A stretch of 32,000 nt of DNA from a bacterium (GTDB taxonomy: Bacteria > UBP7 > UBA6624), in contig PBAU01000002.1 of NCBI GenBank assembly GCA_002716355.1, forward strand, positions 30,001 through 62,000, written 5' to 3'. The position numbers were made by a program, and so were the translations under genes. The notes under the pieces are model-generated. The model had not been told where the DNA came from. It was given only the letters and a program-made list of their open reading frames with translations, and made no database searches. Below are positions 1-32,000 of the stretch, piece after piece. Every line of letters begins with the position of its first letter. Within the stretch, counting starts at the first letter, position 1.

Positions 1-350
1 AAGGAAAAACTTCTATCTAGTGGTATCCCGGCTTTTTGAGCCAGGTATTCAAGGGTGTGTTTATCCCAATCACGAGTTTGTGCAGCAACCAAAAGGTCAG
101 AAATCTCTTCTGGAGAACCTTCAATCTCCTGAACTTTAGAGCAAAACTGAACCGGATCAGAACAGACATCAAGTGATTTGTCTCCAAGATGCAATTTTGT
201 CTTGAGGTATTGGTGTGCAATGCCAGTGGGTGGCGTTCCAAGAAAAACATAAGGCTCTTGTGGGTGCCTTGTTTTTTTTTCTTTGGTTTTTTTAAGCCAG
301 AAGCCTGGCTTGTGTTTGGCAACGATGCTTTGAGCGGCATAAACCGCCAA
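1..350 (-). CDS. hypothetical protein, partial (3' end lies beyond the left window edge; absent from the supplied ORF track)
   Basis: I checked every minus-strand codon in the frame occupying plus-strand positions 3k..3k+2, and it is open from 383 down to position 3. It encodes a compositionally normal peptide: ..GDDALAVYAAQSIVAKHKPGFWLKKTKEKKTRHPQEPYVFLGTPPTGIAHQYLKTKLHLGDKSLDVCSDPVQFCSKVQEIEGSPEEISDLLVAAQTRDWDKHTLEYLAQKAGIPLDRSFS. There is no in-frame ATG. TTG at 350-348, preceded by GGGTGA, is my best start guess; CTG at 380-378 is an alternative. I do not recognise the family. Confidence 0.5.
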   Translation of the reverse strand, partial: MAVYAAQSIVAKHKPGFWLKKTKEKKTRHPQEPYVFLGTPPTGIAHQYLKTKLHLGDKSLDVCSDPVQFCSKVQEIEGSPEEISDLLVAAQTRDWDKHTLEYLAQKAGIPLDRSFS

Positions 351-383
351 AGCATCATCACCCTGTATGTTTCTATTCAGGAA

Positions 384-1721
384 CTAAAAGCTGCCTTTTA
401 CATTCCATGACAGTTGCCAATTGTTGTCATTGTTGCCCGATTCATTACCCCAGTCAAGCACCCAAGACATCTTTACATTATCAGCAGCCTGTCTGGATAA
501 ACCTAATGATAGGTAGTCAACATTGTTTCGGAAAGAACCAAACATGTTTGATGTAACGCCTGTTTTCCTCCACGCAATGCTTCCATCCCAGCCGTCAAGC
601 AAGTTTATATTTGTCTTGATCTCATAGCTGCTGTCGCCACTGTTTTGTGATGCAGCATCCCAGAGATAAGTAATATTAAGATCTTTGTTTATAAGATTTA
701 ATGTAGACGCAATGCTTCCAACCTTACCACCTGCATTTTCAGTCCAACCAAAAGTGCCAGGAAGGCCGAAGACCAATGAATCTGATGTTGCTTGCAGGAA
801 TGTAATCTCACTCATCGTGCTTGCATTGTTATCATCCATCCAACCTGTAACAAATCTATAATCCTTCAATTCACCGCCTATCACAGCACCCTCGAATGCC
901 TGGTAAGGATTCCATGAGAAATTGGACTGTGTCCAGAAAGGTTCAAACCTTCCAACTACATAATCCAAACCATTTGCAGATGATTTGCCGTTGTAAACCA
1001 TGTATGTTTCATGAAGGTCAAAAGCCCAATTCCTTGAATCACCGTTTACGTTTCCATCAAAATCATTTGATGTTACAGGTACCCATGGCCCCCCTCTCAT
1101 AAACATGTTTCTTCCGCCGACAGCCATGTCGTCCATTTCGGTTTGCAAAGACATTCCGAACATGAAGTCACCTGATTCATGGGCCATATCCATTCTCATG
1201 TGACCCCATAGGTTTTCTGTATTGTTGCCCCCGCCTTGCTGTTCGCTCAATTCAAAACCATAAGTAAAAGCAAAACCTGGACCGCCACCTGGGCCAATCC
1301 TGCTGATTCTGTCATCAAGATTCTCAACCTCACTCCAGAGGTCCATAACCTCACCAGAAAGAGCATCGATTCTCAATTCATTAGCGGCAATTGCAGCCCT
1401 AACTTCATCAAGCTCAGCGTCAAATTCACTTCTCAACATGGCCATTAGGCCAGAAACGTCATCAGGGGTTCCACCCTCGCTTCCGCCAAATCGCATAGCC
1501 AGGTCTCTTTCAAGCCTTGCAAGCATAACTGCCCATTCGTATCTTGTCATTTTCTCATCGCCTTTAAACTCCTCATCAGGGTATCCAATCACATAGCCTT
1601 TTGCTGCAAGGTATTCAACAGCATCGTATGCCCAATGATCTACAGGAACATCATCAAAAGCTCCTGCCTTCAGGTTAAAAGAAAACACAAATGCTAGTGC
1701 TATCAATAAGATATTTTTCAT
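384..1721 (-). CDS. SLH-domain outer-membrane porin (OmpM/SomA-like: signal peptide, SLH domain, coiled coil, beta-barrel)
   Basis: Signal peptide MKNILLIALAFVFSFNLKA. SLH motif FDDVPVDHWAYDAVEYLAAKGYVIGYPDEEFKGDEKMTRYEWAVMLARL. Heptad-like stretch LRSEFDAELDEVRAAIAANELRIDALSGEVMDLWSEVENLDDRI. The C-terminal ~300 aa are rich in Gly, Asn and aromatics and end in NVKGSF (terminal Phe is typical of OM barrels). GGAGG lies ~10 nt upstream of the ATG. Confidence 0.8.
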   Translation of the reverse strand: MKNILLIALAFVFSFNLKAGAFDDVPVDHWAYDAVEYLAAKGYVIGYPDEEFKGDEKMTRYEWAVMLARLERDLAMRFGGSEGGTPDDVSGLMAMLRSEFDAELDEVRAAIAANELRIDALSGEVMDLWSEVENLDDRISRIGPGGGPGFAFTYGFELSEQQGGGNNTENLWGHMRMDMAHESGDFMFGMSLQTEMDDMAVGGRNMFMRGGPWVPVTSNDFDGNVNGDSRNWAFDLHETYMVYNGKSSANGLDYVVGRFEPFWTQSNFSWNPYQAFEGAVIGGELKDYRFVTGWMDDNNASTMSEITFLQATSDSLVFGLPGTFGWTENAGGKVGSIASTLNLINKDLNITYLWDAASQNSGDSSYEIKTNINLLDGWDGSIAWRKTGVTSNMFGSFRNNVDYLSLGLSRQAADNVKMSWVLDWGNESGNNDNNWQLSWNVKGSF

Positions 1722-1758
1722 AGTTCACAAACCTCCAAAAAAATAGTTACTCTATTAG

Positions 1759-1764
1759 ATTATA
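1759..1764 (-). promoter_or_regulatory. candidate -10 box (TATAAT on the minus strand) upstream of the porin gene
   Basis: Plus-strand attata at 1759-1764 reads TATAAT on the minus strand, ~38 nt upstream of the porin ATG (1721). I saw no convincing -35 element. Confidence 0.25.
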
Positions 1765-1784
1765 GGGATATATTTGTTTTCTGG

Positions 1785-2105
1785 TTATTTTTTAAAGGGA
1801 AACAAAAGAAAGATTGAGTTAAATATAGCGCAAAAGCTTCCCAAACCTAACAAATCGACTGAGTTGCGACTGATAACCAATGTTGATCCAATGTTGAGAC
1901 AGACTGAGAAAAAAAGCAACCACGACATTAATGTAAGGTTTTTGTCTTCTTTGTAATTTTTAGCTATAGCCAGTACTACACAAGACACTATCAAAAGCAC
2001 CTTAACTGCTGAAGTTTCATTTAGTGTTGTGCTGCTGTACCATGGAAGAAAACCGCCAAGCAAGCTAATTACAAGTGATGTGATTGTTTTTTTATTCACT
2101 TTCAC
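1785..2105 (-). CDS. small hypothetical membrane protein
   Basis: 106-aa ORF with 3 hydrophobic segments (ITSLVISLLGGFLPW, VKVLLIVSCVVLAIA, LMSWLLFFSVCLNIGSTLVI). It overlaps the 3' end of pgeF by 14 nt on the same strand. I recognise no family. Confidence 0.45.
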   Translation of the reverse strand: MKVNKKTITSLVISLLGGFLPWYSSTTLNETSAVKVLLIVSCVVLAIAKNYKEDKNLTLMSWLLFFSVCLNIGSTLVISRNSVDLLGLGSFCAIFNSIFLLFPFKK

Positions 2106-2676
2106 TAATTTCCATTTTTATCCAATTAAAACCTTTCTTATAGCCTCTCTTGGAGGCAAAACCTGTTGAACAAATTGTACATTCCTGATTGAAGCTTATA
2201 TTTTCACCTAGTTGACTCCTTAAAATTTTACCCATGTTGAGAAAAGATTTATTGTCTCGATTAATCAAGAAGGGTTTTCCAAAGTGTTCCATGCCTTGTT
2301 TTTTTCCAAATTCATAACAGCACTCTTTAGCAAAAGGGAAAACATGTATATCAACCTCTCCGTTAAAAAAACCTTGCATCTTTTGGCATATTCCGGAAGC
2401 AATGCCCCTCCAGCCTGCGTGAACTATTCCTGCAGATTTTGCCCCAACAAATGCAACGCAAGTGCAATCTGCAGTTTTAATCCAATACCGTCCTGCCTTG
2501 GTTGCAAAAATACCATCAGCAGCTAAATTGTTATGTTGCGGGTTTTTTAATATTTTAGTTTCATGTTTTTGCTGCAACCTTATACCTTCTTTTGGCATAT
2601 ATGGTGGCAAATAGAGCGAAAAGGTAACCTTTTTATTCAGTTTGGAAAACCATTTCATCATTATGGATATTATCAT
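2092..2676 (-). CDS. pgeF: YfiH/PgeF (DUF152, laccase-domain) family protein, N-terminally short
   Basis: Family motifs are present: TADCTCV (ADCxPV-type), VHAGWRGIASGI (HAGWRG) and ECTICSTGFASKRG (CTxC...fSxRR). It is only 194 aa versus ~240-250 for typical members. The usual N-terminal ~50 aa are missing, and the ORF ends 11 bp from the divergent tRNA. Confidence 0.75.
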   Translation of the reverse strand: MIISIMMKWFSKLNKKVTFSLYLPPYMPKEGIRLQQKHETKILKNPQHNNLAADGIFATKAGRYWIKTADCTCVAFVGAKSAGIVHAGWRGIASGICQKMQGFFNGEVDIHVFPFAKECCYEFGKKQGMEHFGKPFLINRDNKSFLNMGKILRSQLGENISFNQECTICSTGFASKRGYKKGFNWIKMEISESE

Positions 2677-2687
2677 TTAATATTGCT

Positions 2688-2770
2688 GCCGGTGTGGCGG
2701 AATGGTAGACGCGACGGACTTAAAATCCGTTGTCCGCAAGGACGTGGGGGTTCGAGTCCCTTCGCCGGCA
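2688..2770 (+). tRNA. tRNA-Leu (anticodon UAA), class II with a long variable arm, no encoded CCA
   Basis: Hand-folded cloverleaf. Acceptor GCCGGTG/CGCCGGC (one G-U pair) with discriminator A. D stem GCG/CGC with loop GAATGGTAGA. Anticodon stem ACGGA/TCCGT with loop CTTAAAA. Variable arm TGTCCGCAAGGACGT (stem GTCC/GGAC). T arm GGGGG-TTCGAGT-CCCTT. Total 83 nt. Confidence 0.9.
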
Positions 2771-2781
2771 TGCTTAATATT

Positions 2782-3255
2782 ATGGATGTTTTAATTGGGC
2801 AAAAACTTGCAAAACTAAGGCAACAAAAGGGTCTTACCCTAAATGATGTTGCCAAAGAGGTGGGGATATCTGCTGTATACATCTCTCTATTGGAAAGAGG
2901 GTTAAGAAAAAACCCAAGCAAAGAAGTCTTGAAAAGATTGGTTAGCCTTTATGGTGTCTCTGAAACAAGCTTGCTTAAGCCAGGATCCTCGTCGCCACCT
3001 GTTGAGGATGATTCTGGTGGTGTTGATTACACACAAACTCAAGTAACACCTGGAGCTATACCGAAAAATCCTCAGGGTATTCCTGTATCTGTTCGTCGTT
3101 TTTTAGAGAGTGAAGATGCTGATTTCCTAAGGCCAAGTGCCGGTGAAATACGAATCCTCGTTGCATGGGCGAGAAAAAACCACCATGCATCCCCTGAAGA
3201 AGTTATGTTTTATCTTATTGAGAAAGTGAGGCCATCACTACCAAAACAATTTTGA
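2782..3255 (+). CDS. XRE-family helix-turn-helix transcriptional regulator with an uncharacterised C-terminal domain
   Basis: N-terminal HTH_3 pattern: IGQKLAKLRQQKGLTLNDVAKEVGISAVYISLLERGLRKNPSKEVLKRLVSLYGV. The track ORF (2563..3255) runs through the tRNA, so I trimmed it to the ATG at 2782. An alternative ATG at 2770 shares its A with the last tRNA base. I do not recognise the C-terminal ~90 aa. Confidence 0.7.
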   Translation: MDVLIGQKLAKLRQQKGLTLNDVAKEVGISAVYISLLERGLRKNPSKEVLKRLVSLYGVSETSLLKPGSSSPPVEDDSGGVDYTQTQVTPGAIPKNPQGIPVSVRRFLESEDADFLRPSAGEIRILVAWARKNHHASPEEVMFYLIEKVRPSLPKQF

Positions 3256-4421
3256 AATCTGTTTGGATTGTTTCTGCCCAGAGGACGCCGATTGGAAAAT
3301 TTGGTGGTGGTTTTAAGGATTTTAATGCTGTTGACCTGGGTGTGCTGGCAACACAAAAAACCATTGCGCAAAGTGTTTTTGATGCAAAGGATGTTGATTT
3401 AACAATTTTTGGACATGGAAGACAGGGTGGAAGCGGACCAAATCCCTCAAGGCAAATTGCAATTCGATCTGGTTTGAATGAATCGACAACCTCATACACC
3501 GTAAATCAAGCTTGTGCATCTAGTCTTTTAGCAATAAAACATGCTTTTTATGAACTTCAAAATGGTAACTCTAAAGCAATAATTGCTGGCGGTATAGAGT
3601 CAATGAGCTCTCTTCCCCATTACCTATTTGAATCCAGATGGGGCAAGGGTTACGGAAACATCAAGGGTTGGGATGCCAACTATAAAGATGGATTCTTTTG
3701 CCCTTTAGCAAATCAACTAATGGGTTTAACGGCTGAAACACTTGCAAAAGAGGCTCAAATAGACAGGCGGATGCAAGAAGAATTTGCTATTCAAAGCCAC
3801 AACAAAGCACAAAACGCTTCCAATAATGGAATTTTTAAAAATGAAATGTTCGATGTAAAAACAAAAAAATCAACAATCACAAAAGACGAAACGATTCGAG
3901 AGAATCCAGATCCCAAAAAATTAGCAAAATTACCCACTGTTTTCTTAAGTCAAGAAAAAGGTGGAACTGTCACTGCTGGAACCAGCTGTTCTATGGCAGA
4001 TGGAGCTGCGTCAATGCTTCTTGTTGGCGACATATCTCCTCCACCTGGCGCTTTAGCTAAAATTGTTGGATTTTGTGACACTGGTGTGGCGCCAACACAT
4101 ATGGGAATTGGACCTGTGTCAACATGTCAAAAATTAGAAAAGATAACCAATTGGAAAACCTCTAGTTACCAACATGTTGAGCTTAATGAGGCGTTCGCTG
4201 CGCAGGTTTTAGCATGTCAACAACACCTTAACATAAAAAAGAACAGACTGAACCCTTATGGTGGCGCGATAGCTCTTGGACACCCTATTGGATGTACTGG
4301 TGCAAGAATTGCCACAACATTGTCACACTCAATAAAAAGAATGGGCAAGGGCACGCGTGGCTTGGCAACATTATGTGTAAGTGGCGGCATGGGTTTTGCT
4401 CTTGCCCTTGAAAGCTGCTAG
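3252..4421 (+). CDS. acetyl-CoA C-acetyltransferase (thiolase II)
   Basis: N-terminus VWIVSAQRTPIGKFGG. Active-site Cys context VNQACASSL. C-terminal NEAFAAQ, GGAIALGHPIGCTGARI and LCVSGGMG motifs. The TTG start overlaps the XRE stop (TTTGA). Confidence 0.9.
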   Translation: MKSVWIVSAQRTPIGKFGGGFKDFNAVDLGVLATQKTIAQSVFDAKDVDLTIFGHGRQGGSGPNPSRQIAIRSGLNESTTSYTVNQACASSLLAIKHAFYELQNGNSKAIIAGGIESMSSLPHYLFESRWGKGYGNIKGWDANYKDGFFCPLANQLMGLTAETLAKEAQIDRRMQEEFAIQSHNKAQNASNNGIFKNEMFDVKTKKSTITKDETIRENPDPKKLAKLPTVFLSQEKGGTVTAGTSCSMADGAASMLLVGDISPPPGALAKIVGFCDTGVAPTHMGIGPVSTCQKLEKITNWKTSSYQHVELNEAFAAQVLACQQHLNIKKNRLNPYGGAIALGHPIGCTGARIATTLSHSIKRMGKGTRGLATLCVSGGMGFALALESC

Positions 4422-5302
4422 GGTAAAACACTTAAGGCAAAACTTGTTGTTAACCATGTTATAAACATGAAAACAACCACCGTACCCATTTCACCATGTT
4501 TTTGTTTGAAGATATGGTGAATGTGTCTTTGATCAGGTTGGGATATTTTTTTAAATAATTTTAAAAGTGTTCTTTTTTCCCCTTTCCTGAAGGGGGCCCT
4601 TCTTATAATAGCCCAAAAAACATCCAGGAAAGGCAAAAAGAAAAACAAAATAAAAAATTGAAAATGAATATCTGGATCAAATAATTCAGGTCCTCCAATT
4701 TGTGTAATTGAAATCCAAAATGCTATTGATCCGAGCAACAATGATCCGGAATCACCAAGATAAATGTGTTTATTTTTCAAACTTGAATAACCAGCCCCCA
4801 AAACAATAAAAGAAATTGCGAAATGCTGTCCTGACTGAAGGAATAAAACAAAACACAAAAGGGGCAGTAAACCATTAACACCGTCTAGAAAGTTAAACCC
4901 GTTAATGACTAACAACCCTAAAAGCAACAAAAAAACTAACTGATTTAAATTTAAATCGAAATTAGACAAAAACCAACAAATAACAATGGCTTGTAAAAAC
5001 AATTTTTTTAAAGCTTTCATGTCGTGCAAATCGTCAAAAAAACCTATCATGAAAAACCCAAGAAATAAAAATGGCACATAAGGTGTTAAGAGCTGTATAT
5101 CGATGCTGAGACTGTCATAAATGAAAAAACATGCAAATAAACCAAACACAATTGCCCAGCCTCCTACAAGTCTTCCGGGGTTGTTCTTGTTTCCTGTTTG
5201 TCTTTGTTTGAAAATGTCTGCATCCTTAGAGCTCTTAGAAAAATAAAAAGACAGACATGTTGTCAGGGTGAATGAGAAAATTGCGGTAAAAAAATCAGTC
5301 AT
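4418..5302 (-). CDS. glycosyltransferase family 4 polyprenyl-phosphate sugar-1-phosphate transferase (WecA/MraY family)
   Basis: Polytopic membrane protein with FFDDLHDM (DD motif), INGFNFLDGVNGL (NxxNxxDGxDGL) and YLGDSGSLLLG motifs. Its stop shares the CTAG at 4418-4421 with the convergent thiolase gene. Confidence 0.8.
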   Translation of the reverse strand: MTDFFTAIFSFTLTTCLSFYFSKSSKDADIFKQRQTGNKNNPGRLVGGWAIVFGLFACFFIYDSLSIDIQLLTPYVPFLFLGFFMIGFFDDLHDMKALKKLFLQAIVICWFLSNFDLNLNQLVFLLLLGLLVINGFNFLDGVNGLLPLLCFVLFLQSGQHFAISFIVLGAGYSSLKNKHIYLGDSGSLLLGSIAFWISITQIGGPELFDPDIHFQFFILFFFLPFLDVFWAIIRRAPFRKGEKRTLLKLFKKISQPDQRHIHHIFKQKHGEMGTVVVFMFITWLTTSFALSVLP

Positions 5303-5326
5303 TATTTGGTTTTTGGCTGAAAAAAA

Positions 5327-7375
5327 TCAAATATCTATATTCATTACTTTTGTTGCATTTTTCTGAATGAAAATTTTTCTTTCTGAAACGTCTTTGCCCA
5401 TCAGGGATGTAAATGTGTTTTCGGCATCCACAACATCTTCAACCTTTACTCTTTCTAAAATTCTTGTTTCCGGATCCATGGTGGTTTCCCAAAGTTCATC
5501 TGCATCCATCTCACCCAAACCTTTAAACCTCATAATGGTGGGGTTTCTTCCTTCCCACTTTTCCAAAAGAGCTTCCTTTTCCCTTTCATCTATAACATAC
5601 TTTTCATCTTTGCCTGCTCTTATTTTGTACAACGGGGGTCGGGCTGCATATATATGTCCATTTTCAATCAATGACGGCATGTGTCTGTAAAAAAATGTTA
5701 GCAAAAGTGTTTTAATATGTGCACCATCAACATCCGCATCGGTCATAAATATAATCTTGTTGTATCTCAACTTTTGTGCGTTAACCCCTGTTTGTGCAAT
5801 TGATGCTCGTTCGCTTAATGGGAAAATTCTTCGAACTGTTTTTGCTCCCTCTTGCATTTCAGCATCTGGGAACTCTTGTTCAAAATCCTCATCACTCATG
5901 TATTCAGTCCTTGGCGTAAACCCTATGCCTATTGCCTGGATGAGAGCTTTGATCTCTTCATTGTTAAGCCATCTCGATTCAGTGTTGGCTTTTTCAACAT
6001 TTAAAATTTTACCCCTGAGCGGTAAAACAGCTTGGAAATGGGGATCGCGAGCTTGTTTGGAGTTGCCGCCTGCGGAGTCACCCTCGACAATAAAGAGTTC
6101 TGTTCTTGTTCTATCTTTTGAAATGCAGTCTGTAAGTTTTCCTGGAAGAACCCCGCTTCCCAGGTTCTCCTTGCTTCTTTCCAGGTCAAAAGCCTTTTTG
6201 GCTCTTTGGCTGGCTTTAGCGATGGTCACAGCGAGTAAAACAATTTTTCTGGCCTCTTGCGGGTGTTGTTCCAACCATCTGTAAAAATCACCAGAGACAG
6301 TTGAGTGAACAGCGCCTTTCGCAACAGTGCTACCGAGTTTACCTTTTGTCTGTCCTTCAAATTGTGGTTCATGCAAGCGTACAGTCACAATTGCTTGCAT
6401 TCCATATCTAATTGATTCACCGTCAACAGAAACATCCTTATCTTCCAATTTGTAATCTTTCATGTATTTCAATAAAGTTCTTGTTACACCTGTGTTTAAA
6501 CCAGTAACATGCGTTCCTCCACCTTGTGTTCGAATATTGTTAACAAAAGACAACGTTTCGCCTCTTTTTTGTGTTAAAAACTGAAGTGTTAGCTCCACGT
6601 GTACAACTGGTCCATTTTTAGTCTTAGCTTCTTTTGCACAAAAAAACGGTGTTGTTAATAGTGTGGTGTCGTTTTCTGTTAAGTCTTCTATGTATTCAGC
6701 TATGCCGCCCTCGTGGATGAATTCTTCAATGTAAACATCCACATCCCTTAGGTCCTCAAGGATGATCTTTAATCCAGGATTAAGGTAAGCCAGCTCTTTT
6801 AATCTTCTTTTTAAAGTTTTTACATTGAAGATAATTCCTTCTTTGAAAATTTGACTGTCTGGAAAAAATTGTATCTTTGTGCCTCTTGCTTTAGTTTTTC
6901 CTACCTCTTTTAAGGATGAGGTTAACTGTCCTCTTGAATAATCGATTTCATATTCCTTGCCATCCCTATAAACCCTTGCTTTCAGCCATTCCGAAAGAGC
7001 ATTCACACATGAAACACCAACACCATGCAAGCCACCTGAAACTTTATAGGTTTTATCATCAAACTTACCACCTGCATGTAGGGTTCCCAGAACCAGCTCT
7101 ATTGCTGGAACTTTTTTAATTTTGTGCATGTCAACAGGGATGCCTCGACCGTTATCCTCGACTTCACATGAACCATCTTCCATAAGCCTTACAGTAATTT
7201 GAGTACACTCGCCTGCCATTGCTTCGTCTATAGAGTTGTCAACAACCTCCCAAACCAAATGATGCAAACCGGCTTCTGCAGTGTCGCCTATGTACATAGC
7301 TGGACGCTTTCTTACTGCCTCCAAGCCCTCTAAAACTGTTATTTGATCGGAAGTGTATTTGTTATTTTTTGCCAT
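5327..7375 (-). CDS. gyrB: DNA gyrase subunit B
   Basis: GHKL ATPase N-terminus (LEGLEAVRKRPAMYIGDT, HHLVWEVVDNSIDEA, GLHGVG). Toprim motifs EGDSAGG, PLRGKILNVE and DADVDGAHI. C-terminal RFKGLGEM. Confidence 0.97.
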   Translation of the reverse strand: MAKNNKYTSDQITVLEGLEAVRKRPAMYIGDTAEAGLHHLVWEVVDNSIDEAMAGECTQITVRLMEDGSCEVEDNGRGIPVDMHKIKKVPAIELVLGTLHAGGKFDDKTYKVSGGLHGVGVSCVNALSEWLKARVYRDGKEYEIDYSRGQLTSSLKEVGKTKARGTKIQFFPDSQIFKEGIIFNVKTLKRRLKELAYLNPGLKIILEDLRDVDVYIEEFIHEGGIAEYIEDLTENDTTLLTTPFFCAKEAKTKNGPVVHVELTLQFLTQKRGETLSFVNNIRTQGGGTHVTGLNTGVTRTLLKYMKDYKLEDKDVSVDGESIRYGMQAIVTVRLHEPQFEGQTKGKLGSTVAKGAVHSTVSGDFYRWLEQHPQEARKIVLLAVTIAKASQRAKKAFDLERSKENLGSGVLPGKLTDCISKDRTRTELFIVEGDSAGGNSKQARDPHFQAVLPLRGKILNVEKANTESRWLNNEEIKALIQAIGIGFTPRTEYMSDEDFEQEFPDAEMQEGAKTVRRIFPLSERASIAQTGVNAQKLRYNKIIFMTDADVDGAHIKTLLLTFFYRHMPSLIENGHIYAARPPLYKIRAGKDEKYVIDEREKEALLEKWEGRNPTIMRFKGLGEMDADELWETTMDPETRILERVKVEDVVDAENTFTSLMGKDVSERKIFIQKNATKVMNIDI

Positions 7376-7401
7376 TATTTTTATTGTACCGGTTTTTAAA
7401 T

Positions 7402-8679
7402 TTATTTTTTTATTTGTTCTAAGAGATCATGCTCCATTTGCTGTAGAGTGGATTTTTTTTCCGCCTCCATTGTTACCTCTATACGAGAATGTTCTTCTGT
7501 GTTTGCCCAAAACCAAGATCCATTTTCATAGTCTGTCCTGATCCCCTGAAGGTCTCTGACACTCACAAGAGGTGAACCTGCAAGGTTCATAACTGGTTCT
7601 TCTCGAAAAAAATTTTTCAATCTAACATGTTCTGATTTTTCCAACTGCAAGATCAAAGTTCTCTTGATGCCCTTTCCGTACTTGTCAGAAATTGAAATTC
7701 TTGTTTTTGAGAGAGGTTCTGATGTTTTTTGGAGATGATTCATTAGTGAAATTATGCAATAAAGTGCGTCTGGTACCGTATTATGCAAAAACGGTATAGT
7801 TATGTTTCCTCTCTTTACAGCCATCAAGCCATTTGTTTTTTTAAGAGCATTGTGCAAGTCCTTCTCACGAGTGGTTGTGAATACAATTTTTTGATTTAAC
7901 TCTTTGGCGATCTTCTGAAAAATATTGCTTGTGTTAACAGCGCAAACGATTGCACCATTTCTTTTTTCAAGCTCTGCTTTGTATAAGAAGGCTTGTATCC
8001 ATTCGCCAGGCCACACAAAACCTTTATCGTCTATGATGAAAAATCTTTCGCCACTGTCATCCAAGACAAAACCCAAATCACAATTTTCACCTACAACATG
8101 CCTTGCAACATCATCAACCCTGTGCTTGTATGGTTTGTTTTTATCAACTTGCAATGTAAAAACCGTGTGTGTATCAAATATTTTTTTAGCTATTTTTTCC
8201 ACAACCGGATTGGAGGTTTGAATTGTTATCTTTTTGGGCTTTTGTCGTTTTCGGATTGAAAGCAGTTCGTTTAGCTGTGTTGTTGGAATATTTTTTATTT
8301 TTACTTTTTTTTCATTGTCAAAACCATTTAACCCAACCTCGGGATGTGGGTTACCTTTTTCATCAAAAACCTTAAAACCCATCATTGCTTGCGGTGAAGA
8401 TCCTGCAGTAATGATTATCGAGCAAAAATCATTTTTAACAGCCTCCCTTACAGCAAATGGTGTTAATGTTTCTTGTTTGGTTTCACAAACATTTAAACCC
8501 CAAGAATTCAACTCACCCAGGATTGCTTCTTTTACCCGTTTCCCCATAAACCTTGCCCCGTCCTCTGCAAGCAAATATTTCCTACTAGGATCAAGTGTTA
8601 TTCGTAACTGTTTTAAAATTTTATTTAAGGTTAGGTCTCTACCCCATTTTCCATAAAAATAATTATCTTTAATTTTCAT
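7402..8679 (-). CDS. phosphohexomutase (PGM/PMM) superfamily homolog with degenerate catalytic motifs
   Basis: Four-domain PGM/PMM-like layout. TASHNP is replaced by TAGSSPQ. DGDGDR is replaced by DDSGER (in GFVLDDSGERFFIIDDKG). The RPSGTEP phosphate loop is replaced by ANTEEHS (in WFWANTEEHSRIEVTMEA). Confidence 0.55.
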   Translation of the reverse strand: MKIKDNYFYGKWGRDLTLNKILKQLRITLDPSRKYLLAEDGARFMGKRVKEAILGELNSWGLNVCETKQETLTPFAVREAVKNDFCSIIITAGSSPQAMMGFKVFDEKGNPHPEVGLNGFDNEKKVKIKNIPTTQLNELLSIRKRQKPKKITIQTSNPVVEKIAKKIFDTHTVFTLQVDKNKPYKHRVDDVARHVVGENCDLGFVLDDSGERFFIIDDKGFVWPGEWIQAFLYKAELEKRNGAIVCAVNTSNIFQKIAKELNQKIVFTTTREKDLHNALKKTNGLMAVKRGNITIPFLHNTVPDALYCIISLMNHLQKTSEPLSKTRISISDKYGKGIKRTLILQLEKSEHVRLKNFFREEPVMNLAGSPLVSVRDLQGIRTDYENGSWFWANTEEHSRIEVTMEAEKKSTLQQMEHDLLEQIKK

Positions 8680-8682
8680 TTC

Positions 8683-8973
8683 TTACTGCAGTGTAATTTT
8701 ATTTATTTTTATCTTTTGATTTGAAAGTTTTTCGATTATCGATTTTTTATTTTTGTTAAGTGTTTTTTTAATAATTGGGTGACTTTTTTTAACACTAACA
8801 AACAACTCTTGGTTTTTAAGGTTTTTTACCTCTGATTTTTTATAGGTTGGTTCTATTTTTTTTTTCCACACACCCCTAACCAACAAGAGTTCATTTAAGC
8901 CTGGACTGATCTTATTGATTATTTTTTGAATTTCTTTTTTGGGTTTTATACTTTGTTTAAAAATATTTTTCAC
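8683..8973 (-). CDS. DUF721/DciA-like small basic protein
   Basis: 96 aa and Lys-rich. The pattern LLLVRGVWKKKIEPTYKKSEVKNLKNQELFVSVKKS..IKKTL......IIEKL...IKINKI matches the DUF721 layout (W..ivg....s....l..g.L.V.v.s). It sits in the classic position after dnaN, and its start overlaps the dnaN stop by 4 nt. Confidence 0.5.
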   Translation of the reverse strand: MKNIFKQSIKPKKEIQKIINKISPGLNELLLVRGVWKKKIEPTYKKSEVKNLKNQELFVSVKKSHPIIKKTLNKNKKSIIEKLSNQKIKINKITLQ

Positions 8974-10100
8974 CCTTCTATTTTAGGGTGCTTCAAAGTC
9001 ATTAAAAAATATTTGTAACTGCTATCCTCGGGGTCTGAAAAAAGACAAGAAGAATGCGGATCTTCAAAACTGAAATTCACCTTATCGCTTTTTACAATTT
9101 TCAAAAAATCCAACATGAAGGAACTGTTCAAACAAACCAAAAAATCACCATCTTCAAAATCTTCTGCTGACAAAGTTTCCTCACCTTGGCCCCTTGCTGT
9201 ATCATCTGTTGTTATGAGTATCTCTCCTTTATCAATCTTGATCAACGATGCATTATTGAGTTCCTGGTACTTACCAAACTGCTGCAACCTTTCAAGAGCT
9301 TTTGTAAATTCTTTTTTATTTAAAGTAACCTTTTTAGTATGTTTCCTTTCTAGTATTTTTTCATAGTCTGGGTATGTTGGCGTCAATATTGTCGCAAAAA
9401 ATTTCACACCCTCATGAACAAACATGACATGATCACCTCTAACCTTTCCTTCCAAGATTCCAGTCCTTCCTGACAAGCCTTTCAATATACTTTTCAATGA
9501 ATTTGTATCAACTTGAATCTTTCTTTCAATGCCACTGTGATCATCGATGCTTACTATAGCCATACGAAAACCATCAGTGTTCACAATTCTTAAAGAACTA
9601 CCTCTAAAATCCAATAAAGTACCGCCAGAATACCCTTGGGAAGAGCCACCTCTAGCAACAATTAAAACCTTTTCAAGAAGTGCTACAAGGTCTTCTGTTT
9701 TGATCTCAAAAACTTCATCAGAACCTTTATCGTTAAAGGGAAAGCTGGTATGAGTTTGTGGAACTATAGATTTAAGGGTGTACCTGGAGCCTGAATTCTT
9801 TAAATGCAGAGCTCCGTCTTGATCGATATCCATTAGAACATCTCCCTCCATTCTTCTGAAAAGCTCCCTCATTTCTGCAATAGGGTAAAAGGTGTTTTCG
9901 GTTTCTTCTGATATGTTTTTATCCCTGATGGTTAGTGAACAGCCAGATACATTATTAAATGTTTCCAGGATCAAGCTTTTAGATTCATATCTTAGTCCTA
10001 CATGGGATATCCCCCTTAACCCCAACAAAGCATCTCCTGCACATGCAGAAACCGTTGTCAGGCTGTCATGCAACAATGTAGAGGATATTTTTATAGCCAT
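8970..10100 (-). CDS. dnaN: DNA polymerase III beta sliding clamp
   Basis: 376 aa, immediately downstream of dnaA. Three-domain length, with the conserved PTYPDYEKIL-type motif (fPdY..vi) at the start of domain III. Otherwise divergent. Confidence 0.85.
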   Translation of the reverse strand: MAIKISSTLLHDSLTTVSACAGDALLGLRGISHVGLRYESKSLILETFNNVSGCSLTIRDKNISEETENTFYPIAEMRELFRRMEGDVLMDIDQDGALHLKNSGSRYTLKSIVPQTHTSFPFNDKGSDEVFEIKTEDLVALLEKVLIVARGGSSQGYSGGTLLDFRGSSLRIVNTDGFRMAIVSIDDHSGIERKIQVDTNSLKSILKGLSGRTGILEGKVRGDHVMFVHEGVKFFATILTPTYPDYEKILERKHTKKVTLNKKEFTKALERLQQFGKYQELNNASLIKIDKGEILITTDDTARGQGEETLSAEDFEDGDFLVCLNSSFMLDFLKIVKSDKVNFSFEDPHSSCLFSDPEDSSYKYFLMTLKHPKIEG

Positions 10101-10185
10101 AAAAGTTATTTTAAAGAATAAATAGGATATTTGTTATTTGATTAATTAAATTAATTTTTATAAAAAACTACTTCTACTACTATTG
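10101..10185. other. AT-rich dnaA-dnaN spacer with a trinucleotide (DnaA-trio-like) array; candidate oriC unwinding module
   Basis: The 85-bp spacer is very AT-rich. 10168-10182 reads CTA CTT CTA CTA CTA, which on the complementary strand is 3'-GAT GAA GAT GAT GAT-5'. It directly follows the run attaattaaattaatttttataaaaaa. I found no consensus DnaA box (TTATCCACA). Confidence 0.3.
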
Positions 10186-11496
10186 TTAAAAAAGAGTTAA
10201 ATTACCATTATTTTCAGGGTTAACATCTTGGTTAGAAAAATCTAAAGATATACCATGATTAATAGCAATTGATTTAACCTGACTTTTGAAAAAAGAATCT
10301 TTTTTAAGCTTTTCTTTACCCTTTTTTAACGAATATGTTATTGCAGATTTTTTAACATTTAAAACACGTGATGATGAGGCCTTGCAACCATTCGGACGAT
10401 TGCACAAAAGAACAGAAGCAGCCTGTCTAGCTAAAACAACCTCCCTGGATCTTGATCCAGAAAGTAGTGATGATTTTGAAACATTAAAAACATTGCAAAT
10501 TTCGTCTAATAGCGATGAACCAGGTAACGATGTGTCTGTAGACAATGCAAACGAAACAGAGTAGTCTTCAGGGTTTCCAATTGATTTTGACCAAAGAAAC
10601 CTGGTTGCAATCCCTTTTAGAGCCCTAACGTCAGCAGGTAGTTTTTGAAACAGGTTTGTAGGTATGGTGTCTGAATTTTTTTCTTTGATTATTTTTGAAA
10701 GCAATATTTCACGTTCTTTTTCTAAAGGCGGTGACATTTTTATTACCAGGCCAGCAGTCAGCCTGCTTATTAATCTTGGACTGAATTCACGAATTGTTCT
10801 TGGGTGTCTATCGGCAACTATAACAATAGGCCGTGATCTTGTTAAAAAGGAATCGAAAACATTAAAAAACTCTTGAAGTGTTCTTTTTCTCCCAATGAAC
10901 TTTTGTATATCGTCAACAAGCAAAGATGATTGGGAAAAAAAGTAAGATTTAAAACTGTTTAGATCTTTTTTTTCAACTGAATCAACCAACTTTTGTGTGA
11001 ACTCGTCAGACGTGAAAACCCTATCGTCAAGGTTTTTTGCTGCGATATTTAGAAGATGGGTTTTTCCAATACCGGGAGGTCCGTATAAAAATATTGGAAA
11101 CAATTGATTTTCTAACTTGTTTGTTGTTGTCGAAGCGATTGCCCTAAATGCATTTTCAACCCCTCTGTAAGGGTGAAAATCGTTAAAAATCTCTTTTTTC
11201 GCACGAGGTTTTTTTTTGGTAATGATAGGAACATTTTTTGGTATTTTCTTTGAAGAGATCGATTCGATTAATTTGAAATCTTTGTAATTCAAATTGATAA
11301 TAATTTTCTTCAACAGGCCGAAGTTTTTTTCTGCAACTTTAAAATTGTATCTACCTGAAGCAGCAAGAATAACAGTGTTTTCCTGAAAGGTGATTTTTGA
11401 AGTTCTCAAAAGCGATGTTAACAAAAAGAAATTGGGTTCTAGCTTGATTTTTTGGATTATTTTTTCTTTTAGTTTTTTGCTTTTTGAAATTTCCAT
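10186..11496 (-). CDS. dnaA: chromosomal replication initiator protein DnaA
   Basis: AAA+ core: Walker A LYGPPGIGKTHLL, Walker B LLVDDIQKF, and SRLTAGLVIKMSPPLEKEREILL (sensor/box VII region). C-terminal DNA-binding domain pattern REVVLARQAASVLL. dnaA-dnaN synteny. Confidence 0.9.
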   Translation of the reverse strand: MEISKSKKLKEKIIQKIKLEPNFFLLTSLLRTSKITFQENTVILAASGRYNFKVAEKNFGLLKKIIINLNYKDFKLIESISSKKIPKNVPIITKKKPRAKKEIFNDFHPYRGVENAFRAIASTTTNKLENQLFPIFLYGPPGIGKTHLLNIAAKNLDDRVFTSDEFTQKLVDSVEKKDLNSFKSYFFSQSSLLVDDIQKFIGRKRTLQEFFNVFDSFLTRSRPIVIVADRHPRTIREFSPRLISRLTAGLVIKMSPPLEKEREILLSKIIKEKNSDTIPTNLFQKLPADVRALKGIATRFLWSKSIGNPEDYSVSFALSTDTSLPGSSLLDEICNVFNVSKSSLLSGSRSREVVLARQAASVLLCNRPNGCKASSSRVLNVKKSAITYSLKKGKEKLKKDSFFKSQVKSIAINHGISLDFSNQDVNPENNGNLTLF

Positions 11497-11613
11497 GAAG
11501 AGTGATTTTAAACATCAAAAAAATAATATATTTTTTTTAAAAAAGGTAACAAAAGAAAACCTAACCAACGTTATTCAACGATAAAAAAAAGATTTATCGT
11601 TTATTATTTTTTC
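11497..11613. other. divergent intergenic region at the gene-orientation switch (dnaA leftward, hbd rightward); candidate oriC/promoter region with a 9-bp inverted repeat
   Basis: AT-rich with A/T homopolymer runs. Inverted repeat AACGATAAA (11577-11585) / TTTATCGTT (11593-11601) with a 7-nt spacer. The only DnaA-box-like sequence is imperfect: TTATTCAAC at 11571-11579, 2 mismatches to TTATNCACA. Confidence 0.3.
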
Positions 11614-12477
11614 ATGAAAAAAACAACAATGAAAAAACAAAAAATATTAGTCATAGGCTGTGGCCAAATGGGATCCGGGATTGCGCAAACAGCCGCAGAG
11701 CATAATCATTCTGTTTTTTTGGGAGATTTGAATAAAAGATACGTGAAACAGGCAATTGAAAAAATTCACCAAAGATGGAACATGGCTGCAGACAAGGGCA
11801 AAAGGCAAAAAGAAGAAATCAGCTGCTTCAAATCTGATTTGCATGTTTTTGAAGATGGGAATTACCAAGGTTTTGATTTCATAATTGAAGCTGTGTCCGA
11901 AGATGAAAAGGTAAAAAAACAAATATTTAAAAAAATAGGCCAAGAATCTTCAGAACACACCATCTTGGGATCCAACACGTCGTCAATATCCATAAACACC
12001 CTTGGAGCAGCAAGCGGCTTTGCGGAAAGGACGATAGGGATTCACTTCATGAATCCGGTACCGGTTATGGAGCTGGTTGAGGTGATAGAGGGGGACAAAA
12101 CCAACATTGACACAATTCAGAAAACTCTAGACTTCATCAAAAGCATAAAAAAGATTCCAGCAAAAAGCAAAGACAGACCGGGTTTTATAAGCAACAAGAT
12201 TCTGATGCCAATGATTAACGAAGCCATACTCACACTCGAATCAGGAACAGGGTCAAAAGAGGATATAGATACCGTAATGGAGTTAGGGATGAAACACCCC
12301 ATGGGCCCTTTAAAACTTGCGGATCTCATAGGCCTTGATACATGCTTGGCTATTATGAATGTTTTGCATTCTGGCTTTAAAGAAGAAAAATATAAACCAG
12401 CAAAGTTATTGGTGGAAAAAGTTGACAATAATGAGCTTGGTAGAAAAACAGGAATCGGTTTCTACAAATACAATTAA
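11614..12477 (+). CDS. hbd: 3-hydroxybutyryl-CoA / 3-hydroxyacyl-CoA dehydrogenase (NAD-binding)
   Basis: Rossmann motif ILVIGCGQMGSGIAQ. IIEAVSEDEKVKKQIF, HFMNPVPVMELVEVI and C-terminal LGRKTGIGFYKY. An alternative ATG at 11629 gives the more typical N-terminus MKKQKILVIG. Confidence 0.9.
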   Translation: MKKTTMKKQKILVIGCGQMGSGIAQTAAEHNHSVFLGDLNKRYVKQAIEKIHQRWNMAADKGKRQKEEISCFKSDLHVFEDGNYQGFDFIIEAVSEDEKVKKQIFKKIGQESSEHTILGSNTSSISINTLGAASGFAERTIGIHFMNPVPVMELVEVIEGDKTNIDTIQKTLDFIKSIKKIPAKSKDRPGFISNKILMPMINEAILTLESGTGSKEDIDTVMELGMKHPMGPLKLADLIGLDTCLAIMNVLHSGFKEEKYKPAKLLVEKVDNNELGRKTGIGFYKYN

Positions 12478-12481
12478 ACTT

Positions 12482-13747
12482 ATGAGTCAAACATTGGTAC
12501 AAAAAATAATTGCTGAAAAATCTGAAAAAAATAATGTTAACGTCGGTGAGATCGTCATGGCTAAAGTTGATAGAGCAATGGGTCATGACATCACGGGTCC
12601 AGCTGCAGCAGCACTGCTAAGGGAGGCTGGCATCAACAAGGTTTGGAACAAAGACAAGGTTGTTCTTGTTGCCGATCATTTTGTGCCAGCTAAGGATTTG
12701 GCCGCTGCAAAGCTGGGAAAAGAGTTGAGAATTTTTGCAGAAGAGTATGAAGTGGGTCATTACTTTGGTGAAGGCAAAGGCGGAATTTGTCATGTTGTCA
12801 TGCCGGAAGAGGGACTTGTTGCTCCTGGTGAGATTGTTATTGGTGCTGATAGCCACACATGCACAAATGGAGCTGTAGGCTGTCTTGCAACCGGTGTTGG
12901 ACACACGGATCTGGCTGCAGTTTTAGCAACAGGCAAAGTTTGGTTAAGGGTTCCTGAAACCATCAAGGTTGTTTTCAAGGGTTCACCACCACCAGAGGTA
13001 ACACCTAAAGATATGTCTTTGGCTCTTGGAAAGATATTGACTGTTAGCGGTGGCAACTATAAAGTTTTAGAGCTCCATGATAATACCGATACAGGTATAG
13101 ATATGGAGGGTAGATTAACCATTTCAAACATGGCAATAGAGTGGGGTGCTAAAGCTGGAATATTTGTACCAGATGCTATTACCGAAACCTTCACACAAGA
13201 ACGCGTTCAGCATTCTGACTGGAAAATGTTGCAACCTGATGAAAATGCTTCTTACTGCCAGAAAATCACCATAGACACAACCACATTGGAACCATTGGTT
13301 GCTATGCCTTTCAGCCCTGATAATGTAACAACCGTAAGGGAGGTTGAAAAACAAAAGGTAAAAATAGACCAAGTGTTTATTGGTTCATGCACCAATGCTC
13401 GAATCGGAGATCTTAGAGAGGTTCATGGTGTTTTTAAGAACAATCCGAATAAACAAAAAAAAGTCCCTCGTGTTGTTGTTATACCCGGTGATCAAAAAAC
13501 TTACTTAACAGCAATTAGCGAAGGCATAGCAACAGAATGCATATCAAGAGGCTGTGTTTTTTCCACCCCAACATGTGGACCCTGTCTAGGGGGCCATTCA
13601 GGAGTTATGGCTGCTGAGGAGGTGTGTTTGTCCACAAGTAATAGAAACTTTCATGGAAGAATGGGTCATCCAGATTCATTGGTTTATTTAAGTTCCCCCC
13701 TTGTTGCAGCGCATTCCGCTCTTAAAGGTTATATCTCTGCACCGTAA
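12482..13747 (+). CDS. aconitase-family dehydratase large subunit (LeuC/HacA-type 3-isopropylmalate / homoaconitate dehydratase)
   Basis: ~421 aa. Contains DRAMGHDITGP, GADSHTCTNGA, IGSCTNARIGDL, TCGPCLGG and SNRNFHGRMG; the three 4Fe-4S Cys ligands are intact. I trimmed the track ORF start (12359), which overlaps hbd, to the ATG at 12482. Confidence 0.85.
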   Translation: MSQTLVQKIIAEKSEKNNVNVGEIVMAKVDRAMGHDITGPAAAALLREAGINKVWNKDKVVLVADHFVPAKDLAAAKLGKELRIFAEEYEVGHYFGEGKGGICHVVMPEEGLVAPGEIVIGADSHTCTNGAVGCLATGVGHTDLAAVLATGKVWLRVPETIKVVFKGSPPPEVTPKDMSLALGKILTVSGGNYKVLELHDNTDTGIDMEGRLTISNMAIEWGAKAGIFVPDAITETFTQERVQHSDWKMLQPDENASYCQKITIDTTTLEPLVAMPFSPDNVTTVREVEKQKVKIDQVFIGSCTNARIGDLREVHGVFKNNPNKQKKVPRVVVIPGDQKTYLTAISEGIATECISRGCVFSTPTCGPCLGGHSGVMAAEEVCLSTSNRNFHGRMGHPDSLVYLSSPLVAAHSALKGYISAP

Positions 13748-14365
13748 TTGAAAACTATTTTTCACAATTTTCAACAAAAAAGCTGGATAGACAGTTACTA
13801 CCTGCAGCTACAAGCTACTGAGGATGCTAGAAGGAATGTCGAACATGTATTTTTTTTTGAACATAAAAATGTTATCACCTTAGGAACATCTTCAACCAAA
13901 AGTGATATACCAAATACAGCCAATATTAGGCGTAAAAATATTAGTATTTTTAAAACAAACAGAGGTGGTGAAGCAACCTGGCATGGTGCCGGACAACTTG
14001 TTTTTTATCCAGTTTTAAACATAAAGAAAAGACGGATCAAAGCAACAGAGTTAGTGAAAATAGTGTTACAAGCAACACAAGATGCATTGTTAAAAAAACA
14101 AATTGAAACCTCTATAAACCTCAAGAAACCTGGCTTGTATATTCAAAATAAGAAAATCGTTTCTTTCGGCATGACGATTCAAAAAGGGATAACCATGCAT
14201 GGCGTGTCAGTGAATGTGAACAACAATAATAAAGGATTTGCAGAAATCAAACCTTGTGGGATGCCGCCAAACACTGTTTCTTCCATCAAAGCTGAAACAG
14301 GTAGCAATGAAAGTATAGAATCAATTGCTCAAGAGGTTAAGCTTCATTTGAAAAAGATTTTATGA
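13748..14365 (+). CDS. lipB: octanoyltransferase (lipoyl(octanoyl) transferase)
   Basis: FFFEHKNVITLG, NRGGEATWHGAGQLVFYPVLNI (RGG.T.HGPGQ) and the catalytic Cys context IKPCGM. The TTG start directly abuts the preceding TAA. Confidence 0.85.
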   Translation: MKTIFHNFQQKSWIDSYYLQLQATEDARRNVEHVFFFEHKNVITLGTSSTKSDIPNTANIRRKNISIFKTNRGGEATWHGAGQLVFYPVLNIKKRRIKATELVKIVLQATQDALLKKQIETSINLKKPGLYIQNKKIVSFGMTIQKGITMHGVSVNVNNNNKGFAEIKPCGMPPNTVSSIKAETGSNESIESIAQEVKLHLKKIL

Positions 14366-15204
14366 CACAACATCCTAATTGGACAAAGATTCAAATCAAG
14401 CCTGGTTCTACAAAATCTCTCATTGACCTTTTTGCTGAACCGGAAGAGTTTAAGATAACCACTGTTTGCGAAGAGGCATGTTGTCCCAATTTGCCAGAAT
14501 GCTGGGGCAAGGGTACAGCCACATTTATGTTGCTTGGAGATACCTGCACAAGAGGTTGTCGTTACTGTTCGGTCAAAAAAGGAATACCTGAACCACCTGA
14601 TCCCAATGAACCCGGGGATTTAGCTGAAACCATTCAAAAAATGAATGCAAAATACATTGTTTTAACAATGGTTGATAGAGATGATCTGATCGATGCCGGT
14701 GTCAGTCACATCATGGACACGGTAAACTCTATAAAGAGAATCAACCCCACAACAAAAATAGAATTACTTGTGGGTGATCTGAATGGTGAACCTGAGCTGA
14801 TTAAAGAGGTTGCCCAATCAAACATAAATGTTTTTTCTCACAATATTGAAACTGTAGAAAGGTTGTATCCAAAACTAAGACCACAAGGCAGTTACCAACG
14901 CGCATTAAAAGTTTTAAGAGAGGCAAAAAAAACAGGTTGCCAAACAAAAACTAGCCTGATTGCCGGGATGGGGGAAACAACAGACGAGGTACTGTCTTTT
15001 TTGAAGGATATTAAAACGATTGAAGTGGATATTTTTACATCAGGACAATACTTGAGACCGTCACAAAACCAAGCACCGGTTATAAAACATCGCAGTCCAG
15101 AATGGTTTGAATTTATTGAACAGCAAGCAGAAATGTTAGGGATTAAATCCAAGTGCGGACCCCTGGTAAGATCCAGCTACATGGCTGAAACTCTATATAA
15201 ATAA
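14362..15204 (+). CDS. lipA: lipoyl synthase (radical SAM)
   Basis: Auxiliary cluster motif CEEACCPNLPECW and radical-SAM motif CTRGCRYCSV, both intact. C-terminal SSY. ATGA overlap with lipB. Confidence 0.95.
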   Translation: MTQHPNWTKIQIKPGSTKSLIDLFAEPEEFKITTVCEEACCPNLPECWGKGTATFMLLGDTCTRGCRYCSVKKGIPEPPDPNEPGDLAETIQKMNAKYIVLTMVDRDDLIDAGVSHIMDTVNSIKRINPTTKIELLVGDLNGEPELIKEVAQSNINVFSHNIETVERLYPKLRPQGSYQRALKVLREAKKTGCQTKTSLIAGMGETTDEVLSFLKDIKTIEVDIFTSGQYLRPSQNQAPVIKHRSPEWFEFIEQQAEMLGIKSKCGPLVRSSYMAETLYK

Positions 15205-15244
15205 TACCCCCCCAGGGTATAGTTATTTTTTTTAAAAAAATAAC
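15205..15244 (+). terminator. possible weak intrinsic terminator/attenuator between lipA and the E1 alpha gene
   Basis: Short hairpin TACCC-ccccA-GGGTA (15205-15219), followed by a T-run that is part of a perfect AT-only palindrome GTTATTTTTTT/AAAAAAATAAC (15222-15244). The stems are weak. Confidence 0.25.
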
Positions 15245-15259
15245 ATATAATTACCAGTT

Positions 15260-16399
15260 ATGAATTCGAAAAAAATAAATCAGAAACAAAAAAAATCATT
15301 TGGGGTCGATCAACAAACAGCATTTGAAGTTCTGTATCATCCATTATTGAAAGCCAGGTTGCTTGACGAAAGAATGGTCAAGCTTTTTAATCAAGGTAGA
15401 TTTGGTGGTACATATTTTAGTGGTTGTGGTCAAGAGGCAACAAATGTTGGTGCAGGTGTTCACATGGTTGAAGGTGACATACTTGCTCCATCACATAGGC
15501 AACTAGGGGCCATGGTTGCTAGAGGTATAACCGCTAAAAGAGTGTTAGCACAAGTTTATTCAACAGCTGAATCGCCAGATGGAGCTCAGCAGCACCCATG
15601 TCACTTTGGAGACCCGGAACTTGATATTGTTAGTCCCACAGGACATGTGGCGATACAGGTTGTTTTAGCTGCAGGTTCAGCCTACGCATATCTTTTAGAT
15701 GCGTACAGAAAAGGCGATGTGAAAATCAATTGGGACAAAGATGGAATCGTATGGGCTGGAAACTGGACGCTTAAAAAGGGATCCAAGCTCAATTGCGCTT
15801 TTGCATTTTTTGGAGATGGCGCAACAGCAAAAGGGGATTTTCATGAGTCTGTGAATTTTGCTGGAATACACAAATTACCAGTAATTTACATGGCTGAAAA
15901 TAATATATGGGCAGAGTCTGTTCACGTTACCGAGAATGTGCCTGTTGAGAGGTTAAGCGATAGAGCAGCTGCATATGGAATGCCCGGAGTTACTGTTGAT
16001 GGTCAGAATGTTTTTGAGGTTTATCACGCAGTGCAGGAGGCAGTTGAACGTGCTCGCTCTGGTGGCGGGCCAACCCTTGTTGAATGCTTGACTTATCGTT
16101 ACCATGGACATTCCATGATTGATCCAGCTGATTATCGAACAGATGAAGAGGTTGAAAAATGGAAAAAGAGAGATCCTTTAATTGTTTTTGAACAGGTAGC
16201 TAAAGAGGATGGGATTTGGAGCGATAAACTCGCAAAGGAAACAGAAGACAGAATCAATAATGAGATTGAAGAGGCGATTGATTGGGTTGAAGATGAATCA
16301 ACTAAACCCAAACCCGATCAATTCATTGATGTAACCTTTAGAGATCCAAAATTTAATGATGCAATTCGCAAGAGATGGGAGAAGAGAAAAAATGTCTAG
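15260..16399 (+). CDS. 2-oxoacid dehydrogenase E1 component, alpha subunit (TPP-dependent; PDH/BCKDH/acetoin type not resolved)
   Basis: TPP motif FFGDGATAKGDFHESVNFAGIHKLPVIYMAENNIWAES and YRYHGHSMIDPADYR. Confidence 0.9.
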   Translation: MNSKKINQKQKKSFGVDQQTAFEVLYHPLLKARLLDERMVKLFNQGRFGGTYFSGCGQEATNVGAGVHMVEGDILAPSHRQLGAMVARGITAKRVLAQVYSTAESPDGAQQHPCHFGDPELDIVSPTGHVAIQVVLAAGSAYAYLLDAYRKGDVKINWDKDGIVWAGNWTLKKGSKLNCAFAFFGDGATAKGDFHESVNFAGIHKLPVIYMAENNIWAESVHVTENVPVERLSDRAAAYGMPGVTVDGQNVFEVYHAVQEAVERARSGGGPTLVECLTYRYHGHSMIDPADYRTDEEVEKWKKRDPLIVFEQVAKEDGIWSDKLAKETEDRINNEIEEAIDWVEDESTKPKPDQFIDVTFRDPKFNDAIRKRWEKRKNV

Positions 16400-17423
16400 T
16401 AAAAATATTAGTTATATCCAGGCAATTACAGACACAATGTGGTCTGAAATGGAAATTGATGAAACGGTTTTTGTCTTAGGTCAAGATTGTGGAAGATATG
16501 GAGGCGTGTTTAAAGCCACAGCCTGGAGGTCGGAAAAAGACGGCAAACCTGATTTAAGTAAAAAAATGTATGATGAATTTGGACCATTGAGAGTTCTTGA
16601 TGCACCTTTGGCAGAAAATGCAATCATCGGTGGTGCAATTGGTGCCGCTTTGTCTGGTTATAGGCCAATTGCTGAGATTCAATTTATGGATTTTATTGAT
16701 TGTGCTATGGGCCATATCGTGAACCAAGCAGGCACTATCTCTTTTAAGACTAATGGTAGTTGGTGTTGCCCAATTACAATTCGCACCCCTTATGGTGGAG
16801 GTATTGGCGGTGGTATGACCCATAGCCAAAGCAATGAAGCTTGGTTTTGTCATGCTGGTGGTCTAGTTGTAACCGCACCCAGCACACCAAGAGATGCAGC
16901 AGGGCTTTTAAGATCCTGCATTAGGGCAGATGATCCTTGTGTGTATATTGAGCACAAAGGTTTATATCGAGCTATAACTGGTGATGTGCCTGATGATCCC
17001 AACTTCACTATTGAATTAGGAAAAGGAAAAGTTGTTCGAGAGGGTAGTGATATTACATTGATTTCTTATGGCGCCATGTTGCACAAATGCTTAAGTGTTG
17101 CAGAAAAACTTGAATCTGAAGGCGCCAGTGTTGAGATTATTGATCCTCGAACATTATGGCCAATGGATGAAGATTTAATGATTAACTCTGCTTGTAAAAC
17201 AGGCAGGTGTGTGGTTGTTGCTGAGTCACATGCGGCGTATGGTTTCACTAGCGAGGTTGCCGCAAGAGTGCAAGAGGGTGCCTTTTGGAACCTATTAACA
17301 CCAATTCGTACTATTGCAGGACCAGACACACCCTTCCCTTTTGAACCGGGAATGGAGGCTGCTTATCTGCCTTCAGATGATGAAATATACAACTCTTGTA
17401 AAAGAGCGTTGGGGGACGGATAA
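16392..17423 (+). CDS. 2-oxoacid dehydrogenase E1 component, beta subunit
   Basis: N-terminus ISYIQAITDTMWSEMEIDETVFVLGQDCGRYGGVFKAT, APLAENAIIGGAIGAA and IQFMDF. I trimmed the track start (16356) to the ATG at 16392, giving an 8-nt overlap with E1 alpha. Confidence 0.9.
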   Translation: MSSKNISYIQAITDTMWSEMEIDETVFVLGQDCGRYGGVFKATAWRSEKDGKPDLSKKMYDEFGPLRVLDAPLAENAIIGGAIGAALSGYRPIAEIQFMDFIDCAMGHIVNQAGTISFKTNGSWCCPITIRTPYGGGIGGGMTHSQSNEAWFCHAGGLVVTAPSTPRDAAGLLRSCIRADDPCVYIEHKGLYRAITGDVPDDPNFTIELGKGKVVREGSDITLISYGAMLHKCLSVAEKLESEGASVEIIDPRTLWPMDEDLMINSACKTGRCVVVAESHAAYGFTSEVAARVQEGAFWNLLTPIRTIAGPDTPFPFEPGMEAAYLPSDDEIYNSCKRALGDG

Positions 17424-18661
17424 TGCCAATTAAAGTTCCAGTTCCCGATCTAGGTGTTTCTGTTGTTGAAGCCAAAGTGGCCGAATGGAAGAAAAAAATA
17501 GGTGATGATGTTGTTCGTGATGAAGAGATTGGTATATTGGAAACAGACAAGATAACAACCCCAATTACAGCATTCAAAGAAGGGAAACTTGTAGCACTTT
17601 TTGCAAAACCTGGGGATACCGTTCCCGTGGGACAAACTATAGCAATTATCCAAAAAGTTGGAGAAAATTTATCCCAAGAAGATATTGATAAGTTGAATCC
17701 ACATGGTTCAAAACCGACACCGGAACCGACACCGGAACCGACACCGGAACCCATTAAAACAACTGTTGACACCAAACGTCAAGGCTCAAATCCCCAAACC
17801 CTTAAAACCAGTCCAGCTGTTAGAAGGTATGCGAGTGAGAATGACATTAACCTGGTTGATGTTCAAGGCACTGGCTCTAATGGAAGAATCCAAATGGCTG
17901 ATGTTTTAGCGTTTAAAAAACCAATCAAATCTACGGGTTTAAATTTAGAACCTGATAATACTGAATCCAGAAGTCCTGTCAGCAGCTCCATGGCTGTTAT
18001 GGCAAAACATATGGTTCACTCAGTGTCAACCAGCCCGCATTTTTTAATTGTTGATGAACTTGACATGACTGAAACATTGGCTGTATATAAGAATTTAAAA
18101 CCAAAATTGCAAGAAAGCGGAATCAGGTTAACACTCATGAGCTTTTTTGTCAGAGCAGCAGCACAAGCGCTTAAGGATTTTCCAAGAATGAATGTTTCTC
18201 TTGAAAAAGACACTTTGATAACCAAGAATTATAGAAATATAGGAATGGCAGCTAGTGTTGGGGAAAGTTTGATAGTGCCTGTTATCAAGAATGCTGATCT
18301 TTTAAATATTGAAAATCTTGCAGCTGAAATCAACAGATTGTCTATTGCCGCTCAGGAAAACAAATTAACAATGCAAGACATTACAGGTGGAACATTCACA
18401 ATCACCAATGCAGGCATGTTTGGAGGCCCGTTATTTTCAGCACCTATTATCAATCAGCCTGAAGCGGCTATATTGGGTATTCACACAGTGAAAGAAAGAG
18501 CTGTTGTTGAGAATGGAAATATTGTTGTAAAACCAATGGTTTATGTATCCCTTTCAAGTGATCACAGAATGGTAGATGGCGTTTTAGCTGTTAGGTTTTT
18601 ATGCAGGGTTAAAGAGTTGCTTCAGCATCCAGGCTTAATGGCAACTGGACCTCTTTTATGA
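17423..18661 (+). CDS. dihydrolipoamide acyltransferase (E2) with one lipoyl domain, PSBD and catalytic domain
   Basis: Lipoyl-lysine context ILETDKITTPI. (PTPE)3 linker. PSBD SPAVRRYASENDINLVDVQGTGSNGRI. Catalytic motif SLSSDHRMVDG. TAATG overlap with E1 beta. Confidence 0.93.
   Translation: MPIKVPVPDLGVSVVEAKVAEWKKKIGDDVVRDEEIGILETDKITTPITAFKEGKLVALFAKPGDTVPVGQTIAIIQKVGENLSQEDIDKLNPHGSKPTPEPTPEPTPEPIKTTVDTKRQGSNPQTLKTSPAVRRYASENDINLVDVQGTGSNGRIQMADVLAFKKPIKSTGLNLEPDNTESRSPVSSSMAVMAKHMVHSVSTSPHFLIVDELDMTETLAVYKNLKPKLQESGIRLTLMSFFVRAAAQALKDFPRMNVSLEKDTLITKNYRNIGMAASVGESLIVPVIKNADLLNIENLAAEINRLSIAAQENKLTMQDITGGTFTITNAGMFGGPLFSAPIINQPEAAILGIHTVKERAVVENGNIVVKPMVYVSLSSDHRMVDGVLAVRFLCRVKELLQHPGLMATGPLL
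17712..17751 (+). repeat. 12-nt tandem repeat (AACCGACACCGG x3.3) encoding the Pro/Thr/Glu linker of E2
   Basis: Read directly: aaccgacaccgg aaccgacaccgg aaccgacaccgg aacc. It translates to PTPEPTPEPTPEP. Confidence 0.9.
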
Positions 18662-20034
18662 AATATGACTTGGTTGTGATAGGTGCTGGCCCAGGTGGCT
18701 ATGTGTGTGCTTTACGGGCAGCACAACTCGGCTTAAAGGTAGCTGTTGTTGAAAAGAAAAAAGCGGGTGGAACATGTTTGAATGTTGGTTGCATACCATC
18801 TAAAGCTTTATTGGATTCAACAGAAATTTTTTCTGAAATTTCACCAGGGAACGAACATGGAATAGAGGTCAGCAAAGCTAACATTAACTGGTCGACCCTG
18901 CAATCCAGAAGGGAAAAAATTGTTACCCAATTAACAGGTGGTGTTGAATTTCTTTTAAAAAAGGCTAAGGTTGATTATTATCAAGGATTTGCAGATGTGA
19001 AATCTTGTTATACGGTTGTTGTTGGCAGGAATAATCTTGCAACTAAAAATGTTGTTTTGGCCACCGGATCCACACCTGTAGAAATTCCATTTTTGCCATT
19101 TGATGGAGAACATGTTATAAGTTCAACCGAAGCTCTTAATCAATTCAATATACCCAAAAGTCTTATTGTTGTTGGAGGAGGTTATATAGGGTTAGAAATG
19201 GCCAGTGTTTACAGCCGAATCGGAACCCATGTCACAGTAATTGAGATGATGGATCGGATTGTTCCATTGATGGATACAGATATAAGCAAGCAGTTGCAAA
19301 AATCATTAAGAAAACAAGGCATCAAGTTTAAAACATCAACCAAGGTGACCGATTGCAAGAAAACAAAAAATAAAATTATTTTAAATTTAGAAAAAAACAA
19401 AAAAACAAGCACACAGGAGGCTGATCAAGTTCTTGTTGCTGTAGGTCGTCGGCCTAATGCAGGGGGTATTAACCTCAATGCTTTAGGAGTCACAATGGAT
19501 GAGAGGGGGTTTGTTTCTGTAAATCAAAACATGGAAACATCCATACCTGGTATTTATGCCATAGGCGATTTGGTTCCAGGTCCCATGCTTGCACATAAAG
19601 CCAGTGAGGAAGGGGTGGTTGTTGCCGAAAGAATTGCTGGCAAGCAAACAACACTTGACTATAGCTTGATTCCATCTGTAGTTTACACACACCCTGAAGG
19701 CGCTTCTATTGGTAGAACCGCAGATGAGCTTAAAAAAGCCAACGTAGAATTTAAAACAGGTATGTTTCCGTTTTCTGCATCCGGAAGAGCTATGGCTATA
19801 GGTTGTACTGAAGGTTTTGTTAAGGTGTTAGCAGATTCCAAAACCGATAAGGTTTTAGGGGTCCATATATTAGGGCCGAAAGCTTCAGAATTAATATCTG
19901 AAGCAGCAATGGTGATGGGCTTCTGTGGCACTGCTGAAGACATAGGTGTGTTTATTCACGCGCACCCAACACTTTCGGAAGCATTAAAAGAAGCCGCTCT
20001 TGAAGCTTCTGGTCATGGTGCGATTCATACCTAA
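18658..20034 (+). CDS. lpdA: dihydrolipoyl dehydrogenase (E3)
   Basis: FAD motif VVIGAGPGGY, redox disulfide GGTCLNVGCIPSK, NAD motif VVGGGYIGLE, and C-terminal HAHPTLSE. Confidence 0.95.
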   Translation: MKYDLVVIGAGPGGYVCALRAAQLGLKVAVVEKKKAGGTCLNVGCIPSKALLDSTEIFSEISPGNEHGIEVSKANINWSTLQSRREKIVTQLTGGVEFLLKKAKVDYYQGFADVKSCYTVVVGRNNLATKNVVLATGSTPVEIPFLPFDGEHVISSTEALNQFNIPKSLIVVGGGYIGLEMASVYSRIGTHVTVIEMMDRIVPLMDTDISKQLQKSLRKQGIKFKTSTKVTDCKKTKNKIILNLEKNKKTSTQEADQVLVAVGRRPNAGGINLNALGVTMDERGFVSVNQNMETSIPGIYAIGDLVPGPMLAHKASEEGVVVAERIAGKQTTLDYSLIPSVVYTHPEGASIGRTADELKKANVEFKTGMFPFSASGRAMAIGCTEGFVKVLADSKTDKVLGVHILGPKASELISEAAMVMGFCGTAEDIGVFIHAHPTLSEALKEAALEASGHGAIHT

Positions 20035-20044
20035 GGAGAAAACA

Positions 20045-20224
20045 ATGTTTGGATTTATTTTTGCTTTAGGACCAACAGAAATTGCTTTAATTGCAGTTGT
20101 TGTTTTGGTTCTTTTTGGACCCAAAAAAGTTACAGAATTCGCAAGATCTCTAGGAAGAACTAGTGGTGAATTCAAAAAAGGACTTGAAGAGGGTAAAAAG
20201 ACAACAAAAGATAAAGAGGAGTAA
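20045..20224 (+). CDS. tatA: twin-arginine translocase TatA/E family protein
   Basis: MFGFIFALGPTEIALIAVVVLVLFGPKKVTEFARSLGRTSGEFKKG (the LFGPKK hinge is typical). AAGGAG lies 6-7 nt upstream of the ATG at 20045. The track start at 20000 overlaps lpdA. Confidence 0.9.
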   Translation: MFGFIFALGPTEIALIAVVVLVLFGPKKVTEFARSLGRTSGEFKKGLEEGKKTTKDKEE

Positions 20225-20233
20225 AGCTGCTGT

Positions 20234-20944
20234 ATGCAAGACAAAAAAATGCCTCTGTCCGAGCATTTTGCTGATCTGCAAAAAACTTTATTAAACAGTC
20301 TTCTTTATTGTTTTTTTGCCTCTGTTTTGCTGTCCTTTTTTCATAAGGAATTATTAATTGCTTTTCAAAAACCACTAAACAATGTCGGAATTACTGCGTT
20401 AAATGTTTTATCTCCACAAGAGGGGTTCCTCATCCCCATCAAGTTGGTTTTAATGTGTGGTTTAATTGTGGCAACACCTTTGATTGTTAGAGAGGTTACC
20501 TTATTTGCCTGGCCCGCATTAAGGCAAAATGAAAAACAAATACTTCAAACTTTTGTAATCCCAAGTTTTTTAATTGCACTTGTTGCAGCGTTTTTTGCTT
20601 GGCAGGTTTTAATACCAATATCAATTGAATTTCTGCTCAAGGCAACAACAAACAATAACCTACAAGCAACATGGACATTGCAATATTGGTTTGTTTTTGT
20701 TCAATCTATGTTGATTGCCTCTGTGGCTGCTTTTCAACTGCCAATAGTCATGGGGGTTTTAGCTAAATTCGGCTTAATTGACTCACATACGGTCCGGGAA
20801 AAAGGCCCACATGCAATTATTGGGCTATTGATATTATCTGGTTTTATAACCCCTCCAGATGTTGTCACGCAGATCATTATCGCCATACCATTAATCCTTC
20901 TGTTTTATTTCAGTATTTTCATAGTCAAGGCAAACGAGGATTAA
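20234..20944 (+). CDS. tatC: twin-arginine translocase subunit TatC
   Basis: N-terminus MPLSEHFADLQKTLL (TatC-type HL.ELR region). Six hydrophobic segments. ITPPDVVTQ (the conserved P.D..sQ motif). Confidence 0.88.
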   Translation: MQDKKMPLSEHFADLQKTLLNSLLYCFFASVLLSFFHKELLIAFQKPLNNVGITALNVLSPQEGFLIPIKLVLMCGLIVATPLIVREVTLFAWPALRQNEKQILQTFVIPSFLIALVAAFFAWQVLIPISIEFLLKATTNNNLQATWTLQYWFVFVQSMLIASVAAFQLPIVMGVLAKFGLIDSHTVREKGPHAIIGLLILSGFITPPDVVTQIIIAIPLILLFYFSIFIVKANED

Positions 20945-21013
20945 ATCTAAAATTAATTCAGGTTTTTCAATAGAATTAAAAAGTTGTAGATTTGTACAAA
21001 TGGAGGAAAAATT

Positions 21014-23335
21014 ATGGCACGAATAGGTGTTTTTCTTAGCAAAGAGGGAAAAGGTTTAGATCCGCTTAACCTACAAACCATTGCTGACAGATTGGTTGAG
21101 GAAGTGCAGGAGATAAACCATGTTTTTATACATGAAGACCTCAACACAGTTCAAGGTTTGGAAGCAATATCACAAGAGATCAAAAATCAAGATATTGGCT
21201 ATGTTGTTATCGGTTGTGGCTCTATTGATCAAAGGGAAGAGAATATCAGAAAAACATTGAATACAGCTGGCATTAACGAATACCTTTTGGAGGTTGTTAA
21301 TCTTAAAGAAATGGTAGCTAACGTGCATTCAGAAGAGCCCGAGAAAGCCAATGAAAAAGCTTTTCAGCTATTGAAAACAGCAGTTATCAAGGTTGAGCAA
21401 AGTAAACCTTTAGAAAAAACACCAATGAGGGTGGAACAACAAGTTTTAGTTGTTGGCGGCGGTGTTGCAGGCATGACTGCTTCTTTGAGAATTGCAGATG
21501 CTGGCTACAGTGTTGTTTTAGTTGAAAAGTCACCTGCATTAGGTGGAAAAGTTGCCTCTCTCAAAAATCTTTGGCCAAAACTCGAAGAGGCAGATGACTT
21601 AATGAGGAATCTTTCAATCAGTTGTCATCAACATGAAAATATAGTTATTTATGATTATTCAGAAGTTAAATCTATAGACGGAGTTCGTGGGGATTTTGAT
21701 GTTGAAATAGTCAGAAAACCAAGATTTGTTCAAAGTCAAAAAATTGTAAATTTTGAAAAAATTACAGAATCATTAAAAACGGATTTTCCAAATAAGCACA
21801 CCGGAGGCAGGACGGTGAACAAGGTTCTTTATCAACCATACGCAGGCTGTGTCCCACCATTGTTTTTGATAGACCCAGAAAATATAAATCATCCAGATGT
21901 CAAAAAGTTAATCACACTTGTTCCTGATGGAACTGTGAATCAGAACGAAAAGGAAAAAATCGTTCATGAAAAAGCAGGTGCTGTGATTATGGCTTTTGGA
22001 GCTGGGATGATGGATTGTTCTGGCTTAACAAATTTAACTGCTGCAAATAGTGAAAATGTACACAGTGCTAGTGATTTTGAATTTTTGAATTTCAAAAAAG
22101 ACGAAGAAATGTCGTTGTTATGGGTTGCAGATGCAGGAAGCAATGATCCCAAGAACGGTGTTGCTTACGCTTCCGAAGTGCCTTTGATGACCTGTGTCAA
22201 ACAGGCTATTTTTGCTAAAAAAATGTCTAATGGAAAAATTCACACAACAGTTGTTTACTCAGATAGGAGATCCAGAACAAAAGGATATGAAGAATTTATC
22301 AAAACCGCTGAGGAAAAATACCAGGTACAGATGGTTAGAGGCGCTGTTTCAAATGTAACTTCAAAGTCAAACGGGTTGTCTGTCAGCTTGCACGATTTAA
22401 TACAGGGCAAAGAGCAAAAGGTATCAGTTGACAAGGTTGTTTTGGCACAAGAGGTTGTTGCACACGATGATTCACAACATCTAGCAAGTATTGTTGATAT
22501 AGGTCGTGACGAAACAGGCTTTCTTGCTGAAACCCATCCTTCTCTGGAGCCATGTTCAACCAGTAATTCTGGAGTTTTTGTTTGTGGAGACTGTGCGTCT
22601 CCCGGTGATATCAGAGCTGCTGTTTTGACAGCTGAATCAGCAGTTGCTAAAGCTATGGCCGTTTTGGCCCAAAAAACAAGTGAGCCCTACAGGTTAAAAC
22701 AAAAAGATGAGCAACTTGCACGATTTGATGCTCCAGCAAAAGAGGTTTCTCCTGAGAGCTTTCAAACAAATGATGAAGGTGGCATGAATTACACAAGATT
22801 AAATAATGTTTTTGGTAAAACTGAAAGCGGTGTGTCCATACCAGCCTCACCAACCAGAAACATTGAACTTGCTGGTTGGGAGCTTTCTAAGTCAATTGCA
22901 GAAATTGAAAATATTTGGACAGATGCAAAAAATGACAACTGGGAACCAAGAATAACAGGATTTGCATCACAGTATGGTGGTTATCCACTTTTGGAAACAC
23001 TTGGAAGAGAGGAGGTTTCTTATTCATCTTGTTTTAGATTTCTGAGAGTGCGCTCAACAGCACATCTGGATCCACTCCTTGTCCTCAAAAGCTTCTTTAA
23101 TGGTGCAGATGGTGTGTTTATTATTGGTGGACCTTTAGGCAAAGGCAAGTTTCACAACGACAACTACCTTGCAAAAAGAAGATTTAAAGCATTAGAAGGG
23201 GTGCTTGATGCTGGTGGGATTGAGCCAGATAGAGTCAAGATTTTATTTGTAGATTCTCACCAAATTGATGAAGTTGCTGATCAGTTGCAAAAATTCCATA
23301 ATGCTGTCTCTAGCTTAGGCCCTTTAGGTATTTGA
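21014..23335 (+). CDS. HdrA-like FAD flavoprotein fused to a C-terminal MvhD/FlpD-like domain; canonical Fe-S cysteine ligands absent
   Basis: GGAGG lies ~7 nt upstream of the ATG. The bacterial HdrA N-domain pattern is recognisable but Cys-poor: IGVFLSKEGKG replaces IGVFiCHCGxNI, and EVVNLKEMVANVH replaces NIRExCSWVH. The FAD dinucleotide motif VLVVGGGVAGMTASLRIADAGYSVVLVEKSPALGGK and the C-terminal GVFVCGDCASPGDIRAAV are kept. The C-terminal 130 aa align to MvhD (see findings). Confidence 0.75.
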   Translation: MARIGVFLSKEGKGLDPLNLQTIADRLVEEVQEINHVFIHEDLNTVQGLEAISQEIKNQDIGYVVIGCGSIDQREENIRKTLNTAGINEYLLEVVNLKEMVANVHSEEPEKANEKAFQLLKTAVIKVEQSKPLEKTPMRVEQQVLVVGGGVAGMTASLRIADAGYSVVLVEKSPALGGKVASLKNLWPKLEEADDLMRNLSISCHQHENIVIYDYSEVKSIDGVRGDFDVEIVRKPRFVQSQKIVNFEKITESLKTDFPNKHTGGRTVNKVLYQPYAGCVPPLFLIDPENINHPDVKKLITLVPDGTVNQNEKEKIVHEKAGAVIMAFGAGMMDCSGLTNLTAANSENVHSASDFEFLNFKKDEEMSLLWVADAGSNDPKNGVAYASEVPLMTCVKQAIFAKKMSNGKIHTTVVYSDRRSRTKGYEEFIKTAEEKYQVQMVRGAVSNVTSKSNGLSVSLHDLIQGKEQKVSVDKVVLAQEVVAHDDSQHLASIVDIGRDETGFLAETHPSLEPCSTSNSGVFVCGDCASPGDIRAAVLTAESAVAKAMAVLAQKTSEPYRLKQKDEQLARFDAPAKEVSPESFQTNDEGGMNYTRLNNVFGKTESGVSIPASPTRNIELAGWELSKSIAEIENIWTDAKNDNWEPRITGFASQYGGYPLLETLGREEVSYSSCFRFLRVRSTAHLDPLLVLKSFFNGADGVFIIGGPLGKGKFHNDNYLAKRRFKALEGVLDAGGIEPDRVKILFVDSHQIDEVADQLQKFHNAVSSLGPLGI

Positions 23336-23338
23336 AAC

Positions 23339-24232
23339 ATGAATGAAATGAGAATAACAATCCAACGAGAAGCCAGAAGGCTTTTACAGCTGCAAAAAGT
23401 CAGCGTTGTTATAGGTTATGAGGTTGGTCCATACCCTGGCACGACCGCTCCCTGTTTCGCTTTCACCCCAGATGACGCTCAAAGAATTGTTTTCAATAGC
23501 TTTTCGTCTATCAATTTAGCCGTTTATCTTCCAGGCATTACTGGAAATGTTGGCATAGTGGCCACACCTGCAACTGTAAGATCCATCAAAGAGCTCGAAA
23601 AAGACGGCTTGGTGAATCGTAAAAATCTGCATATTATTGGTGTGAAATTTCCAGGAATATTAGATCCTCGACATTTAAATGTTGACAGAGAGAACGAAAA
23701 TACGTTATCAGTCAATGAGCATCCAGAAGCTTTATGGGAGTGGGCACTTCATGATCTTTACGAGGAGCCAGAAGATTATGACATACTTGTTGAGCCCAGG
23801 TGGATGAATGACCTCAGTAAAGCCGGCAAACTAAAAAAACCCACCCCAAACCGTACCAGCGTTGAAAGGTTAGAGCAGATGACTCATCACGAAAGAAGGC
23901 TATACTGGATGAGTTATTTTGAAAAACATAGGCATTCAGACCATAATAAAAATTTATTTCCTTCCACTTATGCGGGAGGAGACCATTTAGAAAAGTTTAA
24001 ATATATCAAATCTGCATATAGCTCGAACGAGCTTTTTTACGAACATCTTTCATGGGTTTACCAATCGATGGGTCGAGCTTCTGGCTTCGATCTCTCAGAC
24101 CTTACAGAGGACATGAATCAAATACCCCTTTCAACAATTCGAGCTTGGGCTGCTAGAGAGTTTAGAAAAAATTTTAATTACAGGCCAGGTGGGGAAGAGC
24201 CAAATCCATTACTGAAAAAGGAAAACATATAA
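23339..24232 (+). CDS. FrhB/FdhB-like protein, cysteine-depleted (one Cys in 297 aa); function unknown
   Basis: N-terminal half: ARRLLQLQKVSVVIGYEV........NVGIVATPATVRSIKELEKDGLVNRKNLHIIGVKFPG. This resembles the F420-hydrogenase-beta-like pattern (..vd.vig ... vavvGtPCqi.al..l......l.iGl.C.G) with both Cys substituted. It starts 3 nt after the HdrA-like stop. I do not recognise the C-terminal half. Confidence 0.55.
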   Translation: MNEMRITIQREARRLLQLQKVSVVIGYEVGPYPGTTAPCFAFTPDDAQRIVFNSFSSINLAVYLPGITGNVGIVATPATVRSIKELEKDGLVNRKNLHIIGVKFPGILDPRHLNVDRENENTLSVNEHPEALWEWALHDLYEEPEDYDILVEPRWMNDLSKAGKLKKPTPNRTSVERLEQMTHHERRLYWMSYFEKHRHSDHNKNLFPSTYAGGDHLEKFKYIKSAYSSNELFYEHLSWVYQSMGRASGFDLSDLTEDMNQIPLSTIRAWAAREFRKNFNYRPGGEEPNPLLKKENI

Positions 24233-24233
24233 C

Positions 24234-25256
24234 ATGAGCGACTATATTTTGTCAAAAGCTAAATTGAAATATTGGTTAGAGGATGTCAGAAAACGAAATG
24301 AACTATGGGCACCCGTTGGATCCAAAGGCGCTGTAAGTTATTTGAAAAATCCAAAAGGTGAAAATGTTGCAACAGATTTTACAAATAGTTTGGATTGTCC
24401 AAAGTATATATTTTGCCCACAGCAAGATGCCATATGCAACTATGAGATACAAGGAAGAGGCAAGGTTGCTATTGAGGAAGTTGAGCTCGATGTGACTCCT
24501 AGAGTTGTATTTGGCTTACGGCCACCAGACATTAGAGGCATCGAAATTCTCGATGCTTACCTGTTGAAAGATCAAATTGATCGGAGATACGAGGCAAGGC
24601 GAAAAAATACAATAAATATTTGTCTTGGTTACCATAACCCACCTCCTTGCTGTTTCGCAGAGTCTGTAGGTGTCGATCTTTTTCCCAAGAGTGGCTCTGA
24701 CATTTTGTTAACTGATATTGGTAGGAGTTATTATGTTGAAACACTTTCTGAAAAAGGAGATAGCCTGATCTCGGAACATTTCAATGAAGCTGATGATATT
24801 GTTCGAAATGAAGCCTGGGATATACAGAAGGGAAGTGAAGGAAAAACAAATTTTGATTTAAATTTGAATCGTTGGCAGGATTTCACTGATACTGAAATTT
24901 ACACTTTGCCGTATTGGGATGAAATTTATTTGGGCATTATTGCTGATTCTGTCGCAACCAGGTATTTTTACTCAGGAACTTATTTTAAGATTGTTGATGT
25001 TAACAGTGGAAACAAGGGCACAAGGTATAAAACCTGGACAACAATGTATTCTCCAGGCTTTTCAACATTGGCAAATGGTTATGACTACAAGCCAAGCCTC
25101 AAGGAAAAATTTAAAGATTGGATATTAGAAATGTTTCATTTTTTTCCAAAAAGACATGGTTTTATTGGCTGTTCAGGTGCGCACAGGTGCATTGCAGGCA
25201 TGACCACCAAGCATGACCTGAGAAAAATTATTTCTAATGTGGACTTTGGAATATGA
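24234..25256 (+). CDS. sulfhydrogenase beta-subunit (HydB) / AsrA-like protein with degenerate Fe-S motifs
   Basis: The N-terminal two thirds match the HydB/AsrA pattern: ELWAPV, CPKYIFCPQQD (PPKkfffP), RVVFGLRPPDIRGIEILD (iiFGvr.CDi.gl.iLD), YEARRKNT, CLGYHNPPPCCFAESVG (C....CFC.s.G) and DILLTDIGRSYYVETLSEKG. The two C-terminal CxxCxxCxxxCP ferredoxin motifs are absent. Confidence 0.7.
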   Translation: MSDYILSKAKLKYWLEDVRKRNELWAPVGSKGAVSYLKNPKGENVATDFTNSLDCPKYIFCPQQDAICNYEIQGRGKVAIEEVELDVTPRVVFGLRPPDIRGIEILDAYLLKDQIDRRYEARRKNTINICLGYHNPPPCCFAESVGVDLFPKSGSDILLTDIGRSYYVETLSEKGDSLISEHFNEADDIVRNEAWDIQKGSEGKTNFDLNLNRWQDFTDTEIYTLPYWDEIYLGIIADSVATRYFYSGTYFKIVDVNSGNKGTRYKTWTTMYSPGFSTLANGYDYKPSLKEKFKDWILEMFHFFPKRHGFIGCSGAHRCIAGMTTKHDLRKIISNVDFGI

Positions 25257-26029
25257 ATTTAGTACCAAAGATAGCAAATATAAAAAATACAGAACGGGAT
25301 GGTCGTTTAGGGTCAATATCATTTGATTTTGATGGGGACCTGAAGGCCGGACAGGTTTTCAAGATAGGGACCTTTGGAAAAGGAGAAACAACTGCTTGGG
25401 TCATAGATGCGGAAGATAAAACCGTAACCGTTTCGTTTCTGGATAACAACCCTGTCACACATAAAATCATGCTCCTTCCCACAGATGAATGCATTACTGT
25501 AAGAGGGCCATTTGGCAATGGTTTTTCACTTTTAGATGAAAGAAATATTTTATTAATTAGTCAAGATGATGGAATATTAAGCCAAAAGAAACTTATTAAT
25601 GATTTGCTCCAAAATGGTAATCAGGTCAGCTTGCTCCACTTCACCTCTTTTCCAAAAGATATATTTATGAGCTCTTCACTTAAAAAAGCTGTATCAGATG
25701 ACTCTCCTATCAATGGTGAAATTATCGATATGACAAAAAAAGGACCACAGGATTTAGATACGTTTATCAAATCTTGCATCAAGGCAAGTTACACCTCCGG
25801 AATAAACGCAGTGGCTCTATCAGGCAATGAGAATTTTCAGCAGTCTGTGTCGAGGGTTCTGGAGAAAACAATGATTAAAGATAAAAGCATACAAATTTTA
25901 TTTAATCGTAATTTTGTTTCAGGAATGGGTTGGTCTAACAAGGATCTTTACGGTACCACAAACATATGGAAAGAAGGGCCAGTATTTACATTAGATCAGG
26001 TTCGAAGATTCCCAGGTGTATTCATTTAA
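25253..26029 (+). CDS. sulfhydrogenase gamma (HydG) / AsrB / PyrK-like FNR-fold protein lacking nucleotide-binding and 2Fe-2S motifs
   Basis: LKAGQVFKIGTFGKGE (f.pGQf..l..pg.ge), ITVRGPFGNGFSL (l.vrGPyGnGF) and WKEGPVFTLDQV (C.dGPVF) place it in the family. LLISQDDGILSQ replaces llvaGGtGiaP, and NFVSGMGWSNKDLYG replaces M.CG.G.C..C. ATGA overlap with the upstream gene. Confidence 0.7.
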   Translation: MNLVPKIANIKNTERDGRLGSISFDFDGDLKAGQVFKIGTFGKGETTAWVIDAEDKTVTVSFLDNNPVTHKIMLLPTDECITVRGPFGNGFSLLDERNILLISQDDGILSQKKLINDLLQNGNQVSLLHFTSFPKDIFMSSSLKKAVSDDSPINGEIIDMTKKGPQDLDTFIKSCIKASYTSGINAVALSGNENFQQSVSRVLEKTMIKDKSIQILFNRNFVSGMGWSNKDLYGTTNIWKEGPVFTLDQVRRFPGVFI

Positions 26030-26795
26030 TACTGCTATTTTTTGACAGCATCATTCCTAGTTCAGGATCAATGTCTTCGGCCCGAAAGCCATCAGGTATC
26101 CTTTCCAGCGTGCCATCAGGCACAAAACCCCTCAGTAGCTTTTTGGCATTCTTCCTTCTTTGAGAGAATATTTTTTTATTTAATTGCAAATATTGATATG
26201 AATATTGAAAATCCTCCGTTTTTTCCTTATTCGTTAAGGTGATAATCGCACTGTCAATTTTTGGTTTTGGAAAGAATGCATTTTTTGAAATTTTTTTTTC
26301 AATCTTACATGAATAAAAAAATTGCAATGGCCCAGAAAGAAGACCGTATGATTTAGAGCTGGTTTGAGAGCAGATGCGCTCGGCAACTTCTTTTTGAACG
26401 GTGAATATGGCGTTTTTTATCTTTTCTGGCCATCTTGCAACCAGCCATAAAATTCTCCCTGAAAGATAGTAAGGCAAATTGCCTACCAGCATGCCATTAT
26501 TTTCAGCATTTTCAGGTTGCCATTTTCGAACATCCGTCTCGATGTTGATTGATGGAAATTTGTTTTTTAAAAAGGAATTGAGGTGTTCGTCAACCTCATA
26601 AACAGTTAGTCTATTTCTATAGGATATTTTTTCTGTTAGGAAGCCCAGGCCACCGCCAATTTCAATTGTCCAGTCACTTTCTTTTTCTTTAATTATGTTT
26701 GACAAAAAATCAAGATTTGACTTATTTGTCATGAAGTTTTGACCACGATGTTTTTTGGGTGGATGATTACGGAAGTAATCAATCGCTAGCGACAT
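26022..26795 (-). CDS. rsmA: 16S rRNA (adenine1518/1519-N6)-dimethyltransferase
   Basis: HRGQNFMTNKSNLDFL, SAM motif IEIGGGLGFLTEKI, GNLPYYLS and FFPKPKIDSAIITL. Its 3' end overlaps the convergent upstream gene by 8 bp. Confidence 0.9.
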   Translation of the reverse strand: MSLAIDYFRNHPPKKHRGQNFMTNKSNLDFLSNIIKEKESDWTIEIGGGLGFLTEKISYRNRLTVYEVDEHLNSFLKNKFPSINIETDVRKWQPENAENNGMLVGNLPYYLSGRILWLVARWPEKIKNAIFTVQKEVAERICSQTSSKSYGLLSGPLQFFYSCKIEKKISKNAFFPKPKIDSAIITLTNKEKTEDFQYSYQYLQLNKKIFSQRRKNAKKLLRGFVPDGTLERIPDGFRAEDIDPELGMMLSKNSSIK

Positions 26796-26819
26796 TAAAC
26801 TTTTTTCAGATTGGCTTAT

Positions 26820-27041
26820 TTAGACTTCCTCGTAGAGGATTAATGCACCCGATACAAACATTGGGGTCCTAACATCATCTTCTTTTGACGCATCCATGGT
26901 TACACTAGAGCCATATTTGATGTCAATAATTTTTACTTTAGATTTGTTTGCCTTTAACCACTCGTTGATTTCTCGATCAAGCGGGGGTGTTCTATAGCTC
27001 CCTAAGCTAGATTCCATAAAATGTTTTACTTTCATAAGCAA
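26820..27041 (-). CDS. small hypothetical protein (pattern reminiscent of the Cse60/DUF2758 family)
   Basis: 73 aa. The pattern MKVKHFMES....LDREINEWLKANKSKVKIIDIKYGSSV.....MFVSGALILYEE recalls small Cse60-like proteins. This is from memory only. The real start may be the third Met (27035). Confidence 0.4.
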   Translation of the reverse strand: MLMKVKHFMESSLGSYRTPPLDREINEWLKANKSKVKIIDIKYGSSVTMDASKEDDVRTPMFVSGALILYEEV

Positions 27042-27130
27042 ATCTTAATTCCAAAAACAAACAAACCTAACCCAAGAACAGCAGATTCAAAAATTAATAT
27101 CTAATTATTCAGATATAAAATTAAAAATAT

Positions 27131-28054
27131 ATGAATCGTTTAAAAAGCATAAATCTACGTTTTTTGTTGATGCCCTTTGTTCTGGCTTTTATTTTTGCTT
27201 TTGAGGATATTGACACTAAAGAGAAGTCAAGCGAGGAGTTATGGGTTGTAAATTTTTTAGCTGAAGGAGTGGTTTTACCACCCGGTCAGATAGATTTGCC
27301 AAAAATAACTATCGATTACACAAAAACTGACCATGCCAAAATTGCTAAGAATCTTTTGGGTGCAGACATAGAGGCAGAAACCTCTGTCGGTTTAACCAGA
27401 GTTATCGATCAGGGTTTTCAAACATATGCAACCGAGGACGGCCGAGAATTATTGGTTTTTCCTCATGGTGGAATCACATTTAACCATCCTTTTGCCGGGG
27501 TGCATGAGTTGTTCCCATTAACCCGCACACAGGCAGAAAGTGTTCTGGATATTTTTAATAACAATTTTAATTATTTTCCAGAAGATGCCTCACTGGTCAA
27601 TACAGGAGAAATTAAACATCCAGAATATCAGTCTTTCAACAACAGTCAAGGATTACCGTTTGGTTACATTTATGAATATGGGCGTTATTTTAAAAATGTT
27701 CTCATTAAAAATGATGTAGTCAGGGCTTTAGTGGTTGGCGGAAGAGTTTGGGAATTTTCATTTTCCTGGGGCGATCAGCCTGTTGAGATTGAAGACACTG
27801 AGGCAACAATAATCCCAGCATGGTCTGCAGTTAAGGATGCCATCGAGTATGCGTATAGGAATTTTTACGCTGGAGAATATTACGCAGATGTATTTGTTAC
27901 CAAGGTTCAACTTGTTTATACTTTTGATGGCCTACAGGAGGCATGGAAAAAGGATGAACCAAAAAGATTAGTTCCGGCATGGGTGGTCCAGATAAATAAA
28001 TCGAATGAAATTATCTTAGAAGCTTTCACCGGTCAAGTTATTCCCATTTATTAA
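27131..28054 (+). CDS. hypothetical exported or membrane-anchored protein, possibly with a PepSY-like C-terminal domain
   Basis: N-terminal hydrophobic segment LRFLLMPFVLAFIFAF. The C-terminal segment IIPAWSAVKDAIEYAY....VTKVQLVY......LVPAWVVQINKSNEIILEAFTGQVI fits the PepSY-type pattern (..A...a....v..v.l......paW.v......v.vdA.tG.v). Confidence 0.5.
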   Translation: MNRLKSINLRFLLMPFVLAFIFAFEDIDTKEKSSEELWVVNFLAEGVVLPPGQIDLPKITIDYTKTDHAKIAKNLLGADIEAETSVGLTRVIDQGFQTYATEDGRELLVFPHGGITFNHPFAGVHELFPLTRTQAESVLDIFNNNFNYFPEDASLVNTGEIKHPEYQSFNNSQGLPFGYIYEYGRYFKNVLIKNDVVRALVVGGRVWEFSFSWGDQPVEIEDTEATIIPAWSAVKDAIEYAYRNFYAGEYYADVFVTKVQLVYTFDGLQEAWKKDEPKRLVPAWVVQINKSNEIILEAFTGQVIPIY

Positions 28055-28100
28055 AAATACAAAGAATTTTTTAATTGCTTTAGATAGCTTTAAGGGAACC

Positions 28101-29213
28101 ATGAGTTCCACCGAAGCAGGAGATGTTGTTGCCCAGGCTATACTTCAAAAATACCCTAAATCAAATGTATTTGTTAAGAATTTTGCAGATGGTGGTGAGG
28201 GAACGGCAGATGTCCTGTTGGATTATTTCGATCATGAAGCTCACAAGGTTAAAACCCAAGGTGCCAACGGGAAGGATATTGATGCTTATTGGTATTTTTT
28301 GAAAAAAGAAAAAGTAGCCCTGCTAGAAATGGCTTCAATTGTCGGGATTTCAATGATTCCCAAGTCCGAATTAGATCCAGAGGCTTTAAGCACTTGCGGT
28401 CTTGCTCCAGTTATTATTGACATTCTTGAAAAAGGTATTAGAAAAATCTGGTTTACTGTTGGCGGAACCTCAACGGTTGATGCTGGACTTGGCTTGCTGA
28501 AAGGGATGGGCGTTTCCACACGGGAAGGGACATTTCCTAATTCATTATTAGCAGTAAAGAAAGATATTTTTTTTGATTTTAAAAATTTAGATTCGATGAT
28601 TTCAGATCTTAAAATACACCCAGCAAAAGGCAGCTGTTTGTTTCCTGATGTTTTTTTTGATATAATAGCTGATGTTCGCGCTCCTCTTTTAGGTAAGCGA
28701 GGTGCTGTTTTGGCTTTTGGCAAGCAAAAGGGTGCTACCCCTAAAAATATTCCTATTTTGGAACAAGGGATGGCTGATTTTGCTTGTATGGTTGAAGCCA
28801 AAGTCGAGGACTCGACCTTTTTGCAAACAAAAGGTTTGGGTGCTGCTGGCGGCATCGCTCTTGGGCTGGCCTTGCTTTTTAACGTGAATATTAAAAATGG
28901 AGCTGATTTTGTTATTGACAAAATGGGGCTCAGGGACGAGATGAGTAATTTTGATTTTGTGATAACAGGAGAGGGACAGTTTAACTCTCAAACCAAACAA
29001 GGGAAAGGGCCATGGTCTATTGCATCACTAGCTGTAAGTAATAGCACCCCAGTTTTGATTATTAGTGGTTTGAAAATTAAAGAAAGAAACAAAACAAAAG
29101 ATTTTTCTTTCTTGGAGGTTTCTCAGACAGTCCCAAGAAACAAAAAAGAGGCACAATTAAATCTTTTCCAAGCTATGAGTGGATGGCTTGATGATAATGA
29201 GGTGAAAAAATGA
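28101..29213 (+). CDS. glxK: glycerate kinase (GlxK/GarK family); the true start is probably upstream of the first ATG
   Basis: FADGGEGTADVLL and GEGQFNSQTKQGKGP (GEG..D.Qt..GK.P), with the right overall length. The conserved N-terminal motif (IALDSFKGT) is encoded in frame immediately upstream at 28074-28100, with no ATG/GTG/TTG available (see finding). Confidence 0.85.
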   Translation: MSSTEAGDVVAQAILQKYPKSNVFVKNFADGGEGTADVLLDYFDHEAHKVKTQGANGKDIDAYWYFLKKEKVALLEMASIVGISMIPKSELDPEALSTCGLAPVIIDILEKGIRKIWFTVGGTSTVDAGLGLLKGMGVSTREGTFPNSLLAVKKDIFFDFKNLDSMISDLKIHPAKGSCLFPDVFFDIIADVRAPLLGKRGAVLAFGKQKGATPKNIPILEQGMADFACMVEAKVEDSTFLQTKGLGAAGGIALGLALLFNVNIKNGADFVIDKMGLRDEMSNFDFVITGEGQFNSQTKQGKGPWSIASLAVSNSTPVLIISGLKIKERNKTKDFSFLEVSQTVPRNKKEAQLNLFQAMSGWLDDNEVKK

Positions 29214-32000
29214 AACAAAACAAAGTAATTGATATGGGTTTGATTATTACTGAAACCTTTGCAGGTATTATGCAGAAAAATATTGCAAAAGCAGGAACTT
29301 TAAAAGATCTAGAAGCCAGTTTTTTAGAATATGAGGATGCTATTGGTTTAGATGCAAAAATATTTGTTAAAAGATATGCTATGAAGTTTTTATCAAATTG
29401 TGCTTTTATAAAAAAATGGGATGATGGTTGGGTTTTAGTTCCTCATAAGCTAAAAGCACACAAGCTAGCAAGAGAAATACTAGAAGAAAGCGGATCTTTT
29501 ATGTTGGAATCCAAAATAAGAAGCCAAGTTGCTAAGCGACTCGGACAGAAAGTTAGTGAGACAAAGTTATATCTAGATATAGATGATGATTTTTCATTGG
29601 CGGAAGGCTTAAGGCAGGAAGATCAAATAGGCAGAGGTGCCATTTGGGGTTTGTGTGAATGGGTTTTGATTAATAATTTAGCAAAAACCCTTATTGAATC
29701 CCGAGGTCCAATGAAAGAAAAAAGAATCATCAGCACATTGATCGAGAATGATTTAGTTACACAGGAAAAACAACCTGTTTTTTGCCCGCAGATAGACAAG
29801 AGATTTATAGCTGAATCAGGTAATTCATGGGATGTAGGAAAGGCAAAAAAGCAACCCCTTCAGACACCTAAAACCGGAGCTTTGGAGACCAAGATAAGAG
29901 AGGAGATAACAAGCAAGGTAGAAAGATTGCTGGAGAATCAGGCATCAGACAAGAGTTTTTCAAAACAGGAGATTACAACTGCCCTGATTGGTAGTGCAAA
30001 AAGTTCTAAAGGTTCTCATTACCAGGACATGCTGGACGAGATCCTTTCTGTTTTTGAGAAATCTAAAAAGATAACCAAGGTTCGATTCGAACTTAAAAAC
30101 CCATATTGGATTAAGTCTGAAAGCCTGCCAAAGATAGATGTAAAAAAATTAGATCTAATTTTTCCACTCCCATATTCCGAACATCAGCTTTTGGGAGACG
30201 ATATATTTAATGAAAATCTTTTTGCAAATCTCTCTGATCCAGCTTTGTATTGGTTGGACGGGGATTTTTCCGAACAGGGTTTTCCTGAGGTGGAGCCATT
30301 GTTTATTTTAACTTTCAATGACTTTGTAAATGACGAGTTAAACTACATATCACAACCATTGGTTAATGCTATTCAGGCTTCATTGCTTGCATCTAATGAG
30401 TGGGGTGAATTTGTTTTACAAACACCCGACAAGCAAGAGCTTTCTATTTTGATTAATTTTAAGCATCAAATAATTTCAGGTATGGCATCCTGGGTTAATG
30501 GCTATGCCCAACCTGGTGATGTTTACAATTTCGAATATCTCGGATCATCTACTTTCAGGCTTGTAAAAAATAAAGAGATTAAAAATCCATCACTAGATGA
30601 CGATGAACTAGAAAGATTACTCTCCTTACAGGCAGAGAGCAAACTAACACTCAAAAAACTTGTAATTGAAGTTTTAAAACATCACCCAGGTGGTTTAACC
30701 TTCAGCGGTATATTTAATCGCTTAATGTTTATAAGAAGAATTTCAAGAAGATCTTTAATGAGTGAGTTGACAAAATTCTTTTGTTTTGATTGTAAAGATG
30801 ATAAATGGAAATATTATGAAAAAAGATCTGACCTAGGAGAAAAGTTTTCTGCTAGCTCTTTTCCAATTGCTGGTTTAAATACCAATTGTTGGATATTGCG
30901 TGAGGAAATGCAGCCCGAAGTTGGGGATTCATTGAATATGGTTTATGGGAAAGCAGCACATAATGATTTGTTTTGCATTGTTAATCCAAAAAATCAACTT
31001 ACCAGTGTGTTTCGATTAGCCGTTAAAGGTAAAAAATGCACAATTCAAGATATTACAAGCTGTGAGCCAATGCCTTTAGATAATTTTGATATCCCAAAAG
31101 CAGGTCTGAATCAGATTGAGAATTCAGTTTTTTGTGACATTAACGAAGAGCTTGAAAGGGAGGTTTTGGATTCCGAAGTTTACGCAGGAATTAAGCAGGC
31201 CTTCACGACATTTGAACCTAATCCAAGTGTAAACCAGGAGGTTACAAGAAGCTTAGAGGAGCTAGAGAGTCTTTTGGAGGATTCTGGTTCCGTTAGTCCA
31301 TTCGGTGGCTTGGCATGGCAACTTCAGCAAAAATTTACCTGGCAGGAATTTCAAAAAGTTTTAGACTCAAAGATTTATTCTCAAGAGCATGAGGACCGTT
31401 TGGATGCAGGCAAGTTTGCAAGCTGGATGGCGAAAAGACCAATAGCATGGGACTCCGAATCGATTGTTTATCCAGCTGGACATGGGGAATTGTCAATCTG
31501 CATTCTGGAAGCATTGATTTCCATAATGCAAAATGCTGATTACACCATAGAGGAAGATTCACTTAACATTAGAACAGCCCTTAATAGCGATTTTGTTTTT
31601 AACTGGAGCAAACTGTTGTCAGACCAAAGAAGAATCAAGAAGATTGTTGACATGGAAGATAGTTTTGAATTAGTTGAATTTTTATCTGGCTGGTTTAGAC
31701 GAGTAGCCAAGATTATTGAACCTAGAAAATTAGAAAGTGTAATTAACAGGTTAAGTTTTCACCTGAAAGGTATCGGATCTGTCGATATTAGCGATAAGGA
31801 TTTGCCAGAATATTTAAAATCAGAAAAATCTTCCCTGACAGGTCTAAGTCTTTCTGGAGACAAGCAAGAAAAATCTGCAACTTTGTTTGCAGATTTTAGA
31901 GGATTTTCAAAAGCCAAGATTAAGAAAACATTAAGCCTAGCACCTTCAGTTCTTGTTGATGGGGGACTGCTTGTTTTTGTTTCATTTGAAAATCAAAAAG
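29210..32000 (+). CDS. large uncharacterised protein, at least 930 aa, 3'-truncated by the window edge; multiple HARE-HTH-like winged-helix repeats (absent from the ORF track)
   Basis: I translated it codon by codon from the ATG at 29210 (ATGA overlap with the glxK stop) to 32000 and found no stop codon. The peptide is compositionally normal, starting MKQNKVIDMGLIITETFAGIMQKN. Repeated modules look like LAREILEESGSFMLESKIRSQVAKRLG...AIWGLCEWV, LAKTLIESRGPMKEKRIISTLI...DKRFIAESGNSWDV and LVIEVLKHHPGGLTFSGIFNRLMFIRR...DDKWKYYE. Confidence 0.8.
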   Translation, partial: MKQNKVIDMGLIITETFAGIMQKNIAKAGTLKDLEASFLEYEDAIGLDAKIFVKRYAMKFLSNCAFIKKWDDGWVLVPHKLKAHKLAREILEESGSFMLESKIRSQVAKRLGQKVSETKLYLDIDDDFSLAEGLRQEDQIGRGAIWGLCEWVLINNLAKTLIESRGPMKEKRIISTLIENDLVTQEKQPVFCPQIDKRFIAESGNSWDVGKAKKQPLQTPKTGALETKIREEITSKVERLLENQASDKSFSKQEITTALIGSAKSSKGSHYQDMLDEILSVFEKSKKITKVRFELKNPYWIKSESLPKIDVKKLDLIFPLPYSEHQLLGDDIFNENLFANLSDPALYWLDGDFSEQGFPEVEPLFILTFNDFVNDELNYISQPLVNAIQASLLASNEWGEFVLQTPDKQELSILINFKHQIISGMASWVNGYAQPGDVYNFEYLGSSTFRLVKNKEIKNPSLDDDELERLLSLQAESKLTLKKLVIEVLKHHPGGLTFSGIFNRLMFIRRISRRSLMSELTKFFCFDCKDDKWKYYEKRSDLGEKFSASSFPIAGLNTNCWILREEMQPEVGDSLNMVYGKAAHNDLFCIVNPKNQLTSVFRLAVKGKKCTIQDITSCEPMPLDNFDIPKAGLNQIENSVFCDINEELEREVLDSEVYAGIKQAFTTFEPNPSVNQEVTRSLEELESLLEDSGSVSPFGGLAWQLQQKFTWQEFQKVLDSKIYSQEHEDRLDAGKFASWMAKRPIAWDSESIVYPAGHGELSICILEALISIMQNADYTIEEDSLNIRTALNSDFVFNWSKLLSDQRRIKKIVDMEDSFELVEFLSGWFRRVAKIIEPRKLESVINRLSFHLKGIGSVDISDKDLPEYLKSEKSSLTGLSLSGDKQEKSATLFADFRGFSKAKIKKTLSLAPSVLVDGGLLVFVSFENQK

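Follow-up and report, generated by a model that had tools for sequence, protein, structure and literature searches.

A cysteine-poor four-gene relative of FlxABCD-HdrABC in a pelagic marine bacterium

A compact Hdr/Flx-type cassette downstream of tatC

The window analyzed here, a 32,000-nucleotide stretch of contig PBAU01000002.1, contains four tightly spaced open reading frames (p1–p4), whose successive junctions are gaps of 3 and 1 nt and an overlap of 4 nt (Table 1). Their coordinates, coupling and Cys counts (9 in 773 residues, 1 in 297, 8 in 340 and 2 in 258) are exactly as claimed in an earlier note on this DNA, and its four homology calls, including an FrhB-like protein for p2, are borne out by profile, PDB and model matches. 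Its Hdr/Mvh/sulfhydrogenase frame of reference proved to be the wrong one. The genes are arranged as hdrA::flxD-flxC-flxB-flxA, and the canonical relatives follow the order HdrC-HdrB-HdrA...MvhD-FrhB-like-HydB-like-HydG-like, which is the published hdrCBA-flxDCBA order. That gene set encodes the NADH-dependent bifurcating FlxABCD-HdrABC complex of anaerobes, whose order and function are quoted in PMC12125255 and PMC6687939. The window cassette shares the families and gene order of this system, and the canonical relatives of p2 sit in such clusters. However, HdrA and FlxD are fused in the window, the bacterium that carries them lives in the marine pelagic zone, has a PDH complex and is not an anaerobe, and neither hdrB nor hdrC was found with the window cassette or its family. 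The mapping of individual proteins to FlxA, FlxB, FlxC and FlxD is our assumption, based on gene order and on the complex reported by Ramos et al. 2015.

Table 1. Features of the cassette and its immediate upstream region
Feature	Coordinates in the window	Strand	Basis or remark
tatC	20234..20944	+	directly upstream of p1
Ribosome-binding site GGAGGA	21002..21007	+	6 nt 5' of the p1 ATG
p1, HdrA::MvhD(FlxD) fusion, 773 aa, 9 Cys	21014..23335	+	HdrA2, FlpD and PDB matches
p1 N-terminal domain, aa 1-135	21014..21418	+	HdrA cluster ligands replaced by S, E, N, G, V
p1 thioredoxin-reductase-like FAD domain, aa 136-555	21419..22678	+	FAD fingerprints retained
p1 degenerate inserted ferredoxin domain, within the FAD domain, aa 236-310	21719..21943	+	
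p1 degenerate C-terminal ferredoxin domain and linker, aa 556-640	22679..22933	+	no Cys
p1 MvhD/FlxD-like domain, aa 641-773	22934..23332	+	FlpD match, 5ODC_D alignment
p2, FlxC-like FrhB/FdhB-fold protein, 297 aa	23339..24232	+	profile reach and Foldseek
p3, FlxB-like/sulfhydrogenase-β-fold protein, 340 aa, 8 Cys	24234..25256	+	ShyB/HydB, 9NEZ_B
p3 Cys-Cys pair C139-C140, invariant	24648..24653	+	within invariant motif GYHNPPPCCFAESVGVDLFP
p3 C313 and C319, invariant	25170..25190	+	GCSGAHRC, remnant of CxxCxxC
p4, FlxA-like/HydG/PyrK-fold protein, 258 aa	25253..26029	+	PyrK/AsrB/HydG, 9NEZ_C matches

The NCBIfam HdrA2 model matches p1 from end to end (389 bits; cut-off 1100), and Pfam FlpD matches residues 647-769 (E 5e-24). 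Among PDB entries, p1 is matched by HdrA 5ODC_A (E 3e-68), and its MvhD domain aligns without gaps to MvhD 5ODC_D (E 1e-19). Methanosarcina HdrA2 (NF040770) is a natural HdrA-MvhD fusion with the same domain order (alignment 3-771 versus 1-774); unlike p1, which has neither clusters nor HdrBC, it is an Fe-S flavoprotein that acts together with HdrB2C2.

No Pfam or NCBIfam model matches p2 directly. Its profile reaches proteins with Fer4 and PF04432 FrhB_FdhB_C (E 1e-20 to 1e-49), and the best PDB matches that Foldseek returned for its AF2 model (pLDDT 83) are the FrhB-family subunits of methanogen Elp-Hdr and Fdh-Hdr complexes: 8RVU_E (2e-8), which we read as ElpB, and FdhB 7BKB_E (1e-7). In these complexes, the FrhB-family subunit, MvhD and the HdrA N-terminal domain make up one electron-input arm (PMC12350162). 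Those arms hold FAD and a [4Fe-4S]/[2Fe-2S] chain; all of those cluster sites are lost in the cassette.

The NCBIfam families ShyB/HydB/AsrA match p3, as does 9NEZ_B in the PDB (E 3e-13). Its model reproduces the full β fold of Pyrococcus furiosus sulfhydrogenase I (9NEZ/9NF0; TM 0.84 to 9NF0_B), and p4 aligns to the γ subunit of that enzyme. However, the cassette has no hydrogenase α/δ genes, clusters or NADPH motif, and p3 and p4 score only 27-68 bits against sulfhydrogenase NCBIfam models with cut-offs of 650-750. Only two full-length clusters of the p4 family occur among 1.84e9 representatives.

Loss of Fe-S ligands and retained sites

Ligand columns were taken as those with Cys at least 85% conserved among canonical relatives, in small reference sets (10-44 sequences) drawn from matches to the query; of these, Cys is kept at 0/27 in the HdrA part of p1, 0/16 in p2, 3/15 in p3 and 0/4 in p4. 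Together, this leaves 3 of 62 Cys columns, compared with 181 of 355 conserved non-Cys columns (Fisher p = 2e-13). The p1 N-terminal domain, for example, keeps none of five Cys columns and 21 of 47 conserved non-Cys columns. The MvhD domain, counted apart from the 62, has lost all six of its Cys, bringing the total to 65 of 68 and the number of clusters deprived of ligands to about 15. This result is robust to alignment detail, since p2 has a single Cys, the two Cys of p4 are not conserved and p1 is free of Cys from residue 528 to 668. At most of the replaced columns the new residue does not vary within the Cys-poor family, and 32 of the 59 replacements are A, G, P, V, I, L, M, F or W, making cluster coordination impossible at those columns.

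The substitutions extend through every domain. Both CxxCxxCxxxC motifs of the inserted ferredoxin domain of p1 are lost (to I, F, I, L and I, V, L, V), the FAD-proximal cluster motif has become D373, A386, P390 and L391, and in the MvhD domain FCCNWC reads FASQYG, VMCSG reads VRSTA and GGCHLGDCHY reads GGPLGKGKFH. In p4, S, S, D and W stand in place of the [2Fe-2S] ligands. One family member, L015, carries a PPEAPPEAPPEEPP insert in the C-terminal ferredoxin/linker region of p1.

The earlier note had held that the fold-diagnostic motifs survive, and for most this is the case. The FAD fingerprints of p1 are present (GGGVAG 148-153, E171, GG 177-178 and G525...D532) and invariant over about 50% sequence divergence, GADGV remains in the MvhD/FlxD-like domain, and p4 retains RGPFGNGF and GPVF. 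A correction is needed at the FlxA-like nucleotide site of p4, where the NAD(P)-binding sequence GGxGxxP has degenerated to QDDGILS and the P-x-S flavin motif is absent. The note's claim of coordinated, near-total ligand loss likewise stands, except that p3 is not fully stripped. Seven Cys are invariant in 7/7 family members, namely C514 and C527 in p1, C39, the sole Cys of p2, and C139, C140, C313 and C319 in p3. Three of these were gained and are lacking in most or all canonical relatives: C514 of p1, where those relatives have an invariant Val, the family-specific C39 of p2, and C139 of p3. The remaining p3 residues occupy ligand columns from two different ancestral cluster sites, and the C313/C319 region is modeled with low confidence (pLDDT <60); the four invariant p3 Cys might still hold a metal site. 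As the note had stated, the loss is not genome-wide. In the same window, LipA retains CEEACCPNLPEC and CTRGCRYC, and an aconitase-family protein retains three ligand motifs; Fe-S metabolism is thus active in this organism.

Distribution, selection and a half-depleted sister lineage

A metagenome search for orthologous Cys-less cassettes recovered seven lineages with intact frames; the assemblies are those of Tara, bioGEOTRACES-numbered samples, JGI and the Black Sea. In three sublineages that diverge to about 50% identity, the cassette is whole and syntenic. It is rare, being carried by a small clade of uncultured bacteria that gene ids from the Tara deep chlorophyll maximum and sample numbers in the bioGEOTRACES range place in the open-ocean water column. 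The note knew of no description of such a system, and our literature search likewise found no published account of a Cys-poor cassette of this kind. Between the window and L001, p2 (60% identity) and p3 (56%) are the most conserved subunits, followed by p1 (51%); the corresponding values for E3 and TatC are 54% and 33%. The dN/dS ratios are approximately 0.02 for p2, 0.02-0.04 for p3, 0.045-0.08 for p1 and 0.06-0.09 for p4, compared with 0.04-0.13 for PDH-E3 and TatC. Purifying selection on the cassette is as strong as on PDH-E3.

Half-depleted cassettes are found in "bacterium JZ-2024 1" (L013/L014) and in L017. These are the closest relatives (33-35% identity in p2), and they form the sister group of the Cys-poor clade in a neighbor-joining tree. 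The JZ-2024 1 cassette, undescribed as far as can be told, resembles that of the window in its gene order, its site directly after tatC and its absence of hdrBC. In contrast, it keeps 37/62 ligand columns (about 60%), retaining the HdrA C-terminal ferredoxin domain, most of FlxC, two FlxB clusters and the FlxA [2Fe-2S], and it encodes HdrA and MvhD separately. The four FAD-proximal ligand Cys are missing in JZ-2024 1; two of the four substitutions are those of the window, and the other two are those of Cys-poor family members. A half-depleted cassette in the same place after tatC shows that ligand loss was stepwise, and the loss started before the window lineage. Because a cluster-rich sister already lacks the four FAD-proximal Cys, the direct ancestor had probably already ceased to be a canonical bifurcating enzyme.

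Candidate roles for the cassette

Strong selection on a cluster-less Flx–HdrA relic implies a job other than electron relay. The cassette descends from an hdrA-flxDCBA set whose cluster ligands were lost, and the explanation we favor, though with evenly balanced confidence, is that the complex was recruited to a new function; the repurposed flavin-only or non-redox complex proposed in the note is still the best reading. The four proteins would still fold and assemble as an HdrA-centered complex, in which the HdrA-type FAD site, judged by its motifs, may be the only site still occupied, and the FlxA-like subunit would no longer bind NAD(P)H or FAD. With the clusters gone, electron transfer between subunits should be impossible, so that the complex would neither bifurcate nor oxidize NADH and would be kept for a new role. 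One possibility is that the HdrA part carries out a reaction at its single FAD site and that the three proteins derived from Flx serve as its structural partners; the other is a non-catalytic role. The present state is likely a complex without an electron wire and with at most one flavin. A related reduction is seen in PDB 6TJR, which matches p1 residues 374-549 (E 1e-11) and which we take to be the sHdrA-type reduced HdrA of aerobic sulfur oxidizers. Like p1, sHdrA is an HdrA-derived flavoprotein of an O2-exposed organism that has shed its ferredoxin domains; however, it retains one [4Fe-4S] cluster and partners with HdrB/C-like subunits, whereas p1 has no clusters and has Flx partners.

It is possible, but on balance unlikely, that the flavin is also non-functional and that the proteins form a non-catalytic pseudoenzyme complex with a scaffolding, chaperone or regulatory role, perhaps alongside the Tat export system encoded immediately upstream. 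The only neighbor common to the Cys-poor and the Fe-S-bearing intermediate cassettes is tatC, and its stop overlaps the p1/hdrA start in three of four sublineages (L001, L015, L013/L014). Furthermore, the two most conserved subunits, p2 and p3, have no plausible cofactor, and ElpA, kept in an Hdr supercomplex without molybdopterin, offers a precedent (PMC12350162). However, the tatC linkage could be mere inherited synteny, and in the window lineage itself 69 nt separate the two genes. Moreover, decay has reached the NAD motif of p4, which is no longer used, but not the FAD fingerprints of p1, which are invariant; this suggests that selection still acts on the flavin site of p1.

We find it doubtful that the cassette encodes a reduced redox enzyme, in which a p3 metal or thiol center (C139, C140, C313 and C319) with FAD, and perhaps p1 C514, would carry out short-range thiol/disulfide or single-center chemistry, for instance on a lipoyl group or another dithiol linked to the adjacent LipB-LipA-PDH genes. 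The invariance of seven Cys, three of them gained, is consistent with this, as is a p3 ligand retention that is significantly below that of non-Cys columns yet not zero; the cassette also follows lipB-lipA-PDH with no terminator-like site between. However, the retained p3 Cys come from two cluster sites, there is no HdrB, the subunit that reduces the disulfide in Hdr systems, and the lipoate/PDH E2-E3 neighbors are missing in the intermediate lineage.

The iron-sparing adaptation raised in the note would suit a lineage of the open-ocean water column, where iron is scarce, but an iron-sparing complex that still oxidizes NADH or bifurcates electrons is highly improbable: removal of the clusters abolishes the electron path, the motif for NAD(P)H entry has been destroyed, hdrBC are absent and the sequences show nothing in place of the clusters. 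Decaying pseudogenes, which the note had also argued against, or an assembly artifact can be set aside almost entirely, as ligand loss is all that points to them, whereas frames are intact in every one of the seven lineages, dN/dS (0.02-0.09) is at or below that of housekeeping neighbors, replacement residues are invariant and many assemblies have independently yielded the cassette.

Family assignment and layout of the cassette

The four open reading frames of the cassette have exactly the positions, spacing (a 3-nt gap, a 1-nt gap and a 4-nt overlap) and cysteine counts given in the earlier note, and a ribosome-binding site (GGAGGA) lies 6 nt 5' of the p1 ATG. p1, an HdrA::MvhD (FlxD) fusion, matches the NCBIfam model (NF040770) of HdrA2, itself a natural fusion of HdrA and MvhD, end to end at 389 bits (cut-off 1100) and scores 276 and 255 bits against NF041891 and NF041778, short of their cut-offs of 1300 and 1400. 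Its FlpD domain (PF02662, residues 647-769) reaches 85 bits, above the gathering threshold of 22.3, and residues 143-230 give FAD-type Rossmann matches, with Pyr_redox_2, FAD_oxidored and NAD_binding_8 above Pfam cut-offs. Among solved structures, p1 matches HdrA (5ODC_A, E 3e-68) and, gapless across 130 residues, MvhD (5ODC_D, E 1e-19). The HydB-like p3 matches ShyB/HydB/AsrA models and the β subunit of P. furiosus sulfhydrogenase I (9NEZ_B, E 3e-13); its AlphaFold model (pLDDT 79, pTM 0.81) aligns with 9NF0_B across the full length at TM 0.84. The HydG/PyrK-like p4 matches PyrK/AsrB/HydG models and 9NEZ_C. Scores of p3 and p4 against sulfhydrogenase β/γ (NF040829/33/35) and AsrA/AsrB models are 16-68 bits, below the curated cut-offs of 288-750, and no hydrogenase or AsrC gene was found near the cassette.

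For p2, the FrhB/FdhB-like member, no match was obtained among Pfam (E up to 1, including PF04422 and PF04432) or NCBIfam models, and a sequence search of the PDB returned only F420-FdhB, at a marginal E of 0.12. A profile built from p2 orthologs retrieves proteins that carry Fer4 and FrhB_FdhB_C domains (E 1e-20 to 1e-49), and p2 relatives at 26-28% identity match PF04432. Foldseek places the p2 model (pLDDT 83) closest in the PDB to 8RVU_E (E 2e-8) and 7BKB_E (1e-7), with FrhB, HCAR and Fsr ranking next; 7BKB_E is FdhB of the Fdh-Hdr complex, and we read chain E of 8RVU (Elp-Hdr complex) as the FrhB-family subunit ElpB. The predicted model thus has an FrhB-type fold, at a TM of only 0.52-0.54. 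Taken together, the library models, PDB matches and, for p2, the profile and fold searches bear out all four family assignments proposed earlier.

Coordinates of the cassette genes, related loci and other features (positions in the window unless another locus is named)
Feature	Position	Strand	Remark
p1	21014-23335	+	773 aa, 9 Cys
p2	23339-24232	+	297 aa, 1 Cys
p3	24234-25256	+	340 aa, 8 Cys
p4	25253-26029	+	258 aa, 2 Cys
tatA	20000-20224	+	between E3 and tatC
tatC to p1 start	20234-21016; L001 9327-10004/10001; L015 7000-7530/7527; L013 6903-7661/7627
Half-depleted cassette	L013 7627-12797; L017 3-4508
p1 of L015	L015 7527-10004		825 aa
Terminator-like hairpin	15204-15220		bidirectional, 3' of lipA
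Origin region	5327-11496		gyrB (-), dnaN (-), dnaA (-)
ORF of ~70 aa, 5' of rsmA	about 26800-27100; L001 15884-16096; L004 10651-10869	-	no Pfam match
ORF of 307 aa	27131-28054		no Cys, no Pfam match
SLH protein	384-1721	-	445 aa, no Cys
tRNA-Leu (anticodon TAA)	2687-2771	+
Mechanical ORFs	2092-2676; 2563-3255		overlapped by tRNA-Leu

Fe-S ligand columns and cofactor sites

Flavin-based electron bifurcation has its textbook example in HdrA-centered complexes, whose defining feature is long chains of Fe-S clusters. We aligned the seven orthologs of the Cys-poor family, to which the cassette belongs, with canonical relatives, and counted a column as a ligand column where at least 85% of the canonical sequences, which form small reference sets, have Cys. 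Overall, 3 of 62 such columns are kept, compared with 181 of 355 conserved non-Cys columns (Fisher p = 2e-13; 45-77% of the latter are kept). p1 lacks the Cys ligands of the six [4Fe-4S] clusters of HdrA, the FAD-proximal one included, and of the MvhD [2Fe-2S] cluster, with all six 5ODC_D cysteines replaced. The earlier claim that nearly all ligands are replaced therefore holds without exception for the HdrA part, MvhD, p2 and p4, and needs qualifying for p3, which retains a few. This result is independent of alignment detail because few cysteines exist: p1 has none between residues 528 and 668, p2 has a single one, and neither Cys of p4 is conserved.

Canonical Cys columns, their retention, and dN/dS (Nei-Gojobori, least saturated pairs; ratios are rough, as dS is high, 1-1.6, and near saturation)
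Protein	Canonical Cys columns	Kept in Cys-poor family	Kept in intermediates	dN/dS
p1, HdrA part	27	0	12/27	0.045-0.05 (p1)
p1, MvhD domain	6	0 (gapless alignment to 5ODC_D)
p2	16	0	13/16	0.02
p3	15	3 (C140, C313, C319)	8/15	0.02-0.04
p4	4	0 (now S/T, S, D, W; window protein S, S, D, W)	4/4	0.06-0.08
PDH E3 (control)				0.04-0.06
TatC (control)				0.05-0.09

In the window proteins, 32 of the 59 replacements are A, G, P, V, I, L, M, F or W, and the replacement residues are mostly invariant across the family. This pattern speaks for a loss that is old and fixed, with the cavities repacked. We rejected codon reassignment and selenocysteine as causes, since 17 different residues serve as replacements and the Cys codons of LipA are normal. 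LipA also retains CEEACCPNLPEC and CTRGCRYC, and the aconitase-family protein of the window retains its three ligand motifs; the organism therefore makes Fe-S proteins, and the loss is not genome-wide, as had been noted.

The FAD fingerprints of p1 (GGGVAG 148-153, E171, GG 177-178 and G525...D532) are invariant in the family, and p1 is predicted to keep the FAD-binding, thioredoxin-reductase-like domain of HdrA. In p4, the NAD(P) motif GGxGxxP has become (Q/K/M)DxGxx(S/A/G) across the family (QDDGILS in the window), the P-x-S flavin motif after G.GE is lost, and Pfam FAD_binding_6, NAD_binding_1 and DHODB_Fe-S_bind gave no match.

Going by gene order, p1-p4 probably map one-to-one onto the Flx subunits. 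Like FlxABCD-HdrABC, the NADH-dependent bifurcating complex of anaerobes, the cassette has hdrA::flxD, flxC, flxB and flxA in the same order. Unlike it, the cassette lacks hdrB and hdrC, and with them the full hdrC-hdrB-hdrA-flxDCBA set; no CCG-domain (HdrB) or HdrC gene was found in the window or any orthologous locus. It also lacks the Fe-S electron path of that complex (the 3 of 62 columns, plus 0 of 6 in MvhD). In contrast to FlxA, p4 has degenerate NAD(P)H and FAD motifs and four replaced [2Fe-2S] cysteines, and p2, unlike FrhB/FdhB-family proteins, keeps 0 of 16 Cys columns for [4Fe-4S] clusters. Passages of PMC12125255 and PMC6687939 describe FlxABCD-HdrABC as oxidizing NADH, with proposed electron bifurcation to ferredoxin and DsrC; the former also quotes the order hdrCBA-flxDCBA for anaerobic bacteria. 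For Elp-Hdr, a passage of PMC12350162 gives an electron route from the ElpB FAD through the ElpB clusters, the HdrA N-terminal clusters and an MvhD-type [2Fe-2S] to the HdrA FAD. All relays of such a route are missing from the cassette, and electron transfer between its subunits is therefore implausible. The sequences argue against NADH oxidation coupled to reduction of ferredoxin and a disulfide (DsrC).

Half-depleted intermediates and selection

The nearest Fe-S-bearing p2 relatives (33-35% identity) are encoded on L017, a short JGI contig, and in 'bacterium JZ-2024 1' (L013/L014). The latter has tatC-hdrA(655 aa)-mvhD(139 aa)-frhB-like-hydB-like-hydG-like, with the cassette directly 3' of tatC and without hdrBC; L017 starts within hdrA and has the same order from there. 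HdrA of these intermediates retains its C-terminal ferredoxin domain and one further cluster and is without the N-terminal and FAD-proximal clusters. At the four FAD-proximal columns it has no Cys, and its residues (D, A, P, L) match those of the Cys-poor family (D, A/V, P, L; DVGAED...PYASEYPLM in the intermediate vs DAGSND...AYASEVPLM in the window), so this loss predates the split of the two groups. Later losses were partly independent, since the marine clade has Cys at p3 column 187 where JZ-2024 has Asp. The JZ-2024 FlxA-like protein has kept its [2Fe-2S] site and has a similarly degenerate NAD motif (QNSGLVP); its cassette is in itself an unusual Flx/Hdr variant.

A neighbor-joining tree places the Cys-poor clade as sister to the intermediates, outside the canonical proteins, and profile matches lead stepwise from p1-p4 to proteins of canonical clusters. 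Judged by these relationships, all four proteins share common descent with Flx/Hdr subunits. More distant p2 relatives, in Armatimonadota (L016) and Latescibacteria, occur in loci ordered hdrC-hdrB-hdrA...mvhD-frhB-like-hydB-like-hydG-like, an arrangement known from anaerobic bacteria as the hdrCBA-flxDCBA cluster; the HydG-like protein of these loci carries FAD_binding_6, NAD_binding_1 and DHODB_Fe-S_bind.

Orthologous loci hold the four genes intact and in the same order in three groups: that of the window (76-91% identity), that of NIOZ-UU106 (~50%) and that of L015. Between the window and NIOZ-UU106, p2 (60%) and p3 (56%) both exceed PDH E3 (54%) in identity. The rough dN/dS ratios of p1-p4 span 0.02-0.09, and saturation of dS biases such ratios upward, not downward. 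With no frameshifts or stops in orthologs and ratios not near 1, pseudogene decay, against which the intact frames had already been cited, was rejected and is effectively excluded. Horizontal transfer was also rejected: GC content resembles that of the neighbors, and synteny is kept across the clade. Among minor differences, p1 of L015 is lengthened to 825 aa by an insert rich in Pro and Glu (PPEAPPEAPPEEPP...), which lies in the linker preceding the MvhD domain, and a GPTGG...RxSD segment retained by L001 (NIOZ-UU106) and L015 is deleted in the window group.

Possible roles, distribution and genomic setting

The cassette descends from Flx-HdrA through stepwise, coordinated and selective ligand loss, is under purifying selection and coupled as an operon, and resides in an Fe-S-competent host. 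In the mechanism we propose, p1-p4 would still assemble, with the HdrA flavin as sole remaining cofactor, and the complex would have given up NADH oxidation and bifurcation and be maintained for a new role. We give roughly even chances to a flavin-only enzyme in which the other three proteins are structural partners.

A complex without catalytic activity, possibly associated with Tat, seems rather unlikely. Cys-poor loci share the neighborhood lipB-lipA-PDH E1αβ-E2-E3-tatA-tatC-cassette, convergent with rsmA, and tatC is the sole neighbor common to the Cys-poor and the Fe-S-bearing sister cassettes. Three of four sublineages have the tatC stop overlapping the start of hdrA/p1 (by 4, 4 and 35 nt), and in the window lineage 69 nt separate the two genes. 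This linkage may reflect functional coupling to Tat export or inherited synteny. The listed TTG start of tatA overlaps the E3 end, and the real start is probably an internal ATG (MFGFIFALGP...). A promoter/terminator scan, not enriched over shuffles, found no terminator-like site between PDH E1α and the p4 end (15260-26029); PDH, tatAC and the cassette may thus form one long transcription unit.

An enzyme with a residual thiol or metal center is improbable. All seven family members share seven invariant cysteines (p1 C514 and C527; p2 C39; p3 C139, C140, C313 and C319); p1 C514 stands where canonical HdrA has an invariant Val, and confidence in the p3 model is low around its four. Iron sparing with function retained, suggested in the earlier note, is effectively excluded: the electron relays are all missing, and the NAD(P) motif of p4 is degenerate.

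Returning to the proposed new role, we tentatively speculate that a bifurcation machine of ~15 clusters was turned, one subunit after another, into a complex free of clusters whose new function is essential-like and could be tied either to the Tat translocase (tatC being translationally coupled across deep divergence) or to the lipoyl/dithiol chemistry of the adjacent PDH genes; it would use just the flavin of HdrA and a few newly fixed cysteines. If true, this would be the first complete redox complex to survive as a 'fossil' architecture that has taken on a new job, alongside a living intermediate stage.

Members of this family are rare. Among 5.8 billion sequences, p1-like proteins without Fer4 form only five clusters at 90% identity, the next matches being ordinary HdrAs at about 30% identity; the p4 family has only two full-length clusters among 1.84 billion representatives, and a pattern-based scan matched at least 3 of 185,579 GTDB species representatives. 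Near-identical copies of the window proteins occur in Tara MAGs, labeled Gemmatimonadota by one depositor, and in Tara gene catalogs, including a DCM 0.45-0.8 µm fraction; other members come from the Black Sea and from samples numbered in the bioGEOTRACES range. In agreement with the earlier note, no account of Cys-less Hdr or Flx proteins turned up in the literature searched. Retention and tight conservation of four subunits after cluster loss would mean that the architecture itself is selectable for something other than electron transfer. The natural series from canonical through half-depleted to cluster-free could separate structural from catalytic parts of Flx-Hdr and show in what way an anaerobic enzyme is taken apart or put to other use on the move into oxic, iron-poor seawater. 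In GenBank the window proteins (MBG97587-90) are annotated 'hypothetical protein [bacterium]'; pipeline labels for such proteins, 'hydrogenase iron-sulfur subunit' and '4Fe-4S dicluster domain-containing protein', would mislead metabolic reconstruction of these ocean bacteria.

The window also contains the chromosomal origin region, with a cumulative GC-skew minimum near 9-10 kb; the cassette lies ~10 kb from dnaA. The ~70-aa ORF is called in every orthologous locus and is followed in the window by the 307-aa ORF. The N-terminal S-layer homology (SLH) domain of the 445-aa protein hints at the cell-envelope type of the lineage. The tRNA-Leu, far from the cassette, is the only match in Rfam and tRNA scans, and at least one of the two mechanical ORFs that it overlaps is probably not a gene.

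Follow-up and report, generated by a model that had tools for sequence, protein, structure and literature searches.

Complexes of the HdrA type are the textbook case of a long iron-sulfur wire that feeds a bifurcating flavin. HdrA2 of Methanosarcina acetivorans contains about 20 Fe per molecule, arranged in four [4Fe-4S] clusters and one [2Fe-2S] cluster (PMC5296606), and FlxABCD-HdrABC of Desulfovibrio is described as an NADH dehydrogenase/heterodisulfide reductase (Ramos et al. 2015, cited in PMC5296606 and PMC5861303). How electrons pass from the [2Fe-2S] cluster of MvhD to the HdrA flavin is still unresolved; among the five conserved MvhD Cys columns, Cys16 is an extra, non-ligand Cys, and the conserved His68 and Asp71 face a Cys pair of HdrA (PMC13580544). 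In HdrA itself, K409 and E356 matter for the flavin as bifurcation-signature or tuning residues, and cores of the sHdrA type have been placed in a class 'A0' (PMC12054007).

We analysed a 32-kb stretch of DNA (the window, meaning the whole stretch) in which a sequence-only reading had picked out an MvhD/FlpD-like domain with every [2Fe-2S] ligand position substituted. This cluster-less domain lies on the + strand at 22940..23335 (residues 643-773, encoded by 22940-23332, plus the stop codon) and forms the C-terminal end of gene A, a 773-aa HdrA2-type fusion of an HdrA body with an MvhD-like domain, whose ORF (21014..23335, + strand) is preceded by a GGAGG ribosome-binding site. Gene A is the first of a translationally coupled four-gene operon, in the order A (HdrA::MvhD), B, C, D, with overlapping start and stop codons. 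A rare marine bacterial lineage keeps this putative four-protein complex under strong selection, with its electron-wire scaffold apparently turned to another purpose.

The proposal that the domain keeps the MvhD scaffold was borne out by profile, alignment and model. The match to PF02662 (FlpD) is significant and covers the full profile (positions 1-123/123, E=5e-24, 85 bits vs a cut-off of 22.3). The phmmer alignment to MvhD 5ODC_D is gap-free (E=4e-19, 33% identity), as are those to five further solved MvhD/ElpC chains, which upholds the near residue-for-residue correspondence that had been described, the peptide quoted for it being the translation of 22940-23335; no conserved Cys appears in this register. 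The MvhD part of a first AF2 model of whole A (24-sequence alignment) was poor because only 6 sequences covered it. Modelled anew with 121 sequences, the domain reached a pLDDT of 92.5 and superposed on 5ODC_D, 5ODH_D and 8RVU_F with a TM of 0.93 and an rmsd of 1.0-1.1 Å (Foldseek), while the AF2 models, whose alignments consist mostly of canonical homologues, are biased in favour of the fold of the family. A word-index search with the 131-aa domain alone as query gave only 4 matches, and a profile search was used instead. The MvhD-like domain is more strongly conserved than any other domain of A, with 59% invariant columns and a dN/dS of 0.011.

The five conserved Cys columns all lack Cys in this domain; the residues found there are S/T, G, S, G and G, and at the cluster-adjacent positions P takes the place of His68 and K that of Asp71. 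In a survey of 121 FlpD domains that was deliberately biased towards Cys-poor relatives, 89 had Cys in all five columns, three had it in 3/5, and 22 N-terminally truncated HTH fusions had it in all 3 remaining columns; 0/5 was found only in the window domain and its partial relative P0121. Within the same set, His68 is H in 92/121 domains and Asp71 is D or E in 115/121. The residues that replace Cys are invariant across the clade that carries the operon, and the pattern of Cys loss is far beyond chance. The claims that all ligand positions are substituted and that the canonical cluster cannot bind thus stand, since the Cys columns hold neither Cys nor another plausible ligand. Two details required correction. 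The third motif does show the loss, but its pairing was one residue out of register: VGGCHLGDCHY is aligned with IIGGPLGKGKF, which gives C to G, H68 to P, D71 to K and C to G. The Cys residues of 'FCCNWC' are indeed replaced, but the first of them is not conserved in the FlpD family (Leu in 76/121), and the conserved Cys columns therefore number five, not six.

The same loss extends through the HdrA body. Gene A aligns with HdrA 5ODC_A (E=3e-68) and, over residues 3-771, with positions 1-774/777 of the NCBIfam HdrA2 profile NF040770, so that the architecture is matched end to end with a score of 389 bits, below the cut-off of 1100 (NF040770, NF041778). The AF2 model of A superposes on 8RVU_A and 5ODC_A with target-normalised TM values of 0.82-0.87 over ~650 columns. 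Of the 28 conserved Cys columns, 27 columns of the HdrA body are non-Cys in all clade members, and the lost columns span all six [4Fe-4S] sites as well as the CxxC beside the flavin. In the N-terminal domain (aa 1-135; 21014..21418, + strand), which is homologous to the N-terminal [4Fe-4S] domain of HdrA and has a dN/dS of 0.02, the former cluster Cys columns in the Cys-column table are S9, E11, N44 and G69, plus V101. In the thioredoxin-reductase-like FAD core (aa 136-553; 21419..22672, + strand), the flavin-adjacent CxxC has become E192 and D195, and the CVGSRD..YCSxxCC cluster site has become D373, A386, P390 and L391. The degenerate ferredoxin-like domain inserted into this core (aa ~236-330; 21719..22003, + strand; pLDDT 77-94) has aliphatic or aromatic residues in 8/8 former Cys columns (I244, F247, I250, L254, I291, V296, L299, V303), and its equally degenerate C-terminal counterpart (aa 554-640; 22673..22933, + strand) has A, D, A, S, K, S, S and S at the 8 positions once held by Cys. 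The latter domain carries a clade-conserved 'ESGxSxPASPTRNxEL', of which SIPASP aligns opposite CVPACP in gene A of a related locus, L011.

The flavin site, by contrast with the cluster sites, is retained. The FAD fingerprint, consisting of the GxGxxG at G148-G153, E171 and G177-G178, is invariant in 24/24 aligned sequences, 18 of them canonical HdrA, and so are E356 and K396, the equivalents of E356 and K409 of HdrA. On the strength of these motifs, A is predicted to bind FAD. Nine Cys remain in A, of which only C204, C514 and C527 are clade-invariant. A redox-active disulfide of C514 and C527 beside the FAD was considered and dropped: both flank a 'T..GD' β-strand, which makes adjacency unlikely, and C527 also occurs in 13/18 canonical HdrA. 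Recoding or selenocysteine was likewise rejected, as the former Cys columns carry many different ordinary residues.

The three partner subunits have undergone the same change. Gene B (297 aa; 23339..24232, + strand) belongs, in degenerate form, to a ~310-aa family that combines an FrhB/FdhB-type N-terminal half with a 2x[4Fe-4S] ferredoxin C-terminal half; its operon position is FlxC-like. B itself gave no Pfam or NCBIfam match, and sequence and profile searches against PDB yielded only a sub-threshold hint of FdhB (E=1.5 and 0.11); its identity was taken instead from an exhaustive phmmer search against 1.84 billion representatives, which returned 302 matches, with relatives that carry FrhB_FdhB_C and Fer4 domains, and from which B matches its counterparts in loci L010 (E=6e-39) and L011 (E=1e-33). 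B retains 0/14 of the Cys found in its L010 homologue, and its only invariant Cys is C39. Gene C (340 aa; 24234..25256, + strand) is HydB/ShyB/AsrA-like (sulfhydrogenase β, in an FlxB-like position) by profile matches, aligns with 9NEZ_B (E=3e-13) and keeps 2/8 Cys relative to L010. Its first CxxCxxCxxxCP motif is wholly lost, and of the second only C313 and C319 are left (G-C-S-G-A-H-R-C-I-A-G-M). C also has a clade-specific invariant pair, C139-C140, which is missing from the Cys-bearing L010 homologue and was therefore gained in the clade. Gene D (258 aa; 25253..26029, + strand), HydG/AsrB/PyrK-like (sulfhydrogenase γ, in an FlxA-like position) by profile matches, aligns with 9NEZ_C (E=5e-6) and keeps 0/5 Cys relative to L010, so that all [2Fe-2S] Cys are gone. 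Its nucleotide motifs are degenerate as well: the NAD(P)-binding NGGLAP (GxGxxP type) has become QDDGIL, and the FAD motif HYFSS (R/HxYS type) has become AWVID. More than 50 cluster-ligating Cys have been replaced across the four subunits; the invariant Cys that remain are three in A, a single one in B and four in C, with none in D. Because the loss is common to the HdrA body and the partners, the unit to describe is a cofactor-stripped four-subunit complex; the earlier reading of a single cluster-less domain was right in substance and too narrow in scope.

The operon occurs in about seven uncultured marine lineages and in independent assemblies, with intact ORFs of the same length; a metagenome scan added only 4 further loci, all from sub-lineages already represented. 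All seven loci share the operon and its overlapping start and stop codons, even where identity falls to 50%. Values of dN/dS are 0.04 for A, 0.02 for B, 0.03 for C and 0.036 for D; D is the fastest-evolving subunit (36% identity to L009) and is still constrained. The overall dN/dS range of 0.01-0.06 (dS >0.9), together with conservation to 50% identity, shows that the operon is not a pseudogene. Its GC content equals that of its flanks, and it is therefore native. Directly upstream of gene A lie tatA and tatC (20000..20944, + strand), a conserved context rather than a demonstrated part of the system; the arrangement recurs in L001, in which the stop codon of tatC and the start of gene A overlap, and a lipB-lipA-E1-E2-E3-tatA-tatC synteny with the operon, next to oriC, is kept at 50% identity. 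Genuine Fe-S enzymes, LipA and an aconitase-family protein, are encoded next door, so the loss of Fe-S sites is specific to the operon. No HdrB/HdrC (CCG-domain) homologue was found in the window or within ±10 kb in L001 and L009. A promoter/terminator scan performed no better than shuffles, and PADLOC reported a generic Rossmann motif only, with no defence-system match. An Rfam scan of the window found one tRNA only.

A locus with the cofactors in place, L010, encodes HdrA, MvhD, B, C and D, all with Cys, in the same gene order; the comparison shows what appears to be the ancestral template of the stripped operon. In L011, an intermediate, the MvhD domain is already Cys-less, and the series from L010 through L011 to the clade documents a putative stepwise loss of cofactors. 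This loss is possibly linked to iron scarcity or oxygen exposure in the ocean.

We propose the following model. The operon would descend from an electron-bifurcating module of the Flx/Hdr type that took electrons from NAD(P)H, and in the marine lineage the whole Fe-S wire would have been removed, with hydrophobic or small polar residues, themselves conserved, at the cluster sites. What has been kept is the folds, the subunit set, the HdrA FAD fingerprint and the flavin-tuning Glu/Lys pair, with all four genes under strong purifying selection. The products of A, B, C and D presumably still assemble, as operon structure and homology to complexes of known structure suggest. It seems rather probable that the MvhD-like domain, devoid of its cluster, now serves for docking within a flavoprotein complex that has been repurposed and is free, or nearly free, of Fe-S clusters. 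Instead of relaying electrons, the domain would persist for a structural purpose, as a docking or 'mobile-arm' module by which the partners are held on HdrA, and the assembly would work as a flavoprotein independently, or nearly so, of Fe-S clusters. Its single clearly surviving redox centre would be the HdrA-type FAD, which would then have to trade electrons with small-molecule or protein substrates directly and not by way of clusters. A residual four-Cys site may also exist in subunit C, where the invariant C139, C140, C313 and C319 could hold a metal centre, in which case 'Fe-S-free' may fail for the whole complex. We hold more tentatively, as a possibility on the unlikely side, that the complex is a functional enzyme in which the bifurcation scaffold has been re-invented without Fe-S clusters, the FAD, its tuning Lys and Glu intact, reacting directly with substrates and the stripped modules serving as conformational or docking apparatus, possibly together with a new Cys/His/Met site in C. 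If so, an ancient anaerobic Fe-S machine would have given rise, in a pelagic bacterium, to an iron-sparing or oxygen-tolerant descendant.

Other readings account for parts of these data. The assembly may be a non-catalytic pseudoenzyme that has given up all redox function, that of the HdrA flavin included, and acts as a structural, regulatory or chaperone-like scaffold, with a role that may be tied to the adjacent Tat or 2-oxoacid dehydrogenase/lipoylation genes. We regard this as somewhat unlikely, although every route of electron entry and exit is missing, the nucleotide motifs of D are gone, genes for HdrB/HdrC-type catalytic subunits are absent within ±10 kb of the examined loci, and the association with the lip, E1-E2-E3 and tat genes persists at 50% identity, up to the overlap of tatC with gene A in L001. 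Invariance of the FAD fingerprint and of E356 and K396 in both the clade and canonical HdrA would be unexpected if the flavin were structural or absent, and the oriC-adjacent synteny may simply be an old gene string. A new redox or metal centre could instead have replaced the wire, with C139-C140 and C313-x3-H317-x-C319-x3-M323 of C forming a cluster, a mononuclear metal site or a redox-active disulfide that works with the HdrA FAD. The four Cys are invariant across 50% divergence, as are His317 and Met323, and the CC pair is a gain relative to the Cys-bearing L010 homologue; there is, however, no evident route from C to the FAD of A, as the bridging B and the MvhD domain are without clusters, and we consider such a centre improbable.

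Retention of the clusters by non-Cys ligands, or by Cys that another subunit donates, has a general precedent, since Fe-S clusters ligated by His, Asp or Ser exist in other proteins. Here, however, the replacements are mostly non-ligands (G, A, P, L, I, V, F, K), hydrophobic ones in the inserted ferredoxin domain, and the few invariant Cys of the whole complex are too few to compensate, which makes continued binding very improbable. There is scarcely any probability left for a decaying relic, a pseudogene, or an artefact of assembly or binning. So extensive a loss of catalytic residues would normally point to decay, but intact ORFs recur in at least seven independent MAG or metagenome lineages, and the low dN/dS together with the conserved overlapping start and stop codons effectively refutes it.

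The clade is a natural experiment, in which strong purifying selection still acts on the folds, the operon and the flavin site although the cluster-ligating Cys are gone. For this reason the clade can separate the structural from the electron-transfer roles of MvhD and the ferredoxin domains, and it offers a view of an HdrA flavin acting alone. The clade is an annotation trap as well: relatives are named 'hydrogenase iron-sulfur subunit', and metagenomic surveys would score such genes as Hdr/Mvh, and hence as anaerobic energy metabolism, though they are incapable of that chemistry.

Compared with MvhD/FlpD, the [2Fe-2S] connector of the Mvh-Hdr, Fdh-Hdr and Elp-Hdr complexes (5ODC_D, 7BKB_F, 8RVU_F), the window domain has the same fold, length and register and is likewise coupled to HdrA, here by fusion. 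It differs in having none of the five conserved Cys, His68 or Asp71, and therefore no [2Fe-2S] cluster and no last electron relay to the bifurcating FAD. Gene A shares with M. acetivorans HdrA2 (HdrA::MvhD in HdrA2B2C2; PMC5296606) its full-length domain order, namely an N-terminal domain, a TrxR-like FAD core with an inserted ferredoxin domain, a C-terminal ferredoxin domain and an MvhD domain, as well as the FAD motifs. Unlike HdrA2, it has lost the ligand sets, scores far below the family cut-off (389 vs 1100 bits), and has no HdrB2/HdrC2 adjacent; its partners are FrhB-like and sulfhydrogenase βγ-like. The subunit repertoire, an MvhD-like protein, two Fe-S subunits and a PyrK/HydG-like flavin/[2Fe-2S] subunit that go with HdrA, matches that of Flx-Hdr together with Pyrococcus furiosus sulfhydrogenase I βγ (9NEZ_B, 9NEZ_C), and we take the MvhD-like domain to correspond to FlxD, B to the FlxC position, C to FlxB/HydB and D to FlxA. 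In contrast to these systems, the cluster ligands of the operon are lost except for 2/8 in C, the NAD(P)H and FAD motifs of D are lost, HdrBC are absent, and the genes run in the opposite order to flxABCD-hdrABC. ElpA, a truncated FdhA without molybdopterin (PMC12350162), and the Cys-less Molybdop/FhcB-like proteins of Hdr-type complexes (PMC12054007) are precedents for the retention of a redox subunit, without its cofactor, as a structural part of a complex. In those cases one subunit is affected and the remaining electron path is intact, whereas here the whole path is gone in all four subunits. The sHdrA of Hyphomicrobium denitrificans (6TJR; Foldseek E=3e-21 and phmmer E=1e-11 against A) is likewise a TrxR-fold flavoprotein related to HdrA that has fewer clusters and no part in methanogenesis; it is, to our knowledge, the most cofactor-reduced HdrA characterised so far. 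It is a minimal core of ~340 aa and is described as retaining one [4Fe-4S] cluster, whereas the window protein retains none and keeps all accessory domains as cluster-less scaffolds.

We confirmed that positions 22940-23335 (plus strand) encode residues 643-773 of gene A followed by the stop codon, exactly the peptide quoted in the sequence-only reading; gene A itself (21014-23335, plus strand) is a 773-aa ORF with a GGAGG ribosome-binding site upstream. The segment matched the whole PF02662 profile in Pfam (FlpD, 'methyl-viologen-reducing hydrogenase delta subunit'; 1-123 of 123, E=5e-24), and a phmmer search of the PDB with the domain segment returned a gap-free alignment to Methanothermococcus thermolithotrophicus MvhD (5ODC_D, E=4e-19) together with five further solved MvhD/ElpC chains. 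AlphaFold2, given a 121-sequence alignment, produced a model (mean pLDDT 92.5) that superposed on 5ODH_D, 5ODC_D and 8RVU_F with a TM of 0.93 and an rmsd of 1.0-1.1 Å. By sequence and fold, the segment therefore belongs to the MvhD/FlpD homologous family, with its scaffold intact as had been proposed.

The five conserved Cys columns of the family are occupied by S, G, S, G and G. Since the profile match is full-length, the alignment to solved MvhD is ungapped and the folds superpose, no register shift can recover a Cys, which bears out the earlier claim that the canonical cluster ligands are absent. The proposed substitution list needed correction in detail: the motif losses stand, while the third motif had been paired one residue off (VGGCHLGDCHY corresponds to IIGGPLGKGKF) and the first Cys of the lost FCCNWC is not a family-conserved position. 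His68 and Asp71, which lie between the cluster of MvhD and the Cys pair of HdrA and have recently drawn attention for their conservation (PMC13580544), are replaced by P and K. The domain is thus a homologue of MvhD/FlpD that falls outside the functional definition of the family, which rests on the [2Fe-2S] ligands.

To place this loss among FlpD domains, we searched with a profile derived exclusively from MvhD-type domains depleted of Cys, and hence biased towards finding more of them, which retrieved 297 proteins. The survey set of 121 aligned domains comprised the best 117 of the 297, two canonical matches from an earlier domain search and the window. All five Cys were present in 89 domains; 22 belonged to an N-terminally truncated HTH-fusion class with its three remaining Cys all present, five had one substitution or gap, three had 3/5 Cys, the L010 type (L010 being a homologous, Cys-bearing operon), and two had none, namely the domain of the window and that of its partial relative P0121. 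Outside the window, P0369-P0392 are ~230-aa proteins that join an MvhD/FlpD domain, lacking the N-terminal Cys pair and retaining the other three Cys, to an ArsR-type HTH (PF01022) at their C-terminus; a role as transcription factors that sense redox state or clusters is possible.

The loss extends through the N-terminal 640 residues of A, an HdrA body (5ODC_A, E=3e-68) whose AF2 model gave a target-normalised TM of 0.82-0.87 over ~650 columns against solved HdrA. A aligns end to end with the NCBIfam model of HdrA2, an HdrA::MvhD fusion, and is alike in architecture, but it scores 389 bits against an equivalog cut-off of 1100 and departs from HdrA2 on every cluster criterion. When Cys columns were defined as those with Cys in at least 70% of 18 canonical HdrA aligned with the clade (the window operon and its Cys-depleted marine relatives), 27 of 28 were non-Cys in every clade member. 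The N-terminal cluster columns are now S9, E11, N44 and G69, plus V101; the flavin-side CxxC pair is E192 and D195; the CVGSRD..YCSxxCC columns are D373, A386, P390 and L391; and none of the eight Cys of the C-terminal ferredoxin domain is left. In the inserted ferredoxin domain, the eight Cys have become I, F, I, L, I, V, L and V, so that hydrophobic side chains fill the cluster cavities. By contrast with this stripping of ligands, the dinucleotide-binding GxGxxG, E171, the GG motif, E356 and K396 are invariant in 24/24 sequences (clade plus 18 canonical HdrA). E356 and K396 are equivalent to HdrA E356 and K409, taken as the bifurcating-flavin signature (PMC12054007), and these motifs indicate that the HdrA FAD site is kept in A.

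Genes B, C and D follow A at 1-4-nt spacers or overlaps. B (23339-24232, 297 aa) had no Pfam or NCBIfam match of its own; when phmmer was run exhaustively against 1.84 billion representatives, it returned 302 relatives of ~310 aa, whose N-terminal half is of the FrhB/FdhB type and whose other half is a 2x[4Fe-4S] ferredoxin. All the Cys of these relatives are gone from B: PCD has become PAT, NCPG has become KFPG, and both CxxCxxCxxxCP motifs are absent. D (25253-26029, 258 aa), homologous to sulfhydrogenase γ, AsrB and PyrK, retains neither the Cys of the [2Fe-2S] site nor the two cofactor motifs, GxGxxP for the nucleotide and the R/HxYS type for FAD. C (24234-25256, 340 aa) is homologous to the Pyrococcus furiosus sulfhydrogenase I β subunit (9NEZ_B, E=3e-13) and AsrA; its first ferredoxin motif is absent and its second is down to C313 and C319, within the clade-invariant motif G-C-S-G-A-H-R-C-I-A-G-M (C313 to M323, 25170-25202). 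C has also gained a clade-specific invariant pair, C139-C140 (motif PPPCC, 24648-24653), not present in the L010 homologue, and the two motifs could between them make up a new site for a metal or a disulfide.

The closest two Cys-bearing relatives of B sit on metagenome contigs L010 and L011. L010 has the gene order of the window, with an HdrA fragment carrying ferredoxin Cys, MvhD, B with 14 Cys, C with two complete motifs totalling 8 Cys, and D with 5 Cys (DHODB_Fe-S_bind); its MvhD is a separate 139-aa protein with 3/5 Cys that already bears the G-x-P-L-x-x-G-x-F signature of the window clade. On L011 (1-4705), a 702-aa HdrA::MvhD fusion comes directly after NfnA-/NfnB-like genes and is followed by a Cys-rich B homologue; the fusion lacks the inserted ferredoxin domain, no longer has any Cys in its MvhD domain, and keeps Cys only in its C-terminal ferredoxin domain (8). 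L011 represents a stage of cluster loss that is either intermediate or independent, and such loss possibly arose more than once in the subfamily. The two patterns therefore describe a graded loss, with the window clade as the extreme case.

The ferredoxin-less architecture was common to only five protein clusters among 5.8 billion. Scans of genomes and metagenomes led back to the same small set of lineages (91%, 75-78% and 50% identity) and to the partial P0121; all are uncultured marine MAGs (Tara Oceans; Black Sea, NIOZ-UU106). Window protein A is MBG97587.1, annotated 'hypothetical protein [bacterium]', and one member of its 90%-identity cluster carries the NCBI label Gemmatimonadetes. A 445-aa protein devoid of Cys (384-1721, minus strand) carries an S-layer homology (SLH) domain at its N-terminus and may help to place the host taxonomically or by its cell envelope.

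Immediately upstream of the operon, a co-directional string of lipB/lplA-like, lipA, 2-oxoacid dehydrogenase E1α, E1β, E2 and E3, tatA and tatC genes (13748-20944; 2856-10004 in the homologous locus L001) is conserved in all seven loci. It persists where protein identity is 50%, and the stop of tatC and the start of gene A overlap in L001. The string may be functionally linked to the operon. The neighbourhood encodes Fe-S enzymes of normal Cys content, LipA and an aconitase-family protein; the host therefore makes clusters and the Cys loss is specific to this operon. A 307-aa ORF without Cys (27131-28054, plus strand) and an ORF of >930 aa that runs off the window (29210-32000, plus strand), both without a Pfam match, are positionally conserved in L001 (302 and 964 aa), on either side of a glycerate kinase gene. 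The operon has the GC content of its flanks and lies ~10 kb from the dnaA/dnaN/gyrB region, where gyrB, dnaN and a divergent dnaA, all on the minus strand (~5300-11500), and a cumulative GC-skew minimum near 10 kb indicate the chromosomal replication origin. A mechanically called HTH_3 (XRE-type) regulator ORF (2563-3255, plus strand) overlaps a same-strand tRNA gene (2688-2770); the true start of the ORF probably lies further downstream, past the tRNA.

The operon thus keeps the folds and subunit set of an HdrA-MvhD-Flx-type complex, with the Fe-S ligand sets gone in A, B and D and down to two residues in C. Decay or artefact is effectively refuted as an explanation, because 7/7 loci have the four genes with conserved lengths and overlaps, and dN/dS is low: 0.040 for A, 0.021 for B, 0.032 for C and 0.036 for D (Nei-Gojobori, window versus the 91%-identical relative; dS about 0.9-2.5). 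The operon is under strong purifying selection. The MvhD-like domain, at 0.011, is the most conserved part of A (59% invariant columns), and the ex-Cys residues themselves are mostly invariant in the clade. Continued binding of clusters by non-Cys ligands is very improbable.

The MvhD-like domain would be unable to relay electrons. In solved complexes, MvhD and the HdrA N-terminal and C-terminal domains make up a mobile arm through which the electron-input module is docked onto HdrA (PMC12350162, PMC13580544), and most economically, selection here would preserve this docking and conformational role. The complex would then be a flavoprotein assembly, independent or nearly independent of Fe-S clusters, whose HdrA-type FAD reacts directly with its partners, as proposed for a hydride donor at the HdrA2 flavin of the Methanosarcina enzyme (PMC12054007). 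We regard this combination of docking and direct flavin chemistry as reasonably likely. A fully non-catalytic pseudoenzyme scaffold seems rather unlikely, and a newly evolved Cys/His/Met centre in C cooperating with the flavin, for which the two invariant motifs would be the candidates, is more doubtful still.

A Flx/Hdr-type NAD(P)H-linked module is known in anaerobes (Ramos et al. 2015, as relayed in PMC5296606 and PMC5861303). The overall subunit set of the window operon corresponds to it. The pairing of individual subunits with FlxA-D is presumptive. Our literature search found no description of a Cys-free MvhD, a Cys-free HdrA or a whole stripped complex. As a natural experiment the operon is striking, and it has consequences for annotation: P0005 and P0121 are Cys-less yet publicly annotated as 'hydrogenase iron-sulfur subunit' in NCBI records, a label through which automated metabolic surveys would miscount such proteins as Mvh/Hdr. 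Among known systems, the nearest described reduced HdrA, sHdrA (6TJR), differs in being a minimal core, and in Hdr-associated complexes the cofactor-stripped subunits known, such as ElpA and Cys-less Molybdop proteins, are single ones.

Follow-up and report, generated by a model that had tools for sequence, protein, structure and literature searches.

We analyzed a stretch of 32,000 nucleotides of bacterial DNA (GCA_002716355.1 PBAU01000002.1:30001-62000, hereafter the window) that carries, on its plus strand, an HdrA-MvhD fusion gene (21014..23335, 773 aa) with a GGAGG 8-9 nt 5′ of its ATG. Directly 5′ of it lies tatC (20234..20944, +; PF00902, E = 3.9e-46), the sole TatC gene in the genome, and before that tatA (20045..20224, +), whose probable start is an internal Met of the 20000-20224 ORF and whose product has a hydrophobic helix and then FGPKK. 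Three further genes on the same strand encode partner proteins of 297, 340, and 258 aa. The earlier note on this DNA had the HdrA-like gene running from 21014 to 22939; the start stands, but the ORF continues to 23335, through the MvhD/FlpD part that had been noted separately.

Judged by its sequence, the 21014-23335 ORF is a true HdrA homologue that ends in an MvhD fusion, an architecture known as HdrA2 or "type Ia". The closest solved relative is HdrA (5ODC_A, E = 3e-68; PDB phmmer), and MvhD (5ODC_D) is matched at E = 2e-18 by the same program. Residues 3-771 align end-to-end with positions 1-774 of the 777 in the NCBIfam HdrA2 profile NF040770, at 389 bits. This score, and those of 276 and 255 bits against the NCBIfam HdrA models, are below the curated cut-offs of 1100 bits for HdrA2 and 1300-1400 bits for HdrA. 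A best match to a non-Hdr family that never had clusters, which the earlier note had named as the outcome that would count against it, did not appear; the matches are to HdrA (5ODC_A and, at 389 bits, HdrA2). The protein is an HdrA by descent, given the likeness of sequence and fold over its full length and its placement with cluster-bearing HdrA relatives in the tree.

The N-terminal motifs described before were all found in the translation (IGVFLSKEGKG at aa 4-14, DLNTVQG at aa 42-48, and NLKEMVANVH at aa 96-105), as were the dinucleotide fold (aa 146-179), the segment WPKLEEADDLMR (aa 187-198) where FPTxDCSxCIL is usual, and the C-terminal FAD motif GVFVCGDCASPGD (aa 520-532). We rejected recoding, including selenocysteine, since the ORF is free of internal stops and ordinary sense codons stand at the former Cys columns.

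Cluster ligands and flavin site

We aligned the protein with 35 canonical HdrAs and took as a Cys column any position with Cys in at least 60% of these rows, which gave 27 columns. None of them is retained in the window protein (0/27), nor is any of the MvhD Cys columns (0/5), so that 32/32 ligand columns have changed overall. Cys makes up 9 of the 773 aa (1.2%, vs. a median of 3.6% in the fetched relatives), no CxxCxxCxxxC motif occurs in the protein, and the inserted and C-terminal domains have 0/16 Cys. The region earlier called free of a ferredoxin signature indeed showed no canonical Fe-S motif on careful alignment, a test that had been set beforehand, and the N-domain cluster ligands are lost as claimed, the five columns now being S9, E11, N44, G69, and V101. 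The flavin-proximal cluster ligand columns read E192, D195, D373, A386, P390, and L391, the C386/C399/C403/C404-type site of 5ODC having become D373, A386, P390, and L391. On this alignment, no ligand Cys is left for any of the six [4Fe-4S] clusters that HdrA carries, nor for the [2Fe-2S] cluster of MvhD.

Fe-S clusters might still be held by non-cysteine ligands, for which the conserved acidic E192 and D373 at the former flavin-proximal site would be candidates. We regard this as very improbable, since most of the replacing residues are Ile, Leu, Val, Phe, Ala, Gly, Ser, Lys, or Pro, not even two plausible ligands are kept at any site, and every ligand column has changed. Because all cluster-ligating Cys are lost, the protein should be unable to relay electrons through clusters or to bifurcate in the manner of HdrA, the two one-electron branches of bifurcation being gone with the clusters; and with only the flavin site seemingly intact, it must work in another way.

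The FAD site is retained, with GxGxxG (G148, G150, and G153), E171, G177-G178, G520, G525, P530, and D532. Among 98 non-Cys columns conserved at 85% or more in canonical HdrA, 61 are kept in the clade, including G329 and K396. Neither E356 nor K396 (= K409 of 5ODC; such residue equivalences are numbered from the 5ODC alignment) varies within the clade or among the intermediates described below, so this Lys/Glu pair, a proposed hallmark of bifurcating HdrA, is retained. K409 has been described as the lysine that hydrogen-bonds flavin N5 and E356 as its glutamate partner (PMC6405883, PMC13514486, PMC12054007); according to PMC12054007, the two affect the redox chemistry of the flavin, and no part in binding FAD is ascribed to them. 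The clade also carries D526 (GD motif), which is absent from canonical HdrAs. On the conservation of FAD-contacting residues, which the earlier note had proposed to check, the alignment is in its favor: both the FAD motifs and the Lys/Glu pair at flavin N5 are kept. Most likely the protein still binds FAD, and the FAD pocket is, by its motifs, the sole preserved cofactor site. Of the earlier designation, "flavin-only enzyme", the part that is supported is an HdrA relative with FAD motifs and without Fe-S ligands; the word enzyme is interpretive.

Several near-cofactor residues are altered relative to canonical HdrA (T328->F in the ATG motif, R377->N, K510->S, and K531->G), and a GxGxxG-type NAD(P)H motif has not been regained in the second Rossmann-like domain, where direct reading gives WVADAGSND. 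Within the lineage, C524-x-x-C527 is confined to the window's genus, the sister genus having A524, and one canonical HdrA (P0059) also has the motif. We rejected a TrxR/GR-type disulfide reductase on account of this genus-restricted CxxC and of a second domain (WVADAGSND) that lacks the NAD(P)H motif. A new flavin-disulfide center (C514, C524, and C527) was rejected as well: C524 is missing in the sister genus, C527 is common in canonical HdrAs, and C514, by reasoning from the fold, would lie one whole β-strand away from C527.

Domain architecture and predicted fold

The N-terminal HdrA domain (21014..21418, +; aa 1-135) keeps 0/5 Cys columns and is under strong constraint (ω = 0.020; pLDDT 78-94). 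It is followed by the first part of the TrxR-like FAD domain (21419..21721, +; aa 136-236), which holds G148xG150xxG153, E171, and G177-G178, has Pfam FAD/NAD Rossmann matches at aa 143-229, and reads WPKLEEADD in place of FPTxDCSxC; this is the most conserved segment, with 98% identity to L002 and 61% to L007 (ω = 0.020). The second part (21956..22678, +; aa 315-555) contains E356, K396, and the FAD motif G525-D526...P530-x-D532.

The earlier note had the protein lacking the inserted ferredoxin domains, a claim that does not hold, as both ferredoxin domains persist as Cys-free relics with ω of 0.04-0.09. What remains of the inserted 2x[4Fe-4S] ferredoxin domain, which interrupts the TrxR-like domain (21722..21955, +; aa 237-314), can be followed column for column against canonical HdrA: none of its Cys is kept (0/8), and the hydrophobic residues I, F, I, and L in one set and I, V, L, and V in the other stand in their place. 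It is the least constrained domain yet not neutral (ω = 0.089; pLDDT 79-92). In the C-terminal 2x[4Fe-4S] ferredoxin relic (22679..22933, +; aa 556-640), also with 0/8 Cys, A, D, A, and S and then K, S, S, and S have taken their places, with the motif-ending P580 and P613 both retained (ω = 0.040; pLDDT 60-90). Its segment ESGxSxPASPTRNxEL is invariant across members that are only 50% identical.

The MvhD/FlpD domain (22934..23332, +; aa 641-773) is matched by PF02662 at aa 647-769 (E = 5e-24, profile positions 1-123 of 123). In an alignment with canonical HdrAs that carry the fusion, its Cys columns (0/5 kept) hold S652, G655, S681, G706, and G711, and it is nevertheless the most constrained domain of the protein (ω = 0.013). 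Cys-free MvhD domains are also seen fused to some canonical HdrAs (P0126, P0185, and P0222).

An AlphaFold model with pLDDT 88, whose input alignment included canonical HdrAs, aligns over 651-654 columns to HdrA chains of 643-653 residues, with Foldseek TM scores of 0.82-0.89 over ~651 columns. The model obtained with six clade sequences alone reached pLDDT 44 and is hence uninformative on the relic folds. As an independent test of these folds we used the ESM Atlas model, which is built without an alignment; over 759 residues it matches an HdrA-MvhD cluster of 777 aa with TM = 0.89. In these models, all five ancestral modules (N-domain, TrxR-like FAD, inserted ferredoxin, C-terminal ferredoxin, and MvhD) are predicted to be kept as folds.

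Neighboring genes and partner proteins

TatC occurs once in each of four genomes (G000, which is the window's own, G005, G006, and G007), and it always adjoins the HdrA-like gene. The order tatA-tatC-hdrA is kept in the family and tatC-hdrA in the sister family; at L007, an equivalent small tatA-like gene lies at the matching position, and the tatC stop and hdrA start overlap by 4 nt. This order, the single TatC per genome, and the overlap would fit a flavin-based redox sensor or a Tat-linked accessory, a reading we consider improbable: gene order in one small lineage is weak evidence, and no twin-arginine signal was read in the HdrA-like protein or the three downstream proteins. To our knowledge, no Tat accessory protein comes from the HdrA family.

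The three partners have lost their cofactor motifs while remaining under purifying constraint. The 297-aa protein (23339..24232, +; dN/dS = 0.021) has no Pfam or NCBIfam match, and both of its CxxCxxCxxxCP motifs are gone, whereas its G007 orthologue (306 aa) has two. The HydB/ShyB/AsrA-like protein of 340 aa (24234..25256, +; NF040829, E = 7e-19; dN/dS = 0.032) has lost both ferredoxin motifs that the G007 orthologue retains. The 258-aa protein (25253..26029, +; dN/dS = 0.036) is PyrK/AsrB/HydG-like by its NCBIfam matches and retains RGPFGNGF; SQDDGILS stands at the GGxGxxP position, and the C-terminal 2Fe-2S loop is without Cys, where the G007 orthologue has CGFGICGGC. A scan of 19900-27200 for promoters and terminators gave counts equal to those in shuffled sequence.

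The CCG domain of HdrB (PF02754), which in canonical HdrB holds noncubane clusters, had no match in the window's genome. This blank is a false negative for homology, because TIGR03288 found an HdrB-like gene elsewhere in that genome (E = 6e-17), which has no CCG motif and is Cys-free. The assignment of an HdrC-like protein is weak (E = 5.5e-4), canonical HdrC having two [4Fe-4S] clusters. The same genome retains genes for SufBD, SdhB-like, ETF-QO-like, and ferredoxin proteins, and a heme-copper oxidase is present. Given these remaining Fe-S proteins, cluster loss is, on gene content, specific to the Hdr/Flx-like system.

The protein might instead be a noncatalytic scaffold (pseudoenzyme) with a structural, regulatory, or chaperone-like role, its FAD or ADP part being structural or its pocket empty, and with no turnover. 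Ligand loss in the three downstream partners, whose G007 orthologues keep the motifs, and in the HdrB-like protein makes a noncatalytic role a serious rival; with partner cofactor motifs lost, including those of the HdrB-like protein (the catalytic subunit) and the FlxA-like protein (the NAD(P)H/FAD subunit), a non-redox assembly fits as well as a flavoenzyme. The strongest constraint falls on MvhD, an adaptor domain, the relic ferredoxin domains are conserved though without cofactor, and there are earlier proposals of structural subunits that lack cofactors, both in Hdr gene clusters and in FhcB (PMC12054007). Set against this, the redox-acting K396/E356 pair is invariant down to 50% identity and in the intermediates, and the full dinucleotide-binding signature is kept together with the clade's own D526 GD motif. 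We consider the scaffold possible, if on the unlikely side.

Selection and origin

Compared with L002, the HdrA-like gene has a dN/dS of 0.040 at dS = 1.2 (0.039 for E3 and 0.031 for TatC), and ω is at most 0.09 in every domain. The gene is carried by 8/8 species of the host phylum, with its frame intact in 8 independent genomes. G+C is uniform at ~38%, and the genes are tightly packed or overlapping. The massive ligand loss and the long stem branch of the clade (0.77-0.9 substitutions per site) could be taken as signs of decay toward a pseudogene or of an error in assembly, but this is scarcely credible when the frame is intact in so many genomes, dN/dS equals that of housekeeping neighbors at such a dS, every domain is constrained, the genes are packed, the Shine-Dalgarno is good, and G+C is uniform. 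Decay and artifact are refuted as far as sequence data can refute them. Horizontal acquisition was unsupported, given the uniform G+C, the synteny across the phylum, and the presence of the gene in all 8 species.

The Cys-free form is limited to this clade among 1.84 billion representatives. The bacteria that carry it are marine, uncultured, and oxygen-respiring, and they form a small group. A genome of the same phylum (G007) has an intermediate with 12/27 Cys in the same operon, which indicates that the loss was stepwise; operon context among the intermediates is known from this genome alone. The 12-Cys subfamily comprises the G007 HdrA (L008:8758-10728), P0272-P0276, P0278, and P0135, and an 8-Cys form is represented by P0167. 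These relatives group with the clade at a support of 1.0, also after removal of the Cys columns (FastTree trees with SH-like support and midpoint root only). The alignments and trees together establish a stepwise ligand loss from what would be an HdrA2-type ancestor.

Comparison with known systems

HdrA2 of Methanosarcina acetivorans HdrA2B2C2 resembles the window protein in domain order and size (773 aa vs. 777 profile positions), and equivalents of K409 and E356 are common to both. The hdrA2 gene is encoded apart from its hdrB/hdrC pair (PMC5296606), as is the window gene. HdrA2 carries FAD, four [4Fe-4S] clusters, and one [2Fe-2S] cluster, with ~20 Fe per protein (PMC5296606); the window protein, in contrast, has 0/32 ligand Cys, and its host is an aerobic marine bacterium.

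Of the Methanothermococcus thermolithotrophicus MvhAGD-HdrABC complex (5ODC; related structures are 8RVU and 7BKB), the four HdrA domains and the FAD-site residues align with the window protein, whereas MvhD is a separate subunit there and fused here. The HdrA of 5ODC reportedly binds six [4Fe-4S] clusters (Wagner et al. 2017), whose ligands correspond to our 27 conserved Cys columns; with those columns substituted, the window protein should hold none of them.

The nearest relatives are the 12- and 8-Cys proteins, at 31-33% identity. They share L[WY]PxLE.A in place of FPTxDCSxC with the window protein and have likewise lost the N-domain and flavin-proximal clusters; in G007, the gene order tatC-hdrA-mvhD-three genes is identical to that in the window. 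They differ in that the 12-Cys subfamily keeps one inserted-domain cluster and two C-terminal ones, P0167 keeping only the C-terminal two, and in that the G007 partner subunits retain Fe-S motifs.

The sHdrA of Hyphomicrobium denitrificans (6TJR), the minimal HdrA of sulfur oxidizers, is another HdrA-derived flavoprotein with fewer clusters from an aerobe, and its TrxR-like core superposes on the window protein (TM = 0.89 for the target); in sequence, the two match only over aa 374-549, with E = 1.4e-11. It reportedly keeps one [4Fe-4S] cluster. Its ~340-aa core is without the N-domain, ferredoxin, and MvhD modules, all of which are present in the 773-aa window protein: sHdrA lost modules, whereas the window protein kept them with the ligands erased. 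Membership in sHdrA was rejected, as the accessory domains are all present and there are no cluster ligands.

The Desulfovibrio vulgaris FlxABCD-HdrABC complex offers an operon-level parallel, with FlxD (MvhD-type), two Fe-S subunit homologues, and a PyrK/AsrB-type subunit by HdrA, and HdrB/C homologues occur in the window's genome too. It is rich in Fe-S, belongs to anaerobes, and reportedly acts as an NADH dehydrogenase/heterodisulfide reductase (Ramos et al. 2015, as cited by PMC5296606), whereas the Fe-S and NAD(P)H motifs of the window operon are all gone. Published surveys report that entire cluster domains have been gained or lost in some HdrA classes (PMC12054007); in the literature searched, we found no description of a cluster-free HdrA with its full set of domains.

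Discussion

The window protein is most likely the flavin-only core of a repurposed complex, as far as its motifs and those of its partners tell. We favor, with modest confidence, a descendant of HdrA2 (type Ia) that selection has maintained as the FAD-carrying core of an Fe-S-free complex in which the flavin would exchange electrons directly. Partners of this core would be the three Flx-like proteins of the operon and perhaps also the Cys-free HdrB/HdrC-like pair encoded elsewhere. By analogy, the flavin would swap electrons directly with bound small molecules, a two-electron donor on one side and, on the other, O2, a quinone, a disulfide, or a similar acceptor, and the vacated flavin-proximal cluster site, now with conserved E192 and D373, is a candidate access route. 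Counting against direct access, the flavin of canonical HdrA is reached only via the clusters. The altered near-cofactor residues and the absent NAD(P)H motif also count against the mechanism we prefer. The precedent for that mechanism comes from HdrA2 (type Ia), in which F420H2 has been proposed to react at the flavin directly (PMC12054007, PMC5296606).

A more far-reaching proposal is that the whole Flx/Hdr bifurcating machine (HdrA-MvhD, the three Flx-like subunits, and the HdrB/HdrC-like proteins) was turned stepwise, within a tiny phylum, into an iron-free complex with a new single-flavin function, as a cluster-independent two-electron oxidoreductase or a flavin redox sensor, maybe linked to the Tat genes, to which it is translationally coupled in one genus. 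We think this quite doubtful.

Among electron-bifurcating enzymes, one of the main classes has HdrA as its flavin core, and the clusters of HdrA are deemed integral to the mechanism. The window protein amounts to a natural "cluster-knockout" of HdrA with a bifurcation-type flavin setting, useful for learning what the Lys/Glu pair does beside a lone flavin. The graded series of 27, 12, 8, and 0 Cys reveals a possible order of cluster loss, with the MvhD-side input branch going first. Here strong selection has preserved a multi-subunit redox complex whose metal cofactors are gone; its hosts are marine aerobes with small genomes, in which the loss may plausibly have been driven by oxygen sensitivity and the cost of iron. 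An active flavin would make the protein a novel type of HdrA-derived enzyme; with an inactive one, the complex would be among the larger pseudoenzyme assemblies known in bacteria.

Identity and structure of the HdrA-MvhD protein

The HdrA-MvhD gene is a forward-strand ORF of 773 codons (21014-23335) with GGAGG 8-9 nt 5′ of its ATG. The earlier note had described 642 codons, which are the first part of this ORF; the true gene end lies at 23335. All the motifs that it quoted were found in the translation where it had placed them. In a phmmer search of all PDB chains, the top match was the HdrA of the methanogen Mvh-Hdr complex (5ODC_A, E = 3e-68, query residues 46-553), followed by four more HdrA chain sequences (8RVV, 8RVU, 9SFI, and 7BKB). 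Residues 642-771 were matched by MvhD chains (best 5ODC_D, E = 2e-18), the last 127 residues forming an MvhD/FlpD domain (PF02662, E = 5e-24), and the minimal sHdrA (6TJR) matched residues 374-549 only (E = 1.4e-11). HdrA2, the HdrA-MvhD fusion type, was the top NCBIfam model (protein 3-771 vs. model 1-774 of 777), at a score of 389 bits, far under the curated cut-off of 1100. The HdrA relationship, which had been set as a check, is borne out by these best PDB and NCBIfam matches, and the protein is descended from an HdrA2-type fusion.

An AlphaFold model built from a 45-row alignment (pLDDT 88, pTM 0.79) aligned with full-length HdrA chains over 651-654 columns (target TM 0.82-0.89). Because that alignment contains canonical, cluster-bearing HdrAs, we sought an independent check in the ESM Atlas, where the identical sequence has an alignment-free model (pTM 0.77) that matched a 777-aa Fer4 + Pyr_redox_2 cluster (TM 0.89, 759 residues). 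AlphaFold run on the six clade sequences alone, i.e., the Cys-free orthologues, gave an uninformative model (pLDDT 44).

Loss of cluster ligands

We scored a column of the HdrA alignment (45 rows) as a Cys column when at least 60% of its 35 canonical rows carry Cys, which yielded 27 columns. The window protein carries no Cys in any of these columns. The five N-domain columns now read S9, E11, N44, G69, and V101, so the loss of the N-domain cluster noticed earlier holds (0/5 kept), and the six columns of the flavin-proximal site read E192, D195, D373, A386, P390, and L391, the last four corresponding to C386, C399, C403, and C404 of 5ODC. The inserted ferredoxin domains were said to be lacking; instead, both ferredoxin domains are present, aligned column for column with HdrA, and Cys-free, with I, F, I, L / I, V, L, V at the eight Cys columns of the inserted domain and A, D, A, S / K, S, S, S at the eight of the C-terminal domain, where both motif-ending prolines are kept. 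Both relics fold as in HdrA in the predicted models. The five MvhD Cys columns are likewise replaced (S652, G655, S681, G706, and G711). The window protein thus cannot bind the ancestral clusters. P0002 and P0007, two homologues 51% identical, share the same residue at 17 of these 27 replaced HdrA columns, which indicates that most replacements are older than the split of the two genera. In three HdrA-MvhD fusions (P0126, P0185, and P0222) the HdrA part has all its cysteines and the MvhD domain none, so a cluster-free MvhD is not unique to the clade.

Conservation of the FAD site

Canonical HdrA shows conservation of 85% or more in 124 columns (26 Cys and 98 non-Cys). We counted as kept those retained in at least five of six clade members: 0/26 Cys and 61/98 non-Cys columns, with many of the changes in the other 37 non-Cys columns being conservative. 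The full dinucleotide signature (G148, G150, G153, E171, G177, G178, G329, G520, G525, P530, and D532) is kept, and K396 and E356, which align with K409 and E356 of 5ODC, are invariant across the clade and its nearest relatives; the earlier claim of an intact FAD site, for which conservation of the FAD residues was the check, is therefore supported. K409 forms a hydrogen bond to flavin N5 and is positioned by E356, and the pair is a proposed mark of bifurcating HdrAs (PMC6405883, PMC13514486, PMC12054007). Near the cofactor, four residues differ from canonical HdrA (T328 to F, R377 to N, K510 to S, and K531 to G). We found neither a regained NAD(P)H motif nor a conserved redox-active disulfide in the window protein.

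Two features of the window's genus adjoin this site. A deletion of ~14 residues just after E356 (22082-22090 region) takes out the SGPTxGxxxRPSDG loop, which is kept by the sister genus, by relatives with part of the conserved cysteines (hereafter intermediates), and by canonical HdrAs. At the FAD "GD" turn stands C-G-D-C (aa 524-527; 22583-22594); D526 is clade-specific, C524 is absent from the sister genus, and a canonical HdrA (P0059) has a CxxC of identical spacing.

Distribution and stepwise origin

When 5.8 billion proteins were searched with a word index, the Cys-free form appeared in five clusters (91, 78, 78, 76, and 50% identity), all other matches being at most ~30% identical and Fer4-bearing; among 1.84 billion representatives, exhaustive HMMER picked up P0005 and a fragment, P0123, as the only clade members. 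The whole phylum comprises eight species in two families in the GTDB set. Seven of them carry the Cys-free form; they fall in two genera, and their genomes are 1.0-1.4 Mb (71-87% complete). The six fetched loci come from uncultured marine MAGs (one marine-series run, one NIOZ-UU isolate name). At L003, one relative's locus, the pyruvate/2-oxoacid dehydrogenase E2 gene appears split into ORFs of 153 and 255 aa (4262-5647; 412 aa in the window), which may reflect a frameshift or faulty assembly.

The eighth species (G007, other family, 2.1 Mb) has a related intermediate form. Its operon (L008 5525-11539, reverse strand) runs tatC, hdrA (657 aa), mvhD, then genes of 306, 340, and 281 aa, in the order of the window, with mvhD a gene of its own overlapping the hdrA stop region. 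This HdrA has lost the N-domain and flavin-proximal ligands, with LYPHMEDAED where FPTxDCSxC stood, and retains 12/27 cysteines, precisely those that would ligate one inserted-domain cluster (from motif 1 the last Cys, from motif 2 the first three) and the two C-terminal-domain clusters. CxxCxxCxxxCP and CGxGxCxxC motifs are intact in its three partner proteins. The same genome also has two canonical hdrA loci, on contigs C1 and C32, with CCG-bearing hdrB. Seven metagenomic proteins share the 12-Cys pattern (P0272-P0276, P0278, and P0135; P0278 with one extra, non-ligand Cys), and P0167 has the eight C-terminal cysteines only, no inserted domain, and a fused Cys-free MvhD.

A FastTree LG tree (52 rows) united the nine intermediates and six Cys-free proteins in one group against the 37 canonical rows (SH 100), and still did so without any Cys-common column (SH 1.0); the Cys-free stem is long (0.9 substitutions per site). 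The window protein arose via cluster-poor intermediates. The N-domain and flavin-proximal clusters reportedly form the input path of 5ODC, from MvhD to flavin; if so, loss began with the input branch and reached the output branches afterwards.

Operon and genome context

The four operon genes are tightly packed (gaps of 3 and 1 nt, then a 4-nt overlap), and the 3′ end of the last overlaps by 8 nt (26022-26029) a convergent rRNA adenine dimethylase gene (26022-26795, reverse strand). Directly upstream of HdrA-MvhD lies tatA-tatC (20000-20944), as across the family; at L007, a relative's locus (tatA-tatC 7058-8004), the tatC stop and the hdrA start share 4 nt, and in the sister family tatC (L008 10817-11539, reverse strand) again directly precedes hdrA. 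All four genomes tested have a single TatC, always adjoining the HdrA-like gene, and all four also encode a haem-copper oxidase and SufBD. The window's genome encodes SdhB-like and ETF-QO-like proteins, a dicluster ferredoxin, and ferredoxin I, all with intact motifs, which indicates that ligand loss is specific to the Hdr system and not a general loss of Fe-S biology.

Apart from the HdrA operon, the same genome has a translationally coupled HdrB-like/HdrC-like pair (L013 1483-2990, i.e., contig C9 about 19881-21388, reverse strand). The HdrB-like gene (316 aa, C9:19899-20798; TIGR03288, E = 6e-17) has no CCG motifs, and a weak HdrC-like gene (186 aa; TIGR03290, E = 5.5e-4), the best PDB matches of whose product are HdrC chains (E = 0.05-0.14), overlaps its start. 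In M. acetivorans, hdrA2 and hdrB2C2 likewise lie at separate loci (PMC5296606).

Selection and possible function

Against the 91%-identical orthologue at L002, Nei-Gojobori dN/dS was 0.040 for HdrA-MvhD (dS = 1.2), 0.039 for lipoamide dehydrogenase, 0.031 for TatC, and 0.021-0.036 for the three genes downstream of HdrA-MvhD. By domain, omega was 0.013 in MvhD, 0.020 in both the N-domain and the first FAD segment, 0.040 in the C-terminal ferredoxin relic, 0.068 in the second thioredoxin-reductase-like segment, and 0.089 in the inserted relic. No domain is drifting, and every domain is maintained by selection. Constraint is strongest in the adaptor domain MvhD, and this favors an assembly without redox activity, with FAD as a structural ligand, as does the loss of cofactor motifs from every partner subunit, the once catalytic HdrB and the once NAD(P)H-binding subunit among them; we regard such an assembly as possible, if rather improbable.

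By descent and architecture the protein is a type Ia HdrA. It differs from a functional HdrA in lacking the cluster ligands and a CCG-bearing HdrB partner and in scoring below the curated cut-offs, and should not be annotated as a heterodisulfide reductase or a "hydrogenase iron-sulfur subunit", the name of a relative in one public record. It is also unlike sHdrA, which has its accessory domains removed and reportedly retains a cluster. Published HdrA classifications show that cluster domains have often been gained and lost (PMC12054007), and our literature searches turned up no description of an HdrA that is both full-length and ligand-free. The protein most probably still binds FAD, given that its binding signature and both flavin-redox residues (K396 and E356) are conserved; without clusters, electrons would have no path into or out of the flavin, which would exclude bifurcation and long-range electron transfer. 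A precedent for direct exchange at the flavin is the direct reaction with F420H2 that has been put forward for type Ia HdrA (PMC12054007, PMC5296606). Over the structural-FAD assembly we prefer, at slightly better than an even chance and with its demonstrated parts included, that the window protein may be an oxidoreductase working with flavin alone, whose donor and acceptor react with it directly.

Follow-up and report, generated by a model that had tools for sequence, protein, structure and literature searches.

In prokaryotes, the usual fusion partners of HARE-HTH domains are restriction endonucleases and N6A-methyltransferases, and the domains have been proposed to be readers of modified DNA (PMC4738411; PMC10853773). 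The fusions to an N6-adenine methyltransferase or a restriction endonuclease were described by Aravind & Iyer 2012, as summarised in PMC4738411. A HARE-HTH domain also forms the N-terminal part of the RNA polymerase delta subunit (RpoE; Firmicutes and Mollicutes; TIGR04567; PDB 2krc, 6zfb, and 7f75), a protein of about 170-200 aa with one such domain and a disordered polyanionic tail.

Here we analysed a gene at the end of a 32,000-nucleotide stretch of DNA (the window). As in the fusions summarised in PMC4738411, HARE-HTH-type winged helices and an N6A-methyltransferase-type Rossmann domain are predicted to occur in one polypeptide. Compared with that summary, the window protein has five winged-helix units rather than one and additionally carries an acidic conserved segment and two beta-domains. 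Its methyltransferase domain has lost motif IV, no restriction partner accompanies it, and the context is housekeeping, syntenic, and origin-proximal. Furthermore, unlike those fusions, it is not matched directly by the Pfam HARE-HTH model. It resembles delta in pairing winged helices with an acidic segment, but it is 954 aa long, and order is predicted for its acidic segment.

A conserved gene downstream of glxK

The sequence-only reading of the window had proposed an unlisted plus-strand frame running from an ATG at 29210 to the window edge and coupled to glycerate kinase. The features of this region are as follows.

27131..28054, plus strand: 307-aa protein, family unassigned; 46-nt gap to glxK
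28101..29213, plus strand: glxK, glycerate kinase (Pfam Gly_kinase, E 2e-78; NCBIfam TIGR00045, 247 bits against a cut-off of 168)
29199..29204, plus strand: Shine-Dalgarno motif GAGGTG, read in the sequence, 5-nt spacer to the start
29210..32000, plus strand: coding sequence, codons 1-930 of 954 (open frame, ortholog lengths, dN/dS)
31335..31562, minus strand: 75-aa antisense ORF, inside the sense frame under purifying selection

Translation of the frame revealed no stop in the 930 codons; at a stop frequency of 0.068 per codon, calculated from the base composition of the window, the probability of such a run is about 1e-28.5. Because orthologs at full length measure 954-961 aa (63-97% identical), the window lacks just the final 24 codons and no further domain follows. 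The dN/dS ratio was 0.04-0.09 overall and below 0.2 in each domain, indicating strong purifying selection. The absence of stops, the dN/dS, and the orthologs thus establish the frame at 29210-32000 as a genuine and strongly conserved gene, in an uncultured marine bacterium. Its absence from the ORF list involves no biological concealment, since the list omits ORFs running past the source end. In the final 2.8 kb the list shows a single ORF of 60 aa or more, the antisense ORF, which lies wholly within the selected sense frame and was rejected as a gene.

The ATG at 29210 shares the sequence ATGA with the TGA of glxK, and GAGGTG also precedes the orthologs in L001, L003, L005, and L006. The proposed coupling proved to be real: glxK lies directly upstream of the gene in six lineages (P0001, P0005, P0006, P0007, P0011, and P0013), with stop and start codons overlapping or nearly abutting. 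This adjacency was retained at only 20-33% protein identity, while other neighbours differed. Judging from the codon overlap, the gene and glxK are likely to share one transcript in every lineage examined, and the 307-aa gene is probably the first gene of this unit. A homolog of the 307-aa protein (24% identity, E 2e-18) precedes glxK in the distant P0007 lineage.

Neighbouring genes encode lipoamide dehydrogenase, TatA/C, an HdrA-MvhD cluster, KsgA, GlxK, an amidase, a permease-Usp protein, and an ECF sigma factor. This housekeeping order is conserved among genomes with 33-97% identical orthologs, and the locus lies in the chromosomal core, about 18 kb from dnaA-dnaN-gyrB.

Five predicted winged-helix units

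No known domain gave a direct profile match on the window protein, including Pfam and its HARE-HTH model, PF05066. AlphaFold and Foldseek, which the sequence-only reading had advised, predicted five winged-helix units and a C-terminal methyltransferase fold. In the AlphaFold model (mf3092d201a06; pLDDT 84, and at least 70 for 850 of the 954 residues), wH0 to wH3 come first, followed by an acidic segment, a small beta-barrel, the fifth winged-helix unit (wH4), another beta-domain, and a helical spacer; the class I methyltransferase fold forms the C-terminal end. Each winged-helix unit is predicted to consist of three helices and a beta-hairpin.

29234..29437, plus strand: wH0, residues 9-76, winged-helix-like, three helices and a beta-hairpin (AlphaFold, pLDDT 84-91)
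29453..29668, plus strand: wH1, residues 82-153, HARE-HTH-like, wing 'IWGLCEW' at its end (AlphaFold and aligned HARE-HTH matches)
29672..29836, plus strand: wH2, residues 155-209, HARE-HTH-like winged helix (AlphaFold and an aligned HARE-HTH match)
29840..29875, plus strand: Lys-rich disordered linker, residues 211-222 (pLDDT below 50; net charge +5)
29879..30115, plus strand: wH3, residues 224-302, a long helix, two more helices, and a beta-hairpin (AlphaFold)
30599..30814, plus strand: wH4, residues 464-535, HARE-HTH-like winged helix (AlphaFold and module profile)

Tandem HARE-HTH-like repeats had been read in the sequence by eye. The winged-helix units themselves stand, both in the model and through PF05066 matches in relatives, but sequence repeats do not: self-BLAST detected nothing, and the best segment-versus-segment hhalign probability within the protein was 6%. 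The suggested Pfam search was negative for the window protein, but PF05066 matched 8 of the 33 family members or fragments, two of them above the cut-off (best E 7e-9), in alignment with wH1 and wH2. The next commonest Pfam families among the 33 were DUF4777 and WH_Rok. At wH1-aligned positions, HARE-HTH was matched in P0007 (94-120) and P0017 (70-96; 29.5 bits against a cut-off of 25.9), and the NCBIfam RNAP-delta model was matched at 94-123 and 69-102, respectively. The P0010 HARE-HTH match (151-181) aligned with wH2, whose invariant columns are D196-x-R198-F ... W207. Delta models also matched wH4 equivalents in P0031 (516-550) and P0020 (299-325); all NCBIfam RNAP-delta matches were below the model cut-off of 42 bits.

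Profile searches pointed in the same direction for wH4, which carries the conserved pattern 'RR-x-x-RR ... S-x-L ... CF ... W'. The only sequence matches of the barrel-wH4 profile in the PDB were RNAP delta subunits, all weak (E 0.09-0.3), the delta N-terminal HARE-HTH being the sole solved structure found with this module. The N-module profile reached RNAP delta (2krc among others) with E 0.13-0.85, amid noise matches. The remaining units were defined by predicted secondary structure: helices 9-23, 31-45, and 49-63 with strands 67-70 and 73-76 in wH0, and helices 224-243, 252-260, and 269-284 with strands 288-292 and 299-302 in wH3, for which no specific profile match was found. At least three of the five units thus appear to be related to the HARE-HTH/RNA-polymerase-delta N-domain, by transitive or structural assignment. 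Net charge was mostly neutral or negative per domain. As basic charge is confined to the linker, wH3, and wH4, electrostatics give no obvious sign of DNA binding.

Acidic segment, beta-domains, and spacer

30140..30385, plus strand: acidic conserved segment, residues 311-392 (pLDDT 82-92), within a stretch of net charge -12
30401..30577, plus strand: small beta-barrel, residues 398-456, order b1-b2-b3-helix-b4-b5 (AlphaFold, pLDDT about 90)
30887..31117, plus strand: second beta-domain, residues 560-636 (AlphaFold strands)
31121..31432, plus strand: helical spacer, residues 638-741 (AlphaFold helices; net charge -10)

The acidic segment showed the lowest dN/dS of all domains (0.024 in the closest comparison). 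Its motif Y347-W-L-D350-G-D352-F-x-E355-x-x-F-P359 (nt 30248-30286) was invariant in 12 sequences, down to 20% identity, and the segment aligned with the acidic 'DP-x-Y-ED-x-x-EE' segment of shorter multi-HARE-HTH proteins.

Both beta-rich segments noticed in the sequence-only reading, and there likened to B3/EcoRII-N or PUA-like domains, were recovered as predicted domains. The elements of the barrel (strands 398-404, 410-416, and 421-423, helix 426-432, strands 437-445 and 448-456) follow the strand-helix order of an OB fold, and the barrel and wH4 are kept together as a module in P0016, P0020, P0022, and P0024-31. The second beta-domain has strands at 560-564, 587-591, 596-606, 609-622, and 633-636; its profile retrieved nothing meaningful from the PDB. 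Long Foldseek alignments to PUA-methyltransferase proteins give only an indirect hint that it may be PUA-like. The helical spacer includes a conserved 'FQK(V/I)L(D/E)xKxYS' helix and aligned with the pre-motif-I region of the P0014-family methyltransferase-like domain.

A methyltransferase-like domain with a degenerate motif IV

31460..32000, plus strand: class I (Rossmann) methyltransferase-fold domain, residues 751-930 of 751-954 (AlphaFold, Foldseek, hhalign)

It had been expected that any enzymatic domain would lie downstream of the window. Instead, the methyltransferase fold starts inside it, the protein ends 24 residues past the edge, and only strands beta6 and beta7 fall just beyond. 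A motif-I-like P755-A-G-H-G-E760 (nt 31472-31489) is present, E781-E782-D783 follows beta2, and F893-A-D-F-R-G-F899 (nt 31886-31906) occupies the expected (N/D)PP(Y/F) site. In amino-methyltransferases, (N/D)PP(Y/F/W) holds the target amino group in place and stacks against the flipped base. Across family members this site reads ADFRGF, VDLRAL, GDLRGR, GDLRNL, and ADGRGL, with D-x-R in place of (N/D)PP(Y/F) and F, L, R, L, and L at the aromatic position.

Among the first 50 of 60 Foldseek matches in the PDB (E <= 1e-3), all 50 were SAM-dependent methyltransferases, including RsmD/YhhF (target-normalised TM-score 0.60-0.65), Trm11, RlmKL, HsdM StySJI, and CamA. In the viral library, adenine-specific DNA methyltransferases ranked top. 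The Pfam and NCBIfam methyltransferase models did not match the window protein, and the combined C-terminal profile found no methyltransferase in the PDB. By hhalign, the domain matched the P0014-family C-terminal domain (probability 88.5%, E 2.7e-6, 254 columns). The PDB matches of that family were in turn all N6-adenine DNA methyltransferases (E 0.003-0.1), and its Pfam match was N6_Mtase (E 6e-4). The fold and this two-step homology chain therefore link the domain to N6-adenine methyltransferases.

The predicted domain shares its fold and landmark order with the gamma-class N6-adenine DNA methyltransferases (M.TaqI, CamA, and the HsdM of type I systems; PF02384): pre-motif-I helix, motif I loop, post-beta2 acidic residue, beta4 with the motif IV site, and G-G/G-R beta5. 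The helical region before the Rossmann domain also resembles the N-terminal helical domain of HsdM. Unlike these enzymes, the window protein has D-F-R-G-F for N-P-P-(Y/F), no TRD or HsdS partner, and no direct sequence-model match. The best Foldseek matches among those listed were RNA methyltransferases of the RsmD/YhhF, Trm11, RlmKL, and RlmI types (target-normalised TM-score <=0.65), several of which join the methyltransferase to a PUA or THUMP RNA-binding domain and aligned over 440-500 columns. The layout of beta-domain, spacer, and methyltransferase is similar here, and the beta-domains may be equivalent. Identity to these enzymes was only 8-15%, and their catalytic (D/N)PP(F/Y) or catalytic Cys is missing from the window protein.

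Related architectures and possible function

Two groups of relatives share parts of the protein. P0014, P0015, P0018, and P0027 (about 650 aa) have wH0-wH2 and the methyltransferase-like domain in common with it, retain N-x-x-F (GN[FL][TA]F) at motif IV, and lack the middle modules. P0016, P0020, P0022, and P0024-31 (about 600-660 aa) share the acidic segment, barrel, and wH4 module, have no methyltransferase-like domain, and end in a basic 'KRKYI' tail. Both groups occur in housekeeping contexts, neither adjoining glxK.

We consider it an even call that the product is a cytoplasmic housekeeping factor that is inherited vertically, associates with nucleic acids, and carries a pseudo- or non-canonical methyltransferase module. 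The winged-helix array would anchor the protein on DNA or, by analogy with the HARE-HTH of delta, on RNA polymerase. The methyltransferase-like domain may have lost canonical base N-methylation and might bind SAM/SAH or a nucleotide, or have a purely structural role. Such anchoring, together with a non-catalytic module, would therefore make the protein a lineage-specific chromosome- or transcription-associated factor rather than a restriction, modification, or defence enzyme.

The kept glycine loop, post-beta2 acidic residue, D-x-R, and low dN/dS of the domain (about 0.05) would fit an active enzyme with an unusual site as well as a pseudoenzyme. An active orphan methyltransferase, making DNA m6A or, like RsmD, Trm11, and RlmKL, rRNA/tRNA m2G, is a less likely but tentative alternative. 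The class I fold, the DNA/RNA amino-methyltransferases among the closest structures listed, the strong purifying selection, and the conservation of the P-x-G-x-G-E loop, acidic residue, and motif IV Asp and Arg in all lineages are consistent with it, as is the known fusion of HARE-HTH to N6A-methyltransferases (PMC4738411). As no separate TRD follows the domain, the winged-helix and beta-domains could provide target recognition in place of TRD/HsdS. However, (N/D)PP(Y/F/W) is missing, the aromatic position is not conserved, methyltransferase models do not match, and the P0011 loop has lost its second glycine (G-D-A-D). The persistent linkage to a bona fide glycerate kinase family member, with other neighbours changing, raises another idea, which we regard as improbable: a metabolic or transcriptional regulator working with glycerate kinase, for instance a DNA-binding protein that would control carbon flux or the glxK operon in response to SAM or a nucleotide bound by its Rossmann domain, or one that would form a physical complex with GlxK. 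At 954 aa and eleven segments, the protein is far above the size of known operon regulators and contains no known ligand-sensing domain, and the shorter architectures are not linked to glxK. Moreover, the upstream 305-307-aa gene is also common to the lineages, so part of the linkage may be synteny inherited in one deep clade rather than selection.

The housekeeping factor is also favoured over a role in anti-phage defence or restriction-modification, for example by sensing modifications or as a type IIG-like enzyme, a role which the sequence-only reading had entertained and which now seems highly improbable. PADLOC and PHROGs gave no match, and Pfam, AlphaFold, and Foldseek revealed no nuclease, helicase, or ATPase domain. 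The suggested search for restriction, methylase, or helicase partners, extended to defence and mobile-element genes, found none within 10 kb in any lineage. Vertical housekeeping synteny, a G+C content (0.35-0.38) in line with the rest of the window, and uniformly strong purifying selection also argue against it. What speaks for defence is the typical company of prokaryotic HARE-HTH domains (PMC4738411; PMC10853773), together with weak matches of the P0014 and P0018 methyltransferase-like domains to the model of the defence methyltransferase MADS2 (E 1e-4 to 3e-3).

Constraint on the gene

Translation of the plus strand from the ATG at 29210 gave 930 sense codons with zero stops up to 32000, as the sequence-only reading had stated. 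Given the base composition of the window, stops should recur at intervals of ~15 codons, which puts the probability of a 930-codon open run at ~10^-28.5. The ATG shares bases with the TGA that ends the ORF at 28101-29213, as the ATGA overlap described there implied, and a ribosome-binding site (GAGGTG, 29199-29204), kept in relatives, lies 5 nt before the ATG. The frame had also been called hidden; the gene held up, but its concealment is not biological, as the ORF lister omits frames running off the end of its source. The lister reported for this stretch a 75-aa antisense ORF alone, which is spurious.

Orthologs formed five clusters (63-97% identity) from marine metagenomes and MAGs. As they are 954-961 aa long, the window is short of the final 24 codons only. 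Nei-Gojobori dN/dS was 0.04-0.09 against four orthologous loci and below 0.2 in each domain. The gene is real and under constraint. Promoter and terminator scans yielded nothing above shuffled expectation.

Predicted architecture

AlphaFold with six close orthologs reached a pLDDT of 40, and an alignment built with care from distant fragments raised this to 84. The latter alignment (A5, 33 rows), to which trimmed distant fragments were added and from which methyltransferase-like fragments were left out, gave a model with a pTM of 0.55 and 850 of 954 residues at or above a pLDDT of 70.

Domains of the protein encoded from 29210 (+), by residue number, in the AlphaFold model
9-76: winged helix wH0, helix-helix-helix-hairpin
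82-153: winged helix wH1, helix-helix-helix-hairpin
155-209: winged helix wH2, helix-helix-helix-hairpin
211-222: Lys-rich linker, disordered
224-302: winged helix wH3, helix-helix-helix-hairpin
311-392: acidic segment, ordered, with invariant Y347-W-L-D-G-D-F-x-E-x-x-F-P359
398-456: barrel of five strands, with a helix after the third
464-535: winged helix wH4, helix-helix-helix-hairpin
560-636: second beta-domain
638-741: long helices
751-954: Rossmann domain

All five winged-helix units were modelled at high confidence, with wing aromatics at W146/W151, W207, W300 and W533. Self-BLAST found no internal sequence repeats, and segment-versus-segment hhalign reached a probability of 6% at best; as modelled, the units repeat in structure, not in sequence. 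Net positive charge is confined to the linker, wH3 and wH4, and charge gives no strong indication of DNA binding.

Both beta-rich segments noticed earlier were predicted as beta-domains. Neither residues 398-456 nor 560-636 had a Pfam match, be it to PUA-like (EVE/ASCH/PUA) or to B3/EcoRII-N domains, and profile searches of the PDB returned nothing meaningful; the lone match of the second domain, an SMC coiled-coil, was dismissed. The secondary-structure order of the predicted barrel (b1-b2-b3-helix-b4-b5) is typical of OB folds. The second beta-domain may be PUA-like: distant relatives carry "PGD[FY]L[FL]", reminiscent of PUA-like domains, and in Foldseek the PUA-methyltransferase proteins 3ldf, 1wxw, 2b78 and 3vse aligned over 470-500 columns, longer than the methyltransferase domain (the aligned residues are not part of that output).

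A small family in unplaced bacteria

An exhaustive profile search of 1.84 billion representatives returned 29 proteins in total at E <= 1e-3. It brought up full-length relatives (P0007, P0008, P0010, P0011 and P0013) that share only 20-24% identity with the window protein. Its N-terminal module (residues 50-220) recurs in ~650-aa proteins (P0014, P0015, P0018, P0027 and others), and its middle module (residues 325-550) forms the C-terminal module of ~600-660-aa proteins (P0016, P0020, P0022, P0024-P0031). The 29 matches thus mark the window protein as modular. A word-indexed homolog search using profiles added no further distant members, and scans of metagenome and genome contigs each found 4-5 close loci and no more.

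Direct searches with the window protein or a close-ortholog profile matched no sequence model of Pfam, NCBIfam or the PDB; hits to COMPASS-Shg1 (E 2), to influenza PB2 (E 0.23) and to an accessory protein of nitrile hydratase (E 0.13) were rejected as noise. The family has no model or entry in Pfam, NCBIfam, PADLOC, PHROGs or the PDB, and all database copies are unnamed or "hypothetical". Its hosts are uncultured, taxonomically unplaced bacteria alone, one of them a widespread Tara Oceans lineage.

The two groups of shorter proteins have features of their own. P0014, P0015, P0018 and P0027 (loci L019, L020; the P0014 family) combine wH0-wH2, a Lys/Glu-rich linker and an N6-methyltransferase-like domain; their genes are flanked by pantothenate genes on one side and by FapA, TatD, DksA, LspA and RNase HII on the other. 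P0016, P0020, P0022 and P0024-P0031 (L021, L022; the P0016 group) have several HARE-HTH units, an acidic 'DP-x-Y-ED-x-x-EE' and the same barrel and winged-helix module, which lacks a Pfam model, and end in a basic 'KRKYI' tail. One member adjoins gltX and relA.

Relation of the winged helices to HARE-HTH

The sequence-only reading had proposed HARE-HTH modules. This was supported for wH1, wH2 and wH4 by way of homologs; PF05066 itself matched neither the window protein nor P0001 even at E <= 10. By the Pfam gathering score (25.9 bits), the window protein is not a HARE-HTH member, and that score was passed by distant homologs alone (P0017, 29.5 bits; P0029, 34.6 bits). HARE-HTH was nevertheless the most recurrent family when members were scanned one by one (8 of 33 members or fragments at E <= 0.1, best E 7e-9), with DUF4777 and WH_Rok, which are related winged-helix families, next in frequency. 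The matches in P0007 (94-120), P0017 (70-96, above the cut-off) and P0010 (151-181) align to wH1 and wH2, and NCBIfam RNAP-delta models match the equivalents of wH1 and, in P0031 and P0020, that of wH4. A profile of the barrel with wH4 found five RNAP delta subunits in the PDB and nothing else, all weakly (E 0.09-0.3); the N-module profile reached RNAP delta at just E 0.13-0.85, and the HU and thymidine kinase entries at its top were short spurious matches. Transitively, these homologs support at least wH1, wH2 and wH4 as HARE-HTH-like, and the model suggests that wH0 and wH3 are winged-helix-like.

The protein differs from RNAP delta itself in size and architecture, the latter having ~170-200 aa, one HARE-HTH and a disordered acidic tail. 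The RNAP delta models (TIGR04567 / NF045964) did not match the window protein and gave relatives 14-32 bits against a cut-off of 42. IMG labels one relative in the P0016 group "RNA polymerase delta subunit".

A predicted methyltransferase fold at the C-terminus

It had been supposed that any enzymatic domain would lie downstream of the window. The model and Foldseek instead place a predicted methyltransferase fold inside it, at residues 751-954. The best 50 of 60 Foldseek matches in the PDB (E <= 1e-3) were all SAM-dependent methyltransferases (probability 0.95-1.00); among the matches listed were RsmD/YhhF (target-normalised TM-score 0.60-0.65), Trm11, RlmKL, HsdM StySJI, CamA and DOT1L. Adenine-specific DNA methyltransferases came first among viral structures. 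The modelled strand order, b1-aA-b2 ... b4-aD-b5-b6-b7, is that expected for a class I Rossmann methyltransferase.

Searches of Pfam, NCBIfam and PDB sequences with the window protein or its C-terminal profile found no methyltransferase, and a C-terminal profile combining both families found none in the PDB, an earlier weak signal being lost. The assignment thus draws on the predicted structure and on a two-step homology chain via the P0014 family. Residues 640-954 matched the C-terminal domain of that family in hhalign (probability 88.5%, E 2.7e-6, 254 columns), and MAFFT aligned the two families with landmarks in register. The P0014-family profile in turn matched N6-adenine DNA methyltransferases alone in the PDB (HsdM, M.TaqI and others; E 0.003-0.1), as well as Pfam N6_Mtase (E 6e-4) and a defence DNA-methyltransferase model.

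The putative active site is degenerate. The motif-I-like stretch reads Y-P755-A-G-H-G-E (P-x-G-x-G-E in most members, G-D-A-D in P0011); compared with the canonical D/E/N-P-x-x-G-x-G, its loop is one residue shorter and lacks the leading acidic/amide residue. Acidic residues after beta2 (E781-E782-D783) are conserved. The motif IV position reads A-D895-F-R897-G-F, D-x-R-x-x in all family members, with both the prolines and the conserved aromatic of (N/D)-P-P-(Y/F/W) absent; the domain is therefore not filed as an N6-methyltransferase. Motif IV of the P0014 family is GN[FL][TA]F, and that family may stand, in evolutionary terms, midway from active N6A-methyltransferases to the degenerate domain.

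Coupling to glxK and genomic position

The gene ending at 29213 qualifies as glxK (glycerate kinase; TIGR00045 247 bits against a cut-off of 168; PF02595 E 2e-78). The proposed coupling to it proved to be conserved: a Gly_kinase gene lies directly 5' wherever upstream sequence is available, also in the 20-24%-identity relatives. It overlaps the gene for P0007 ("bacterium JZ-2024 1") by 17 nt and that for P0011 by 4 nt, and precedes P0013 on a frameshift-ridden contig. The other neighbours in these distant glxK-paired lineages are unlike those of the window, with bactofilin and an M23 peptidase upstream. The gene 5' of glxK (27131-28054, +) encodes a 307-aa protein without a Pfam or NCBIfam family; a homolog in "bacterium JZ-2024 1" (L012 4160-5068; 24% identity, E 2e-18) is also 5' of glxK, and the 307-aa gene may be part of the same conserved unit.

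In the P0007, P0011 and P0008 lineages, a 770-870-aa GAF protein with an N-terminal membrane anchor is encoded downstream with a stop/start overlap (L011 10943-13543; L014 4194-6500; L024 2393-3403; mutual identity 23-27%), followed by plsY and gpsA. The window's lineage has no such GAF partner.

The window derives from an uncultured bacterium and is part of its chromosomal core. On the plus strand, fatty-acid and 2-oxoacid dehydrogenase genes, tatC, an HdrA-MvhD-type cluster, the 307-aa gene, glxK and the gene of interest follow one another, with ksgA (-) before the 307-aa gene. The order is the same in the close locus L001 (97% identical) and in GCA_964343345.1 (63% identical), where a convergently oriented Amidase_2 gene lies downstream, along with genes for an amino-acid permease/Usp protein and an ECF sigma factor. 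The 33%-identical ortholog P0006 occupies the same genomic place, and the G+C of the gene is that of its surroundings.

Possible functions

Together, these data show a constrained, vertically inherited protein in a housekeeping context. HARE-HTH with N6A-methyltransferase is mainly known in restriction-modification; here the pairing appears in a housekeeping protein that is strongly conserved and has a degenerate predicted active site, a pattern that recalls pseudoenzymes recruited as scaffolds or sensors. The HARE-HTH of delta binds polymerase, and a role in reading DNA, or modified DNA, has been proposed for HARE-HTH fusions of prokaryotes (PMC4738411; PMC10853773). HARE-HTH-methyltransferase fusions have been known since 2012 (PMC4738411); the present family differs from them in its five-fold winged-helix array, extra beta-domains, invariant acidic DGDF segment, degenerate methyltransferase domain, housekeeping position and conserved coupling to glxK. 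It is a well-delimited, uncharacterised family of unplaced bacteria with one curious conserved linkage, and no expectation is overturned yet.

We give about an even chance to a reading in which the HARE-HTH array would tether the protein to DNA or RNA polymerase and the Rossmann domain would be a cofactor-binding or structural module, not a canonical base methyltransferase. That the domain is instead catalytic, a methyltransferase whose D-x-R site is unusual, seems doubtful given its motif IV, and yet the glycine loop and the acidic residue after beta2 are conserved and dN/dS in this domain is ~0.05. A regulator or partner linked to GlxK is rather improbable. A stop/start overlap outlasting such divergence argues for selected co-expression with glxK; as the 307-aa gene is common to the lineages, the linkage may also be partly inherited synteny within one deep clade.

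A defence component, one of the roles raised by the sequence-only reading, is very unlikely. PADLOC gave 0 families and PHROGs no match for the window protein. The restriction, methylase or helicase partners suggested downstream were absent within 10 kb in the examined loci, as were nuclease and mobile-element genes, and the neighbourhoods of four deeply divergent lineages held no defence-linked genes.

Beside the tethered-array reading we place a bolder and improbable version: in this deep unclassified clade, a HARE-HTH array with a dead N6A-methyltransferase might form a pseudo-methyltransferase 'reader' scaffold, bound to the chromosome or RNA polymerase, that couples gene expression with SAM status or central carbon metabolism via obligatory co-expression or complex formation with glycerate kinase. 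If true, it would represent a novel type of bacterial chromatin or transcription factor. A concrete hypothesis follows from the translational coupling to glycerate kinase and its conservation.

Other features of the window

At 5327-11496 (-), the window carries gyrB, a 425-aa weakly GlmM-like ORF, dnaN and dnaA, with intergenic stretches at 8680-8969 and 11497-11613. The cumulative GC-skew minimum falls at ~10-11 kb, in the dnaA-dnaN-gyrB region (5.3-11.5 kb); from this cluster and the skew, the region of the replication origin lies within the window. DnaA scored 173 bits against an NCBIfam cut-off of 344, and E. coli-type DnaA boxes were not enriched (7 against an expectation of 10.4); this points to divergence of both initiator and box.

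The listed 230-aa HTH_3 ORF at 2563-3255 (+; domain at residues 82-135) overlaps tRNA-Leu(taa) at 2687-2771 (+). Its true start therefore lies downstream of the tRNA, and the ORF is over-extended as listed.

The cluster at 21014-26029 (+) encodes a 773-aa HdrA-like flavoprotein/MvhD-FlpD fusion, a 297-aa protein of unknown type, a 340-aa 4Fe-4S protein and a 258-aa AsrB/PyrK-like FAD/NAD electron-transfer subunit, together a heterodisulfide-reductase-like module of this marine bacterium that is kept in the 33%-identity lineage too (L008). SLH-domain proteins are encoded at 384-1721 (-) and beside a P0014-family gene (L019 13140-13968), and may be a sign that the envelope in these unplaced lineages is of a type that bears an S-layer.
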